NCBI RefSeq assembly: GCF_963921235.1
Contig: NC_086101.1
Span: forward strand, 166,346,001 to 166,410,000
Reading direction: 5' to 3'
From: Mobula hypostoma
Taxonomy: Eukaryota
DNA length: 64,000 nt
A program made the position numbers and the translations under genes. Shown here piece by piece: positions 1 through 64,000 of the stretch. Below the pieces are notes generated by a model. The model saw nothing but the letters and a program-made list of their open reading frames with translations, was not told the origin of the DNA and did no database searches. Each line of letters begins with the position of its first letter. Position 1 is the first letter of the stretch.

Positions 1-170
1 ACGGGATGGAGGGGAGCTGGGGCAGGACTTTGGGGTTCTAACATTTAACTGTCATTCATTCTTTGGGGGCACTCCTCTGTTTTCGTGGATGGTTGCAAAG
101 AAAAAGCATTTCAGGATGTATATTGTGTACATTTCTCTGACATTAAATGTACCTTTGAAACCTTTGAAAG
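1..170 (+). mobile_element. 3' end of a non-autonomous retroposon (same family as 38705-39478)
   Basis: Closely matches 39320-39478; ends in repeated CCTTTGAAA tail. Confidence 0.7.
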
Positions 171-267
171 TAATTTCAAATGCGTCAACATTTTAAAAAT
201 AGTTTTTAGTTATTCAAATCCATGTGCTTAACTTATGGAAAACTATTATTGTACATCTAACCCCTCG

Positions 268-838
268 AAGACCACAAACTGTACCATCTCGAAACATCTT
301 AAATATCAGCTGGGAAGATAGAAGAACCAACGTCAGTTTGCTAAATGAAGCAAAAACAACAAGCATTGAAGCCTACGTCATCAAGAACCAACTAAGATGG
401 AGCGGTCATGTTGTTCGGATAAAAGACTAACATTTGCCGAAACAAATCTTCTACTCCCAGCTTAAAGAAGGCAAACATAAAAGAGGCAGACAACAGAAGA
501 GATTCAAAGACGTCTTAAAAGCCAACATGAAGAAATATAACATCAACATCAACAATTGGAAAACCAATGTCATGGACAGGAAACTCTGGCAAGCCATCAT
601 CCGAGAAGGAACAGCAACTTTTGAAGCCAATAGACGTGCAGAATTAGAAGAAAAGACAAGAAAATGGAAAGAGAGGCAGCAACAACCAAAGCCCGATCTG
701 CCATCTGGAACTACCTGTCCTGAATGCGGAAGAACTTTCAAAGCCAAGATTGGACTCATAAACCACTTGAGAGCCCATAAGTAGATCAACAGAACGAAGA
801 CCATCATCCTCGACCTCGTGGGATAGCCACGACAACAC
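268..838 (+). mobile_element. RTE-clade LINE 3' fragment
   Basis: QLRWSGHVVR and PKQIFYSQL...KRFKDVLK, plus C-terminal C2H2 finger CPECGRTF...HLRAH. Confidence 0.8.
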
Positions 839-878
839 ATGTTATTCAGCTAGATCAAAACTGGAAAAAAAGTGGCCA

Positions 879-2199
879 AACAACACACTCAAAGTGCTGA
901 AGGAAGTCAGTAGGCCAGGCCTGAAACATGGACTGTACTTTTTTCTATCATCATCAGTATCATCAGGTGCCATGCCCAGTTTGAGCTTTAACTGCCATGG
1001 CCCACACACTCCTGTTTTGGGTCAAGTGGATCAATTCATTGATATTCATTTCCAATTCTCTGGCTGCTGTCTCCATCATCATTTGTCTGTCTTCCTCTTG
1101 CTTTCTTCCCTTCAATCTTTCCCATAATTACCGTGCATTCTAACTCCTCTTTCCTAATCACATGTCCAACGAAGTTACGTTGCCTTTTCATGATCTCATA
1201 CATTATTTCTCTTTTTGTGTTTGCTCTGTTCATGACTTGTTCGTTAGATATTTGTTTCGTCCATAATATTCTTTGAATCCTCCTCAAAAACCACATCTCT
1301 GCTGCTACAATTCATTTCCTCATGTTACTAGATACTGTCCAACATTCCGAGCCATATAACATAACTGGATAAACATAACATTTCAGTACTCTGAGGCGGG
1401 TTGTCATGCCTAGTTTAGTATTGGTCAGTATACTCTTCATTCTCGTAAAGGTGTCTTTTGCCATCCCTATTCTTCTTTTGATATCCAAGTCGCACCTGCC
1501 ATCTGATGTCACCCAGCTTTCTAAGTAGCAAAAGTTCTGTACTTGTTTTATATCTTCCTCATTTATTCTCAGCCTGCTGATAGGATTCGCCTTCTTTTTT
1601 GGATATCACCATACATTCTGTCTTTTTGCAATTGATAGACAGACCTATTTTTGCACTTTCTTCAACAATTATATCAATTAAGTTTTGTAGTTCTTCCTCC
1701 GTAGTTGCAATTAATAGTGTCATCTGCATATCTGAAATTACTGATGTTTTCACCGGCAACTTTGATTCCCAGGATGTCTCTTATTTTTTGTAATATTGTT
1801 TCACTATACACATTAAATAAATCAGGGGAGAAAACACACCCTTGTCTAACGCCTCTCTTGATTTTTGTAAACTGACTCATTTCCCCATCTATTCTTACAG
1901 CGGCAGTTTGTTCCCAGTACAGATTTCCAATTAGGCGGAGGTCTTTCGAATCTAGATTTAGAGTTTTCTGTAATATTTCAAATAACTTATTGTGCTTCAT
2001 TTTATCAAATGCTTTTGTGTAGTCGATAAAACAAACAAATCTTTTTGCACTTGAATAGCTCATTCTGATAGTATCTTTAACATCAATATTGCATTTCTTG
2101 TACCTTTTTTCTATAGATGCTGCCTTTCCTGTTGAGTTCCTTCGGCATTCTGTGTGTGTTGCTTGGATTTTCAGCATCTGCAGATTTTCTCTTTTTTGT
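879..2199. mobile_element. Old Penelope-derived short element (inverted stub plus direct unit) split by an RTE insertion
   Basis: 879-948 and 2115-2199 match the GATGCTGCCTGGCCTGCT family; approximate flanking direct repeat gaaaaa(a/g)gtggcca at 864-878 and 2200-2213. Confidence 0.6.
949..2098 (-). mobile_element. RTE/BovB-like LINE, 5'-truncated and frameshifted
   Basis: RT motifs FIDYTKAFD, GVRQGCVFSPDLFN, RYADDT; (GAT)n-like tail; TSD-like tgtac(c)ttttttctat at ~934-948 and ~2099-2114. Confidence 0.85.
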
Positions 2200-2959
2200 G
2201 AAAAAGGTGGCCAGTTTATTACAGGTTAATATATTTCTCTGATCTATATTGTATTTGTGAATAGATTGTCATGGATGTAAACTGTATAGGGCCAATGTTT
2301 TTTTTGCCAAGTTCAGCTTTCTAAACACAGCAGCTAACTCTATCTTCAGAAGCTTCTAGATTACTAGTATTAAAAAGTATTTGAAAAAAAATCGTGTGGG
2401 TGAAGTCACCCAAAAGACAAAGAAATAATATAAATCATGAGAGAAGTTCAGGTTTATTGGGAATAGTCCAGGAACATCAAGAAGCATGACAGAAATATGA
2501 GTGAATTAGAATCCATTCCTCTGCCTTCGATTTCTATGGCTTGTGTGTATGCCTTTTTAGCTTATAAGAATTGTATATGTTATGGAAATCCTTAGTGTTT
2601 TAGAAATGGTTTGTAATTTGGAAATCTTTTATAAGGTAGAAATTTTCTGGGTGTTTAAATGTGTTTTAAGAATGCTGTTTGAATTTAAATATGTATCACT
2701 GAAAATAAATTAACTGCACTTAACTACTTTGTTAGCTAGAAGCATCTTCTCAGTGGGGGGGGTGGGGAACTTACTACTCAAATAATGGGTATTGGCAGCT
2801 AATCTTGCTGTGGAGGGTAAACAGCAGAAGTGAACTAGCTTTTGAAGATTGGTAGTTATAGTATAACCTCCCTTTAATGATACTACCTGTAGCTATTTAT
2901 ATTGATAGGACTTAAGGTATTCATTTGAATTTAGAACTTTGCGGTCAGCAAACCCGATA

Positions 2960-5900
2960 CAGATTGACCACCTTAAATCCGGCAATCAGTAATTTGGTTC
3001 CACCGCTGGTGCAGCCATAATTTTCGCCAGCTTAATTTCAAATTTCCCGCCTCGCCACGCCAACCTGCCGCCACTGTTTTGTGGCACCACTAACAGAATC
3101 AGCTACTGGCACAGTCTTTAAAAGAAACAAGTTATTCCTCTGTTTTATTCTGCATTTATTTTTATAACCTATAGACAATAGACAATAGGTGCAGGAGTAG
3201 GGCATTCGGCCCTTCGAGCCAGCACCGCCATTCACTGTGATCATGGCTGATCATCCACAATCAGTATCCAGTTCCTGCCTTATCCTCATAACCTTTGATT
3301 CCTCTATCTTTAACAGCTCTATCCATCTCTTTTTTGAAAGCATCCAGAAACTTGGCCTCCACAGCCTTCTGAGGCAGAGCATTCCATATATCCACCACTC
3401 TCTGGGTGAAAAGGTTTTTCCTCAACTCCGTTCTAAATGGCCTACCCCTAATTCTTAAACTGTGGCCTCTGGTTCTGGACTCACCCATCAGCGGGAACAT
3501 GCTTTCTGCCTCCAGCGTGTCCAATCCCTTAATAATCTTAAATGTTTCAATAAGATCCCCTCTCAGCCTTCTAAATTCCAGAGTATACAAGCCCGGTCGC
3601 TCCAATCTTTCGACATCTGACAGTCCCGCCATCCTGGGAATTAACCTTGTGAACCTACGCTGCACTTCCTCAATAGCAAGAATGTCCTTCCTCAAAATTG
3701 GAGACCAAAACTGCACACAGTACTCCAGGTGTGGTCTCACCAGGGCCCTGTACAGCTGCAGAAGGACCTCTTTGCTCTTATACTCAATTCCCCTTGTTAT
3801 GAAGGCCAGCATGCCATTAGCTTTCTTCACTGCCTGCTGTACTTGCATGCTTGCTTTCAGTGACTGATGTACAAGAACACCTAGATCTCGTTGTGCTTCC
3901 CCTTTTCCTAACTTGACTCCATTTAGATAATAATCTGCCTTCCCGTTCTTACCACCAAAGTGGATAACCTCACATTTATCCACATTAAACTGCATCTGCC
4001 ATACAGCTGCCCACTCACCCAGCCTGTCCAAGTCACCCTGCATTCTCATAACATCCTCCTCACATTTCCCACTGCCACCCAGCTTTGTGTCATCGGCAAA
4101 TTTGCTAATGTTACTTTTAATTCCCTCATCTAAATCATTAATATATATTGTAAACAGCTGCAGTCCCAGCACTGAACCCTGCGGTACCCCACTAGTCACT
4201 GGCTGCCATTCTGAAAGGGACCCGTTAATCGCCACTCTTTGTTTTCTGTCAGCCAGCCAATTTTCAATCCATGTCAGTACTCTGCCCCCAATACCATGTG
4301 CCCTAATTTTGCCCACTAATCTCCTATGTGGGACTCTATCAAAAGTTTTCTGGAAGTCCAGGTACACTACATCCACTGGCTCTCCCTTGTCCATTTTCAT
4401 AGTTACATCCTCAAAAAATCCCAGAAGATTAGTCAAGCACGATTTCCCCTTCGTAAATCCATGCTGACTCGGACCAATCCTGTTACTACTATCCAGATGT
4501 GTCGTAATTTCATCTTTTATAATTGACTCCAGCATCTTTCCCACCACCGACGTCAGGCTAACTGGTCTATAATTCCCTGTTTCTCTCTTCCTCCCTTCTT
4601 GAAGAGAGGAACAACATTAGCCACCCTCCAATCCACAGGAACTGATCCTGAATCTATAGAACATCGGAAAATGATTACCAATGCGTCCATGATTTCTAAA
4701 GCCACCTCCTTAAGTACCCTGGGATGCAGACCATCAGGTCCCAGGGACTTATCAGCCTCTAGACCCAACAGCCTATCCAACACCATTTCCTGCCTAATAT
4801 AAATTTCCTTCAATTCATCCATTACCCTAGGTCCTTTGGCCACTATTACATCTGGGAGATTGTTTGTGTCTTCCCTAGTGAAGACAGATCCAAAGTACCT
4901 GTTCAACTCGTCTGCCATTTCCTTGTTCCCCATAATGAATTCACCCGCTTCTGTCTTCAAGGGCCCAATTTTGGTCCTAACAATTTTTTTCCTTTTCACA
5001 TACCTAAAGAAGCTTTTACTATCCTCCTTTATATTCTTGGCTAGTTTACCTTCGTACCTCATTTTCTCTCCGCGTATTGCCTTTTTAGTTACCTTCTGTT
5101 ACTCTTTATAAGTTTCCCAATCCTCTGGCTTCCCACTCATCTTTGCTATGTTATACTTCTTCTCTTTTATTTTTATACTGTCCATTACTTCCCTTGTCAG
5201 CCACGGCCTCTCCTTACTCCCCTTAGGATCTTTCTTCCTCTTTGGAATGAACTGATCCTGCACCTTCCGCATTATTCCTAGAAACACTTGCCATTGCTGT
5301 TCCACTGTCATCCCTGCTAGGGTACTGTTCCATTGAACTTTGGCCAGCTCCTCCCTCATAGCACCATAGTTCCCTTTGTTCAACTGTAATACTGACACTT
5401 CCGAGTTTCCCTTCTCCCTCTCAAATTGTAGATTAAAACTTATCATATTATGGTCACTACCTCCTAATGGCTCCTTTACCTCGAGGTCCCTGATCAAATC
5501 CGGTTCATTGCACAACACTAAATCTAGAATTGTGTTCTCTCTGGTAGGCTCCAGTACAAGCTGTTCTAAGAATCCATCTCGGAGGGACTCCACAAACTCC
5601 CTTTCTTGGGGTCCAGTACCAACCTGATTCCTCCAGTCTACCTGCATGTTGAAGTCCCCCATAACAACTGTAGCATTACCTTTGCGATATGCCAATTTTA
5701 ACTCTTGATTCAACTTACACCCTACATCCAGACTACTGTTTGGGGGCCTGTAGATAACTCCCACTAAGGTCTTTCTACCCTTAGAATTTCTCAGTTCTAT
5801 CCATACTGACTCTACGTCTCCTGATTCTATGTCCCCCCTCGCAAGGGACTGAATATCATTCCTCACCAACAGAGCCAGCCCACCCCCTCTGCCCATCAGT

Positions 5901-7632
5901 CTGTCCTTTTGATAGGACGTATACCCTTGAATATTCATTTCCCAGGCCCTGTCCACTTGAAGCCATGTCTCTGTTATTCCCACAACATCACACTTACCAA
6001 TTTCCAACTGTGCCTCAAGCTCATCCACTTTATTTCTTATACTCCATGCATTCATATGTAATACTTTTAATTCATTACTCCCCTCACCTCCCATATCAGT
6101 TCCTATTTCACTTGGGCATACTGTACAATCCCTTCTCGAGCTTTCTGCTCTGTTGATTCTGCTGTCATCCTTAACTTTTCTTATTCTCACTTTCCCTTTA
6201 TCTCCATCCTTATATTTCCAGTTCGTCCCCTCCCCCCCACTACTTAGTTTAAACACACCCGTGTTGCAGAGGCAAATCTGCCTGCCAGAATGCTGGTGCC
6301 CCGCTTATTAAGGTGCAACCCGTCCCTTTTGTACAATTCATCCTTACCCCAAATCATACCCCAGTGGTCTAAGATTGTAAATCCTTGCTTCCGGCACCAG
6401 TTCCTCAGCCACACATTCAGATCCATTATCTCCCTGTTCCTGCCCTCTTCAGCACGGGGAACTGGAAGCAAACCGGAGATAACCACCCTGGAAGTCCTGC
6501 TTTTCAGCCTTCTTCCAAGTTCTCTGAAGTCACACTGTAGAATGTCTTTCCTCTTCTTCCCCACGTCATTTGTGCCGACATGCACCACCACTTCCGGATG
6601 TTCACCTTCACTCTTGAGGATTCTCTGCACCCGGTCCGTGACATCCTGGATCCCGGCACCAGGAAGGCAACACACCATCCTTAAATCTTGCCTGTTGCCA
6701 CAGAAACCCCTTTCTGTACCTCTCACTATGGAGTCCCCTACTACCACGGCTCTGCCTGACATCTGTCTCCTCAGCTTTGTCCTGGCGCCAATTGTTGACT
6801 CGCAGACCCGTCTGCCTCTCAGACTGGCACTGTCTTCTGTCCCGACGCTTATAAGAGGGAGAACCTGTTTACGAGAGGCACATCTCCCGGGGTCTCCTGT
6901 ACTTCAAGCATCCTTTCCTTGCTCGTCGTCACCCCCCTTCTCTCTTCCAGTATCCTGGGTGTAACGACCTCACTGTAGGTCCTGTCCAGAAAACTCTCGT
7001 TCTCCTGAATTAACCTAATGTCATCCAGTTGCCTCTCCAGTGCTGCAACACGGTCCTTCAGAAGCTGAATCTGGACACATTTTCCACAAGTGTAGGATCC
7101 AGAGGCACCATCAGTGTCCCTGACCTCCCACATCATGCACGCAGCACACTGAATCAGCCTAGCGGTCATTTCCTCACCACTTCTCCCCCTCTCCAACTGT
7201 GGCGTAGTCTCCACTCTCAGCCTCCTCGCTGAAGACTCCTGAGCCAAAGACTCGCACTTTTCTCACAAAGCACTTCCCTCCTCCGACCTGGAAGGTCTAG
7301 TTAGCTCGCTGCTCATGACTGGCTTTTTAAATCAGCCGCTCCTTCTCGGCCAATCCCCACATTCGCTCCATCACCTGCCGCGCCTCCTCCCACCTGGAAG
7401 GTTATTTAGCCCCAGTCACGTTTTCATTAAATAAAGCAAGTGCTTCTTGTGGTGTAAAGCACAAACACCATATGTTAGCTATACAATATAAGGTGGAAGT
7501 TCTGAAAAAACTCAGTGTCTGTGAAAAGCTATGTAACTCGTATAACATTGGCTCTTCCAGTTTATGATATAAAAAAAACAAAAAGAAAAGTTGCTCCAGT
7601 TCTTTACTGACAGCAAATCAAAATTAGAAGTG
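2960..7632 (+). mobile_element. Tigger/pogo DNA transposon fossil (left part), interrupted by CR1
   Basis: TA|CAGATTGACCACCTTAAATCCGG left-end-like sequence. 7440-7632 encodes, with frameshifts, KHKHHMLAIQYKVEVLKKL...YNIGSS...YDIKKQKEKLLQFFTDS, resembling the JRK/TIGD N-terminal HTH. Right end not found. Confidence 0.6.
3172..7402 (-). mobile_element. Near full-length CR1 LINE
   Basis: ORF1 with Cys motif/coiled coil (6849-7247) and SGNH esterase (GDS, VGTND, DGLHLN; 6244-6762). ORF2 with APE endonuclease (GITETW, MGDFN, SDHN) and RT ([20 protein letters not shown]; 3261-6256). One nonsense codon at 5099 and frameshifts near 4585 and 6850; (CTATTGT)n tail. Confidence 0.95.
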
Positions 7633-7656
7633 TTTATTTATTTGATCCTAACCTAA

Positions 7657-8407
7657 CCAGGGCCCCAAGACAGTCCTTCCAGGTGAGGCGACACTTCACC
7701 TGTGAGTCGGCTGGGGTGATATACTGCGTCCGGTGTTCCCGATGTGGCCTTCTACATATTGGCGAGACCCAACGCAGACTGGGAGACCGTTTTGCTGAAC
7801 ACCTACGCTCTTTCCGCCAGAGAAAGCAGGATCTCCCAGTGGCCACACATTTTAATTCCACATCCCATTTCCATTCTGACATGTCTATCCACGGCCTCCT
7901 CTACTGTAAAGATGAAGCCACACTCAGGTTGGAGGAACAACACCTTATATTCCGTCTGGGTAGCCTCCAACCTGATGGCATGAACATTGAATTATCTAAC
8001 TTCCGCTAATGCCCCACCTCCCCCTCGTACCCCATCCGTTATTTATTTATATACACACATTCTTCCTCTCACTGTCCTTTTTCTCCCTCGGTCCCTCTGA
8101 CTATACCCCTTGCCCATCCTCTGGGTTTTCCCCCACTTCTCCCTTTTCCTTCTCCCTGGGCCTCCTGTCCCATGATCCTCTCATATCCCTTTTGCCAATC
8201 ACCTGTCCAGCTCTTGGCTCCATCCCTCCCCCTCCTGTCTTCTCCTACCATTTTGGATCTCCCCTCCCCCTCCCACTTTCAAATCTCTTACTAGCTCTTC
8301 TTTCAGTTAGTCCTAAAGAAGGGTCTCGGCCTGAAACGTCGACTGTACTTCTTTCTAGAGATGCTGCCTGGCCTGCTGCGTTCACCAGCAACTTTGATGT
8401 GTGTTGC
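7657..8407 (+). mobile_element. Penelope-like element 3' part (GIY-YIG endonuclease plus pLTR)
   Basis: ORF 7683..8009: VIYCVRCSRCGLLHIGET...RFAEH...EQHLIFRLGSLQPDGMN, followed by a pyrimidine-rich tract and a hammerhead-like terminal unit. Confidence 0.9.
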
Positions 8408-8789
8408 ATTAATACCAAATGAATGTTTCTTTCCTAATGGTCACTTAGCTTCTACATCCGGATTTTTGAACATTAAAAGAAAATCAAAATCATTCGACCA
8501 TAAAATGGAAATCATATAGCCATGATTAAAACTCTGCAAATTTCCAAGAATTATACAAAATATGCCCACATAACCTGTGGAAATATATTAACATAATAAA
8601 TGTTGCAACAGGACATTAAGTTGGAGATGAACAGCTGTACTTATAATCAAGTCCTATCCTTCGATTAATTACCATTATATTAATTTCTTGGCCCTCAATT
8701 ATAAACCATTAAGAACTTGCAGATGATCTCGTTATGGAGCATAACAGGAGAAGAGCAGCAACAACCCAGCTTGTGGCACCACAGTGAAC

Positions 8790-9260
8790 ACTGTTGTACA
8801 GAGGACATAGGAGTGGAGGTGGGGGAGTGGGGACATTACAGCTTTGGAGACCGATAGTAGCATGGGATTCTATTGTAAGTAGCATATAGGAGTTTCATTA
8901 ACTGCAAAGGAGACTCCAGGTTGGTATGTTGTCTTCCTGGTGCTGGGATCGAGGATATTTTGGTTGTAGGATATTATGGAAGAGAGGACGAATAGCCCAA
9001 GCTCATGGTACAATGATGTAGGCAGGAGAAGGGATGAGGTCCAATAATGTGAGTTTAGGGAACTATGCAATCATACCTCGAAAGCTGCAATCTACCGATC
9101 ATTTCCAGTGTCACAAGCTAGTGAGTACAGAAAGAGAAGGATAGGTTAGATGAATGCGTGGGATGGTGCAGGAGGATAGGCTTTATGTTCCTTGATCATC
9201 TGTACAAGCAGGATGGGTTGCTCTTTAACCATAGTAGCACCAGCATTCTAATATTCCCTC
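8790..9260 (+). mobile_element. Degenerate CR1 ORF1 esterase fragment
   Basis: Remnants of the VCCLPGA, WCRR-GF-FLDH and YKQDGL motifs. Confidence 0.6.
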
Positions 9261-9490
9261 CTTTGGCTAGGTGTTATTTCCCGTACTACCCCGCACCCCC
9301 ACCCCACCCCACCCACAAGTTTGGTTATAATGACCTGATTTGCGACAGGACACTTTCCAATACTAAACATATTAGGTAAATACTGTTAATAAATAATGAG
9401 TTTTAAAGCAGTGAAACTTGGGTAACATGGGCTAACCTATTATCTTTCTTTTCTGTAAATGATCATAAAGATTTACTGAGTTACACTTAC

Positions 9491-9554
9491 CATTAGGTCG
9501 AGGGAAGGCTTTTCTATCTGGGAATTTAATTAATCGCTGATGTGGTTTCACAAT
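9491..9554 (-). CDS. MRPS36: KGD4/MRPS36 coding exon 2 (IVKPHQRLIKFPDRKAFPRPN)
   Basis: tttgtag acceptor, gtaagt donor; matches human VVKPHTPLIRFPDRRDNPKPN. No later exons found in 1-9490, so they presumably lie beyond the window. Confidence 0.92.
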
Positions 9555-10019
9555 CTACAAAGACATTTTAAAAGGAAAAAAAATAAGTACATATTTTCCT
9601 AGTCACTCTAGTTGGTCAATCCTCAGAAGAGCTCCAACGAACGTTTAGAACTTTCCATCATCCATCTTCACTTAAGCATATTAAGATGTATTCAGGATTA
9701 GTGAAAATCGGCTTAATGTAGAAACTTCAAACCAAATTCCTTTAATTGAATATTTTGGAGTGACAGTATGTAAATACAAACATTGATTTTGATACCTCCA
9801 CTACAAATATTATCTTATATATGATGGCATAAATATATGTAATAGCTGATGATCCATCAATAGACTTCTCAAGTTTTGAAAAGGATTCACATTTTACTGG
9901 TAGCTTTTAATCCTAGTTACCAAAGTTTTTTTTCAAATTGCTTTTAGCATTTGGGAATTTTGGGTTTGAAAATTACAAACTTATAAAATGGTGTTCTATT
10001 TTCCAACAAGAAGGTCAGG

Positions 10020-10930
10020 AGAACACACTTGTAGTATAGTGTGCAGTTCCGATTGCCCAGCTATAGGAAAGATGTGATTGAGATGGAAATGGTGAAGATT
10101 CACAAGCATGTTATCAAGACTGGAAGGTCTGAGTTATAAGGAGGGGCTAGACAGGCTGAGATTTCTTCCACAGAGCGCAGATGATAGTATGTAGATAAGG
10201 TGGATGGTTACAGTCTTTATTCCAGAGGAGGGAGTCTAAAACTGGAGGACGCGGATTTAAGAGGGACTTGAGGCGAAATTGTTTCTTGCAGAGTTGGTAG
10301 TTATATGTAAATAGCTGTCAGAGGAAGCTGCAATGATGGTACAACTACACTGTTTAAAAGACATTTAGACAAGTACATGAATAGATGAAGTTTAGAAAGC
10401 CGTGGACCAAATGGCCTATTTCTATGACACTTTCAAAAAATGATGTATCTGTACCCCTATACCTCTCTGTTTACAACACGCTCCAGGGCCCTATCACTTA
10501 CTGTGAATGTCCTGCCCTGATTTAACTGACCATAATACAAAACCTCTCAACTGTCCAAGTTAAATTCCATCTGCCATTTCTTAGTTCACTTCCCAGTTCA
10601 TTTAAATCCTGTTGTAATCTTAAATAGTCTTCTTCACTGTTGACTCCGTCGCCAATTTTGTTGTCATCTGCTAATTTACTGTGTAAATGACATTGACACC
10701 TATTTTAATAATATTGATTCTAAACAACAGTGGATGCAGTACTGAACCTTGCAAAATACCTCTGATCACAGGCTTCCATTCTGAATAAATACTCCAATAT
10801 TGTAACATGACTAAGTCAATTTTGTACCAGTTGGCTAGCTCACCCTGTTTTGTACAGCTGCAACATGACATCCCAATCCTTGTACTCAATACCTCAGACT
10901 ATGAAAACAAACAAACTAACCATCTTCTTC
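10020..10930. mobile_element. Two degenerate CR1 RT fragments (plus 10020-10420, minus 10450-10930)
   Basis: EYSVQF...YRKDV and GILQGSVL motifs, with many lesions. Confidence 0.65.
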
Positions 10931-11619
10931 ACTACTCTTATCAAGGGGCCAAGGACTTGTACCTCAAGACTCTCCCCAAAACTTGGTGCAAGTTCTTTCA
11001 GTGCAAGGTGGTACCAACGGACAGACGTTTACTGCCACATACAAAGGTGTTCTGGGATATACTAAAGCTACATGAACTGCCACAAGGGCTCTAAGAAAAG
11101 ACATTTTATGGGCCCTCCTGCCATACAAATGGAACAATATGTTGGGTACAATGAATAATGGTAGATGAATATATTTGCAAATCTTTTACTCTCTCTACAT
11201 GGTAATCTTTTCCCATGACAGAGCACAGAGTAGAGTATTTCTTGTGGGTATTTGGTGTCAGTAATCCAAATGACACGTTTGTTGTACAGAGCTGATCGGG
11301 TACAACAAGCCTCACTACCCAGGATATTAGCCTGGAAGAGATCACTGACATTGGTTCACCCATCCTTCCAGTTGAAATGGAGTATTGTAGAGAACTCAAT
11401 AATGTAGCAGTATTCTAAATTATACTTGCTTGCATAATGGAACCACAGCTGAAAGTGGAGATATAGTTAACATTACTAATCACTTTACCAAAATTTGATT
11501 CTGGGCTTTACTTGTGAGTTAGAAGCTGCAGTTGGAGCAACCTTATAATTCCAATAATGAGGAAGGCCTAGCTCCGACTGTTCTTTGATGACAGATAGCC
11601 CAAAAAAGTCCGAAAGCTC

Positions 11620-12480
11620 TCTAGTAATCATGTATCATTTCTCTGAACGGGCTGGCAACCCAATCTGTGTCCTCTGAGAGGAGGACCCCCACAAAAGCTA
11701 CAAAGAATCTAAGGAAAAGATACCCCCAGGGGTGCCCGAGAGGGGGGGGAGGATGAGCACCCCATTCGGACGGACACAACGACATGAGACCCAGGTGATG
11801 AACAAACGACGATGAGGAAGCAGTGTGCATGTGGCAAAATCTGCAAGAACGATCGTGGCTTGAAGATCCACCAAGCGAGGATGAAGTGTTTGGCAGGAGC
11901 AGGAGCAGCACAACGTGCAGATGTCCAACCTGGTGAGACGAAGGAGGGGCCAGGCCCGGAGTCACCCCATAGTGCCCAGAACCTCCAAGTGTTGCAAGCT
12001 AATCCCTCTAACATGAAGTCTAACAGGAGGCGGATCAAATGGCCTGCAGCTAACATGACTTCACTGTGGAAGCAGTTTGATGAAGATGTTAACCAAATTC
12101 TGGAGGCAACGGCGAAGGGGGGGGGGGTTGATAGGAAGCTGCAAGCCATGATGGACAGCGAGGTGTCTCCCAGTGGAGGTTGGTTGTAGGAGATTCGTAG
12201 CCCATTCTTTAGTTAGAGCCTTCAGCATTTTGGGCATCGAGGGACAGAGGAAGAGGAGAGCCATCCGCAGTACCACCAATGTGGCACAGAGGGCCTCAAG
12301 ATGGCTGTGGCTCAAAAGAGAGGAGCCATGGAGTTATAAGTAGCTAGCCATCTGGACACAAACTGGGGTCTGATCGGCCCCGGCTGGGTCACCTGGAGGA
12401 GGTTGTATGATGTTGAAAGACCCGAAACACCCGATGATTCCAGGAACATCACTGAAGATGTGTCCAGAAGCATCAATAGA
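11620..12480 (+). mobile_element. HERO-clade (RLE) non-LTR retrotransposon, internally deleted
   Basis: N-terminal CACGKICKNDRGLKIHQARMKC...ESPHSAQNL...RIKWPAAN joined at ~12150 to C-terminal PVEVGCR...ASRWLWLKR and the 3'UTR; no RT domain. Confidence 0.75.
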
Positions 12481-12838
12481 TGTATGTTCACAGCTGCATA
12501 GGAGGAGATCTGAGGTTGGGTACAAATCAAAAGTGACAAATTTGTTGCTTGAAATTCAGAAGCTAAGTTTCTGTGGCAGAATTGACAAGAATTTAACCAA
12601 GCCACCAAACAGTACCCATCTGTGAGCCTGATTGGCTGCTCCAGGAAATAATTTGATTGCTAACATTTTTGTTTTGTTTTTACTTAACCATGATTACCGG
12701 GTATGATTTATGGAGGGTTATTTCAAGGGCGAAGAGACAATTTCAAACGAGGTTGGAGGCGACATCAGATGTACGACAACTCTGGCAAGACATTACTTCC
12801 TTCAAAGCGAAACCCAATAGCATGAATGGCAGCGATGC

Positions 12839-13987
12839 CCATTTCTTTAGATATTTACAGATTAGAAACTTTTTAAATACTGTTCTTATTACCTTTCCGA
12901 TTTCATATTCAATGGATATAATGGAAAAAATTTTAGATTTAAATCCTTTTCATAAAGGTTCAATAGCAATTATTTATAATATGGTTATGAAAATAAATCC
13001 AGATGTATCAAATACAATTAAGAACGACTGGGAAAGTGAACTTAAGCTGACTTTACCTACAGAGAAATGGGGAAAAATTTTTCAATTAGTTAATTCTTCC
13101 TCTATATGCGCTAAACATGCGTTCATACAGTTTAAAGTAGTGCACAGGGCTCATATGTCCAAAGATAAACTATCTCGTTATTATTCTTATATAAACCCTG
13201 TATGTGATCGATGTCATTCTGAGATAGCTTCATTAACTCATATGTTTTGGTCTTGCCCTTTGCTGAAGAAATATTAGGATGACATCTTCGATATTATTTC
13301 AACTGTTTTGAATATTGATCTACAACCTCATCCTATTACTGCAATCTTTGGTTTACCAGTGATAGAACAACGTCATCTGACCTCCTCAGCTTGTCGGATG
13401 ATTGCTTTTGTTACACCAATGGCTAGAAGATCCATATTATTGAATTGGAAAGAGATTAATCCTCCTACTACATTTCAATGGTTTTCTCAAACTATGTCTT
13501 GTCTAAATTTAGAAAAAAATTAGAAGAATCATTTATGACCCTTCTATTAAATTTGAAGAGATTTGGAGACCATTTATTCAATACTTTCACATGATGTAAT
13601 TTGACCCTTTCCAATTCTATTTTGTTACTTCAATATACGGGGAGAGGAGCGGAGTTAATGACACTAATGGTTTTATCTGAGGTATCATAATAGCCCATGC
13701 TTTTTCTTTTTTTTCCTTTAGTTTAGTTTTCTTCTAGTTGGGATAGATTATTTTTTTTCTTTTGGGGTATATACATATTTTTTTCTTTTTTCATGATATT
13801 TTTATATTTTCACTTTATATTTTTCTTATATTATATTTGTACTTTGTGAGATTTTGGGAGGCTCATTAATTATGTGTCAATTGAGTTTATACTTGTATAA
13901 ACTAATTATCAATAATGTAATCCCAATTGCTCTGTATCTATTTTCTGTAATGTTTATGATGTTGAAATTAATAAAAAGATTGAAAAA
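12839..13987 (+). mobile_element. L1-clade LINE, 5'-truncated
   Basis: FFRYLQIR, QFKVVHR, CCHC knuckle CDRC...HMFWSC, AATAAA plus A-rich tail; TSD gaatggcag(c/t)gatgc at 12824-12838 and 13988-14002. Confidence 0.9.
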
Positions 13988-14995
13988 GAATGGCAGTGAT
14001 GCTTCCCTACCAGATGAAATCAACATCTTCTAGCCCCGCTTTGAAAGGGAGAACACAACTACAGCTGTGAAGACTCCTGCTGCACCTGATGACCCTGTGA
14101 TCTCTGTCTCAGAGGCCGATGTTAGGCTGTCTTTAAAGGGGGCCCTTGCAAGGTGGAAGGTCCAAATGGAGTACCTGATAAGGCTCTGAAAACCTGTGCC
14201 AACCAACTGGCGGGAGTATTCAAGGACAGTTTCAACCTCCCACTGCTGCGGGTTGAAATTCTCACTTGCTTCAAAAAGACAACAATTATACCAGAGCCTA
14301 AGAAGCGTAATGTGAGCTATGTTAATGACTATCGCCTGGTAGACCTCACATCTACAGTGATGAAATGCTTTTGAGAGGTTGGTCATGACTAGACTGAACT
14401 CCTGCCTCAGCAAGGACCTGGACCCATTGCAATTTGCCTACTGCCACAATAGGTCAACGGCTGTTCACACGGCTTTAGACCACTTGGACAATACAAACAC
14501 CTATGTCAGGATGTTGTTCATCGACTATAGATCAGCACTTAATATCATCATTCCCTACGTCCTGATTGAGGGGTTACAGAACCTGGGCCTCTGTCCCACC
14601 CTCTGCAATTGGATCCTCGACTTCCTAACCAGAAGACCACAATCTGTGTGGATTGGTGATAACATCTTCTCCTCGCTGACAATCAACTCGGGGATGTGTG
14701 CTTAGCCCACTGCTCTACTCTCTATATACACAAAACTGTGTGGCTAGGCATAGCTCAAATACCATATATAAATTTGCCAGTGATACCACCATTGTTGGTA
14801 GAATCTCAGATGGAGACGAGAGGGCATACAGGAGTGAGTTATGCCAACTAGTGGAATGGTGTCACAGCAAAAACCTGGCACTCAATGTCAGTAAGACGGA
14901 AGAGCTGATTGTGGACTTCAGGAAGGGTAAGACAAAGGAACACTTACCAATCCTCATAGAGGGATCAGAAGTGGAGAGAGTTTGTAGTTTCGAGT

Positions 14996-15169
14996 AAACA
15001 ACAGGAATTCTGCAGATGCTGGAAATTCAAGCAACACACATCAAAGTTGCTGGTGAACGCAGCAGGCCAGGCAGCATCTATAGGAAGAGGCGCAGTCCTA
15101 TAGAAGAGGCCTCTTCCTATAGATGCTGCCTGGCCTGCTGCGTTCACCAGCAACTTTGATGTGTGTTGC
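14996..15169. mobile_element. Fold-back Penelope-derived mini-insert
   Basis: Perfect inverted arms ~15030-15090 and 15110-15170; 14-bp TSD ttgtagtttcgagt (14982-14995, 15170-15183). Confidence 0.9.
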
Positions 15170-15983
15170 TTGTAGTTTCGAGTTCCTGGGTGTCAAGATC
15201 TCTGAGGATCTAACCTGGTCCCAACATATCGATGCAGTTATAAAGAAGGCAAGACAGCAACTATACTTCATTTGGAGTTTCTCAACAAAACACTCTAAAA
15301 CTTCTATAAAAGTACCGTGGAGAGCATTCTGACAGGCTGTGTCACTGTCTGGTGCAGAGGGGCTACTGCGCAGGACCGAAAGAAGCTGCAGAAGGTTGTA
15401 AATCTAGTCAGCTCCATCTTGAGTACTAGCCTACAAAGTACCCAGGACATCGTTAGGGAGCGGTGTCTCAGAAAGGCAGCGTCCATTATTAAGGACCTCC
15501 AGCACCCAGGGCATGCCCTTTTCTCACTGTTACCATCAGGTAGGAGGTACAGAAGCCTGAAGGCACACACTCAATGATTCAGGAACAATTTCTTCCCCTC
15601 TGCCATCCGATTCCTAAATAGATATTGAACCCTTGAACACTACTTCACTTTTTAAAATATATATTATTTTTCTTTTTTGAACGATTTTTAATCTATTCAA
15701 TGTACATATACTGTAATTTATTATTTTTTTTATATTATGTATTGCATTGAACTGCTGCTGCCGAGTTAACAAATTTCACGACATATGCCAGTAATAAACC
15801 CATTCTGAGATTCAACAGAATCACTCTTGCCTCCGACTCATAACTTGAAATCCCTGTATAAAAAGTGGTCGCATGATCTAATAACGTCTCATTGCACTGA
15901 GAAAGTGGCGCAATATCAGCGGAGCTGTAGTTTAGTGAGACGTTAAACAGCGATGGTCAGATGGATGTAAATGACACATAATA

Positions 15984-16110
15984 TCCTGATGAAAGGTCTC
16001 GGCCCGAAACGTCAAGTATTCGTTTCCCTCCATAGATTCTGCTTAATCCGCTGAGTTCCTTCAGCATTTTGTGTGTGTTGCTCCAGGTTTCCAGGATCGA
16101 CATTCGCTCG
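15984..16110 (+). mobile_element. Penelope-derived short element with hammerhead core
   Basis: CTGATGA(15986)-aaggtctcggccc-GAAAC-GTC followed by the family tail. Confidence 0.75.
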
Positions 16111-16526
16111 TGTCCCCATCTCTATCGACTTGCATTAACTGTAACTGCAGTAACTTGCGACCGATTAACGGTGTGTCCAACAGGCCTGGGACACTCGGCG
16201 TCCTTCAATTAATTCAGGTCAATCAATGGCACTTGCTACTCCAAACCACTTTCTGTTCCCCTTTGCCTGGTCTCCCGCTCTATGGTCACGGAGACCGCCG
16301 GGCCAGTGGAGCAGCCGAGAGATCTCCCACAACGAGTGCTTTCCATCACGTCGCCTGTCCTACAAGGACAAACTCAAGGAAAGCCGCAGACAGGACGCGA
16401 ACGCCTGCAGCTTCATTTCAGGGTCACCATGCGTTGTTTTTTCCCCCTCTCTTATTTCTCAGTGAAACAATGAGAGTCAGAACCTGAACACGACAACACG
16501 GGGAGAAGTGCGACTTCCACACTTAC

Positions 16527-16577
16527 CCGAACAGCTTGACTGATGGCAGCCATCTTAGATCCCCAGCTGTTCCCCAT
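16527..16577 (-). CDS. MRPS36: KGD4/MRPS36 coding exon 1 (MGNSWGSKMAAISQAVR)
   Basis: GSKMA motif as in human MMGSKMASASRVVQ; consensus donor CGG|GTAAGT; CpG-rich context; second in-frame ATG at 16553. Confidence 0.88.
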
Positions 16578-16680
16578 AGCGACGTTGTTCAGTCAGCACT
16601 TCCGATAGGCTGAGCCAACCAGTCACGTGGGTACGTTCCAGAGGCGGAAGTCCGTCTGAGCGCTGGGCACGTCTCAGTGT
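16540..16680 (-). promoter_or_regulatory. KGD4/MRPS36 promoter with ETS/GABP, E-box and YY1-like motifs
   Basis: CACTTCCG (~16597), GCGGAAGT (~16644), TCACGTG (~16623), and AAGATGGCTGC overlapping the second ATG; CpG-enriched. Typical of nuclear-encoded mitochondrial genes. Confidence 0.65.
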
Positions 16681-17479
16681 AACAGGCAGATTCTCCCAAG
16701 ATCAGTGGGTAGGAGTGAGTTCCCTAATCAGTCCAGCGCGCTGTCGTCGGTGAAAACAGTTCCAACTGCAGCACGGGCAATTAGGATTTGGAAGTATTCA
16801 TATAACCCTGAGCAAGTGAAGTCTAAACACATAACGTCCGCAAATTCTGTTGCAAATAACCTTATAAAGGTTGGATCGTAGACGTGTACATTTATAAAGT
16901 ATCTTTTTAGTATCTATGTCTTACGGGCAATCAAGTGCAGTCGCATCATTATGTGCCGTGTCGTATGACGTGGGCGATCATGGTCTTTCTGAGACCATAG
17001 TTGTTCTTGGCAATTTTTTCTACTGAAGTGGTTTGCATAGCCTTCTTCTGTATAGTGTCTTGACAAGGCGATGACCCCAGCCATTATCAATACTCTTTCA
17101 GATTTCCCTGTGGGAAATATTTTATTTTGCAAGTCTAAATCAGCTTACCCCAAACTATTAAAAATCAACTACTAATATCGAGCTGTTTTATCACAGATAA
17201 ATAGCCTTGTGACCTTATTGATTTCTACATGGTTGCCACTTTCCTTACTGGTGGTACATTCTGTAACATGGGTTAGTATTGTGGTATCCCCAAGAATGTG
17301 ATGAAAGGTAATGGGCTATTGTAAGCTCATAACGTTGGACAAACAGAGGTTGCTCCATTCCTCCAACACTGTAATTTGCTTTGCCAATTTTTTGTCAAAT
17401 TTAGTATTTGCTATATTTTATTTGCTTTCTTGGAATGAATGTTTTGTACGCATTGGTAAAATATAAATTATCTGCATAG

Positions 17480-17885
17480 AATATTTTATTGCTGCCAAAC
17501 AATTGATACTAGGGCGTACAATCATCACAGGGATATTTGATTCTGCTCTTCGTGCTCCCTAGAGTACAAATCGATAGTAAATATTAAAAATTTAAATTAT
17601 AAATCATAAATAAAAAATAGAAAAGGGAAAGTAAGGTAGTGCAAAAAAAAACGAGAGGCAGGTCCGGATATTTGGAGGGTATGGCCTAGATCCGGGTCAG
17701 GATCCGTTCAGCAGTCTTATCTCAGTTGGAAAGAAGTTGTTCCCAAATCTAGCCGTACGAGTCTTCTTGAGCCTTCCTTGAGCCTTCTCCCAGAGGGAAG
17801 AGGGACGAAAAGTGTGTTGGCTGGGTGGGTCGTGTCCTTGATTATCCTGGCAGCACTGCTCCGACAGCGTGCGGTGTGAAGTGAA
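17480..17885 (-). mobile_element. Rex1-type LINE 3' end
   Basis: Reverse-complement match to the 3' end of the 49020-49915 element. Confidence 0.75.
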
Positions 17886-19529
17886 TATAATTCAAATTCA
17901 CAATTTCAGCTTAATATTAAATTATTAGTAGAGACAAATATCCTGATATGACTAGAGTTCAAATCTATTTATGAAGGTTGGGAGAAGGGCTTTAAAAATC
18001 AACTGCAGTTTTGGAATAAATAAGCCTCTGGGAATAAATTAATAAATGGAATCAATCAATTTTAAATTGAATAATACTGTACACCATTTTAGCTTATACG
18101 CAGGATTCAGTCCAAAAAGTATGAATTATGTACTTCATTAAAATATCCAAAAATAAATGAAATTAACCTGAGAAATGTGCAAACTAAAATAAAAATAAAA
18201 CTTCACACTGAACAGATGAAAACAAGCCAACCATTCATTTTTATTGATTTTATAGCCATTGCCATATCTTTGCTCCTTTTACATAAAATGGAATTACTGC
18301 ATATAATCATGTGACAAGTTTTATACTAAAGGATAAAATTGCATGCACAATATTGTCATATGTACTTAAGATTTACATTCTGAAATGATTTATCCCCTTA
18401 TAATGGGCACATTCTTATCATATTAGTATTTATATTTACAAAGACATTAAATATTAATGAGAAAGCAGAAAAGTATTTACAAGAACATTCATTATGGACA
18501 GGATTAAAGGGAAAGAAATAACTACAATATCAACAAAGTATTCTGTCAAATAATTTAGCTAATTTTTCACTGAGAATTTCTTTCAGTTAATTCTAATTCC
18601 TTCCCAATTTATATTCACCACAGATAAGAAGGCTAAGATACAAACTACATTTAATCACAATTTAAACTACCGTAAAAAAAACTCAGCAAAAAAAAAGCAA
18701 CTCTACAGTTGGAAACAAATTGGAAATGCACTTTTGTTGACCACTGCACTGCCAAAATTCCACCAATTAAACTGAAAACCCAGTCTTGCATGCTGCATCA
18801 AAAACAGTGAAGAATTAAGTGACAAACTTTGAAAGGGCAAAAGGTTTTCTCTGCCCCTAGAAAAAAATTCAGGTGTGCTTGCTGGTCTTGGCGATATCAG
18901 AATTACATCTGGGAGATGGGAGAAGGGGCCAAGTAGAATGGGAGGCATGGAAAAAGAAAAGCCTCTCAGGTCTGGTTCTGATCTGGCATAAGACCCCACA
19001 TCCCATTGATCTTACATGGAGACAACAGGAAAAAAGTGGGGAAGGCAAGTTACTTTTAAATAGCAAAATTTAATTATTTGTTTTTAGTTAATAATACGCT
19101 TTAAATTTAAGAATTTTAAATGTATTTTTTAAATAATTTCAATAGTCTTTCAATAAATGGCAGATACATTAAAAATGATTAAATTTACAGTATTTTAATC
19201 AATTAAAAGCTTTGTTTACTGTTGGGGAATTTAGGGGCAGAGCCCCATCACAATACCCACTTAAGGCTCTTGTCCTCACTGGACTCTGGGATAGAGTCAT
19301 AAATGCTGGCCCAGCTCATCCAGATAGGATAGGGACAGGTAGGCATAGGGGACAGAGCACTGCAGGCCAGCAAGGTCTGGCTCTTCAGACCAGAAGGTGT
19401 TCAAAAATTCAGCTTTCCACATTATGGTGGAAACCAGACAGTGATGGGATGGGAAAGGTATTTAATGTAAATAATTACTTTGTAAATTACATTGGACTTC
19501 CTTTTGTCCTTCCCATCAAATGCAATCTA

Positions 19530-19637
19530 TCAGTGGATTGAATCTGTTTCTTCAAGTGGATTATTCTCCAACTGCAAAACTATTTCTTTCAATTCAGGAT
19601 CATTGGCCCAGTTCACTCCACTAGCAAGAATAACGCC
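19530..19637 (-). CDS. CENPH: CENPH last coding exon (GVILASGVNWANDPELKEIVLQLENNPLEETDSIH*)
   Basis: tttttacag acceptor; CENP-H signature VNWAxDPxLKEIVLQLE; TGA at 19530-19532. Confidence 0.95.
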   Translation of the reverse strand, partial: GVILASGVNWANDPELKEIVLQLENNPLEETDSIH

Positions 19638-21214
19638 CTGTAAAAATACAAATTAATATTCCTGATTAATTTTCAAAACATTAGTAAGAATGTACATGAT
19701 TAACAAGACAATTCATCAATGTTTCTACCTATTTTGCATTTCATCAACCTCTAATAATAAAATCAACATGTAGAAGAGAACAGCAGACTTTTATTCCAAA
19801 TACAAATAATTTTCAGTTTGTGTCAAGGTAGTTGGATTCATATGGGACTGCCAAAGCAGAACTACATTTAACTTTGAGTACTTAATCATTATCAGAGATA
19901 CTATTCTCATCAATAAGCCAGGGTCCTTATTAAAACAGAATATACTAGAAGCACATGGGGCAAAAAGTAATTGTTGGTGTCACCCAAAAAGGTGTGGCAG
20001 AGAAAAGGAGCAGCTAGAAAAATGTAAGGTCTTATTAAGCAGAAAGTAGATGACCAAGTTGTGCCAGTTTGAAAAGATGAAACAATAATAAAACAACAGA
20101 GATGCATCAGAGGCACAGAGGGTATGCAAGTACAAAGTTCAAAGAAAATGTTACTATCAAAGTATATACATGTCACCATATACAGCCCTACGATTCATTT
20201 TCTTGTCAGCATAGTCAGCAAATCTATAGAATATTAATTATAACAGAATCAGTGAAAGATCGGTCAGAGGGCAGAAGACAACAAACTGTGCAAATGCAAA
20301 TATAAATAAATAGTAATACATAACGAGAACATGAAATAATGAGATAGAGTCCTTAAAGTGAGATCATTGGTTGTAGGAACATATCAGTGATGGGGCATGT
20401 GCCATTTTCTTCCATCATTCTCCTTTAGGTCTCCAGGTATTTCACCCTTCCCTTTTTCATTTTTGTTCTCGTATATCAGTTGGTTATGAAATAAGAAGTT
20501 ATTGATATAAAACATCTTCCTCTCATCATAGCCACTGCCCAAAACTGAATTTCCACTAACTTCTGTTTAAAATTAGGACTTCCAGCAATTGCAGTACTTT
20601 TTCTTTATCCCTCATTCTCATAGCTATTCCCTTGGCACATCCAACAGGCATTTAGGGGTTATGTTGCTGTCCCAGAAACTGAATTAAACCAGAGACCTGA
20701 CTCCCGTATTGGGACTGATTGGCACTTAATTCAATAATTATTGTGGTTTGTAGTAGCTGTGTGTATGCAAAACAGAAGTTATGTTTCCTATGTAATTGTG
20801 ACTGCAATTTAAATCAATTTATTGTTGCAAGATACTTCTATGTGAATAATAGAAAGGATTTGCTTTCGGAGCATAGAACAGTACAGCACTGGACATGTCG
20901 TACAGCCCATGATATTGTGTCACTCTTGACGCCAATTTATACTAAATGTCTTCCTCCTGTTACGAATATCCCTGCATTTCCTTAATATTCATGTGTCTAT
21001 TTAAGTCTCTTAAACTCCACCAAACTGCCTGCTTCCACTGCAAATGTACTACACTCTGTGTAAAAAAAATGCCTGACACGTTGTCTTCAAATTTCTCCTC
21101 CCCCACCTAAAAGCATGTTTGACATTTCTGCCCTTGGGAAGATTCTGACTCTCTACATCTATCATTAAAAAAAAACCTCTGTCAGGTCTACCCTCGGCCT
21201 CTGACACTCTACAG

Positions 21215-21302
21215 CAGGGGTTCCCAATCCGGGGTCCGGGGTCCACGGTCCCCTCGGTTAATGGCAAGAGTCTGTGGGATGAAAAAAAGTTGGGAATCCC
21301 TG
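21215..21302. mobile_element. hAT (Charlie/MER5-like) MITE, 88 bp
   Basis: TIRs CAGGGGTTCCCAA / TTGGGAATCCCTG; 8-bp flanks ctctacag / ctctagaa. Confidence 0.8.
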
Positions 21303-23228
21303 CTCTAGAATAAACAGCCCAAGTTTATTCAACTTCTCCTTATAGCTCAGACACTCTAATCATGATAAACCTCTTGTGCACCCTTCCACAGTCTCCACAT
21401 CCTTCCTATAATGGAATTACCAGAACTGCAACAATACTCCAAGTACAATCTGAATAGTGCTTTAAATAGCTGCAGCGTGACATCCCTACTCATATACTCT
21501 ACTCCAATGAATGCAAGCAGGCCATATGCCTTCTCTATCACCTACAGTAATCCACTGTGTAGCCATTTTCAGTGAATTATGGACTGAGACCCCAAGATCC
21601 CTCTGTACCTCAATGCCAGTACGAGGTCTACCATTAAATGTATACTTTATCCTTTCAGTTGGCCTCCTTAAATCCAACACCTCACACTCGCCCAAATTAA
21701 ACTCCATATTCAACTTCTCTGCCCATATATCCCACTGTATTCTTTGATAGATCTTTACACTGTCCACAATTCCAGTAATCACAGTGTCATCCACAAATTT
21801 GCTAATCTACCTAATTACATTTTCATCTAAATTATTAATATATCCTAGCCCCAATCATTGTGGAAAAACACTGGTCACGGACCTTCAACCAGAATAACAG
21901 CCTCCTACCCCTACTCTCTGGCCTCCATGAGCAAGCCAATTAGGACTTCAAACTTGCAATTATGAGGGATCTTATCAAATGCCATACTAAATTCCGCACA
22001 GATAACATCCACTGCCTTACCCTTATCAAGCACCTTTGTCACCGCCTCAAAAACTGTAGGCATGATCTCCATGCACAAAGCCAATACTGACTGTCCCTAA
22101 GCAGGCTATGCCCAAACAATGCATATAAATCTTACCCCTTAGAATCTTCCTCAGTACCTTCCCTGTCAGTGACTTGAGTGTTACTCATCTACAATTATCT
22201 GGATTATCCCCATCTCCTTTCTTGAACAAAGACACAACATTTGCTCCTCTCAAGTGCTCTGGGACCTTGCTTGTTGCTAATGAAGACATAAAGATCTTTG
22301 TCAAAGCCTCAGAAATGTCATTCGTTTATTTTTCCAGTATTCTAGGATATATGCTTGGGTATTTATCCACCTTAACATTTTTCAGAAAATCTGTCACCAT
22401 CTCTTCCTTTATTTCAAAATCCCCAGCAGGTTAGCCTGTCCTACTGTTTTCACTACCCTCCAAATCCTTTCAAAATACGTACCAACACAAGTACTTATTT
22501 AGTACCTCAGCCACTTGCTCTGACTCCAAGTACAAATTCCCTCCTCTATCATCAAGTGGACTCTCCTTAACCCTGCTCTCCAAGAACATATCATGGCCTC
22601 TTATGGCCTTTCTAATCATCTGCTTGAGCATGTACTTATCTTCCACAAGGGATCAGTCTGATTTTAGGTACCTAACCCTTATATATGCTTCCGTTTTCCC
22701 TTCCTAACTAAACTTAGGGCTCTTCAGGGTCATCCAAGGTTCCCATACTGTACCATCCTTGTCATTACTCCTTAGCAGGACATGCTGGTCCTTAAACAAC
22801 TTCCGTATGTCTGACAGCAGTTGCTCCCAGTCAATATCCTGTAGCTCCTGTTGCAATTCTCCCTCCCCTAATTTAGCACCTACCTACAAGAATTAATTAT
22901 ATTATTATTCAGAACTATCTTAAAATGTTCACCCACTATCAGGTCTGCCCCCTGGCCTGGCTCATTTCTCAAAACCAGGCCCAGTATGTTCTCTCACCAG
23001 GCCCAGTATGTTCTCTCCTCTAGTTGGATTCTCAACATACTGTTTCAAGAACTCCTCTTGACTGTATTAAGAAACCCCACCCCATCTGAACTTCTCGTAT
23101 TTTAAGGAAGTTTTAATCTATACTGGGGAAGTTAAAAATGACCCGCTATGACAACCTTGTTATTTCTGTCTCTTCCCATTCTCCCATATTTCTTCTCCAC
23201 TACTGACTGGCTAATGGGTCCTATAATC

Positions 23229-23561
23229 CAGTGGTCTCCAGCCTCCGGGCCGCGAAGAATGCAGCGGTGTAGTGGTGGCCGGGACACACCCAGCACATCT
23301 TTAAGAAAAAAGCCGAAATAAACAAGCTAATTAATTAGGTGCCGCCCGGCATGTAAATATCAGCCCAGATCAGAGCCCATTGCCGATTGCAGATTGCATT
23401 GCCTCTGATCTGGGCCAACATTTAGGTGCCCGGCGGCTCCTAATTAATTAGCTTGTTTATTTCGGCTTTTTTCTTCAAGATGTGCTGGGTGCGTTCTGGC
23501 CACCGCTGCACCACTACATTCTTCGTGTATCGGTCCGCGGCCCGGAGGTTGGGGACCACTG
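23229..23561. mobile_element. Palindromic hAT MITE, 333 bp
   Basis: CAGTGGT...ACCACTG termini, arms complementary over most of the length, perfect 8-bp TSD ctataatc. Confidence 0.92.
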
Positions 23562-24693
23562 CTATAATCCCATCAGGCTGATAACACCTTTCCTGTTTTG
23601 GAGCTCCATCCAAATTGCCTCCGAGAATGAGCCCTCCAGTATGCCCTCCCTGAACACAGCTATAACATTCTCCATTATCAGCAACACAACCCCACCATCT
23701 GAAATAATGAAATCCAGCAATATTGAGCTGCCTGTCCTGTTCTTCACACGGCCATGTCTCTATAATGGCAACAATATTGTAATTCTATGTACTGATCCAG
23801 GCTCTAAGATCATCCTCCTTCCCCATATACTCCTAGCATTGAAATAAACAAATGCATTTCAGCCCATCAGTCCCACCATGTTTATCAGCTGTTCTTCTTC
23901 TTTGTCTTATTTGTCACTCCATCTTTCTTGCCCTCATCCCTACCATCTGTTGTCCTGCTACCGTGGTTCCTATCACCCTAACACTCTAGTTTAAATCCTC
24001 CTTGAGCAGCACCAGCAACGACATCAGTTCCCCTCCAGTTCAGAATCAAACCATCTTATTTGTACGGATTCCACCTGTCCTAGAAGAGAGAACCTGGTGA
24101 TCCATAAATCTGGAGCCCTCTTTCCTGCAGCAGCTCCTTAGCCACAAATGAATTGCACCGTGTATCTATTTCTAACCTAACTAGCATGTGGCACAGGTAG
24201 TAATCCTGCTTTTTAATTTTCGACTCAGCTCTGTAAAATAATTCTGCAGGTAGCTCTGTACCCTTCAATGGGCCTGCCTGGATATAAATATTTCTTTGTA
24301 TGTTTATGTGCTAAGAAGCCAGGATTGGACTTAGTTGTGATGTTCAAAGTAGTTCAGCAGCCTGCCAACACTTGGGTGGACACACATGTACAATTTTCAG
24401 TCCATGAATTGTGCTGACTAAGAGGAGAAAAAAAATCATAGAATGAAAACTATATAGTGGAAAAAATTGGACTGCAATCCTAGATCATATGATTAGCCAT
24501 AAAATTTGTCAACGTTCTCATAAGAATTCGTTTTACATGGAGCTGTACATTAGAAACAGACAGGATATTCAACTAAGAAGGTGGGAGTAGGGAGCAGGAT
24601 GGTGTAGAGAGCAGCTTGAAGTAAATACAAAGATGACATTTTCTGTATTAAAAAATAAAGCATACAATATTATTTTGTATTAATAATCTCTAC

Positions 24694-24854
24694 CTGCAAA
24701 ACCTTCTGAATTAATGTCACCATTTTAAAGTGTTCTTGCAAGTTTTTTTCTCCACGTCTTGGAAGTTCCTTCTCTAACTGCTGTAGCAATTGTTGCTGCT
24801 TCATCTTTTCAGCTCTCATGTCTTTTAATACACCTTGCATTTTTCGTTTCAACA
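24694..24854 (-). CDS. CENPH: CENPH coding exon 8 (LKRKMQGVLKDM...FKMVTLIQKVLQ)
   Basis: Polypyrimidine tract plus gatttag acceptor, gtagag donor, 161 nt, phase 1 to 0; lies within ORF 24670..24882. Confidence 0.93.
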
Positions 24855-26139
24855 CTAAATCAGAGAAAAAAAATACACACACTGTTTCATTTATAGAGGA
24901 CTTTGATATTTGCCCTTAAGTGGACTTTCTTCATTTTTGTTCTTCACTTCAATTGGTATAGGTTCACTCAATGATCCTTCTAACATTATCCACTCCCACA
25001 GCTGTGTTTTATTTTGAACCAATCCCAATGGTCCATAACATTTACAGCAGTTCACAGGGTTCGTGTATAATAGAAATGCTCACCTTGATGCTCAAAAATG
25101 ATGTGATATACCTGCCCCTTCCCAGCCTCAGGCAATATATTCTGGATTCCAACTAATCCCCCCCCAATGTTTCTCAGATCCCATCAAGACCCTTTCACCC
25201 CAGCTCTGCACAGAAGAGATTCCTTCTTTCAATTCTATCTATGTTCCTCATCATATTGCAAATCTCCATTGGGTTTCTCCTCAGCCTCATCTGCTCCTAA
25301 AAAAACAAACCCAGTTTATTCAGTCTTTTCTCATGACCGAAACGTCCATTTCCAGGCAACACCCTGGCAAGTCACTTCTGCTCCCTCTCCAGTGCAGTCT
25401 CATCCTTCATATCAGGTGGTGACAGAACTGCCCACAGTACTCCAGCTGTGGTTAAATCCAGAGATTACTACTTTTCAAACACCTGCTTCTAAATCCCGTC
25501 ACAGACTCCCTAAAATCTGCCGAAATGACCACTCCCAATTACTATACAGGTCACAGGTACTGACTTAGACCATAACCTATGGTGGGTCACCCTTTCCCTC
25601 AAGAATTTTCTGCAGCCACTCAGTGGTCTCCTTGATCCTGGCACCAGGAATGCAACACACCAACTTGGACTCTCACGTGACTGTAAAAGGCCAAACAATA
25701 GCATTCTCTAGCGCCTCTTTTTGCTCCCCAACAACCTTAGAATTCCTCCCCCTTCTTGAACAGATAAGCCACCCAGTATGCTGCAGCCTTCCTTGTGGCT
25801 GAACTTCCCTCTGCTTCTCCAATACTCAAAACAGAATACTGGGTTGGAGATCAAGGTGTCGTCAGTGGCCTACTGAACTACCTTCCTTAGTTTTGTCACC
25901 TATTCCTTATCGACCTACATTTTAACCTGCAGGGTAACCATATCCTAAAAAATGCCACACAGCTGGTATTTCAGCTTATAACCCAGAGCTCCAGCTCCCT
26001 TAGCTGATACATTTCATGCATCTGTAGTTATCCAGAATACTTGAAATATAGTTCCCATGTGACACAGGATAGAACTGGGGTACCTGGCCGAGCTTCTATT
26101 TATTAGATCAACTCACTGCATAGATAACCTAAAGGACCA

Positions 26140-26440
26140 AGGGACACAAGAGACTGCAGGTGCTGGAATTCTGGAGCAACACACAGAATGCTGGAGGAAC
26201 TTAGTGGTCAGGCAGAATCTATGGAGGGAAATGAACAGTTGACTCTTGGGTCAAGATCCTTCATTAGGACTGGAAAGAAAGAGGGGAGACAGTCAGTATA
26301 AAAAGATGGGGTGAAGGTGTGAAGCAAAAGCTGATGAGTGATAGGTGGATCCCTGAGGGGGAATTGATTGACAGGTGAGGGAGGGGGAGAGTGGGAATGA
26401 TGCAAGAAGCTGGGAGGTGATAGGTGGAAGTGATGAAGGG
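26140..26440 (-). mobile_element. Old Penelope-derived short element
   Basis: Diverged match to the family including the purine-rich tract; degenerate hammerhead core. Confidence 0.7.
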
Positions 26441-26848
26441 CTAAAGAATCGTCTTAAAATTGATTTATTTATTGTTTTATTAATACAAATCAAACTTTAT
26501 ATATCTCATAATTTTGCTTTAAACTCGTGTTCCCATCTCCCAAACTCCTTTTAAAATTACTGCCTTCCTTCCTGCATCATTTTGAAATTCACTGCATCTC
26601 CATTACCTGCAATACTTTTAAACTCATATGGCCTTATTCTCCCATACAGTTCTGTCTCTCAATCTTAGTATTCTAATATATGAACGTTAAAAGAGAACAA
26701 AATCCATTATACATTTTGAAATTGGTTCCAAGAGGAATGCTGTATATTGAAAGGAGAAGGAATAAATTTATTACTAAAATAATATGCCAGTAGTGCACTC
26801 TATTGAATTAATTTTAAACCAAATGTATTGCAATAAATTTATAATTAC

Positions 26849-26900
26849 ATAGTCTTTGCTTTTGAACTTCAAACACGGCATTTTCCAAAGTCTGAACTTC
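26849..26900 (-). CDS. CENPH: CENPH coding exon 7 (EVQTLENAVFEVQKQRL)
   Basis: tttgttgtag acceptor, gtaatt donor, 52 nt, phase 0 to 1; resembles ESWDLEEKLLDIRKKRL. Confidence 0.9.
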
Positions 26901-27662
26901 CTACAACAAAACAAAAAAATGACTAGATTTCCACAAGTGTGAATTATAATAGATTAATTAACAATTTGAATACAAAGCTAAAGGAAAAGTATAATTAATA
27001 TAAAACAGTATTTTAAATAAGATTGAATTTATATCAGTGCTGAGTAATGGAGCTTTAAGTAGTGTGCTAGCAGCAGATTCTTGCAGACCAAACTCAGCAA
27101 AATGTTAAATTATTGCCATTTTACTTCAACAATATCCTTAAGCCCCAATTTAGGAATAGCGTTCAGTAATTTGAACAAGCAAAGTACAAATCTGAGAGTA
27201 CTCCAAATTCTCAGCAAGTCAGTCAGCAGCTGAAGAGATAGAATGAGGAAAAAAAGAATTCAAATTTCAGGTTGATGACCTTTCAACAGAACCAGGAAGA
27301 ACTAGAAATCAAATATGTTTCAAGTCCTAGGGAAGGGAGAGAAGTAGAGTAACAAAAAAAAAGATTGTTTGTAATACATCGAAGAACATGTCAAAATGGA
27401 TGAAAGATTTAGTCATCATGAAAATTGAGTGAGGATGGTAGAGTCTTATTGATTACAGATGATATGTCTGCAGAGATACAATAGGAGGAAATGAATGAGA
27501 ATAGAGAGAAAAAACATTTCTATTACATTTATTTCATTTTTAGAAATAGCAACAACAGCAGCTAAATGTGCTTTATAAAATTCTTCTGAATTGAAAGAAA
27601 AGTTAAAACCAGCAGTGAATGTTAACCCTAAATACGTGACAGATTAATTTTATTCAACATAC

Positions 27663-27726
27663 CTTCTGGGTTGCTATAATCTCAGAACAGAGATCTAAAG
27701 AGTGATTAATTGTTTCCATTATCAAC
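27663..27726 (-). CDS. CENPH: CENPH coding exon 6 (LIMETINHSLDLCSEIIATQK)
   Basis: gttttaag acceptor, gtatgt donor, 64 nt, phase 2 to 0; resembles LMDNMKHLLELNKLIMKSQQ. Confidence 0.9.
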
Positions 27727-28822
27727 CTTAAAACAAGAAACAATTCATTAAATAATAAACTTGAGTGGATCTTACTGAGAACTTCAGAATTACTTCCATT
27801 TTCAGAATAACACTAGCAACATTCCAAACAAAAATAGAAAATGTCATAAACAGTCGGCAGGTAGAACAGCATCTGTGGAGAGAGAAACAGATTAAGCATT
27901 TCAGGTCAATTAATCTGAGCAGGAAAGACAGAAAACAAGCGTGTTTTAATTTGAAGAGAGGTAAAGAGTTGAAAAGGATTTGGGATGCCTGTGATGGAGT
28001 GGAAACCAAAATACGCAGGCAACAATTACTTTCAGTGCCAGCAGTCAGAAAGAAAAGAAATCAAAAGGATATGTTGGAGTCTTACAAACTGAGTACAACA
28101 GTTGTAGGAAATTTGGGGGGAAAAAAGTGAGAATGCTGAAAAAACTAGTAGGTCAAGTGAGACAGAAAATATTTCAAGTCCTTTTTTTAATAGAAATTTT
28201 TATTTCAATCGCCAAACTAAGGAATTTTTAGAATGACAGAATAAGTGATAATGTAAAGCAACAGAATTATCAGTGTTAGAATAAAGAAAGTTATTGAGGA
28301 GTAATTTTACATTAATAACAACAAATAATTATATTGTTGAAATGAAAAGTGAGGCTTTGAATTGACAAGGCCTAGAAGGCTAGGAACTGAGAGCTGGTAA
28401 GTGGGTTTAGTATAAATGGGCACTTGATGACGGGTATGGTCATGGCAGGCCATAGGGCCAGTTTGCATGCTTTATGTCTCTACAATTAAATAAGGTCCTT
28501 TCATTCATCATATAAATACTGGAAAAACTAGACAGATTCCCGATGAGCTGCAGTTGGAAACTGAATGCAGATTGAGGTTACAGTCACATCAGCCATTATT
28601 AAATGGCAGTGCAGGCCTTGAGACCAAGTGGTTTATACCTACCCTGATTCATATGGTTGAAAGTTTAAAGAGTGCTGAAACCTAATTTTAAATCAAGTAG
28701 AGATTAAAGAAGCTAAAGTGCTTTCATTCTAAAGTAATTTTAAAAATCTACTTTGTCTTTAAACCTGATGTATTTGAATGAAGATAACAGTATTTACTAA
28801 ATCAGGCACTGGAAATACTTAC

Positions 28823-28879
28823 TTCCCTTCTTTATCATTCATTTGTGCTGCTTCGCGTAGAGCATGTGTGTACTGAAGT
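28823..28879 (-). CDS. CENPH: CENPH coding exon 5 (LQYTHALREAAQMNDKEG)
   Basis: ttttgcag acceptor, gtaagt donor, 57 nt, phase 2 to 2. Confidence 0.9.
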
Positions 28880-29412
28880 CTGCAAAATATCAGAAGGTCA
28901 AACGTCTTTTCATTTCTTCATTCCAGAAGCTAAGAAACCAACCTGAAAGCTGTAAAACTTGTAGTCTACTCCTAGATTTCTTCAGATTTGGTTAGCCAGG
29001 TGGTAAAGAACTGATTGTTATCAAGATGATTTTACTGCTTCACAGAGAGATCCAGCCTATGACAGATATGTAATATAACATGCAGCTTGTCACAGATGGG
29101 CCACTGCCTTAATTTACCTGGATTTTACAAAAAGAATGGGGCTCCTACTTAGTCTGAAGCACAATGGATAAATATACCATATACATATTTAATTCTATTT
29201 GCATGCATAACCCATAAAATATTTTTCCAATTGATGACCGGTGATTACAGAATTGCGGAATTAGCATAGTATATACCCAAGCATGTTTCCACCCATTCTT
29301 GATAAACATCTTTCAATGCTCGATAAGTAAAGGTGCATAGGTAGAATGTATAGACAACAAATACTGGCCTTGAGAGCCAAAACACAACAATGAATCCTGG
29401 ATTTTTTCATAC

Positions 29413-29484
29413 CTATGGAGGGCCATGTTCTTCTGCTGGAAAGAGATTGATACATCTTCTAATTCCCTTTCAATCACTTGAATT
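29413..29484 (-). CDS. CENPH: CENPH coding exon 4 (IQVIERELEDVSISFQQKNMALHR)
   Basis: 72 nt, phase 2 to 2, gtatga donor; resembles IEDLENEIEEVKVAFEIKKLALDR. Confidence 0.92.
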
Positions 29485-29632
29485 CTTACAACATGCAAAA
29501 GAAAATAATCATTCCATGATTAATGTTGATCTTCCTAATGATTTCTCAAAATGAAAATAATACTGTACTAAGACAAATAAAAGATAATCCATCTTTTACT
29601 TCACAGTAGAATAATAAACTGAATAAACATAC

Positions 29633-29681
29633 GTTTCTTTCAAATTATCTTCCGACACAGTCCCTGAATTAGTTTCAAGAC
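29633..29681 (-). CDS. CENPH: CENPH coding exon 3 (LETNSGTVSEDNLKE)
   Basis: ttttttaaccag acceptor, gtatgt donor, 49 nt, phase 1 to 2. Confidence 0.85.
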
Positions 29682-29741
29682 CTGGTTAAAAAAATACAAA
29701 TACTAATTAATTTTGGTCCAAAAAAAAACAACTTTTGGCTA

Positions 29742-29846
29742 AACAAAGGGTCTGACGAAGGGTCTCGGCCTGAAACGTCGACTGTACCTCTTCCTAGAGA
29801 TGCTGCTTGGCCTGCTGCGTTCACCAGCAAGTTTTATGTGTGTTGC
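29742..29846 (+). mobile_element. 105-bp Penelope-derived insert with hammerhead core
   Basis: CTGACGA-agggtctcggcct-GAAAC-GTC; perfect 15-bp TSD aacaacttttggcta (29727-29741, 29847-29861). Confidence 0.9.
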
Positions 29847-30139
29847 AACAACTTTTGGCTACTTGTTTAATATTTTTTGCTGAGTTTTACTGGTCATTTT
29901 ATAGACCAAGAAATGAAGGTCTTTTGATTAGGATCTCTCATTGACCATTTGTTCAATTTCACTTTTTTCTTTCAGTTTAGAACCTCAAAAGTACTAGAAA
30001 TTATTTTAGTCATTAAATTTGCAATGAATAAAGAATTTTCTGCAAGATATTTTTTCTTTTAACTCCTAAAAAAGGAGTATACAATGTGTCATTCACATAC
30101 ACTGTGGACAATCCAATATACCAATGTATTATTTCACTT

Positions 30140-31955
30140 CAGAAAAGGACCAATTGTAGGGATGACTTACAGCAGACTGGAAAGCTTGAGCAAATGGACA
30201 TTAAGAAAGAGTATGTGCTGGAGCTTTTGGGAAGCATCAAGTCAGTCACTGGGACCGGATGAGATATACCCCAGGCTACTGTGGAAGGCGAGGGAGGAGG
30301 TTCTGGAGGATTGGAGGGTTGCAAGTGTTGTTCCCTTATTCAAGAAAGGGAGTAGAGATAGCCCAGGAAATTATAGACCAGTGAGTCTTATGTCAATGGT
30401 TGGTAAGTTGATGGAGAAGATCCGGAGAGGCAGGATTTATGAACATTTGGAGAGACATAACATGATTAGGAATAGTTGGCATTAAAGTGAAAGTCTGCCC
30501 CGAGCTTTGTGGCCCATCAGGCCAGTGCTTATGCCGGTTTCTGTGGCGTGAAGCGACTGAGAGTGCGAGACTCCCACCCCGCCCCCCCCCCGGATAAGAC
30601 GCCAGTCTATCGCAAGGTAAGCCCCCAGCATTTGCCAGTACCCATTTTCAGCTGGGTGGACTGGAGCAATGTGTGGTTAAGTGCCTTGCTCGAAGACACA
30701 CATGCTGCCTTGGCCGAGACTTGAACCCACGACCTTCTAATGGTGAGCCCAACGCCCTAACCATTTGGCCACATGCCACACAATAGTCAGCATGGCCTTG
30801 TCAAGAGCAAGGCATTTGATAAGGTACCCCATGTACGGCTTATTGAGAAAGTAAGGAGGCATGGGATCTAAGGGGACATTGCTTTGAGGATCCAGAACTG
30901 GCTCACCCACAGAAGGCAGAGTGGTTGTAGACAGGCCATATTCTGCATGGAGGTCAGTGACTAGTGGCGTGCCTCAGGGATCTGTTCTGGGACCCTTTCC
31001 CTTCGTGATTTTCATAAATGACCTGGATAAGGAAATGGAAGGATGAGTTGGTAAATTTGCAGATGACACAAAGGTTGGGGTGTTGTGGATAGTGTAGAGG
31101 GCTGTCAGAGTTTACAGCGGGACATCGATAGGATGCAAAACTGGGCTAAGAAGTAGCAGATGGAGTTCAACCCAGATAAGTGCGAGGTGGTTCATTTTGG
31201 TATGTCAAATATGATGGCAGAATATAGTATTAATGGTAAGACTCTTGGCAGTGTGGATGATCAGAGTCCATAGGACACTCAAAACTACTACGCAGGTTGA
31301 CTGTGTAGTTAAGAAGGCATATGGTGTATTGGCTTTCATCAACAGTGGGATTGAGTTCAAGAGCAGAGAGGTAATGTTACAACTATATAGGACCCTGGTC
31401 AGACCCCACTTGGAGTACTGTGCTCAGTTTTGGTCACCTCACTACAGGAAGGATGTGGAAACTATAGAAAAGGTGAAGAGGAGATTTATAAGGATGTTGC
31501 CTGGATTGGGGAGCAGGCCTTATGAGAGTCGATTGAGTGAACTTGGCCTTTTCTCCTTGGAGCAACGGAGGATGAGAGGTGACCTGAAAGAGATGTACAA
31601 GATGATGAGAGGCATTGATTGTGTGGATAGTCAGAGGCTTTTTCCCAGGGCTAAAATGGCTAACACGAGAGGGCATAGTTTTAAGGTGCTTGGAAGTAAG
31701 TACAGAGGACATGTCAGGGGATACTTTTTTTTACACAGAGAGTGGTGATTGCATGGAATGGGCTGCTGGTGACGATGGTAGAGGTGGATACAATAGGGTC
31801 TTTTAAGAGACTCTTGGATAGGTACATGGAGATCAGTAAAATAGAGGACTATGGGTAACTCTAGGTAATTTCTAAAGTAAGTACATGTTCGGCACAGCCT
31901 TGTGGGCCGAAGGGCCTGTAGCCTGTATTGTGCTGTAGATTTTCTATGTTTCTAT
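30140..31955 (+). mobile_element. CR1 LINE 3' half, interrupted by a SINE
   Basis: WRVASVVPLFKKG...[29 protein letters not shown]. Confidence 0.9.
30483..30781 (-). mobile_element. tRNA-derived CORE-type SINE with L2-like tail
   Basis: A box TGGCCAAATGG, B box GGTTCAAGTCT, core GAGCAAGGCACTTAACC; flanks aatagttggcat / aatagtcagcat. Confidence 0.75.
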
Positions 31956-32239
31956 TATAATGCACACGATACCAGCTACTTAGCTGAAGAATGCAGCAAG
32001 TAAAGAAATAAAATAACCTAGTCATAGTGAGTTATTTTAGAGAGCTGTTGAAAGAGGAACATAGTGCATTTTTTTTTAAAAAGAGGCCGAGGAGGCAGCT
32101 CCCTTCTTACTTTCAGCTATGCAACATATTAAATGTTAATAAATAATGAATGTTTTAAACAGTGAATATAGAAAGCAACAGAAGAGGAAGGAGAGAAATC
32201 TACATATGGAAGGATGCAAGAAATGGTAAAGTATATTCC

Positions 32240-32720
32240 AGATAACACACACAAAATGCTGGAAGAACTCAACAGGCGGGGCAGCATCTATGGAAAAAAG
32301 TATGGTCAATATTTCGGACTGAGACCCTTCGGCAGGACTGAAGAAAAAAGATGAGGAGATTTAAAAGGTGGGGGGAGGGGAGAGAGAAACACAAGGAGAT
32401 CGGTGAAACCGGGAGGGGGAGGGATGAAGTAAAGAGCTGGGAAGTTGTTGGTGAAAGAGATACAGGGTTTGGAGAAGGGGGAATTCTGATAAGGGAGGAC
32501 AGAAGGGCATGGAAGAAAGAAAAGGTGGGTGGAGCACCAGAAGGAGGTGATGGGCAGGCAAGGAGATAAGGTGAGAGAGGGAAAAGGGGATGGAGAATGG
32601 TGAAGTAGGGGGAGGGGAAGGGAAAGATGCGCTTGGTGGTGGCATCCCATTGGAGATGGCGGAAGTTCCGGAGAATTATATTCCAGACAGCAGTTTGAGG
32701 AAATCAGAGCACTGTTGACA
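32240..32720 (-). mobile_element. Penelope-derived element
   Basis: Family tail, purine-rich tract and end of the GIY-YIG-like coding region; mutated hammerhead core. Confidence 0.75.
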
Positions 32721-33919
32721 TTGGAGGGCAAGAGGAGAAAGCAAACTCAAGAAAATTACATAAAGGGGAAACTAGCAATTTTATAGAGTGATTTTGGAGA
32801 ACAAAGCACAAAATACATTATCCTCAAACTGTGAAATGTGTAATAGGTGAGCAGACTTTGGATTAACATAAATTTTATTAAGCGTTAAATCTGAAAAGTG
32901 AAAAAGCATGTTTCCTGATATCAGAGCATTTCTAAGCCAGCGAAGTACTTTCAAAGTAGAGTAGAATAACTGTGATAACGTAGGGGAGATCAGACTTTGC
33001 TGAACATCTCACCTGAAATGCAATTCCCCAGACAACGTAACAATGCATTATGGTACTGCATCAGATTTGATTGTATGGGTCTTTAACTCATAATCAGACA
33101 TCAGACCAAGAGAGCCAACAGTAGATCAAGGCTGGGGGCCTAAAGAGATCTGAGGAACATGAATTTCCCACAGAGGAGGTGGGTATATGGAACAAACGGC
33201 CAGGGAAAGTGTTAGAGGCAGGAAAAATTACAACACTAAAGACAGTTGGACTGGTGCATGGATAGGAAAAGTTTATAATGATATGGACCAAACATAGGCA
33301 AATGGGATTAGTTAGATATGCATCTTGGTTGACATGGATGAATTAAGCTGAATGGCCCAGCTCCATGCTGTATTACTCTATGAATTTAACTGGCTATGGA
33401 AGATGAATCTTTATGCTCTTCCTGCTTAAGATGGCGCTACTGACGTTGGGCAACAGCTTACTGGTGGTTCATAAAGCATGAAATACAACTAAATACTTCA
33501 TTAATAACACTTTTTCTGGGGTAAATTGTGGTAAGCTATCATCGTAAACAATGAAAAGGCGCGCAAAGCCAAGGCTGACTCGACGGTCGAGGCATGCGGG
33601 TGCAATGCCAAGTCAGAGCAGGGCATGTTCAACAAGAAGTGACTGGAGCGAGACCAAGGCATGTTCGAGACGGAGTTGGAGATGGGGTTGGAGCTGGAGT
33701 TGGAGCAAGCAAATTGGAGAGGAGCCAGAACAGAGGAGTTTCGAAGTCTGTCCACCTAAACCAGGAATGAGGTTGGATCGATCTAAATGCCAGGCTGATC
33801 TGTAAACGTCAGGTACGGGTCAGAATGTGGCAACAGGGTCCAGGCCAAGAGCATATCAACGTGCTGGGGCTCAAATCCTAGTGCAGGGGACAACCCGGTG
33901 TTAGGGCAATTAAACAATA

Positions 33920-34290
33920 GATTTGATAGAAGTATATAAAATCATGATGGGTATAGATAGAGTGAATGCAAGCAGGCTTTTTCCACTGAGGCAAGGGGAG
34001 AAAAAAACCAGAGGTCATGGGTTAAGGGTGAGGGGGAAAAAGTTTAAAGGGAACATTAGGGGGGGCTTCTTCACACAGAGAGTGGTGGGAGTATGGAATG
34101 AGCTGCCAGACAAGGTGGTAAATGCGGGTTCTTTTTTAACATTTAAGGATAAATTGGACAGATACATGGATGGGAGGTGTATGGAGGGATATGGTCCGTG
34201 TGCAGGTCAGTGGGACTAGGCAGAAAATGGTTTGGCACAGCCAAGAAGGGCCAAAAGGCCTGTTTCTGTGCTGTAGTTTCTATGGTTTCA
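33920..34290 (+). mobile_element. CR1 3' end
   Basis: IEVYKIM...TRGH...FFTQRVVGVWNELP. Confidence 0.85.
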
Positions 34291-34399
34291 CATAAAGGAG
34301 GAAAAGGCAAAATAAAATAAAGTACAATACTATAACATCCATCTAGATCCTAGGACATTCTAAAGCATTTTGCCACCAATAAAACAACATGGAAATGCA

Positions 34400-34566
34400 A
34401 GCAACACACACAAAATGCTGGAGAAATTCAGCTGTCCTGCTGAAGGGTCTTGGCCCAAAACGTCAACTGTACTCTTCTCCATAGATGTTGCCTGGCCTGC
34501 TGAGTTCCTCCAGCATTTTGATGTGTGTTGTTTGGATTTCTAGCATCTACAGATTTTCTCCTGTCT
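34400..34566. mobile_element. Penelope-derived insert (inverted stub plus direct unit)
   Basis: Inverted caacacacacaaaatgctgg stub, then the family unit; flanks atggaaatgca / atgggaatgca. Confidence 0.7.
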
Positions 34567-34949
34567 ATGGGAATGCAGTCCTTGTTACAACATAGAAAAC
34601 AAGGCAAACAACTTTCACACAGCCAGTTCTAACAAACAGCAACAGGATAATGACTAAATAATCTGTTGCAGTAATACTAATGGAGACAAATACTGGTCAG
34701 GCCACAAAAAACATCTCCATCTCCACCGTCTTCCTTCAAAATGGCACTATGCAATCCTTTATGTCCAGTCAAAAGTATATATAGAACTTATGTTTAATGT
34801 TTTGCCCTAAGGACAGTACCGCCCCAATGAAGTACTCCTTCAATCCTGCATTAGAAATTTTTATGCACTAGATTCTGGATCAATGTTAGTTCTCCAAACT
34901 ATAATATCAAATACAGGAACTTTATTCTATTCTAAACATGTTCAGTGAA

Positions 34950-35690
34950 TGTTGAAGTTGTAGAAGATATTGGTGAGGTCTAATTTGGAGTATTGCATGC
35001 AGTACACCTACCAACAGCAAAGATATTAAGATTGAAGGAGTACAGAGAAAATTTACAAGAATGTTGCCAGGACTTGAGGACCTGGATTATAGGGAAAGGT
35101 TGAATAGGTTCAGAATTTATTCCCTGGAGTGTAGGAGAATGAGGGAGATTTGATAGAGGTATACAAAATTATAGATAGGGTAAATGCAAGCAGGCTTTTT
35201 CCACTGACACTGGGTGAGACAAGAACTAGAAGTCATAGGTTAGGGCAGTGGGCCCCAACCTCCGGGCCGCGGACTGATACATTGCCGCGAAGAATGCAGC
35301 GGTAGTCGGAACGCACCCAGCACATCTTTAAGAAAAAAGCCAAAATAAACAAGCTAATTAATTAGGTGCCGCCTGGCACATAAATGTCGGCCCAGATCAG
35401 AGGCGATCGATTGGGTTAGGGGGTGAAAGATGAAATATTTAAGGGGAAACCTGAGGGGAAACTTCTTTACTCAGAGGGTTATGCAAGTATGGAACGAGCT
35501 GCACGTGGACGTGCTGGATGGGAGTTTGATTTCAACATTTAAGAGAAACTTTGATAAATACATGGATGAAAGGGGTACGAAGGGCTATGGTCCAAGTGCG
35601 GGTTGATGGGTCTAGGCTGAATAAGTTTAGCACAGACTAGATGGGCCGAAGGACCCTTTTCTGTGCTGAAGCATGCTATGATTCTATGAA
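34950..35690 (+). mobile_element. CR1 3' end containing a half-MITE
   Basis: Degenerate CR1 RT C-terminus and tail. Confidence 0.8.
35246..35413 (+). mobile_element. Left arm only of the palindromic hAT MITE
   Basis: Matches 23229-23385; flanked on both sides by ggttaggg (35238-35245, 35414-35421). Confidence 0.85.
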
Positions 35691-35772
35691 GAAATAATAA
35701 CTGCAGAGATCAAATTTCACAAAGAAATGAAGCAAATCAAAATAACTTAAAAGGTAATTCAAAACATCTTAC

Positions 35773-35828
35773 AAGCTTTCACACCAGTTTCTAGTTCCAC
35801 TGTTTGTTGGGTTACTTGATCCTTTAAC
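35773..35828 (-). CDS. CENPH: CENPH coding exon 2 (LKDQVTQQTVELETGVKA)
   Basis: ttttcttgatag acceptor, gtaaga donor, 56 nt, phase 2 to 1; resembles CENP-H LRAQTKQQLLEYKSMVDA. Confidence 0.88.
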
Positions 35829-38031
35829 CTATCAAGAAAATATATAAAACATAAAACAATTGTTATTTTTACATCTAATAAAAGCAAACAAATCAGACGT
35901 CTTGCCTTTGTTTCAGATTTTCAGGACTGAAGGTGGCATTGAGCTTTACTATAAGATCAATCCTACGTGTACGTGGGACGGCCTTGCAGCATGGAATTTT
36001 AATGAATTTAATATTCATCCCAATACAATGTGTTTTTACTTTCCTACAATATTACCAAATTTAAGAAATTAAGAGTAATTTCCTTGGCAAGTTTTGATTT
36101 TCCATTTGCATCATCCTCCAAAGACCTTTCAGGGATATTGTGCCTTCCTCTTGCTCTCCACTCTATTAATTAAAAAGGAGACTGTGGCTGGCAACTCTAA
36201 TGCTCTAATAGAAATCAACAAAAAATCATTATGATTAATAATTCTGCTGTGATGGGATATTGAAAATCTACTGCATCTCACTAAATGCACAGCCATTACT
36301 CACCACATAAGATGCAGAATAGAGTCCATTACGGTAGCATTTTCTTGTTCAACAGTTGGTGTTACATGGAAATTATCAAGTGCCAACTGTCCCAGCTTCA
36401 TACAGGAACTGCCAAGCTTTTGTAGGATAGATCTTTCTGTTCTATAAATATTAGAAAATACTGTAGATAGGCTATTGCAAGATATCAAATAATGTGAACA
36501 TACAAATTTTAAAGTGTGCAGTAAATTATTCCAATTAGGAACAGAAATAAGCCAAGGAATCTCCAGGGTGGAGTGGTACATCAGAACCATAAATCACATC
36601 CTTAAGAAGAGCTGTAAAAATTTAATTAATGTGTATTATTAGTGGGTATTATGCTCACCCCACACTGGGTGATAACAGTATAATGAGCAGATGATTTTTG
36701 TAATTCAGGTATGAATATTAGCTAGCACACATCTATTTACATAGCACTTTTAGTAGAGCAAAAATGTGCACCTCACACTATCACTACCCATTAAATTATT
36801 AATGTGAAGGTATGCAAAAGATAATGGAGTTTAGCAAAGGCTTGGCTAAACAAATGGCTTTTAAGGATTAAGGTAGAGGAAACTAGAGAGGACTTTCCGC
36901 AACTTAAAGCTTTTCAAACTGAGAGTAAGGTAAATTAAATGAACCATTAAATTCAGGCATGTTCAAAAGCTAGAATGGATGGAGTCTAGATATCTCAGTT
37001 ACATAGCTGGAAGGAATTAAAAAGATGGAAAGAAGACCAGAAAGGAACTTCTAAATCAAATATGAGAATTTTAAAATCAAGATACTGTTCAACTGGAAAC
37101 CAACAGTAACCAACAGTAGTGGCCTAAATACAAACTTAACTCTTTTGATCTACTGTGACACCAAAGTTGTGAACAACCTAGTTGGTAGAGGGCTAGAATC
37201 ACCAGCATGGAAACAGAAAGTGAATGGACGTCAAAGGTACTATAAGAAAAGTGACAACTGTATATAGATATTCCTAATAGAGGAGAGGCAGTACTGAACT
37301 GTGGCTGAGCACTTTGAGGATACTAATCAAAACACTAAGTTTCAGGATAGTTGTAGAAAGGGTTAAAGGTGATCTCGGTTGGAGAGGGAAGACCAGTTTC
37401 AATATCATAAACATGATTTGGCAGAGGCAGAGGGGAACAGTTACCCAAGGGTAAACCTACATCTAACAAATAGGGGTCCCTTAAAAGTGAAACAGTGAGA
37501 GTTCAGCCTGCAAAAGTGAAATCAGGGAAGCTAAGCCCAAGAGGTCAAGGGATAGAGGATTTGAGAAGGTTTAAAAAAGGAAGCGGATGGCAGGAATGAA
37601 CACTGGAAAAAAAGGCAAGGCCGTTCAGGAGTACAGAACTTGTAGGAGAGGACTTGAAAACTAAATTAGTATGAAGTGGGGCCATGAAACATCTCTGACA
37701 GATTAAGAAAATTCCACTGGGCATTTTATATTAAAAAACGGGTAAGCAGGGTCCCCATTAGGAATCACAAGGCAATCTGTGCATGGGGCTATGTTGATGA
37801 GGGCTTAAATGAACACTTCTCATATGCATTCAGATGAGAAAGGCATTGTAGTTGCAGGTTTCATGGAGAGGAACACGGATATTTCAATCAATGTTGACAT
37901 TAAAAAGGAGATTGCTTTAGATGTTTACTCTATATAAAGATATATAAATCCTCAGGCCTCATGAGATGTATTCTAGAAAAGAGATTGCTGGGGTTGTGAT
38001 AGAGATTTTCACATCTTCACTGGCCATAGGT

Positions 38032-38219
38032 TATTTACCACAGTACATAATTATCTATTTAAATGTTTATTTTGCTTTTATATCATCTCAATATGTACTT
38101 AAGAATGTATAAATAATTGTAGTTTTATACATATAAAAAATGGAAAAGGTTATATGTGTGAAAAAAGTACATGATAATTGTGAACTCCTTATCCAAATAA
38201 AAATAAAATTAAAAAAAAA
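38032..38219 (+). mobile_element. Short 3' tail copy of the L1 family at 56618-60414
   Basis: Near-identical reverse complement of 56618-56806, ending in an A-rich tail. Confidence 0.85.
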
Positions 38220-38704
38220 TAATCAAGTCAATGTGTCAATATATACAATAAAGTATTAAATTAGCAAATAACTGATTAACTAAGCTAAGCAATATATCAA
38301 TAATAAGAAAAAATAAAGTGTTAATAATATTTTTTTTGAAAGAAAAAAAAGAGAGAAAAAAAAGAACCCCTACTAACTAGAGGTTATAATTAGAGGATAG
38401 CAAATGTGTTACCTTTATTCAAGGTGGCCTGCCAGGCACTAATCAGGTAATTACAGGCCCATGAGTCTAACTTCAGTTGAAATAAAAGTTATGAGAAACA
38501 TGATTAATACTTGGAAAGGGAGGGGTAGATCAAAGATAGGAAGCATGGCTTTGTCAGTGAGAGAAACAAATATTTAAAAAGGCAGAGCTTTGAAAGAACA
38601 TTCCTAATGTGGGCAAATAGATAGATGGGCAAAAAGGTCATCATGGATACGGTAGGAAACATCATTTCTATGCTGTACGACTCTTTGACTCATGTTGGGA
38701 CCCT

Positions 38705-39478
38705 TACAATGGTGCCTCCTTTGCTTGCATCTTCGGAAACAGCTCTATTTCTATCTTTAATATCTCTATTCTTCCCTTCCAGGGTTCTTTTGAACACTCT
38801 GACCTGGAATTAGACACTGACTTTGGTTCTTTGCGGGAATGGGACCTGCTCTCGGAGTTTCACGACTGGCCGTTATTCGATATGCCGAGGATGCAGCCTA
38901 AGAGATTAGCTCACCTTCAGAGTTCCAGGATCTCATGGCTCTGGAGATGGGTGGACCGAAGGTTGGTGTCCTGGCAGTAAATCGGTGTAGCGTGGGAGAC
39001 AGAAGATCTCTGGCTATGTGCCCAGAGACCCGAGATCTTTGGACACAGAGCTCGGAAAAAGCGACGCAACAGACTTTTAACATCGTAATCAGCGAGTTGT
39101 TTGTTATGTCTCCCCTCTTGCTGTGAAACAGAGACACTTCTTCTTCCCTTATTAGGGACAGAGATAGCCTGTGGTATGTCGAATACCAGGTGAATGAGTA
39201 GTCTTTCGGGTACTGCAAGTCTGTGTCTTTGCTACATGCTTGAGTGCTTGGTGGTGGGTGCCGATGCTTTTTTTTGTCGGGGGGGAGGGGGGATTGTTGC
39301 TTTGCTGCTGCTTACGCATGGGAGGGGGGAGCTGGGGGGGTTCTTTGGGGTTCTAACATTTAAGTGTCATTCACTCCTTGGGGCACTCCTCTGTTTTCGT
39401 GGATGGTTGCAAAGAAAAAACATTTCAGGATATGTATTGTATACATTTCCCTGACATTAAATGTACCTTTGAAACCTT
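38705..39478 (+). mobile_element. Non-autonomous retroposon (non-coding); 5' boundary approximate
   Basis: 3' part duplicated at 1-170; no meaningful ORF. Confidence 0.6.
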
Positions 39479-40523
39479 ACTGTTTGTCCTATGCATGACT
39501 GATTTGAATATGATTATAGGAGGTATTAGTTTGAATATGACATGAAAATTGGTTGTCCTACAATAGTAATGGAACAGTCTTAGGTTATAAGATGATATTG
39601 ATCACCTAGAAAGGTGGACCAAACAATCACAGCTGTCATTCAACCTTGATAAGTGCACAGTGCTGCATTCTGAGGAAAAATATTTCACCCGAAGTGTGGC
39701 TGCAATTTGAAAGGGCTGTCTGAGGTGGTGAAGTCAGGTACTCCCACCCATTTAAGTAGTATTTGGGCACTTGAATCACCAAGACACAGAAATAAATGCT
39801 GGTAAACTGAATTAGGACAGGTACCCCCCCCCCCCCGCCGCCTTTTGCACATGCTGCCTGGCCTGCCGAGTTTCTCCAGCAGTATATTTTATACTCCAGA
39901 TTACAGCATCTGTAGTCTCTTGTATCTCTACTATAGGTAGGCACTCGATGGCCCAACAGACCATGTGATTCTAAGGAGATCAATACTGTACATAATACTC
40001 CAAGTGTAGTTACACAAATACCCCATAGAACTGACACATGGATATCAATTTTTGCATTCAATTATTTCAAAATAAACCTTAAGACGGTTAGCCTTCCTAA
40101 TACCTTACTCTGTCTATATTTAAGTATTCTGTTGCATCTCCTCCAATCTATCATTTAGCCATGCGTTTCTTTATTATTTATTTGAAAATGGACAATTTTA
40201 CATTTTTACTACATTGTAGTTTGCCAGATTTTTGCACTTTAACATATCTGGTATCCTTTTATAACCTCCTTATTCATATAGAACGTAAACAGTACAGCAC
40301 AGTAATGGACCTTTGGCCCACAAAGTTGTGCTGACCTTTCAACCTAATTTAAGATCAATATAACCTTTCCCTCCCCTATAGCCTTCCATTTTTCTTTCAT
40401 GCATGTGCCTACGTTTCTTAAATGCCCTTAACATATCGGTCTCTATCACAATCCTGGCAATGCACACCACACACTGAAACTCTAAAAAAAATGTACCTCC
40501 GACATCGCCCTATACTTTACTCC

Positions 40524-40836
40524 GTTAAAGGCATCCGTTAGTCTTGTGAGACCATGGATCTGCGCCTGGAAATTCTTCACTCTCCAGGGCGCAGGACTGG
40601 GCAAGGTTATATGGAAGACCAGCAGTTGCCCATGCTGCATGTCTCCCCTCTCCATGACACCGATGTTGTCCAAGGGAAGGGCAAGAGCCAATACAACTTG
40701 GCATCAGTTTCGTCGCAGAGCACTGTGTGTTAAGCGCCTTGCTCAAGGACACAACATGCTGCCTCGGCTGGGGCTCGAACTCACAACCTTCAGGTCACTA
40801 GTCGAATGCCTTAACCACTTGGCCACGTGCCCACAC
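40524..40836 (-). mobile_element. tRNA-derived CORE-type SINE with a different (RTE-like) tail
   Basis: A box TGGCCAAGTGG, B box AGTTCGAGCCC, core GAGCAAGGCGCTTAAC; 10-bp TSD actttactcc. Confidence 0.8.
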
Positions 40837-41107
40837 ACTTTACTCCAATCACCTTAAAATCATACTCCCTGGTGTTAGCCACTCCCGCCCTGGGAAAAAG
40901 TTTCTGGCTATCCACTCTATCTATGCGTCTTATCACCTTGTTCACCTCTGTCAAGTGACCTCTCATCCTTTGCTCCAAAGAGCTGTAGGTCGCTCAACCC
41001 TTCCTAATAAGGAATGTTCTCTAATCCAGGCAACATCCTGGTAAACAACACACATCAAAGTTGCTGGTGAACACAGCAGGCCAGGCAGCATCTCTAGGAA
41101 GAGGTAC

Positions 41108-41143
41108 AGTTGACGTTTCAGGCCAAGACCCTTCTTCAGGACT
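41108..41143 (-). ncRNA. Minimal hammerhead motif (core intact, one stem I mismatch)
   Basis: Minus strand reads agtc-CTGAAGA-agggtcttggcct-GAAAC-GTC-aact. Confidence 0.62.
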
Positions 41144-41641
41144 AACTGAAGGAAGAGTTAGTAAGAGATTTGAAAGTGGGAGGGGGAGATACAAAATGAT
41201 AGGAGAAGACAGGAGGGGGAGGGATGGAGCCAAGAGCTGGACAGGTGATTGGCAAAGGGGATATGAGAGGATCATGGGACAGGAGGCCCGGGGAGAAAGA
41301 CAAGGGGGGGTGGAACCAGAGGATGGGCAAGGGGTATAGTCAGAGGGACAGAGGGAGAAAAAAGAGTGAGAGAAAGAATGTGTGTATAAAAATAAATAAC
41401 GGATGGGGTACGAGGGGGAGGTGGGGCATGCACATTCTTTCTCTCACTCTCCTTTTTCTCCCTCTGTCCCTCTGACTATACCCCTTGCCCATCCTCTGGT
41501 TCCTGTCCCATGATCCTCTCATATCCCCTTTGCCAATCACCTGTCCAGCTCTTGGCTCCATCCCTCCCCCTCCTGTCTTCTCCTATCATTTTGTATCTCC
41601 CCCTCCCACTTTCAAATCTCTTACTAACTCTTCCTTCAGTT

Positions 41642-41677
41642 AGTCCTGACGAAGGGTCTCGGCCTGAAACGTCGACT
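41642..41677 (+). ncRNA. Minimal type I hammerhead ribozyme motif
   Basis: agtc-CTGACGA-agggtctcggcct-GAAAC-GTC-gact: stem I agtc/gact, stem II hairpin, palindromic ACGT in place of stem III. Confidence 0.75.
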
Positions 41678-42640
41678 GTACCTCTTCCTAGAGATGCTGC
41701 CTGGCCTGCTGCGTTCACCAGCAACTTTTATGTGTGTTGCTTGGATTTCCAGCATCTGCAGAATTCCTGTTGTTAACATCCTGGTAAATCTCTCTGCACC
41801 CCCTCAAAAGCTTCCATATCCTTCCTATAATGAGGCAACCAGAAATGAACACAATACTTCAAGTATAGACTAACCAGAGCTGCAACATTACCTCACGGTT
41901 CTTGAACTCAATCTCCCAACAAGTAAAGGACAATACTCTACATGCCTTCTTCACCTCCCTATTAACTTGTACAGCAACTTTGTACATCTGTGGAAGTGGA
42001 CTTCAAAATCCCTCTATTCCTCCACACTAATAAATCCAGCCGTTTGACCTTCAAAGTATATCACGTCACATTTTTCCAAATTGAACTCCATCTGCCACTT
42101 TCTCATCCAAGTCATTTATAAAAATCCCAAAGAGAATTCCCAGAACAGAACCCCACAGCACACTGAGCTCCAGCAGAATACGCGAGATCTCCTACCACTC
42201 TCTGTCTTCTGTGGGCAAGCCAATTCTGAATGCCACCTGACTTTCCAAATGAACCTACCACGGGGAACACTGTCAAAGGTCTTACTAAAAACCACGTACA
42301 CCTCAAGTGCACTATCTTCATTATGCATTGTATCACATCCTCAAAGAATTCAATCAGACTTGGGAGTCATGATCTGCCCCTCTCAAAACCATGCTGACCA
42401 TCCCTATTCAGACTATGCCTCTCCATTTAATACCCATAAACCCTACCTCTAGGAATCCTCTCCAATAATTTGCCTATAACTGAAGAAAAACTCCCTACTC
42501 CTTTTCTTGAACAAAGGAATGGCATTTGCCACCCTCCAATCATCTGATTCTACTCCTGTGGCCAGCGAAGACACAAAGATCACCAAAGAAGCAGCATCTC
42601 TTCCTTCGCTTCCCTAAGTAACCTGGGGAATAGCCCATCC

Positions 42641-42888
42641 ACACGAGGAATTCTGCAGATGCTGGAAGTTCAAGCAACACACATCAAAGTTGCTGGTGAA
42701 CGCAGCAGGCCAGGCAGCATCTCTAGGAAGAGGTACAGTCGACGTTTCAGGCCGAGACCCTTCGTCAGGACTAACTGAAGAAAGAGCTAGTAAGAGATTT
42801 GAAAGTGGGAGGGGGAGGGGGAGATCCAAAATGATAGGAGAAGACAGGAGGGGGAGGGATGGAGCCAAGAGCTGGACAGTTGATGGAT
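42641..42888 (-). mobile_element. Penelope-derived short element
   Basis: Nearly identical to the reverse complement of 8205-8407 and 41540-41770. Confidence 0.9.
42737..42772 (-). ncRNA. Minimal type I hammerhead motif, sense within CENPH intron 1
   Basis: Minus strand reads agtc-CTGACGA-agggtctcggcct-GAAAC-GTC-gact. Confidence 0.75.
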
Positions 42889-43028
42889 GAAATATTCCGT
42901 CCACTTCGGGGACTTCTCCCATTTTTTAAAAATTCCAGCACATCCTCTTTACTAACGTTGCCAGCTTTCAGCATATCAGCACCCAGCACTGAACGGACAT
43001 AAACTACAAAGGCATTTCAATCCCTTAC

Positions 43029-43087
43029 TCCATATTTCGTGCCGCTCCCTCCCCCGAATCCACTGCCGTGCGCGGCGCCGTCTCCAT
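43029..43087 (-). CDS. CENPH: CENPH coding exon 1 (METAPRTAVDSGEGAARNM); alternative in-frame ATG at 43126
   Basis: In the CpG island. ATG in gcaATGg context; donor GA|GTAAGG (phase 2) matches the phase of exon 2. Sequence is poorly conserved, so this is the least certain exon. Confidence 0.7.
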
Positions 43088-43089
43088 TG

Positions 43090-43441
43090 CGGACGCTTCT
43101 TCTGCTCGCCTGCTCAATATGTTCATTGGGCAAGCTGGAGCTTCAGGGCGGGGCTTCTGACAGAGCTCGATTCTGTTTGGTTCACGGCGACATCAATCGC
43201 GATTCCCCGCCCCCCAGCGCCCGAGGAACGGCGGGGATTGGTATATAATGTCGGCAGTCGATTGGTCGCGCCCGTGGAGGCGGGTCGCTTGAATTTGAAG
43301 CGGGAGAGGAGGCGGGCGAGCGGGCGACAACGGTCGGACGCTGCTCCGGGTGTGTGGGGGCTGGATTGGGGCTGCGGGAGAGGAGGCAGCCGGTGCTCAA
43401 CACGACATGAACCTGTAGCAGCCCATCCAAGAACAACTCGG
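43090..43441. promoter_or_regulatory. Bidirectional CpG-island promoter (CENPH and divergent gene) with CCAAT, GC-box and CDE/CHR motifs
   Basis: ATTGG at 43125, 43237, 43261, 43365; GC boxes at 43146 and 43205; GGCGG(43279)-N4-CTTGAA(43288) followed directly by TTTGAA(43294); splice donors facing outward on both sides (43028 minus, 43442 plus). Confidence 0.8.
43300..43441 (+). other. Non-coding first exon of unrecognised plus-strand gene (5' end approximate)
   Basis: GC-rich segment downstream of the CHR ending in donor CGG|GTAAGG; in-frame TAG upstream of the exon-2 ATG, so 5'UTR. Confidence 0.65.
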
Positions 43442-44279
43442 GTAAGGTATGGAGCACGTAGGCCACATGATCCGGAGCATAATAAACCAGAGGGAAGCTT
43501 GGGAATGGGAACTAAATTCTCAATGCAGTTACCATTTCTGTGAGCGTGCGATCCAATTTGTTTTACTGCGTACAAGTGCTTCTGGTCCGTGGTGTATGGT
43601 AAAAAAAAGGTTAGATCGCATGGGATCTGATTGCCAACCGGATTCAAATCTGACTTGGTAGGAGTCTGTAAGTATTAGTGGGAGGCTGTTATTCTGTGAA
43701 AAGCGGTGTGTTGTAGGTTTCGATGCTGGGTCCACTCTTGTTTGTCATTTATGTTAATGTTTTTGGATGGAGATGAACTGGAGAGATGTATAAAAGACTG
43801 ACAGATTGGAATTTAACTTGGCTAAATGTGAGTACTGTATTTTGGTGATATAAGCTGGGGCAGGACTTGCACAATAAATGGCGGGACCCTAGATTGAACA
43901 GAGAGCCTTGGAGATACAGATAGATACATGAGGGACGGCAAATGTTGGAATTTGGAGACTTAGACCACCTGCTAGAGGAAGTTAGTAGATTGAGCAATAT
44001 CTGTGGGATCTAAGTCAATGTCTCAGATTTAAAATCTGTATCAGTACTGTTTCAAAGTTGAGTTTATTGTTTGTGAGTACAGGTGAAAAATGTACTTGCT
44101 GCAGCATCACAGGCACATAGCATCAGATATGCAGCATTCACAATTCAACATAAATTACAGTATGCAGTTTTTTTTCAAGAAAAGGCACAATTAGAACAAA
44201 CTTAGACAAACTTCTACAGATGTGTTTTAAGGCCCTTGTTTGGATAAATCCTATCAAAAAATGGATATGGTCCAGTTCT

Positions 44280-44978
44280 CGTACAGGATACCCTTAAAGT
44301 TAACCTCCAGGTTGAGTCAGTAGTGAAGAAGGTGAATGCAATGTTGGCATTCATTTCTAGAGGAATAGAGTATAGGAGCAGGGATGTGATGTTGAGGCTC
44401 TATAAGGCGCTGGTGAGACCTCACTTGGAGTACTGTGGGCAGTTTTGGTCTCCTTATTTAAGAAAAGATGTACTGACGTTGGAGAGGGTACAGAGAAGAT
44501 TCACTAGAATGATTCCGGGAATGAGAGGGTTAACATATGAGGAACATTTGTCCGCTCTTGGACTATATTCCTTGGCGTTTAGAAGAATGAGGGGAGACCT
44601 CATAGAAACATTTTGAATATTGAAAGGCATGGACAGAGTGGATGTGGCTAAGTTGTTTCCCATGATGGGGGAGTCTAGTATGAGAGGGCATGACTTAAGG
44701 ATTGAAGGGCACCCATTCAGAACAGAAATGCAAAGAAATTTTTTTAGTCAGAGGGTGGTGAATCTATGGAACTTGTTGCCACAGGCAGCAGTGGAGGCCA
44801 AGTCATTGGGTGTATTTAAGGCAGAGATTGATAGGTATCTGAGTAGCCAGGGCATCAAAGGTTATGGTGAGAAGGCGGGGGAGTGGGACTAAATGGGAGA
44901 ATGGATCAGCTCATGATAAAATGGCGGAGCAGACTTGATGGGCCGAATGGCCGACTTCTGCTCCTTTGTCTTATGGCC
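44280..44978 (+). mobile_element. CR1 3' end
   Basis: ORFs 44323..44616 and 44620..44892 (RPHLEYCGQFWSP, FFSQRVVNLWN). Confidence 0.9.
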
Positions 44979-44979
44979 T

Positions 44980-45617
44980 TCATCATGGGTATGTCCTCAC
45001 TATCGAGCACATCCGCCCAGAGTGCTGTCACAGGAAAGCAGCATCCATCATCAGGGAACTCACCACTCAAGTCATGCTCTCTTCTCGCTGCTACAATCAG
45101 GAATAAGATACAGAAGCCTCAGAGCCCACACCTCCAAGTTCAGGAACAGTTGTTACCCCTCAACCATCAGGCTCTTGAACCAGAAGGGATACCTTCACTT
45201 GCCCCATCGCTGTCTTCCCTCAACCTACGGGCTCACTTTTAAGGACACTTCATCTCATGTTCTCAATATTTATAGCTTATTTATTACTATTTATTATTTT
45301 TCATTTGTATTTGCACTGTTTGTCTGTCCTGTTGGGTATAATTTTTCTTCTCGTTGATTCTATTGTTTCTTGGACTTACTGTGTATGCCTGCAAGAAAAT
45401 GAATCTCAGGGTTGTATAAATTGAAGAGAAGTAGCAGTTCCTGAACCTGATGGTGTGGGATTTCGGGCTGAGGGTGACTCAAGTGTGCACCTTCCTTACG
45501 ACTGCATCTGTATGCTGTGTCTGGGATGGGTCATCTGATGTGTAAGCACCCAGTGATATAAAGCTGCGGATTTCTCCATGCTATTTTCCCTCTCTATAGA
45601 CTGGTATGTGTTTACCG

Positions 45618-45661
<44 letters not shown>

Positions 45662-45780
45662 CCTGAAATCAACACAATCAGCTCTTTAGTTTTACTAACA
45701 TTGAGCAAGATATTGATGTTGCAGCACCAGTCAACCAAACATCTTGTATTGCTCCTGTAAACTGACACATCACACCTCTA
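44980..45780. mobile_element. Rex1-type fragments (plus, then minus)
   Basis: HALFSLLQSGIRYRSL (plus) and WCCN...LNVSKTKELIV (minus). Confidence 0.7.
45619..45658. repeat. (CA)20 microsatellite
   Basis: Direct observation. Confidence 0.97.
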
Positions 45781-45999
45781 ATTTTGATTAAGGCATTTGG
45801 CGTGCTTGTCTTTATCGCCACTCCATCCACATGTGTCAGGCAACTATGTATCTGTACCCCTTGACTTATTGATTTCCTCCAGCAGAGGAGTTTATTGCTC
45901 AAGGGGTACAGATACAGAGCTCCCTGCTACAGGCAGACGGAGTGGCAATAAAGGCAAGCATGCCAATTGTGTACAAGAGTTTGAATGCCTAGCTGCACC

Positions 46000-46500
46000 T
46001 CTACAGGTTGTTGCTGAATCATATTTGGAGCATTGTGTGCGGTTCTGGTTGCCCAGCTGTAGGTAGGAATCACTGAGCTGGAAAAGGTGCAGAAATTTCA
46101 AGGATATTACTGGGATTTGGTGGGGAGGGAGGCGTTCTTGAGTTATAAGAAGCTAAATAGTCTGGGAGTTATTTCCCTGGAGTGTAGGAAGCTGCAGGGT
46201 GACCTTATAGAGATTTATAAAATCATGATGGCTGCAAATAAGATGGATAAACACTGTCTTTTTCTCTAGGTGGGGGGAGCTTAAAATGAGAGGATATGGA
46301 TTTAAGAGAGGAGAAAATTTTAGAAGACACGTGAAGAGCAATTTATTTTTCCCATGGTGAGGGTTGTCAGTCTGTGAATGAGTTGCCAGAGGAAGCTGCA
46401 TAGGTGCGTGCAGTTACAATGCTTAAAAGGCATTTAGACGGGTACATGAATAGAGAAGATTTATAGGGATGGGGACCAAATGCAAGCAAATGAGATTAGT
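46000..46500 (+). mobile_element. Degenerate CR1 3' end
   Basis: LEHCVRFW and GDLIEIYKIM remnants. Confidence 0.7.
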
Positions 46501-46737
46501 GCAGTTGTATTAGTGCAATTCTCAAAGTGCAATGCAGTATTCAATCAACAATTAAATTCACAGGAACAATTGGAAATGTCTTTTAATAAAATTGTTATCC
46601 TATCTCGTCACCTGCAGAAGACTATGTATGTTAAAAATATTAATGTTACTTTTTGTTGCTGCCACTGAATAGTAACCACATTGCATAGTTACTGTAATTA
46701 CATAATCTGTCATAAATATTTTTGTTTTTCTAGGATA

Positions 46738-46955
46738 ATGGCTCCAACACCTGGATCAAACAGATTTCGAGAAGTGGATGTCACTCCATGCCGTGGATAC
46801 AAGAATCTCCATACTGGAATAAAAATACAATCTCAGCAGCTCTTTGCAAATAGAAGGAAGATCAATGGATCTCCTAATGAGAAAGGAAAAATCTCTCTTA
46901 CTCCACGGCATCGATTGGTAACACCTTTAATTTCAAACACACTTGATCATCTGAT
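46738..46955 (+). CDS. Unrecognised gene, first coding exon (MAPTPGSNRF...NTLDHL)
   Basis: tttgtttttctag acceptor (exon from 46734), ataATGg Kozak context, consensus donor AT|GTAAGT (phase 2); non-repetitive sequence. Confidence 0.78.
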
Positions 46956-47199
46956 GTAAGTACTAAGGTTTGAGATAGAAGAATGCTTCAATATCACTCT
47001 TCCAATGATATATTCATCTTCACTATGCTTAAACCAGTTAGTACTTCATGAAACTATTTCTGAATCGACTTAAGATTTCTACTTAACTAATGTTCTTTCC
47101 CACGAAATTTTGTGAAATATAATTTTGGAAGCCCAGACTCAACAAGCTTTTGGGAATTCCATTAAGCTGTCAGATCCTCAAATAAGATGGTTAGTCGGG

Positions 47200-48300
47200 T
47201 GGTACCTTCAGGACTCATGCCAAGGGGCAAGTCCTGTTTATCCAATTCAATAAAATTGTTTGACTGCAGCAGATTGACTGGAGGGTAATCCAGTTGATGC
47301 GTATGTAGACTTCCTAAAGGTTTTTGATAAGATGCCACATTACAAGCTTATCAGCAAAGTTGAAGCATGTGACATAAAAGGGACACAGATGGAATAGATG
47401 TGATGTTGGATGGGTAACACAAAAGAGGGTCGTAGTGAGTGTTTTTTTTTCTGGACTGGAAGAAGATGGACTGAAACATCCCCCAGAAGTTAGTGTGAGT
47501 ACTGTCATTTTCTTTGGGGTGGAGGACTATATTAATGCAATTCATAATTTCTAAGTTAGCAGATGACACATTTTTCAGTATTGCGGCACAGTAATAATGG
47601 AGAGGAAGTAAACAGGGTGGTGGAATGGCCAGATGTATGGCAGTTAAAATTTAATGTTGGGAAATGTGAGGTGATGTATTTTGGCCAAAGAATTAGGAGA
47701 GGTAATCTAGAATAATAGATCCTATCCTAAATGTGTGCAGGAGCGGATGAACCTGAAGGTATCTATGCATGCGAGTATAAAAGCAGAGAAATTAAAACGT
47801 GCTTGATCATGTTTCAGCTGGAGAATTGTGTTCGATTGTGGTCCCTCCATTTTAGGAAGGAAGAATTATGAAAGTGATGGGAAGGGAGCAGAAAAGATTT
47901 TTAAGAATATTTCCTGGGACATTTACAAGTATAGAGCAAAGGCTGGGGCTGTTTACTTCAGGGAGGAGAAGGCTGATCTGATCTGAGATTTGCTAGTGGC
48001 AGGCAGTTTATTTAGTGGAGGACTCAAAGACTGGAGATCATGAGTACAGATAAATGGGAGAAGAATTAAAAATAACATGAGGGAGGGAAGAAATGTACTG
48101 AGTGGTGGTTTAAAACCTGGAACTGCGGCCTGTAGATATAATAGAAGCAAGGTTCATTCTAGCTTCAAAAAGAAACTGGATAAATTAATGGCAAAAAATT
48201 TGCAATGCCATGGAGAAAGGGCCAGGAAGTGGAACTAGAAAGTTCTGATAGATACAGTGTTCTGAAGAGCCCACTGTGTTGTAACCATTCAGTTATTCTA
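47200..48300 (+). mobile_element. Degenerate CR1 RT fragment
   Basis: YVDFLKVFDK, KLADDT and FNVGKCEV remnants. Confidence 0.65.
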
Positions 48301-49019
48301 TTGTTAATTTGGTTACTAATGTACAGATAACTTGCATTATCTGATTGTCAATTTAATTATTTTATTATAAAGGATTGTAATGGTTGCCTAGGTTATACTT
48401 CAGGAGCATGCTACTCATTAAAGTCATTAATTTAGTGATTTATTGTGGGTAACATATAATATTTTGTTTCCGCTTGTCAGCAATTCTATAGGGAGAAAAA
48501 CATGCTTTATTTCTTGAATTCCACTTTTTAAGTGGGTGGCTGACATTGTGATTTTGCTTTCCTCATTTCTTCTGCTTTCCACCACAACTCATCTCTCCCC
48601 TCTAGCCAATCCTTCCTTCCAAATCCACTGTGTGCTGTGCTACTTTCATTTACCCTCATTGTTGGCTCTATGAGGCATTTTTCTTGCCAAGAAGTGATTT
48701 AATTTAATGGAAAAACTAACCTTGTAACATGCACAGAGTGCAAGTTCCAATATTCAAAATATTTCTTGAAGTTGGTTTGTGTGATTGGGAAAACTTGTCC
48801 GTTGTTACATTACCTCAAGGATCCTCAAGGACGAGGTTATGAAATACCTCGAGGTGCATGACAAGCCTATGAGAGAGAAATAATTTTAAAAGATTGGGTC
48901 CAATTGTGATGTCACTGAACTCACATTGAAGAATAACTAGTTAGGGTACATTTCTTTCATGGTCATTTCAAGAATTGTAGATAATTTAATCGAACTCAAT
49001 ATATAAGTTCTTAATATAT

Positions 49020-49915
49020 ACGGCCACAATTGTAGTCTGTGTCTTGGGTAATGATGAGTTTGAGTACAGAGAGGAAATTAAGAACCTGGTGGCATGGTGC
49101 GAAGACAATAACCTATCCCTCAACGTCAGCAAGATGAAGGAATTGGTTGTTGACTTCAGAAGGAGTAGTGGACCGCATGATCCAATTTACATCAGTGGTG
49201 AGCAAGTGGAACAGGTCAAAAGCTTTAAATTCCTCAGGGTCAATATCACAAATGACCTGACTTGGTTCAACCAAGCAGAGTCCACTGCCAAGAAGCCCCA
49301 CCAGCGCCTTTACTTCCTGAGAAAACTAAAGAAGTTTGGCCTGTCCCCTAAAAACCTCACTAATTTTTAGAGATGCACCGTAGAAAGCATTCTTCTAGGG
49401 TGCATCACAACCTGGTATGGAAGTTGTCCTGTCCAAGACCAGAAGAAGCTGCAGAAGATCGTGAACACAGCCCAGCACATCACACAAACCAATCTTCCGT
49501 CCTTGGACTCACTTTACACCGCACGCTGTCGGAGCAGTGCTGCCAGGATAATCAAGGACACGACCCACCCAGTCAACACACTTTTCATCCCTCTTCCCTC
49601 CAGGAGATGGCTCAGGAGCTTGAAGACTCGTACAGCCAGATATGGGAACAGCTTCTTTCCGACTGTGATAAGACTGCTGAACGGATCCTGCCCCAGATCT
49701 GGGCCGTACCCTGCAAACATCCAGACCTGCCTCTCGGTTTTTTTGCCCTACCTTACTTTCCCTTTTCTATTTTCTACTTATGATTTATAATTAAAACTTT
49801 TAATACAGTATTTACTATCTATTTGTACTCCAGGGAGCACGAAGCACAGAATCAAATATCGCTGTGATGATTGTATGCTCAAGTATCGATTGTTTGGTGA
49901 CAATAAAGTAAAGTA
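49020..49915 (+). mobile_element. Rex1-type LINE 3' fragment
   Basis: WCEDNNLSLNVSK...QRLYFLRKLKKFG; ends aataaagtaaagta. Confidence 0.88.
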
Positions 49916-49939
49916 ATTTTAATATGATGGTGGCAAAAG

Positions 49940-51360
49940 GTCACAAATGTAGTTCCACTGTTTAAGAAAGGAAGGAGGCAGCAAAAAGAAAATTACAGAT
50001 CTATTAGTCTGACATTGGTAGTTGGAAAGTTATTGGAGTCGATCTTCAAGGACGAGGTTATGAAATACCTCGAGGTGCATGACAAACCAGCATGGTTTCA
50101 TGAAAGGAAGATCCTGTCTCACCAACCTATTGGAATTTTTTGAGGTAATCTCAAATAAGATTGATAGGGGAGAGGCTGAGGATGTTGTGTATTTGGATTT
50201 TCAAAAGGCATTCGATAAGGTGCCGCATAAGAGGCTGCTTAATAAGATGAGAGCCCATGGAATTACAGGAAAGATATTGGAATGGGTGGAGCATTGGCTG
50301 ATAGGCAGAAAGCAAAGGGTGGGAATAAAGGGATCCTATTCTGATTGGTTGCTGGTTACTAGTGGTGTTCCGCAAGGATCGGTGTTGGGGCTGCTTCTTT
50401 TTACAATGTACATCGATGATTTAGATTATGGATTAAATGGTTTTGTGGCTAAGTTTGCGGATGACAACAAGATAGGTGGAGGAGCAGGAAGTGTTGAAGA
50501 AACGGAAAAGTTGCAGAGAGACTTGGTCAGTTTAGGAGAGTGGGCAAAGAAATGGCAGATGATGTACAATGTTGCAAAATGTACGGTTGGACATTTTGGA
50601 AGAAGAAATAATCAGGCAGATTATTATTTAGATGGGGAGAAAATTCAAAAATCAGAAGTGCAAAGGGATTTGGGGGTCCTCGTGCAGGATACCCTAAAGG
50701 TTAACCACCAGGTTGGATCGGCAGTAAGGAAATCGAATGCTATGTTGGCATTCATTTCAAGAGGAATAGTGTATAAGATTAAGGAGGTGTTGATGAGGCT
50801 CTATGGGACACTGGTGAGACCTCATTTGGAATACTGTGTGCAGTTTTGGGCCCCCTATCTTAGAAGGGATGTTCTAATGTTGGAGAGAGTCAAGAGAAGA
50901 TTTACGAGGATGATTCCTGGAATGCAGGAGCTAACATATGAGGAGCGTTTGTCGGCTCTTGGAGTGTATTCATTAGAGCATAGAAGAATGACAGGGGATC
51001 TCATAGAAACATTTCGAATGTTGAAAGGGTTGGACAGAGTAGATGTGGAAAGGCTGTTTCCCTTGGTGGGTGAGTCCGGACAAGAGGCCACAGAGGATAC
51101 CCATTTAAAACAGAGATGAGGAGAAATTTTTTAGCCAGAGGGTCATGGATTTATGGAATTCGTTGCCACATACGGCTGTGGAGGACCGATCATTGAGGGT
51201 GTTTAAGGAGGAAATTGATAGGTATCTAATTAGTCAGGGTATCAAGGGACATGGGGAAAAACCCAGAAATTGGAACTAGATGGGAGAATAGTTTAGCTTG
51301 TGGGGTGGTGGAGCAGACTTGATGGGCCAAATGGCCTACTTCTGCTCCCTTGTCTTGTGA
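49940..51360 (+). mobile_element. CR1 LINE 3' fragment with RT
   Basis: ORF 50079..51119: QHGFMKGRSCLTNL, YLDFQKAFD, FADD. Confidence 0.93.
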
Positions 51361-51530
51361 AAAATGGATCAGAGTCTCATTATGTCTTTCAAGAAGAAAG
51401 CGTATAAAGTGTTTAAGTACTTTTCAGAAAACAAAGATTTAAAATTAGAATAGGCATATTTCAGAGCACGAAGTGTAAATAAGTTTTTATGCATTGTGTT
51501 TTTAAAGAAAATATTTTTTGTATTGTACAG

Positions 51531-51607
51531 GTCCAGTATTGAAAAGAGCCACAAAAAATCAGAAAAACCAGTCAGCCCAAATCTTGCAATGCTTAGAATG
51601 ACTCCAG
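51531..51607 (+). CDS. Unrecognised gene, coding exon (SSIEKSHKKSEKPVSPNLAMLRMTP)
   Basis: ttttttgtattgtacag acceptor, CAG|GTGAGT donor; only the phase-2 frame is open, matching the previous exon. Confidence 0.8.
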
Positions 51608-52249
51608 GTGAGTTGGTAGTTTGACAAAAAAAGCTATTTTTAAATTGAATGCCATTAAAGTGGAAAGCTTGAATCCTCTGGCCTCAACCTCAAATGCTCA
51701 TTCTGACCTTCCATGGGTCCAGCATTTGGTGCCTGATTACTTACAGGTTTGGCCTGCTTGAAGTTTACAGCTTAGGAGGTTTGGAAAATGGCATTTTGAG
51801 TATTGCTTTAATAAAGACACTAGAAGAGATAACAGATTATTGCAAAAAGCCATCTGGCTTACTGTTATACACGAGAAAAGGAAACCTATCCTCACCCTGA
51901 ATAGTCTTTGTGCAATTCTGGACCTAACCCTATATTTGATTCTCAAATGGGCTCTGAAATGGCAGAGCAAGCTGCCTAGTTGTACTATTTGCTGTTAATC
52001 TCAAACAATAAAACTGGGCAGACTACCTGGCATGACTTGGGTACAATTTTGGGAGTGGCAAAGTTGTACCCACTTTGGTTGGATCTGCAAAGCTCTTCTC
52101 GCAAATATCTGGGAACAGGTAACAAAACTGGGAGAGCTGTCCCACAAGTTGGTCAGATGATACCATAACATAGCCTCCAGGTTACGATTCTGTGAATAGG
52201 AATATTTCAATTCCTGGGTAAATCCTGCCTCTCTGCCAGGAAGATCCAC

Positions 52250-53650
52250 CAGAGATTACAGCATAGCAGTATTCCAAAGGAATGAGACGTATTATGGCTT
52301 CAGATCAAATATGGACAAGGAAACTTCTTCCTGGTAACCACCTTCCACCCTCCCTGAGCCAATGATTCCATGTTCCTGCATGTTGAATGACAGTTGAAAC
52401 AAGCACTTAAAGTAGCAAAGATACAACATGTATTCCGGATGCAGGACTTCAATGTACATCTCAAAGAGTGACTTTGGAAGGCTGCCAGACTTTGCCTTCA
52501 ACAATTATTGAATATACCCACTTGACCTTGACACTGCTTGTTCCCGCCCACCCAACACCATCTGTCTGGATTGCCACTCCACACTGAGTAGTGAAGTACA
52601 TTGCCGATTTTTGTACCAGTCAATTGCACCTCAACCCTGTCAATAACGTCTCTATATATAATGCTATAACGACTGTTTTTAGCGCTGATTCGTTTAGTGC
52701 TCGAATTCCAGGTCTAACTCCAAGTGTTAAGCATGTTACCAGTGTAATACCAAGATTAGTCTTCAAAACATTTCAATCATTGACAGGTGGGCCCAGCATT
52801 TGAGTGCTCAAGAAACATCTGTAATTTTGTTCAGTGACAAAAGCCAAATAGGTGATCCATTTGGCTTCCTTTGATTTCACCAACTCAGAAACCAGTCTCC
52901 AACCAATTTAATGCACCCTATAAAATAGCACATTACCTGAGAGCTGGACATCACAGACTGAGGTACCAAACAACATCCCAAGACCTAAGTTATACAGCTA
53001 ATGCACCTCTCATCAAGCTATTCCAATTTCAATACTGGCACAGACCTGACAATATAGAAAATTGACCACATTTGACCTGTTTTCACTCAGGACAAATCCA
53101 GTCCTGCTAATTACAACCCAATCATCAATTATTCATTGATAAAGTGATTGAAAGTGTCATTGATGGTACTATCAAGCAGCATTTACTTGCCAGTAAATTG
53201 CTCTCTGATGCTCTAGTTTGGTTTTGCTAAATATACGTAGCCCCTGACCTGACCACATCCTTGCTTCATACTTTTAATCTGACCTAAATTTCAGAGGTGA
53301 GGTGAAAGTGACTGCCCTTGACATACAGTATCAAAGAGTCCTGCTAAAATTGTAATCAACGGGCATCAAGGGGAAAGCACTCCAGTATTGAGAGTCATAT
53401 CTTGCACAAAGCAAAATAACCCCAGGACATCACCGTAGGAATTTCGCTGGACACTGTATTAGGCCCAATGATCTTCAGCCACTTCACCTTCCTTCCAAGA
53501 TCTAGTCAGAATTCAGGATGTTTGCTGATGACTGCTTAATATTCAATCCATTGCAAACTCTTCAGCATCTGAAGCAATCCATGTCTGAATGTAACAAATT
53601 ATGACAGCATTCAGACATGAACGGATAAGCAGTAAGTTACTTTCTGCCAC
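52250..53650 (+). mobile_element. Highly degenerate LINE (RT remnant)
   Basis: NYNPI, VTALDI, VLGPMIF and MFADDC remnants in RT order. Confidence 0.55.
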
Positions 53651-53754
53651 TTCCCTGAATGAGCATAGCTTCATCCTGACAATAGCCAGGATAAAGTGGT
53701 GTGTGTGATTGATGGCCTGTTAATGGATATGAGGTGTTGCTCCATATTCTGTCT

Positions 53755-54160
53755 GATGCATGAACTTTGATTTCTCTAACTTCCAGTAATTTCTCCCACC
53801 TCTCTCCTCTCTTTTTTTATTTCTCATTCTAGTTACCTTCTCACCCCTTCTCTTTTCACCTGCCCATCACCTTCCTCTGGTTCCCCTTCTTCCATGGTCC
53901 ACTGTCCCCTCCTATTAGATTCTTTCTTCTTCTGCCCTTTACCTCTTCCACAATAGCTTCTTACCTCATCCCCTGCCCCCACACCCACCCACCTTCCACT
54001 TTACCTGGTCTCACCTTCTAGTTCCCCCTCCCCATCACCTTTTTTGTTTTAGCTTTCCAGTACTAATGAAGGGTCTCAGTCCAAAATATTGGCTATTTAT
54101 TTTCCCTCCATAGGTACTGCCTGACTTGCTGAGTTCCTCCAGCATTTTTTGGGTTGCTTG
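53755..54160 (+). mobile_element. Old Penelope-derived element
   Basis: Pyrimidine tract plus diverged family tail. Confidence 0.7.
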
Positions 54161-54580
54161 AAATGTTTATCATGATTGATAAAACAAATATAATGGCATA
54201 AAACATCAGACATGCTCTATAAACTTCTCAAAAGTGATGTCTACTCATCTTTATTTGCACCTTAAATTGAAAAGCATCGGTTACTGTAAATTGGAAATTG
54301 GGACATCTGCCAATGTGCAAACCAATCACAGGCAGAACTCAACTGTTCATCTGCAGGAACGATAGCTAGCTTGAGTTCCAGTTGAGTTTTTGATGCTTAT
54401 TCATTTAACAAGTAGTAAATCTTTGATTTAATTGTTTATCTAATTTTGCTTTCCTTTTGCATTGCTTTTCCTGCAATTAATATTGTTAAACTATCAAATT
54501 ATCAAAAGCATGAGTAAGTGTTTCCACAACTGCAACCTGAAGTAAAGTTGAAGGCTTCTTAATTTTATTTAATGAACCAG

Positions 54581-54663
54581 GTCTTCAACAGAAACAAAAG
54601 CTCTTGCAGGAAAAGCATCTAAAGGCAAAATCGTCAGTGGACAAGATTCCTATAGGTGGTGGA
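54581..54663 (+). CDS. Unrecognised gene, coding exon (LQQKQKLLQEKHLKAKSSVDKIPIGGG)
   Basis: aaccag acceptor, GTAAGT donor, 83 nt, phase 1 to 0, open in the required frame. Confidence 0.75.
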
Positions 54664-56617
54664 GTAAGTATTTACTTCGTAATAAACACTGAATCCTATT
54701 TGCAAATGCCATCTGAATGTAATGGCAGCTTCCAAATGGAGATCTTTGAATGACATATACTCATAGTAGTTTGGAAAATAAGTAAGCCCTTCAAACCGGC
54801 ATTGTCGTTTAATATAATGACCAATTTGATTCTAACCTCGGCTTTGTATTTCCATCTACTTGTAGATCTGAAGTGTCCTATTACTGAATAAAATAAATAT
54901 GTATTTGTATTCACAGTATAAAAGGGATCCAAACCTTTAAATATAAATTTCAGATGTATGAATAAACAAGTCGATTGTTTATTTGCCTTTTGGATACTTG
55001 GCTAATTCATGGTCTTGAATTTGCTCTCAGGTATTAACTGTTCACTGATGCAATGTATTATCAGATAGTGCGGTGTAGTCTGCTTTGGACTGCAGAATCA
55101 TGAACTCAAAAAATTACCCATGTGAAAAGCACATTAGTTAGCAATACTTCTATAAATCTGTACATTAAAAAAATAGCAGCCTTTGAACCACGTTGTAACT
55201 ATTGGTCTTTTGTTTTGCTAGTTAATATTTTTCTCATTATTCACTTTGATTTGACCATTAAGCTGTTTGTAGACTAGCAGCTTCCAGGAGTTATTCCAAA
55301 TCATTTTTTAATGACACTGTGTACAAGTTGCCTTGGTAGTATTTTTTAATGAACCTTTGTTTCTAAAACTACTTGACTATTCAAAATGCATATTCCATTT
55401 TTTTTGAAACCCTTTTACCAAGCTTACTTATCGAAAATGTTAAGTGTACATTCATTTAATGGTCAAGGCTTAAGACAGTGTGGAAAGAGAGACAGATTTA
55501 ACTTTTCATACCTAAGATCCCTTGTCAGTTGTGGAAGGGGACTGGTTAACCTCAGGGGAAGCGAAAGGCCCTCAGATCAACCTGTTATGGCATGGAGAAT
55601 ATGTGGTGGGTTTGAATGTCGATAGTGAATGAGCCAGATGGGACTAGCAAAGTGTTCTTTCCTGTTGGCATTGCCTGTTTCTGACATTTTCACCCTGTTT
55701 TAGTGGGATGGACCTTGGGTGTTTGGGTAACAGAATTTTTTGAATAGAGTGTTGAAGAGTTGAGACATGTCATCACTGTCGATGTGTTGTTGTATCTCCT
55801 GCATCTCTGTCACCATCTATTCTTAGAGTACAGGTTTTTTTTGTTGGAGTTAACAAATTTCACGTCACATGCTGGTGATAATAAACCTGATTCTGATTCT
55901 GACCACCTCCTGTAGATGCCTATAAAACCCTTTTTTAAAAAAAAAACTGGCATAGGATGGAGCCTCCAATCCAAGAACACTATACATGTGTAGTTAATTG
56001 CCTCCTTGATCTCTTGGTCATTCACATCAAATCTGTCCTGGTTCTCAGTAGATAAACAGAATTTGTAGGTGCCAATTATGGTGAACTTCCGGGCAGCCCA
56101 TAAACTGTGGACGCTTTGCATCACCTGGGTGTTGACATATTGTCTGAGGTTTCATATGGGAAGAGCTGGCTTTATGGAGTCCTTGAGTGCTCCAGGATTG
56201 AAGGTATATTAATGTTTCTGTTGGCACTGATGTTTTAGGTCCAGGTTGATGGGGGTAATAAAGCAGATTGTTCAAGTATATTATCTGAACAAGGGGCTGG
56301 AGAGGTATCTGCATCATAAGCATGTATGTATTAACATAACAAAGTCCATTGCTAGGACTCTGGTTGATTCATGATCTTTTTTGTGCATGTTCCTTTAACA
56401 AAAAAGGTTGTTCACTATGATAGGACTGTAGTTGGAACTTAAGTTATTGTTCTGGCAGGAGATAGTTCTGCCTGTGACTGGTCTGCACTTTGGCAGATGT
56501 CCCATTTACCAATTTGCAGCCTAATAAAATGCTGAATTTAATTTGTGAAGCATTGGAGGCCTAAATTGGCATCATGGTGTTGATGTTAGGATGTTATTAG
56601 AAAGTAGAATGAATTTC

Positions 56618-59600
56618 TTTTTTTTTAATTTTATTTTTATTTGGATAAGGAATTCACAATTATCACGTACTTTTTTCACACATATAACCTTTTCCATTTT
56701 TTTATATGTATAAAACTACAATTATTTATACATTCTTAAGTACACATTGAGATGATATAAAAGGAAAATAAACATTTAAATAGATAATTATGTACTGTGG
56801 TAAATCTAACCTATTAGGCTAAGTAATGAAATTAGTTGTTAAGAAAAATGGTAATAATAGTTTCCATACAACCCTTCTGGACCATTTCCACTGGTCCAAA
56901 ATGTTGCATACAAGCCTATATACCAACCATTGTAGGTGTTTATATCCCAATTTGTTCGTGCTTGTTCCTGCCCGCAGACATAATTATCCAATCCCTATGT
57001 ACTTATTTACTTAATTTTTTCTTTTTTTTAATCCCTTTCCCAAATCTTTCCCTTTACTTGTGTTAATTCTCTATTTTCCAAAAAAAAACAAACATTTAGA
57101 CTAGGGGTGCTTACGTTAGCAATATTACTGTGTTGATGAGAAGAGCAATATAAATCATTAGGAGAGTCATCTAAAGTCTGCTCGCATTGGGGTTATATAT
57201 TCAATCCATTTATTCCAGATTTGATAAAATGTTTCTTTTTGAGTTCTCAGGGAGTAAGTCAACTTTTCCATTTTAAATATTTCCAAGATAATTTCGTACC
57301 AATCTTCTAATGTAGGTGGTATTGGATTTAGCCATTTTCTAGTGATTGGTTTCTTACTTGCCGCTAGGAGGGCCTGCAGCAACTTTATATCTTCCTTCTG
57401 TTCAAGGAACAATACATGCCCCAAATAGAGCGTCTCAAAGTTCAGAGGTATCTGGGACCTAAGTACCTTAACTAATGTTCTATGAATACCTTCCCAAAAT
57501 AGACTTAATTTAGGGCAATCCCAGAAAATATGAAAATGATTTGCCTCCTTGGAGCCGCACCTTCTCCAACACATCACATTTGTATCTTTATATTTTTCCT
57601 GATATGGGGTCTTGAAGTATCTTATAATGTTTTTCCAACAATGTTCTCTCCAAGTCAAAGAATTAGTCGAGGACCATTGAAAGCTGCAGATTTTCCCCCA
57701 AGCCTCCTCTGAAAGTACCAACCCCGCTTCTTTCTCCCACTTCTCTTTAATATACAGTGTATTTACATTTTTAGCATGGGAGAGTGCACTATATAGGCGA
57801 GAAACTGATTTACTAGGTATTGAACTGCAAGCCGAATTCAGAATCTTGAAAAATTCTAATTCTACTGTTGATAGGTCTGTATATCTACAACTCTGGTTAA
57901 CATAGTTTCGTATTTGAAGGTACCTAAAAAAGTCATTATGTTCTAGGCCATGTTTGTCCTGCAGGATTTGGAAATTTTGTAATACTCTTTTATCTATAAA
58001 TGAGAGGTAGGTTGTAAGACCTTTCTTTATCCATAGCTCAAATCTTTTATCTCCTCTGTTGGGAAGGAATTCGGTATCATATGCACACCATCTAAAGAGT
58101 TTTAACATGTTATTAATTCCACATGAATTAACCACCTTCTGCCATACTTTTAATGTAAGATTTATCCAAGCATTATTAAACTTTTCCAACTGGGCCATCA
58201 ATCCTTTGTCAGCTATTGAGGCCTGAAGAGGAAAACTGTCAACTAATCCAAATTCTATTTCCTTCCATCTAGCCTTATATTCCCTATTACACCAATATAA
58301 CAGAGGGGTTATCTGTGAGGCATAAAAATAATTTCTCAGGCAAGGAAGAACCATACCTCCTCCTTCCTTCCCTAACTGTAAGGTGTTATATCGAATTCTA
58401 GGTTTCCTTCCTTGCCAAATGAAGCGGGAAATCCATTTGTCCCATTCCCTGAATTGATTATCATCCACCTCCACTGGTAAAGTATGGAAAAGATATAATA
58501 ACCAAGGAAGAATATTCATTTTTATAGTATTTATCCTTGAATTTAAACTTAAAAAGGGGATAAGATTCCATCTATGCATATCTGCTTTTATCTCTGAGAT
58601 TAATGGCCCATAATTTACCTGTGACAGTGTTGAAAGATCCTTCGGCAGGGTTATTCCTAAATATTTTAATGATTTAGCTTCCCACTTAAGATCGTATGTA
58701 TCCTGCAATTTTTTGGATGGTGTATAATTTAGGGACATAACCTGTGTTTTCTTTACATTTATTTTATAACCTGATATTTTCCCAAAGTCATCCAACAGTG
58801 TAAACAATCCTATAAATGATTTTTCTGGTTCACTCAGATAGACCAAAACATCATCTGCGAATAACGCCACTTTCTGTTCAATCCCTGCCACCTTGATACC
58901 TTTTACGATTTCGCTCTGTCTTATTAGTTGGGCAAGTGGTTCAATATATAGCGCAAAAAGGAGAGGAGAAATTGGGCATCCCTGTCTAGTGCCTCTCTCT
59001 AAAATGAAGGAGTCAGAGAGGTCCCCATTTATCTTAATTCGGGCTGTAGGGCTGTCATATAGAGTCTGAATTACTTTAATAAACCTTTCTTGAAAGCCGA
59101 ATCTTCCTAACACTCTGTATAGGAATGCCCAACTAACCGAATCAAAAGCTTTCTCAGCGTCCAATCCTACTACCATTGTCTCTGTCTCGTTCTTATTAAC
59201 CTGTTCTAATATGTGCAGAGTTCTCCTTATGTTGTCCTGTGTTTGTCTTTGTTGAATAAATCCAGTCTGGTCTAAATGGATTAGGCCAGGTAAAAGCTTT
59301 TCCAATCTGCGCGCTAATATAGATGTAAATAGTTTGTAATCTAAATTAAGAACACTAATTGGCCGATAATTGCCACATTCTAGTTTATCTTTACCCTCTT
59401 TAGGAATAACTGAAATAATCGCTTCTCTCCAGGAAGGTGGAGTTTCTCCTCTCTGCAAGATCCAATTAAAGGTGTTAAGTAGTAATGGGGCTAACTGTGT
59501 CTTCAGGGACTTGTACCACTCTGAGGTAAACCCATCAGAACCCGGGGACTTTCCAGCCTTTAACCTAGAGATGGCCACGTTCAGTTCTTTGACAGTTACT

Positions 59601-60414
59601 GGTTCTAATAAACTTTCATTTTGTAAATCTGTAAGTTTAGGTAGATCTAAAAAATTCAATACACTGTCTATATAGGGCTCATTGGGGGCCTGGGGTTGGG
59701 AGTACAGCTCTCGATAATATGTTTCAAAACTCTCTTGAATTTTCCCTATTGTACTCTCCACAAGCTTTGTCTTTGGATTCTTTATTTTATGAATTGTATT
59801 GTCTGCTTGTTGTTTTCGTAATTTATATGCTAATAATCTAGCTGATTTACCTCTTACTTCATAATTCTTTTGTCTCAGGTAAAGAAAATTTCTTTGAGTT
59901 TCCAATGTATAAATATCATCAATTTCACTTTGCAATTTCCTAATTTCCTGTTTTCGATTTGAATTACTTTTGTTGCTATCTACAACTTGAAGTTGTTTTA
60001 ATTTTCCTTGAAGGTCTGCTAATTTTTGTGCATTGATTTTTTTCATGTGAGTAGTAATGGAAATAATTTTCCCTCTCAGTACAGCTTTCAATGTATCCCA
60101 TAAAATCACTGGTGATGTTTCTCCCATGTCATTAAGGTCTAGATATTCTTTGATTTCTCCCCTTAATCTCTCCATTACTTTCGGGTTATTGAGTATATGT
60201 GAGTTTAGCCTCCATAGTGTTTTCCTCATTTTCCTTTCCAGGATTAGAGACATAGAGACTGGGCTATGATCCGACAGATCAATTGTTGCAATATTACAGT
60301 TTTTTATCCTGAGTCTATCTGTATTAAAGATAAAGAAATAGTCTATCCTTGAATAGGCTGAATGAGGGAAAGAGTAATATGTATAATCTTTAGTAGTAGG
60401 GTGTAATTCCCTCC
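56618..60414 (-). mobile_element. Young 5'-truncated L1-clade LINE with uninterrupted ORF2
   Basis: ORF 57167..60253 (open back to the truncation point): end of APE (YSRIDY, SDHSPV), RT (LDAEKAFD, GTRQGCPISP, FADD), CCHC knuckle; poly(A); perfect 19-bp TSD agaaagtagaatgaatttc (56599-56617, 60415-60433). Confidence 0.96.
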
Positions 60415-60626
60415 AGAAAGTAGAATGAATTTCAATCAGTTCTTACCCTGCTGTGCTTTAATCTGAAATGAAGAAATGAAAAAGTATATTCACTCCTAAG
60501 CAGAGATGCTCATCGTGTTGAATACTGACAAAATAGTCAAAAACAATTGAAAAATTGTCATAATAAACTTCATGAAAATTCTTATTCCTATCCATGGCAT
60601 TTAGTAAGTTTTTTTTGTAATTCCAG

Positions 60627-60744
60627 ATTAGTTTATGGCCAGAAATGGACAATATGAGACTTACTAAAGGAGAAGTAATCGGTCTTGCAATAACATCCTT
60701 CCTGCTGAGTACTGCTGTCTTCATCATGTTTGAATACCTGCATG
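60627..60744 (+). CDS. Unrecognised gene, coding exon with predicted transmembrane helix (ISLWPEMDNMRLTKGEVIGLAITSFLLSTAVFIMFEYLH)
   Basis: ttttttttgtaattccag acceptor, G|GTATGT donor, phase 0 to 1; 19-residue hydrophobic stretch. Confidence 0.8.
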
Positions 60745-61184
60745 GTATGTTTAGGGTTTGTTATTTTATATATCCATAGTTTCTCTCATTTTACCTATAT
60801 AGGAGGTTTTGATAAACATCTTCCCTGAAAACTACTATCCCATCTCTTCTCTCAGGGTTGATGGACATGCACATTAGATTCAATGTTTTACGTTCACTTC
60901 AACATCACTTTTTCTCTCCATTTTGTCAGATTAAATTATATTATAAGTACCTATTCAATTTCCAAAACCTCATTATATGTAATTTCTGAAAAGAACTCAA
61001 GGGTTCATAGGCATTTATATAATTTTGTTTATTTGCATTTTCTTTGATCTTATTTTAATCTCTGATCCTCAGAGGATCTAACTTCCCTATAATTCTTTCT
61101 ACTTTCAGCAATCTTGTAAATTACTTTCGATGGAATAAATTGTCGTCATGATGGCAGTGCTAATGAGTGAATTTCTGTTTTCAG

Positions 61185-61321
61185 GCCCATTACTTTTGAA
61201 TTTAAATTTGTATAGTGGGAGAGTGAGAACATTTCACAGGAATCATCCTGTTTCAAGCACCTCTGAACTAGTCCTCAACCAATCACTAGTAAGGTGGCAC
61301 AAAGATTTCTGGAAGTTATTG
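61185..61321 (+). CDS. Unrecognised gene, coding exon (PLLLNLNLYSGRVRTF...RWHKDFWKLL)
   Basis: tttctgttttcag acceptor, TTG|GTGAGT donor, 137 nt, phase 1 to 0; within ORF 61148..61474. Gene continues downstream. Confidence 0.8.
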
Positions 61322-61619
61322 GTGAGTAATGAAAGGAATGGATCTCATCAGAGTCATTTTGGGGGAGTTTTCTCCCAAAGCGCTTCCTTTACCAACAGCT
61401 CTAGCTTCATTTATAAAGTGCAAGTAGACAATTCATTATCTAATGTCATTGATTATGTAAGGCTTCTGTATTAACCAGTAAATGGTATATCCCTCTTGGC
61501 TCTGCATCAGTTATTTTTTATTAAGCTTGATGCCAGGTACATGCTGAGATATTAAACAAAGGGCCTGTACACTCTTTCAAATCAACATAGAAGTTCTAAT
61601 AGAATATTTGTTTTTTTTA

Positions 61620-62500
61620 ATATAGAAAATAGGACCAGAGTAGGCCTTTCAACCCTCAAAGCCTGCTTCACCATTAAATATGATTATGGCAGATTATCCA
61701 AATTCAGTAATTTTCTGTACGTCCTTTCATCCTCTAGTCCTAAGAACAATATTTAACTCCTTGATTATATTTAATTATTTGGCTTTAACTGCTTTTTGTT
61801 ATTCCAATTCTATTATTCTAATTCTGTTATTCTAGAATTCTAATAGATCAACAGTCTCTGCAGAGAGTACATTTCTCCTCTTCTCAATCTTAGATGGCTT
61901 ACCCTTATCAATAGACTACAGGATGTGCCTATCACTGGCAAGACCGGCATTTATGGACCATTCCTAACTGCTCTTGTAAAGTCAATATCTTAAGTGTTGC
62001 TGTACAACTTTTTGAACTATAGGCAGCTGGCAAAATTATATATTTTACAGAATGCTAGGGATCAAACAAGGGCAGTGCACTATTTAAAATTGAATAAGAT
62101 TCAAGTAGCTTTTTTTCTTTTTCAGTTGTCAGTAAATGATTATTACATCCAGTCAATCAGGCAGAGTCTGATTACAGTATCTGTGTTCTCCTTTGAAGAC
62201 AAAACCAGTATTTGTCTAACTGGTCTGGTCATTTTTGTTCTCCATTATATATTCTCCTGTCCCTTACTGTAAGGGGTCTACATTTGAATAGATTTTTTCT
62301 CTTTACAACTGGGTCTATAGCACTTTTTAAATTAGTTTTATGTTCTCTGCAGGCTTGCTTTCATACTCTGCTTTCACCTTCTTAATCAACTACTTTGAGT
62401 TTTTTGAGTACTTTGGCATTTTTGGGCCAATTTGTATATTTCCTACTTGGATTTAATAATATTCTTTCTTTCACCTATTACCCACAGTTGAACCACATTC
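61620..62500 (-). mobile_element. Degenerate CR1 fragments
   Basis: CR1 tail-like start; similarity to 3190-3470 and 4860-5210. Confidence 0.55.
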
Positions 62501-62514
62501 CTGTTGTTATCTTC

Positions 62515-63305
62515 TTAGTCATAGTCATACTTTATTGATCCTGGGGGAAATTGGTTTTTGTTACAGTTGCACCATAAATAATTAAATAGTAATAAAACCA
62601 TAAATAGTTAAATAGTAATATGTAAATTATGCCAGGAAATAAGTCCAGGACCAGCCTATTGGCTGAGGGTGTCTGACCCTCCAAGGGAGGAGTTGTAAAG
62701 TTTGATGGCCACAGGCAGGAATGACTTCCTGTGACGCTCTGTGTTGTATCTCGGTGGAATGAGTCTCTGGCTGAATGTACTCCTGTGCCCAACCAGTCCA
62801 TTATGTAGTGGATGGGAGACATTTTCCAAGATGGCATGCAACTTGGACAGCATCCTCTTTTCAGACGCCACCGTCAGAGAGTCCAGTTCCATCCCCACAA
62901 CATCACTGGCCTTACGAATGAGTTTGTTGATTCTGTTGGTGTCTGCTACCCTCAGCCTGCTGCCCCAGCACACAACAGCAAACCTGATCGCACTGGCCAC
63001 CACAGACTTGGAGAACATCCTCAGCATTGTCCGGCAGATGTTAAAGGACCTCAGTCTCCTCAGGAAATAGAGACGGCTCTGACCCTTCTTGTAGACAGCC
63101 TCAGTGTTCTTTGACCAGTCCAGTTTATTGTCAATTCGTATCCCCAGGTATTTGTAATCCTCCACCATGTCCACACTGACCCCCTGGATGGAAACAGGGG
63201 TCACCGGTACCTTAGCTCTCCTCATTCTACCACCAGCTCCTTAGTCTTTTGCACATTAAGCTGCAGGTAATTCTGCTCACACCATGTGACAAAGTTTCCT
63301 ACCGT
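62515..63305 (-). mobile_element. Rex1-type LINE 3' fragment
   Basis: ORF 62656..63225: YKYLG...KKGQSRLYFLRRLRSF...SFLPVAIKLYN; (TATGAC)n tail. Confidence 0.88.
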
Positions 63306-64000
63306 AGCCCCCTACCCCCTGCCCAGGAAGGAATGATCACTGGTTGTTTTTTTTAATCTGTGCTTTTCTTAGATGCTTGTCATTGCTAACTGTTAATCCC
63401 CATAAATAATGGTCCACAATCTATTTTAAACAACTATCACCTATCCATGACAATTTCCTTTATTTGGCTTGAAGATCTGAGTTTCAGAATCAATGATGTC
63501 AATGTACATCTTCATTAAATGGCCTCCCCAAAGGCCACACATGATATGATTGCTTATCAATCATTTCATTGCACAATGCACAATCTTGGGTGGTCCACAC
63601 TGTTGTTGATTCTTCAATATATTTATCCAGAAAACCATCCTGTGTTCACTTCAGGAATTCCTCCAGCAAGCATCATTACTAATGGTTAGCTGTATCCATG
63701 TGTAGATTAAAGTATTTGTAAAGTACTGTTAATTTTTATTGCATGTATGTCTAATTTCTTGTTTAATATCCCCAATATCACCCCCTACTGTTTTCAACTC
63801 CATCAGAACAAGTAACAAGGTCTCAGGAACTTGCATCTCTCCACTTAAACCATTCATCGAGCCATGCATTAATCCAATTTATCCTTTTACTTGTACTCTG
63901 ACTGGCAAATGATACAGGAAATATCATTTAGGTTCTTGTGTTTAATTTGCTTACCCTACATTCAGTTCAAAGATCTCATCCCTTGCCATTGGTGGTGATA

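Follow-up and report, generated by a model that had tools for sequence, protein, structure and literature searches.

Lamin B receptor and other inner-nuclear-membrane proteins carry CDK1-regulated basic tails, and mitotic phosphorylation is proposed to free the tail from its partner. The ER proteins STIM1, CLIMP-63/CKAP4 and Lunapark bear cytosolic S/T-P clusters whose phosphorylation in mitosis changes microtubule or membrane interactions. MAPKs, GSK3 and DYRKs act on S/T-P clusters too, a point against assigning such clusters to CDK. In late cell-cycle promoters, 4 nt separate the CDE from the CHR; DREAM occupies such sites first and MuvB-B-MYB/FOXM1 afterwards (PMC9090780). Both CTTGAA and TTTGAA are functional CHRs, and in head-to-head promoters the CCAAT boxes upstream of the CHR set the direction of the regulated gene (PMC4176359). 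A gene in the ray Mobula hypostoma has a promoter of this layout and encodes a basic tail rich in S/T-P sites.

The window analysed here is a stretch of 64,000 nt, and its interval 43300-61321 holds a bidirectional promoter, a 5'UTR exon and the first five coding exons of LOC134347149 (residues 1-211 of 381; Table 1). Splicing from the ATG at 46738, whose context carries A in position -3 and G in position +4, to 46955 and then across the other four coding intervals yields 211 aa without a stop and with end phases 2, 1, 0, 1 and 0, exactly as the preliminary description had it. These residues are 100% identical to residues 1-211 of the RefSeq entry 'uncharacterized protein LOC134347149' from Mobula hypostoma (381 aa). 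The label 'unrecognised' given to the gene at that stage does not hold, as RefSeq already contains the model as an uncharacterised LOC, and likewise about 70 orthologues. In the window sequence, a GT donor and a polypyrimidine-AG acceptor flank the intron at each of the five junctions. The gene extends past coding exon 5, because a GTGAGT donor directly follows base 61321. Residues 212-381, with three further transmembrane (TM) helices, are encoded past base 64000 and had no tblastn match within the 64,000-nt window; the CDS spans 27,775 nt in the assembly gene table and thus ends near window-equivalent position 74512.

Table 1. Features of the LOC134347149 locus, in window coordinates.
Feature	Position	Strand	Description
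CENP-H gene	19530..43126	-	CDS starts at 43126; coding exons run from the first (about 43029-43126) to the last (19533-19652)
Two inverted CCAAT boxes	43237..43265	+	ATTGG at 43237 and at 43261; for the + strand gene, both lie upstream of the CDE/CHR; motif scan
Non-coding first exon (5'UTR)	43266..43441	+	5' limit approximate, by homology to transcript contig L007; 3' limit a predicted canonical GTAAGG donor
CDE/CHR tandem	43279..43299	+	GGCGG 43279-43283, 4-nt spacer, CTTGAA 43288-43293, then directly TTTGAA 43294-43299
Coding exon 1	46734..46955	+	Encodes residues 1-73 and ends in phase 2; five S/T-P sites in a variable basic tail
Coding exon 2	51531..51607	+	Residues 73-98; invariant S88-P...L..LR.T97-P motif
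Coding exon 3	54581..54663	+	Residues 99-126; conserved K/Q-rich helix; invariant GGG
Coding exon 4	60627..60744	+	Residues 127-165; invariant W-P-x-M-x-x-M-R-L juxtamembrane motif and TM helix 1 (143-164)
Coding exon 5	61185..61321	+	Residues 166-211; start of the luminal/extracellular helical loop, N-x-S sequon (197), invariant W203-H204

LOC134347149 is a real gene, transcribed in a related batoid and under purifying selection. A Logan transcript contig from another batoid (L007; 1,441 nt) is intron-less and has an intact 381-codon ORF. It aligns to the window in five blocks whose ends fall on the proposed coding-exon borders, which confirms the borders put forward for the coding exons. The dN/dS ratio is 0.20 (dS 0.47).

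The neighbouring gene on the minus strand is CENP-H, whose last coding exon matches PF05837 (E 5e-10), and the head-to-head arrangement proposed earlier is borne out. Its product is listed with 284 aa in the Mobula assembly gene table, and the two CDS starts lie 3,612 nt apart in both the window and the assembly. LINE and SINE copies are very abundant throughout the window, and they fill the CENP-H introns. CENP-H and the family gene also stand head-to-head in Carcharodon (white shark), Ptychodera, Saccoglossus and Pecten (scallop), and they are adjacent in tandem in Amia; the linkage is broken in Owenia, Asterias, Tubulanus and amphioxus, where the family gene is kept. The head-to-head CENP-H neighbour is taken as the ancestral arrangement of the family. 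Among conserved bidirectional gene pairs, this pairing ranks with the older ones, and it offers a way to study what keeps pairs of this kind together.

The predicted CCAAT and CDE-N4-CHR module points at LOC134347149 and is conserved from the ray to hemichordates and an annelid. In the window, it reads GGCGG-GTCG-CTTGAA, with the CDE exactly 4 nt upstream of the CHR, and the following TTTGAA at 43294 is the canonical CHR hexamer on the coding strand. The presence of such a promoter had been noted before; its occurrence across phyla is new. The element is also conserved in a second batoid: the L007 transcript begins upstream of the CDE, and nt 12-42 of its 5'UTR align to the element with a score of 40, compared to 16.1 ± 2.3 (maximum 31) for the rest of the window. 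The non-coding first exon also contains a 3-codon uORF at 43407-43418. The pattern GCGG-N4-YTTGAA has two matches in the 64-kb window against 0.07 expected. It occurs exactly once per locus in Ptychodera, Saccoglossus and Owenia (23-28 kb, both strands scanned), always on the gene's strand and 0.9-1.5 kb upstream of the CDS. The chance of three of eight loci having such an element is about 1e-7, as estimated from 0.07 per 64 kb. At five loci without a mapped TSS (Amia, Asterias, Tubulanus, amphioxus and Pecten), scans upstream of the orthologue gave no match to the strict pattern; a lone CHR would suffice without a CDE. The element belongs to the family gene, because Owenia retains it beside a Pygopus-like neighbour and not beside CENP-H.

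Every member of the family has a basic, disordered N-terminal tail of about 125 aa with 4-10 S/T-P sites. The mean of 5.5 sites compares with 1.4 in shuffled sequences, and enrichment is seen in 60 of 60 members, with a density of 4.7 per 100 aa in the tail vs 0.9 elsewhere. The tail pI exceeds 9 in all 60, the mean net charge is +9.8, and the pLDDT of the tail in the predicted model is below 50. The count of seven S/T-P sites in residues 1-98 of the Mobula protein was reproduced. Its TPCR, which had been singled out as a full CDK consensus and is the only one among the N-terminal tail sites, is not conserved and reads TPCH in sharks. Full-consensus S/T-P-x-K/R sites average 1.3 per tail at variable positions. 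The conserved proline-directed sites are S88-P, T97-P and T255-P-x-R/K, and the last, in the TM2-TM3 loop, is the only conserved site with the full consensus (L-[ST]-P-x-[KR] in 59 of 60 members).

The motif order after the tail is SP-x-L-x-x-L-R-x-TP-G, a K/Q-rich helix (L107 invariant, K110 and H111 nearly so), GGG-x-S-x-WP-x-M-x-x-MRL and four TM helices. The hydrophobic helix at residues 143-161 and the NQS sequon after it (197) were both found as described, and the sequon is kept in vertebrates, hemichordates and Pecten. The suggestion of a single-pass protein fell with the four hydrophobic peaks of the full 381 aa, and the accompanying warning that further helices might follow proved sound. 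An AF2 model is all-helical with long helical extensions (pLDDT 79.5, pTM 0.69). Invariant polar or aromatic residues lie in or beside the TM helices (H165, W203-H204, D246-N247 and E287), and TM4 contains the invariant stretch Y-x-Q-Y-Y-S-x-P. The tail and the TM2-TM3 loop (17 aa, 5 K/R) are predicted to lie on the cytoplasmic or nucleoplasmic side because of the positive-inside rule and the conserved sequon. The sequence has no retrieval signal and no LEM, SUN or KASH domain, and nothing else in it points to a particular membrane.

Protein database searches recovered about 70 single-copy orthologues, all unnamed in every source. Among vertebrates, they occur in cartilaginous fishes, non-teleost and early-branching ray-finned fishes and the coelacanth, and among invertebrates in amphioxus, hemichordates, echinoderms, molluscs, annelids, nemerteans, a brachiopod, a bryozoan and a priapulid. 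The group that includes LOC134347149, LOC121276709 (Carcharodon) and LOC102803668 (Saccoglossus) aligns end-to-end, and the family tree agrees with the species phylogeny, each species having a single copy. Two family alignments have 25-43 invariant columns (25 across 60 species), with the motifs SP..L..LR.TPG, GGG.S.WP.M..MRL, WH, LLYYL.DN, LTP.R, RCLPP and YLQYYS.P. Invertebrate members share three of the window's five intron positions (98/99, 165/166 and 211/212) and two downstream (262/263 and 301/302). Junctions matching the three in the window occur in Amia, hemichordates, scallop, annelid, sea star, amphioxus and nemertean; 98/99 is common to Amia, hemichordates, scallop, nemertean and amphioxus, 165/166 is conserved across Bilateria, and 211/212 is conserved as well. 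The family dates to the origin of bilaterian animals. Tetrapods and the usual model organisms appear to lack it, as three large protein searches returned no orthologue from tetrapods, other teleosts, arthropods or nematodes, in line with the earlier suspicion of a loss in mammals.

The promoter and tail suggest, with somewhat better than even confidence on our part, that LOC134347149 encodes a DREAM/MuvB-controlled G2/M membrane protein whose tail acts as a multisite CDK switch. DREAM would repress transcription in G0/G1 through the CHR, and MuvB-B-MYB/FOXM1 would activate it through the same element in G2/M. The basic tail may bind an acidic partner such as chromatin, microtubules or acidic lipid, and multisite phosphorylation by CDK1 in mitosis would release it; the proposed protein would therefore be a mitotically switched endomembrane protein of the ER or nuclear envelope. 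Its repeated loss in tetrapods, most teleosts, arthropods and nematodes argues against an indispensable core mitotic role. A conserved gene with no cell-cycle role is a serious but unlikely alternative: the product could be a four-helix channel, a transporter subunit or a receptor-like protein, tissue-specific and located in the plasma membrane or in an organelle, and other proline-directed kinases would act on its tail. The invariant polar and aromatic residues at the membrane helices and the long helical extensions would suit such a protein, as would the loss of the gene from many lineages with normal mitosis and its persistence in sea star, amphioxus, nemertean and annelid after the CENP-H link was broken; elsewhere, an indivisible promoter common to both genes would be the sole reason that the link persists. 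The best Foldseek neighbours of the protein are of the ion-channel type, such as insect gustatory receptors, ExbB and PomA, but every match has E ≥ 0.6 and TM-score ≤ 0.40. Two further points speak against this alternative: the CDE-N4-CHR on the gene's own strand in four distant species, one without a CENP-H neighbour, and the CCAAT boxes upstream of the CHR in the ray, a layout that is typical of late cell-cycle genes.

If the protein belonged, as a highly diverged member, to a family already characterised, for instance one with a differently named and fast-evolving orthologue in tetrapods, both the novelty and the mammalian loss would become artefacts of search sensitivity. We regard this as improbable. 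The three family searches were seeded by shared 5-residue words and kept at most 8,000 candidates, the only exhaustive search used the poorly conserved first coding exon as the query, and the fold search covered the PDB, all of which leaves some room for a missed relative. As a phmmer query, coding exon 1 alone recovered the shark orthologues. Against a missed relative, a 10-sequence profile gave 59 of 59 matches at E ≤ 1e-76 with nothing between 1e-76 and 1. Shark and hemichordate proteins are 44-49% identical; a tetrapod orthologue evolving at the family's usual rate would have shown up. The earlier finding of no named relative was upheld in all four comparisons. The exon pieces of the window had no Pfam match, full-length orthologues had below-threshold scores only, and no Pfam family was hit in more than 4 of 60 members, each time below the cut-off; PAP2, Oxidored_q3 and 7tm_7 membership was rejected, as these weak scores all fell below the gathering threshold. 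The PDB sequence-profile search had a best E of 0.24, two Foldseek searches of the PDB, one of them with the pLDDT-79.5 model, gave no significant match (best E 0.7 and 0.6), and the literature describes no relative. That the gene is an annotation artefact or a decaying pseudogene with chance open frames among repeats has a negligible probability. The LINE/SINE-rich window and some visibly chimeric database isoforms, such as P0005 with a C-terminus resembling repeat-derived (possibly LINE) sequence, would fit it, but it is refuted by the exact RefSeq identity, the same exon borders in a relative's transcript contig, the dN/dS ratio, the 25 invariant columns and the intron positions shared with invertebrates.

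The gene models were already in RefSeq; the new part is that the family has been recognised as such, along with its range, CENP-H linkage and promoter. The CENP-H pairing in white shark, two hemichordates and scallop, and the conservation of CDE-N4-CHR across phyla, go beyond the preliminary description. It is uncommon for a conserved gene under cell-cycle control to lack a known function, CHR targets seldom encode membrane proteins, and every database entry of this family reads 'uncharacterized', with no domain model. A bolder and distinctly doubtful proposal, drawn from the same sequences, is that the family is an undescribed cell-division component: a four-pass protein of new fold, physically linked to and co-regulated with CENP-H since the bilaterian ancestor, which MuvB and the CHR would switch on in G2/M and CDK1 would toggle on its basic tail, and which would connect endomembranes (ER or nuclear envelope) with chromosomes or the spindle. 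Such a component would have been overlooked because it was lost in tetrapods, zebrafish-type teleosts, flies and worms. If the cell-cycle reading is true, the ancestral animal mitotic programme had a membrane component that the main model organisms later discarded, which would offer a clean natural experiment on what replaced it.

The likeness to insect gustatory receptors and 7TM ion channels lies in long membrane helices that reach beyond the bilayer. These proteins led the Foldseek list, with a probability of up to 0.63 and TM-scores of 0.30-0.40, and 7tm_7 appeared below threshold in 1 of 60 members. The family has four helices instead of seven, and its helical extensions lie opposite the cytosolic loop by the positive-inside rule, in contrast to gustatory receptors; the non-significant matches (E ≥ 0.6) are taken as noise. 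STIM1, CLIMP-63/CKAP4 and Lunapark are, by analogy, membrane proteins with S/T-P clusters like the family, but they differ in topology and fold, share no homology with it and are kept in mammals. Proteins of the Lamin B receptor type share with the family a basic, disordered, S/T-P-rich N-terminal tail before a multi-pass membrane domain. The family lacks their Tudor, RS, sterol-reductase, LEM and SUN domains (Pfam empty), and it has four helices, not the eight of Lamin B receptor, with no similarity to it in sequence or fold. Compared with the canonical CDE/CHR late cell-cycle genes (CCNB1/2, CDK1, CDC25C and CCNA2), the putative late cell-cycle gene LOC134347149 encodes a multi-pass membrane protein, which is unusual in this class. 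Its promoter has the same layout as theirs, with CCAAT upstream and the CDE 4 nt from the CHR near the TSS (PMC4176359, PMC9090780). The CHR reads CTTGAA as in CCNA2 and is followed by the canonical TTTGAA, and the putative element recurs in orthologous promoters of the family, as it does in those of the canonical genes.

The membrane-protein gene is LOC134347149 of the Mobula hypostoma RefSeq annotation, so the gene model itself is already known; what is new here is that its family is recognised as bilaterian-wide and without detectable relatives, that the pairing with CENP-H is ancient, and that the CDE/CHR is conserved. A phmmer search of 1.84 billion representatives with the first coding exon returned two shark proteins, of 384 and 401 aa, whose N-termini align with it, and a query with the 384-aa protein returned the family, including P0012, 'uncharacterized protein LOC134347149 [Mobula hypostoma]' (381 aa). 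The 211 aa reported in the preliminary description are 100% identical to residues 1–211 of P0012; the gene described there as unrecognised is thus annotated, yet it does lack a name. In the Mobula assembly, the LOC134347149 CDS extends over 27,775 nt. Upstream of it, a gene on the other strand encodes a 284-aa CENP-H (PF05837); the two coding sequences begin 3,612 nt apart, which is exactly the distance from 43126 to 46738 in the window. Identity to P0012 and equal CENP-H spacing therefore establish the window as the LOC134347149 locus, with residues 212–381 coded past base 64000. The window contains no N runs, and tblastn found no exons for residues 212–381 in 61322–64000.

The gene is real and constrained, and an annotation artefact is excluded. 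All five proposed junctions have a GT donor and a polypyrimidine-AG acceptor, and the five coding exons (Table) splice into the 211 aa without a stop. GTGAGT follows directly after base 61321, so the frame runs on into further exons. A 1,441-nt Logan contig from run SRR13269312 (L007) has an unbroken 381-codon ORF with 82% identity to the window's protein and must be a spliced transcript from another batoid; in blastn it aligns to the window in five blocks whose ends coincide with the proposed exon borders. Between the two sequences, dN/dS is 0.20 at a dS of 0.47 (Nei-Gojobori), with 0.29 in the variable tail and 0.16 in residues 85–211. Because its UTR diverges past the CHR, this contig does not confirm the donor proposed for the non-coding first exon. 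The uORF of that exon is minimal (ATG AAC CTG TAG) and lies 23 nt 5' of the proposed donor.

Table. Window coordinates of genes, promoter motifs and repeats
Feature	Position	Strand	Remarks
ATTGG	43237, 43261	+	between CENP-H and LOC134347149
CDE/CHR	GGCGG 43279, four bases, CTTGAA 43288, TTTGAA 43294	+	
Non-coding exon	3' end 43441	+	bears three-codon uORF, 43407–43418
Five coding exons	46738–46955, 51531–51607, 54581–54663, 60627–60744, 61185–61321	+	end phases 2,1,0,1,0
CENP-H exon	19533–19652	minus	PF05837, E 5e-10
Near-complete LINE	3264–7247	minus	downstream of CENP-H last exon; long open frames
LINE ORF1, GDSL-esterase-type	6247–6762	minus	PF13472, 1e-12
LINE endonuclease	5102–6256	minus	PF03372, 5e-12
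LINE reverse transcriptase	3264–4547	minus	PF00078, 6e-28
~240-nt interspersed repeat, three copies	41043–41284, 41501–41773, 42641–42884	two direct, one inverted	95–98% alike

The three copies of the ~240-nt repeat lie in CENP-H intron 1, less than 2.3 kb from the bidirectional promoter, and 41043–41284 and 41501–41742 form a 242-nt inverted repeat with a 216-nt spacer; the ORF at 8009–8422 encodes a peptide of the same kind. Further ORFs resemble reverse transcriptase fragments by eye (~1.0–2.2, 14.4–15.0, 30.1–31.7 and 33.9–34.2 kb), and one of them (31233–31745) had no Pfam match.

LOC134347149 belongs to an ancient single-copy family. Three word-seeded searches of a 5.8-billion-protein collection yielded at least about 70 clusters, all with the source names 'uncharacterized' or 'hypothetical'. 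The vertebrate members come from sharks, rays, chimaera, sturgeon, bowfin, gar, bichir, elopomorph and osteoglossomorph teleosts, and coelacanth; other deuterostome members from amphioxus, two hemichordates, sea stars, a brittle star and a crinoid; and protostome members from many molluscs (including a cephalopod), annelids, nemerteans, a brachiopod, a bryozoan and a priapulid. Among the matches listed in these word-seeded searches, none was from a tetrapod, clupeocephalan teleost, tunicate, sea urchin, arthropod, nematode or cnidarian. All matches listed for a 10-sequence profile had E ≤ 1e-76 and the gap from there to E = 1 was empty, so the family is sharply bounded. In a maximum-likelihood tree of 57 members, the branching agrees with the species phylogeny, and each species contributes a single copy. 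Introns at Mobula residues 98/99, 165/166, 211/212, 262/263 and 301/302 are shared with Amia, hemichordates, scallop, annelid, sea star, amphioxus and nemertean, and those at 73/74 and 126/127 with Amia only. Two database members should not serve as family references: P0005 (Scyliorhinus torazame isoform X1) leaves the family alignment past about residue 300, with a C-terminal end that looks repeat-like by eye (possibly LINE), and P0023 (Polypterus isoform X2) has a duplicated internal block.

The pairing with CENP-H is equally old. Gene tables place CENP-H head-to-head with the family gene in Mobula, Carcharodon, the hemichordates Ptychodera flava and Saccoglossus kowalevskii, and the scallop Pecten maximus; it is adjacent on the same strand in Amia and not adjacent in Owenia, Asterias, Tubulanus and amphioxus. 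Because the head-to-head pair is common to a mollusc, hemichordates and cartilaginous fishes, it must date to the bilaterian ancestor. The head-to-head neighbour in Owenia was considered as a divergent CENP-H and rejected, being a Q/P/G-rich protein with a Pygopus-type PHD finger at its end. The gene table assigns no Pfam entry to this neighbour (Owenia locus L003, 6408–9531), whose annotated span includes the CDE/CHR (L003 9053–9066) belonging to the membrane-protein gene.

DREAM binds the tandem site formed by a CDE and a CHR four nucleotides apart, and CHR genes are then activated in G2/M by MuvB-B-MYB/FOXM1 (PMC9090780); TTTGAA and CTTGAA are both functional CHRs (PMC4176359). GCGG-N4-YTTGAA matches the 64-kb window twice, where 0.07 matches would be expected. 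The second (GCGG-N4-TTTGAA, 3037–3050, minus strand) adjoins the LINE with no gene start near and is probably due to chance or repeat-borne. The 5'UTR of the batoid contig matches 27 of 30 bases at the promoter element (43277–43306), with an alignment score of 40, where the rest of the window gives 16.1 ± 2.3 (31 at most). Batoids have thus conserved the element, which sits shortly downstream of the TSS. Exactly one match occurs in each of the 23–28 kb loci of Ptychodera, Saccoglossus and Owenia, always on the gene's strand and 0.9–1.5 kb upstream of the CDS, placements with an estimated chance of ~1e-7 from the window expectation. Since Owenia keeps the element without a CENP-H neighbour, the CDE/CHR serves the membrane-protein gene. 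Of two genes that share a head-to-head promoter, a single one is the late cell-cycle gene, marked by upstream CCAAT boxes (PMC4176359); judged by the motifs, this appears here to be the membrane-protein gene. Human CENPH is listed among p53-p21-RB (E2F-type) targets (PMC9090780). Lone CHR and CCAAT motifs within the 1.2 kb upstream of the other orthologues would be informative only with TSS positions. The CDE in Saccoglossus (locus L005, 8480–8507) and Owenia (L003 9030–9066) is embedded in AAAATGGCGG / AAAATGGCCGCC, a YY1-motif-like context.

The protein is predicted to combine a basic disordered tail with a helical membrane domain. Residues 1 to ~125 are predicted to be disordered (pLDDT < 50), and the tail is basic in 60/60 members (pI > 9, mean net charge +9.8). 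Each tail contains 4–10 S/T-P dipeptides (mean 5.5 vs 1.4 in composition-matched shuffles), a density of 4.7 per 100 aa compared to 0.9 in the remaining protein. Their positions mostly drift, except S88-P and T97-P within the invariant S-P-x-L-x-x-L-R-x-T-P-G, which is followed by a K/Q-rich helix (L107 invariant, K110 and H111 nearly so) and the invariant G-G-G-x-S-x-W-P-x-M-x-x-M-R-L abutting the first membrane helix. Hydropathy gives four membrane helices (143–164, 227–249, 263–283 and 352–374), making the protein multi-pass rather than single-pass as earlier proposed. Five K/R fall in the 17-residue TM2-TM3 loop, which also bears L-T-P-x-R/K in 59/60 members. Vertebrates, hemichordates and Pecten retain an N-x-S/T sequon near residue 197, within the TM1-TM2 loop. 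On the strength of these features we favour a cytoplasmic N-terminus, TM2-TM3 loop and C-terminus, which would leave two ~60-residue helical loops luminal or extracellular. The full-protein AlphaFold2 model was too weak (pLDDT 63.8), and residues 86–381 were modelled instead; with 60 sequences, this model is all-helical (pLDDT 79.5, pTM 0.69), and TM1 and TM3 extend as long helices past the membrane.

The reading we adopt is an integral membrane protein, probably transcribed in G2/M, whose basic cytoplasmic tail would act as a multisite proline-directed (CDK1) phospho-switch; for the switch we see about even odds. More tentatively, by analogy with LBR, STIM1 and CLIMP-63, the protein might reside in the ER or nuclear envelope, with its tail bound to chromatin or microtubules until phosphorylated. 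The core idea of the preliminary description survives with two corrections, to helix number and annotation status. The main rival, rather unlikely in our judgement, takes the protein to be channel- or transporter-like and without a link to mitosis, and the CENP-H linkage to be a frozen accident of the shared promoter.

A hidden relationship to a known family is improbable. PAP2 (0.012), MnhB and Oxidored_q3 matches in full-length members are sub-threshold hydrophobic noise without recurrence (any family in at most 4/60 members), and the five exon peptides had no Pfam match. A profile search of all PDB sequences found nothing (best E 0.24). Full-text literature queries with six LOC identifiers, and with CENPH plus 'bidirectional promoter' or 'microsynteny', yielded no papers. 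Foldseek comparisons of both AlphaFold2 models with the PDB were non-significant (best E 0.7 and 0.6, TM-scores ≤ 0.40), and E-value, TM-score, helix number and topology all speak against the top-ranked insect gustatory receptors and ExbB/PomA as relatives. These proteins have only long helices in common with the family, whereas the helix number differs and, given the topology favoured for the family, so does the side faced by the helical extensions.
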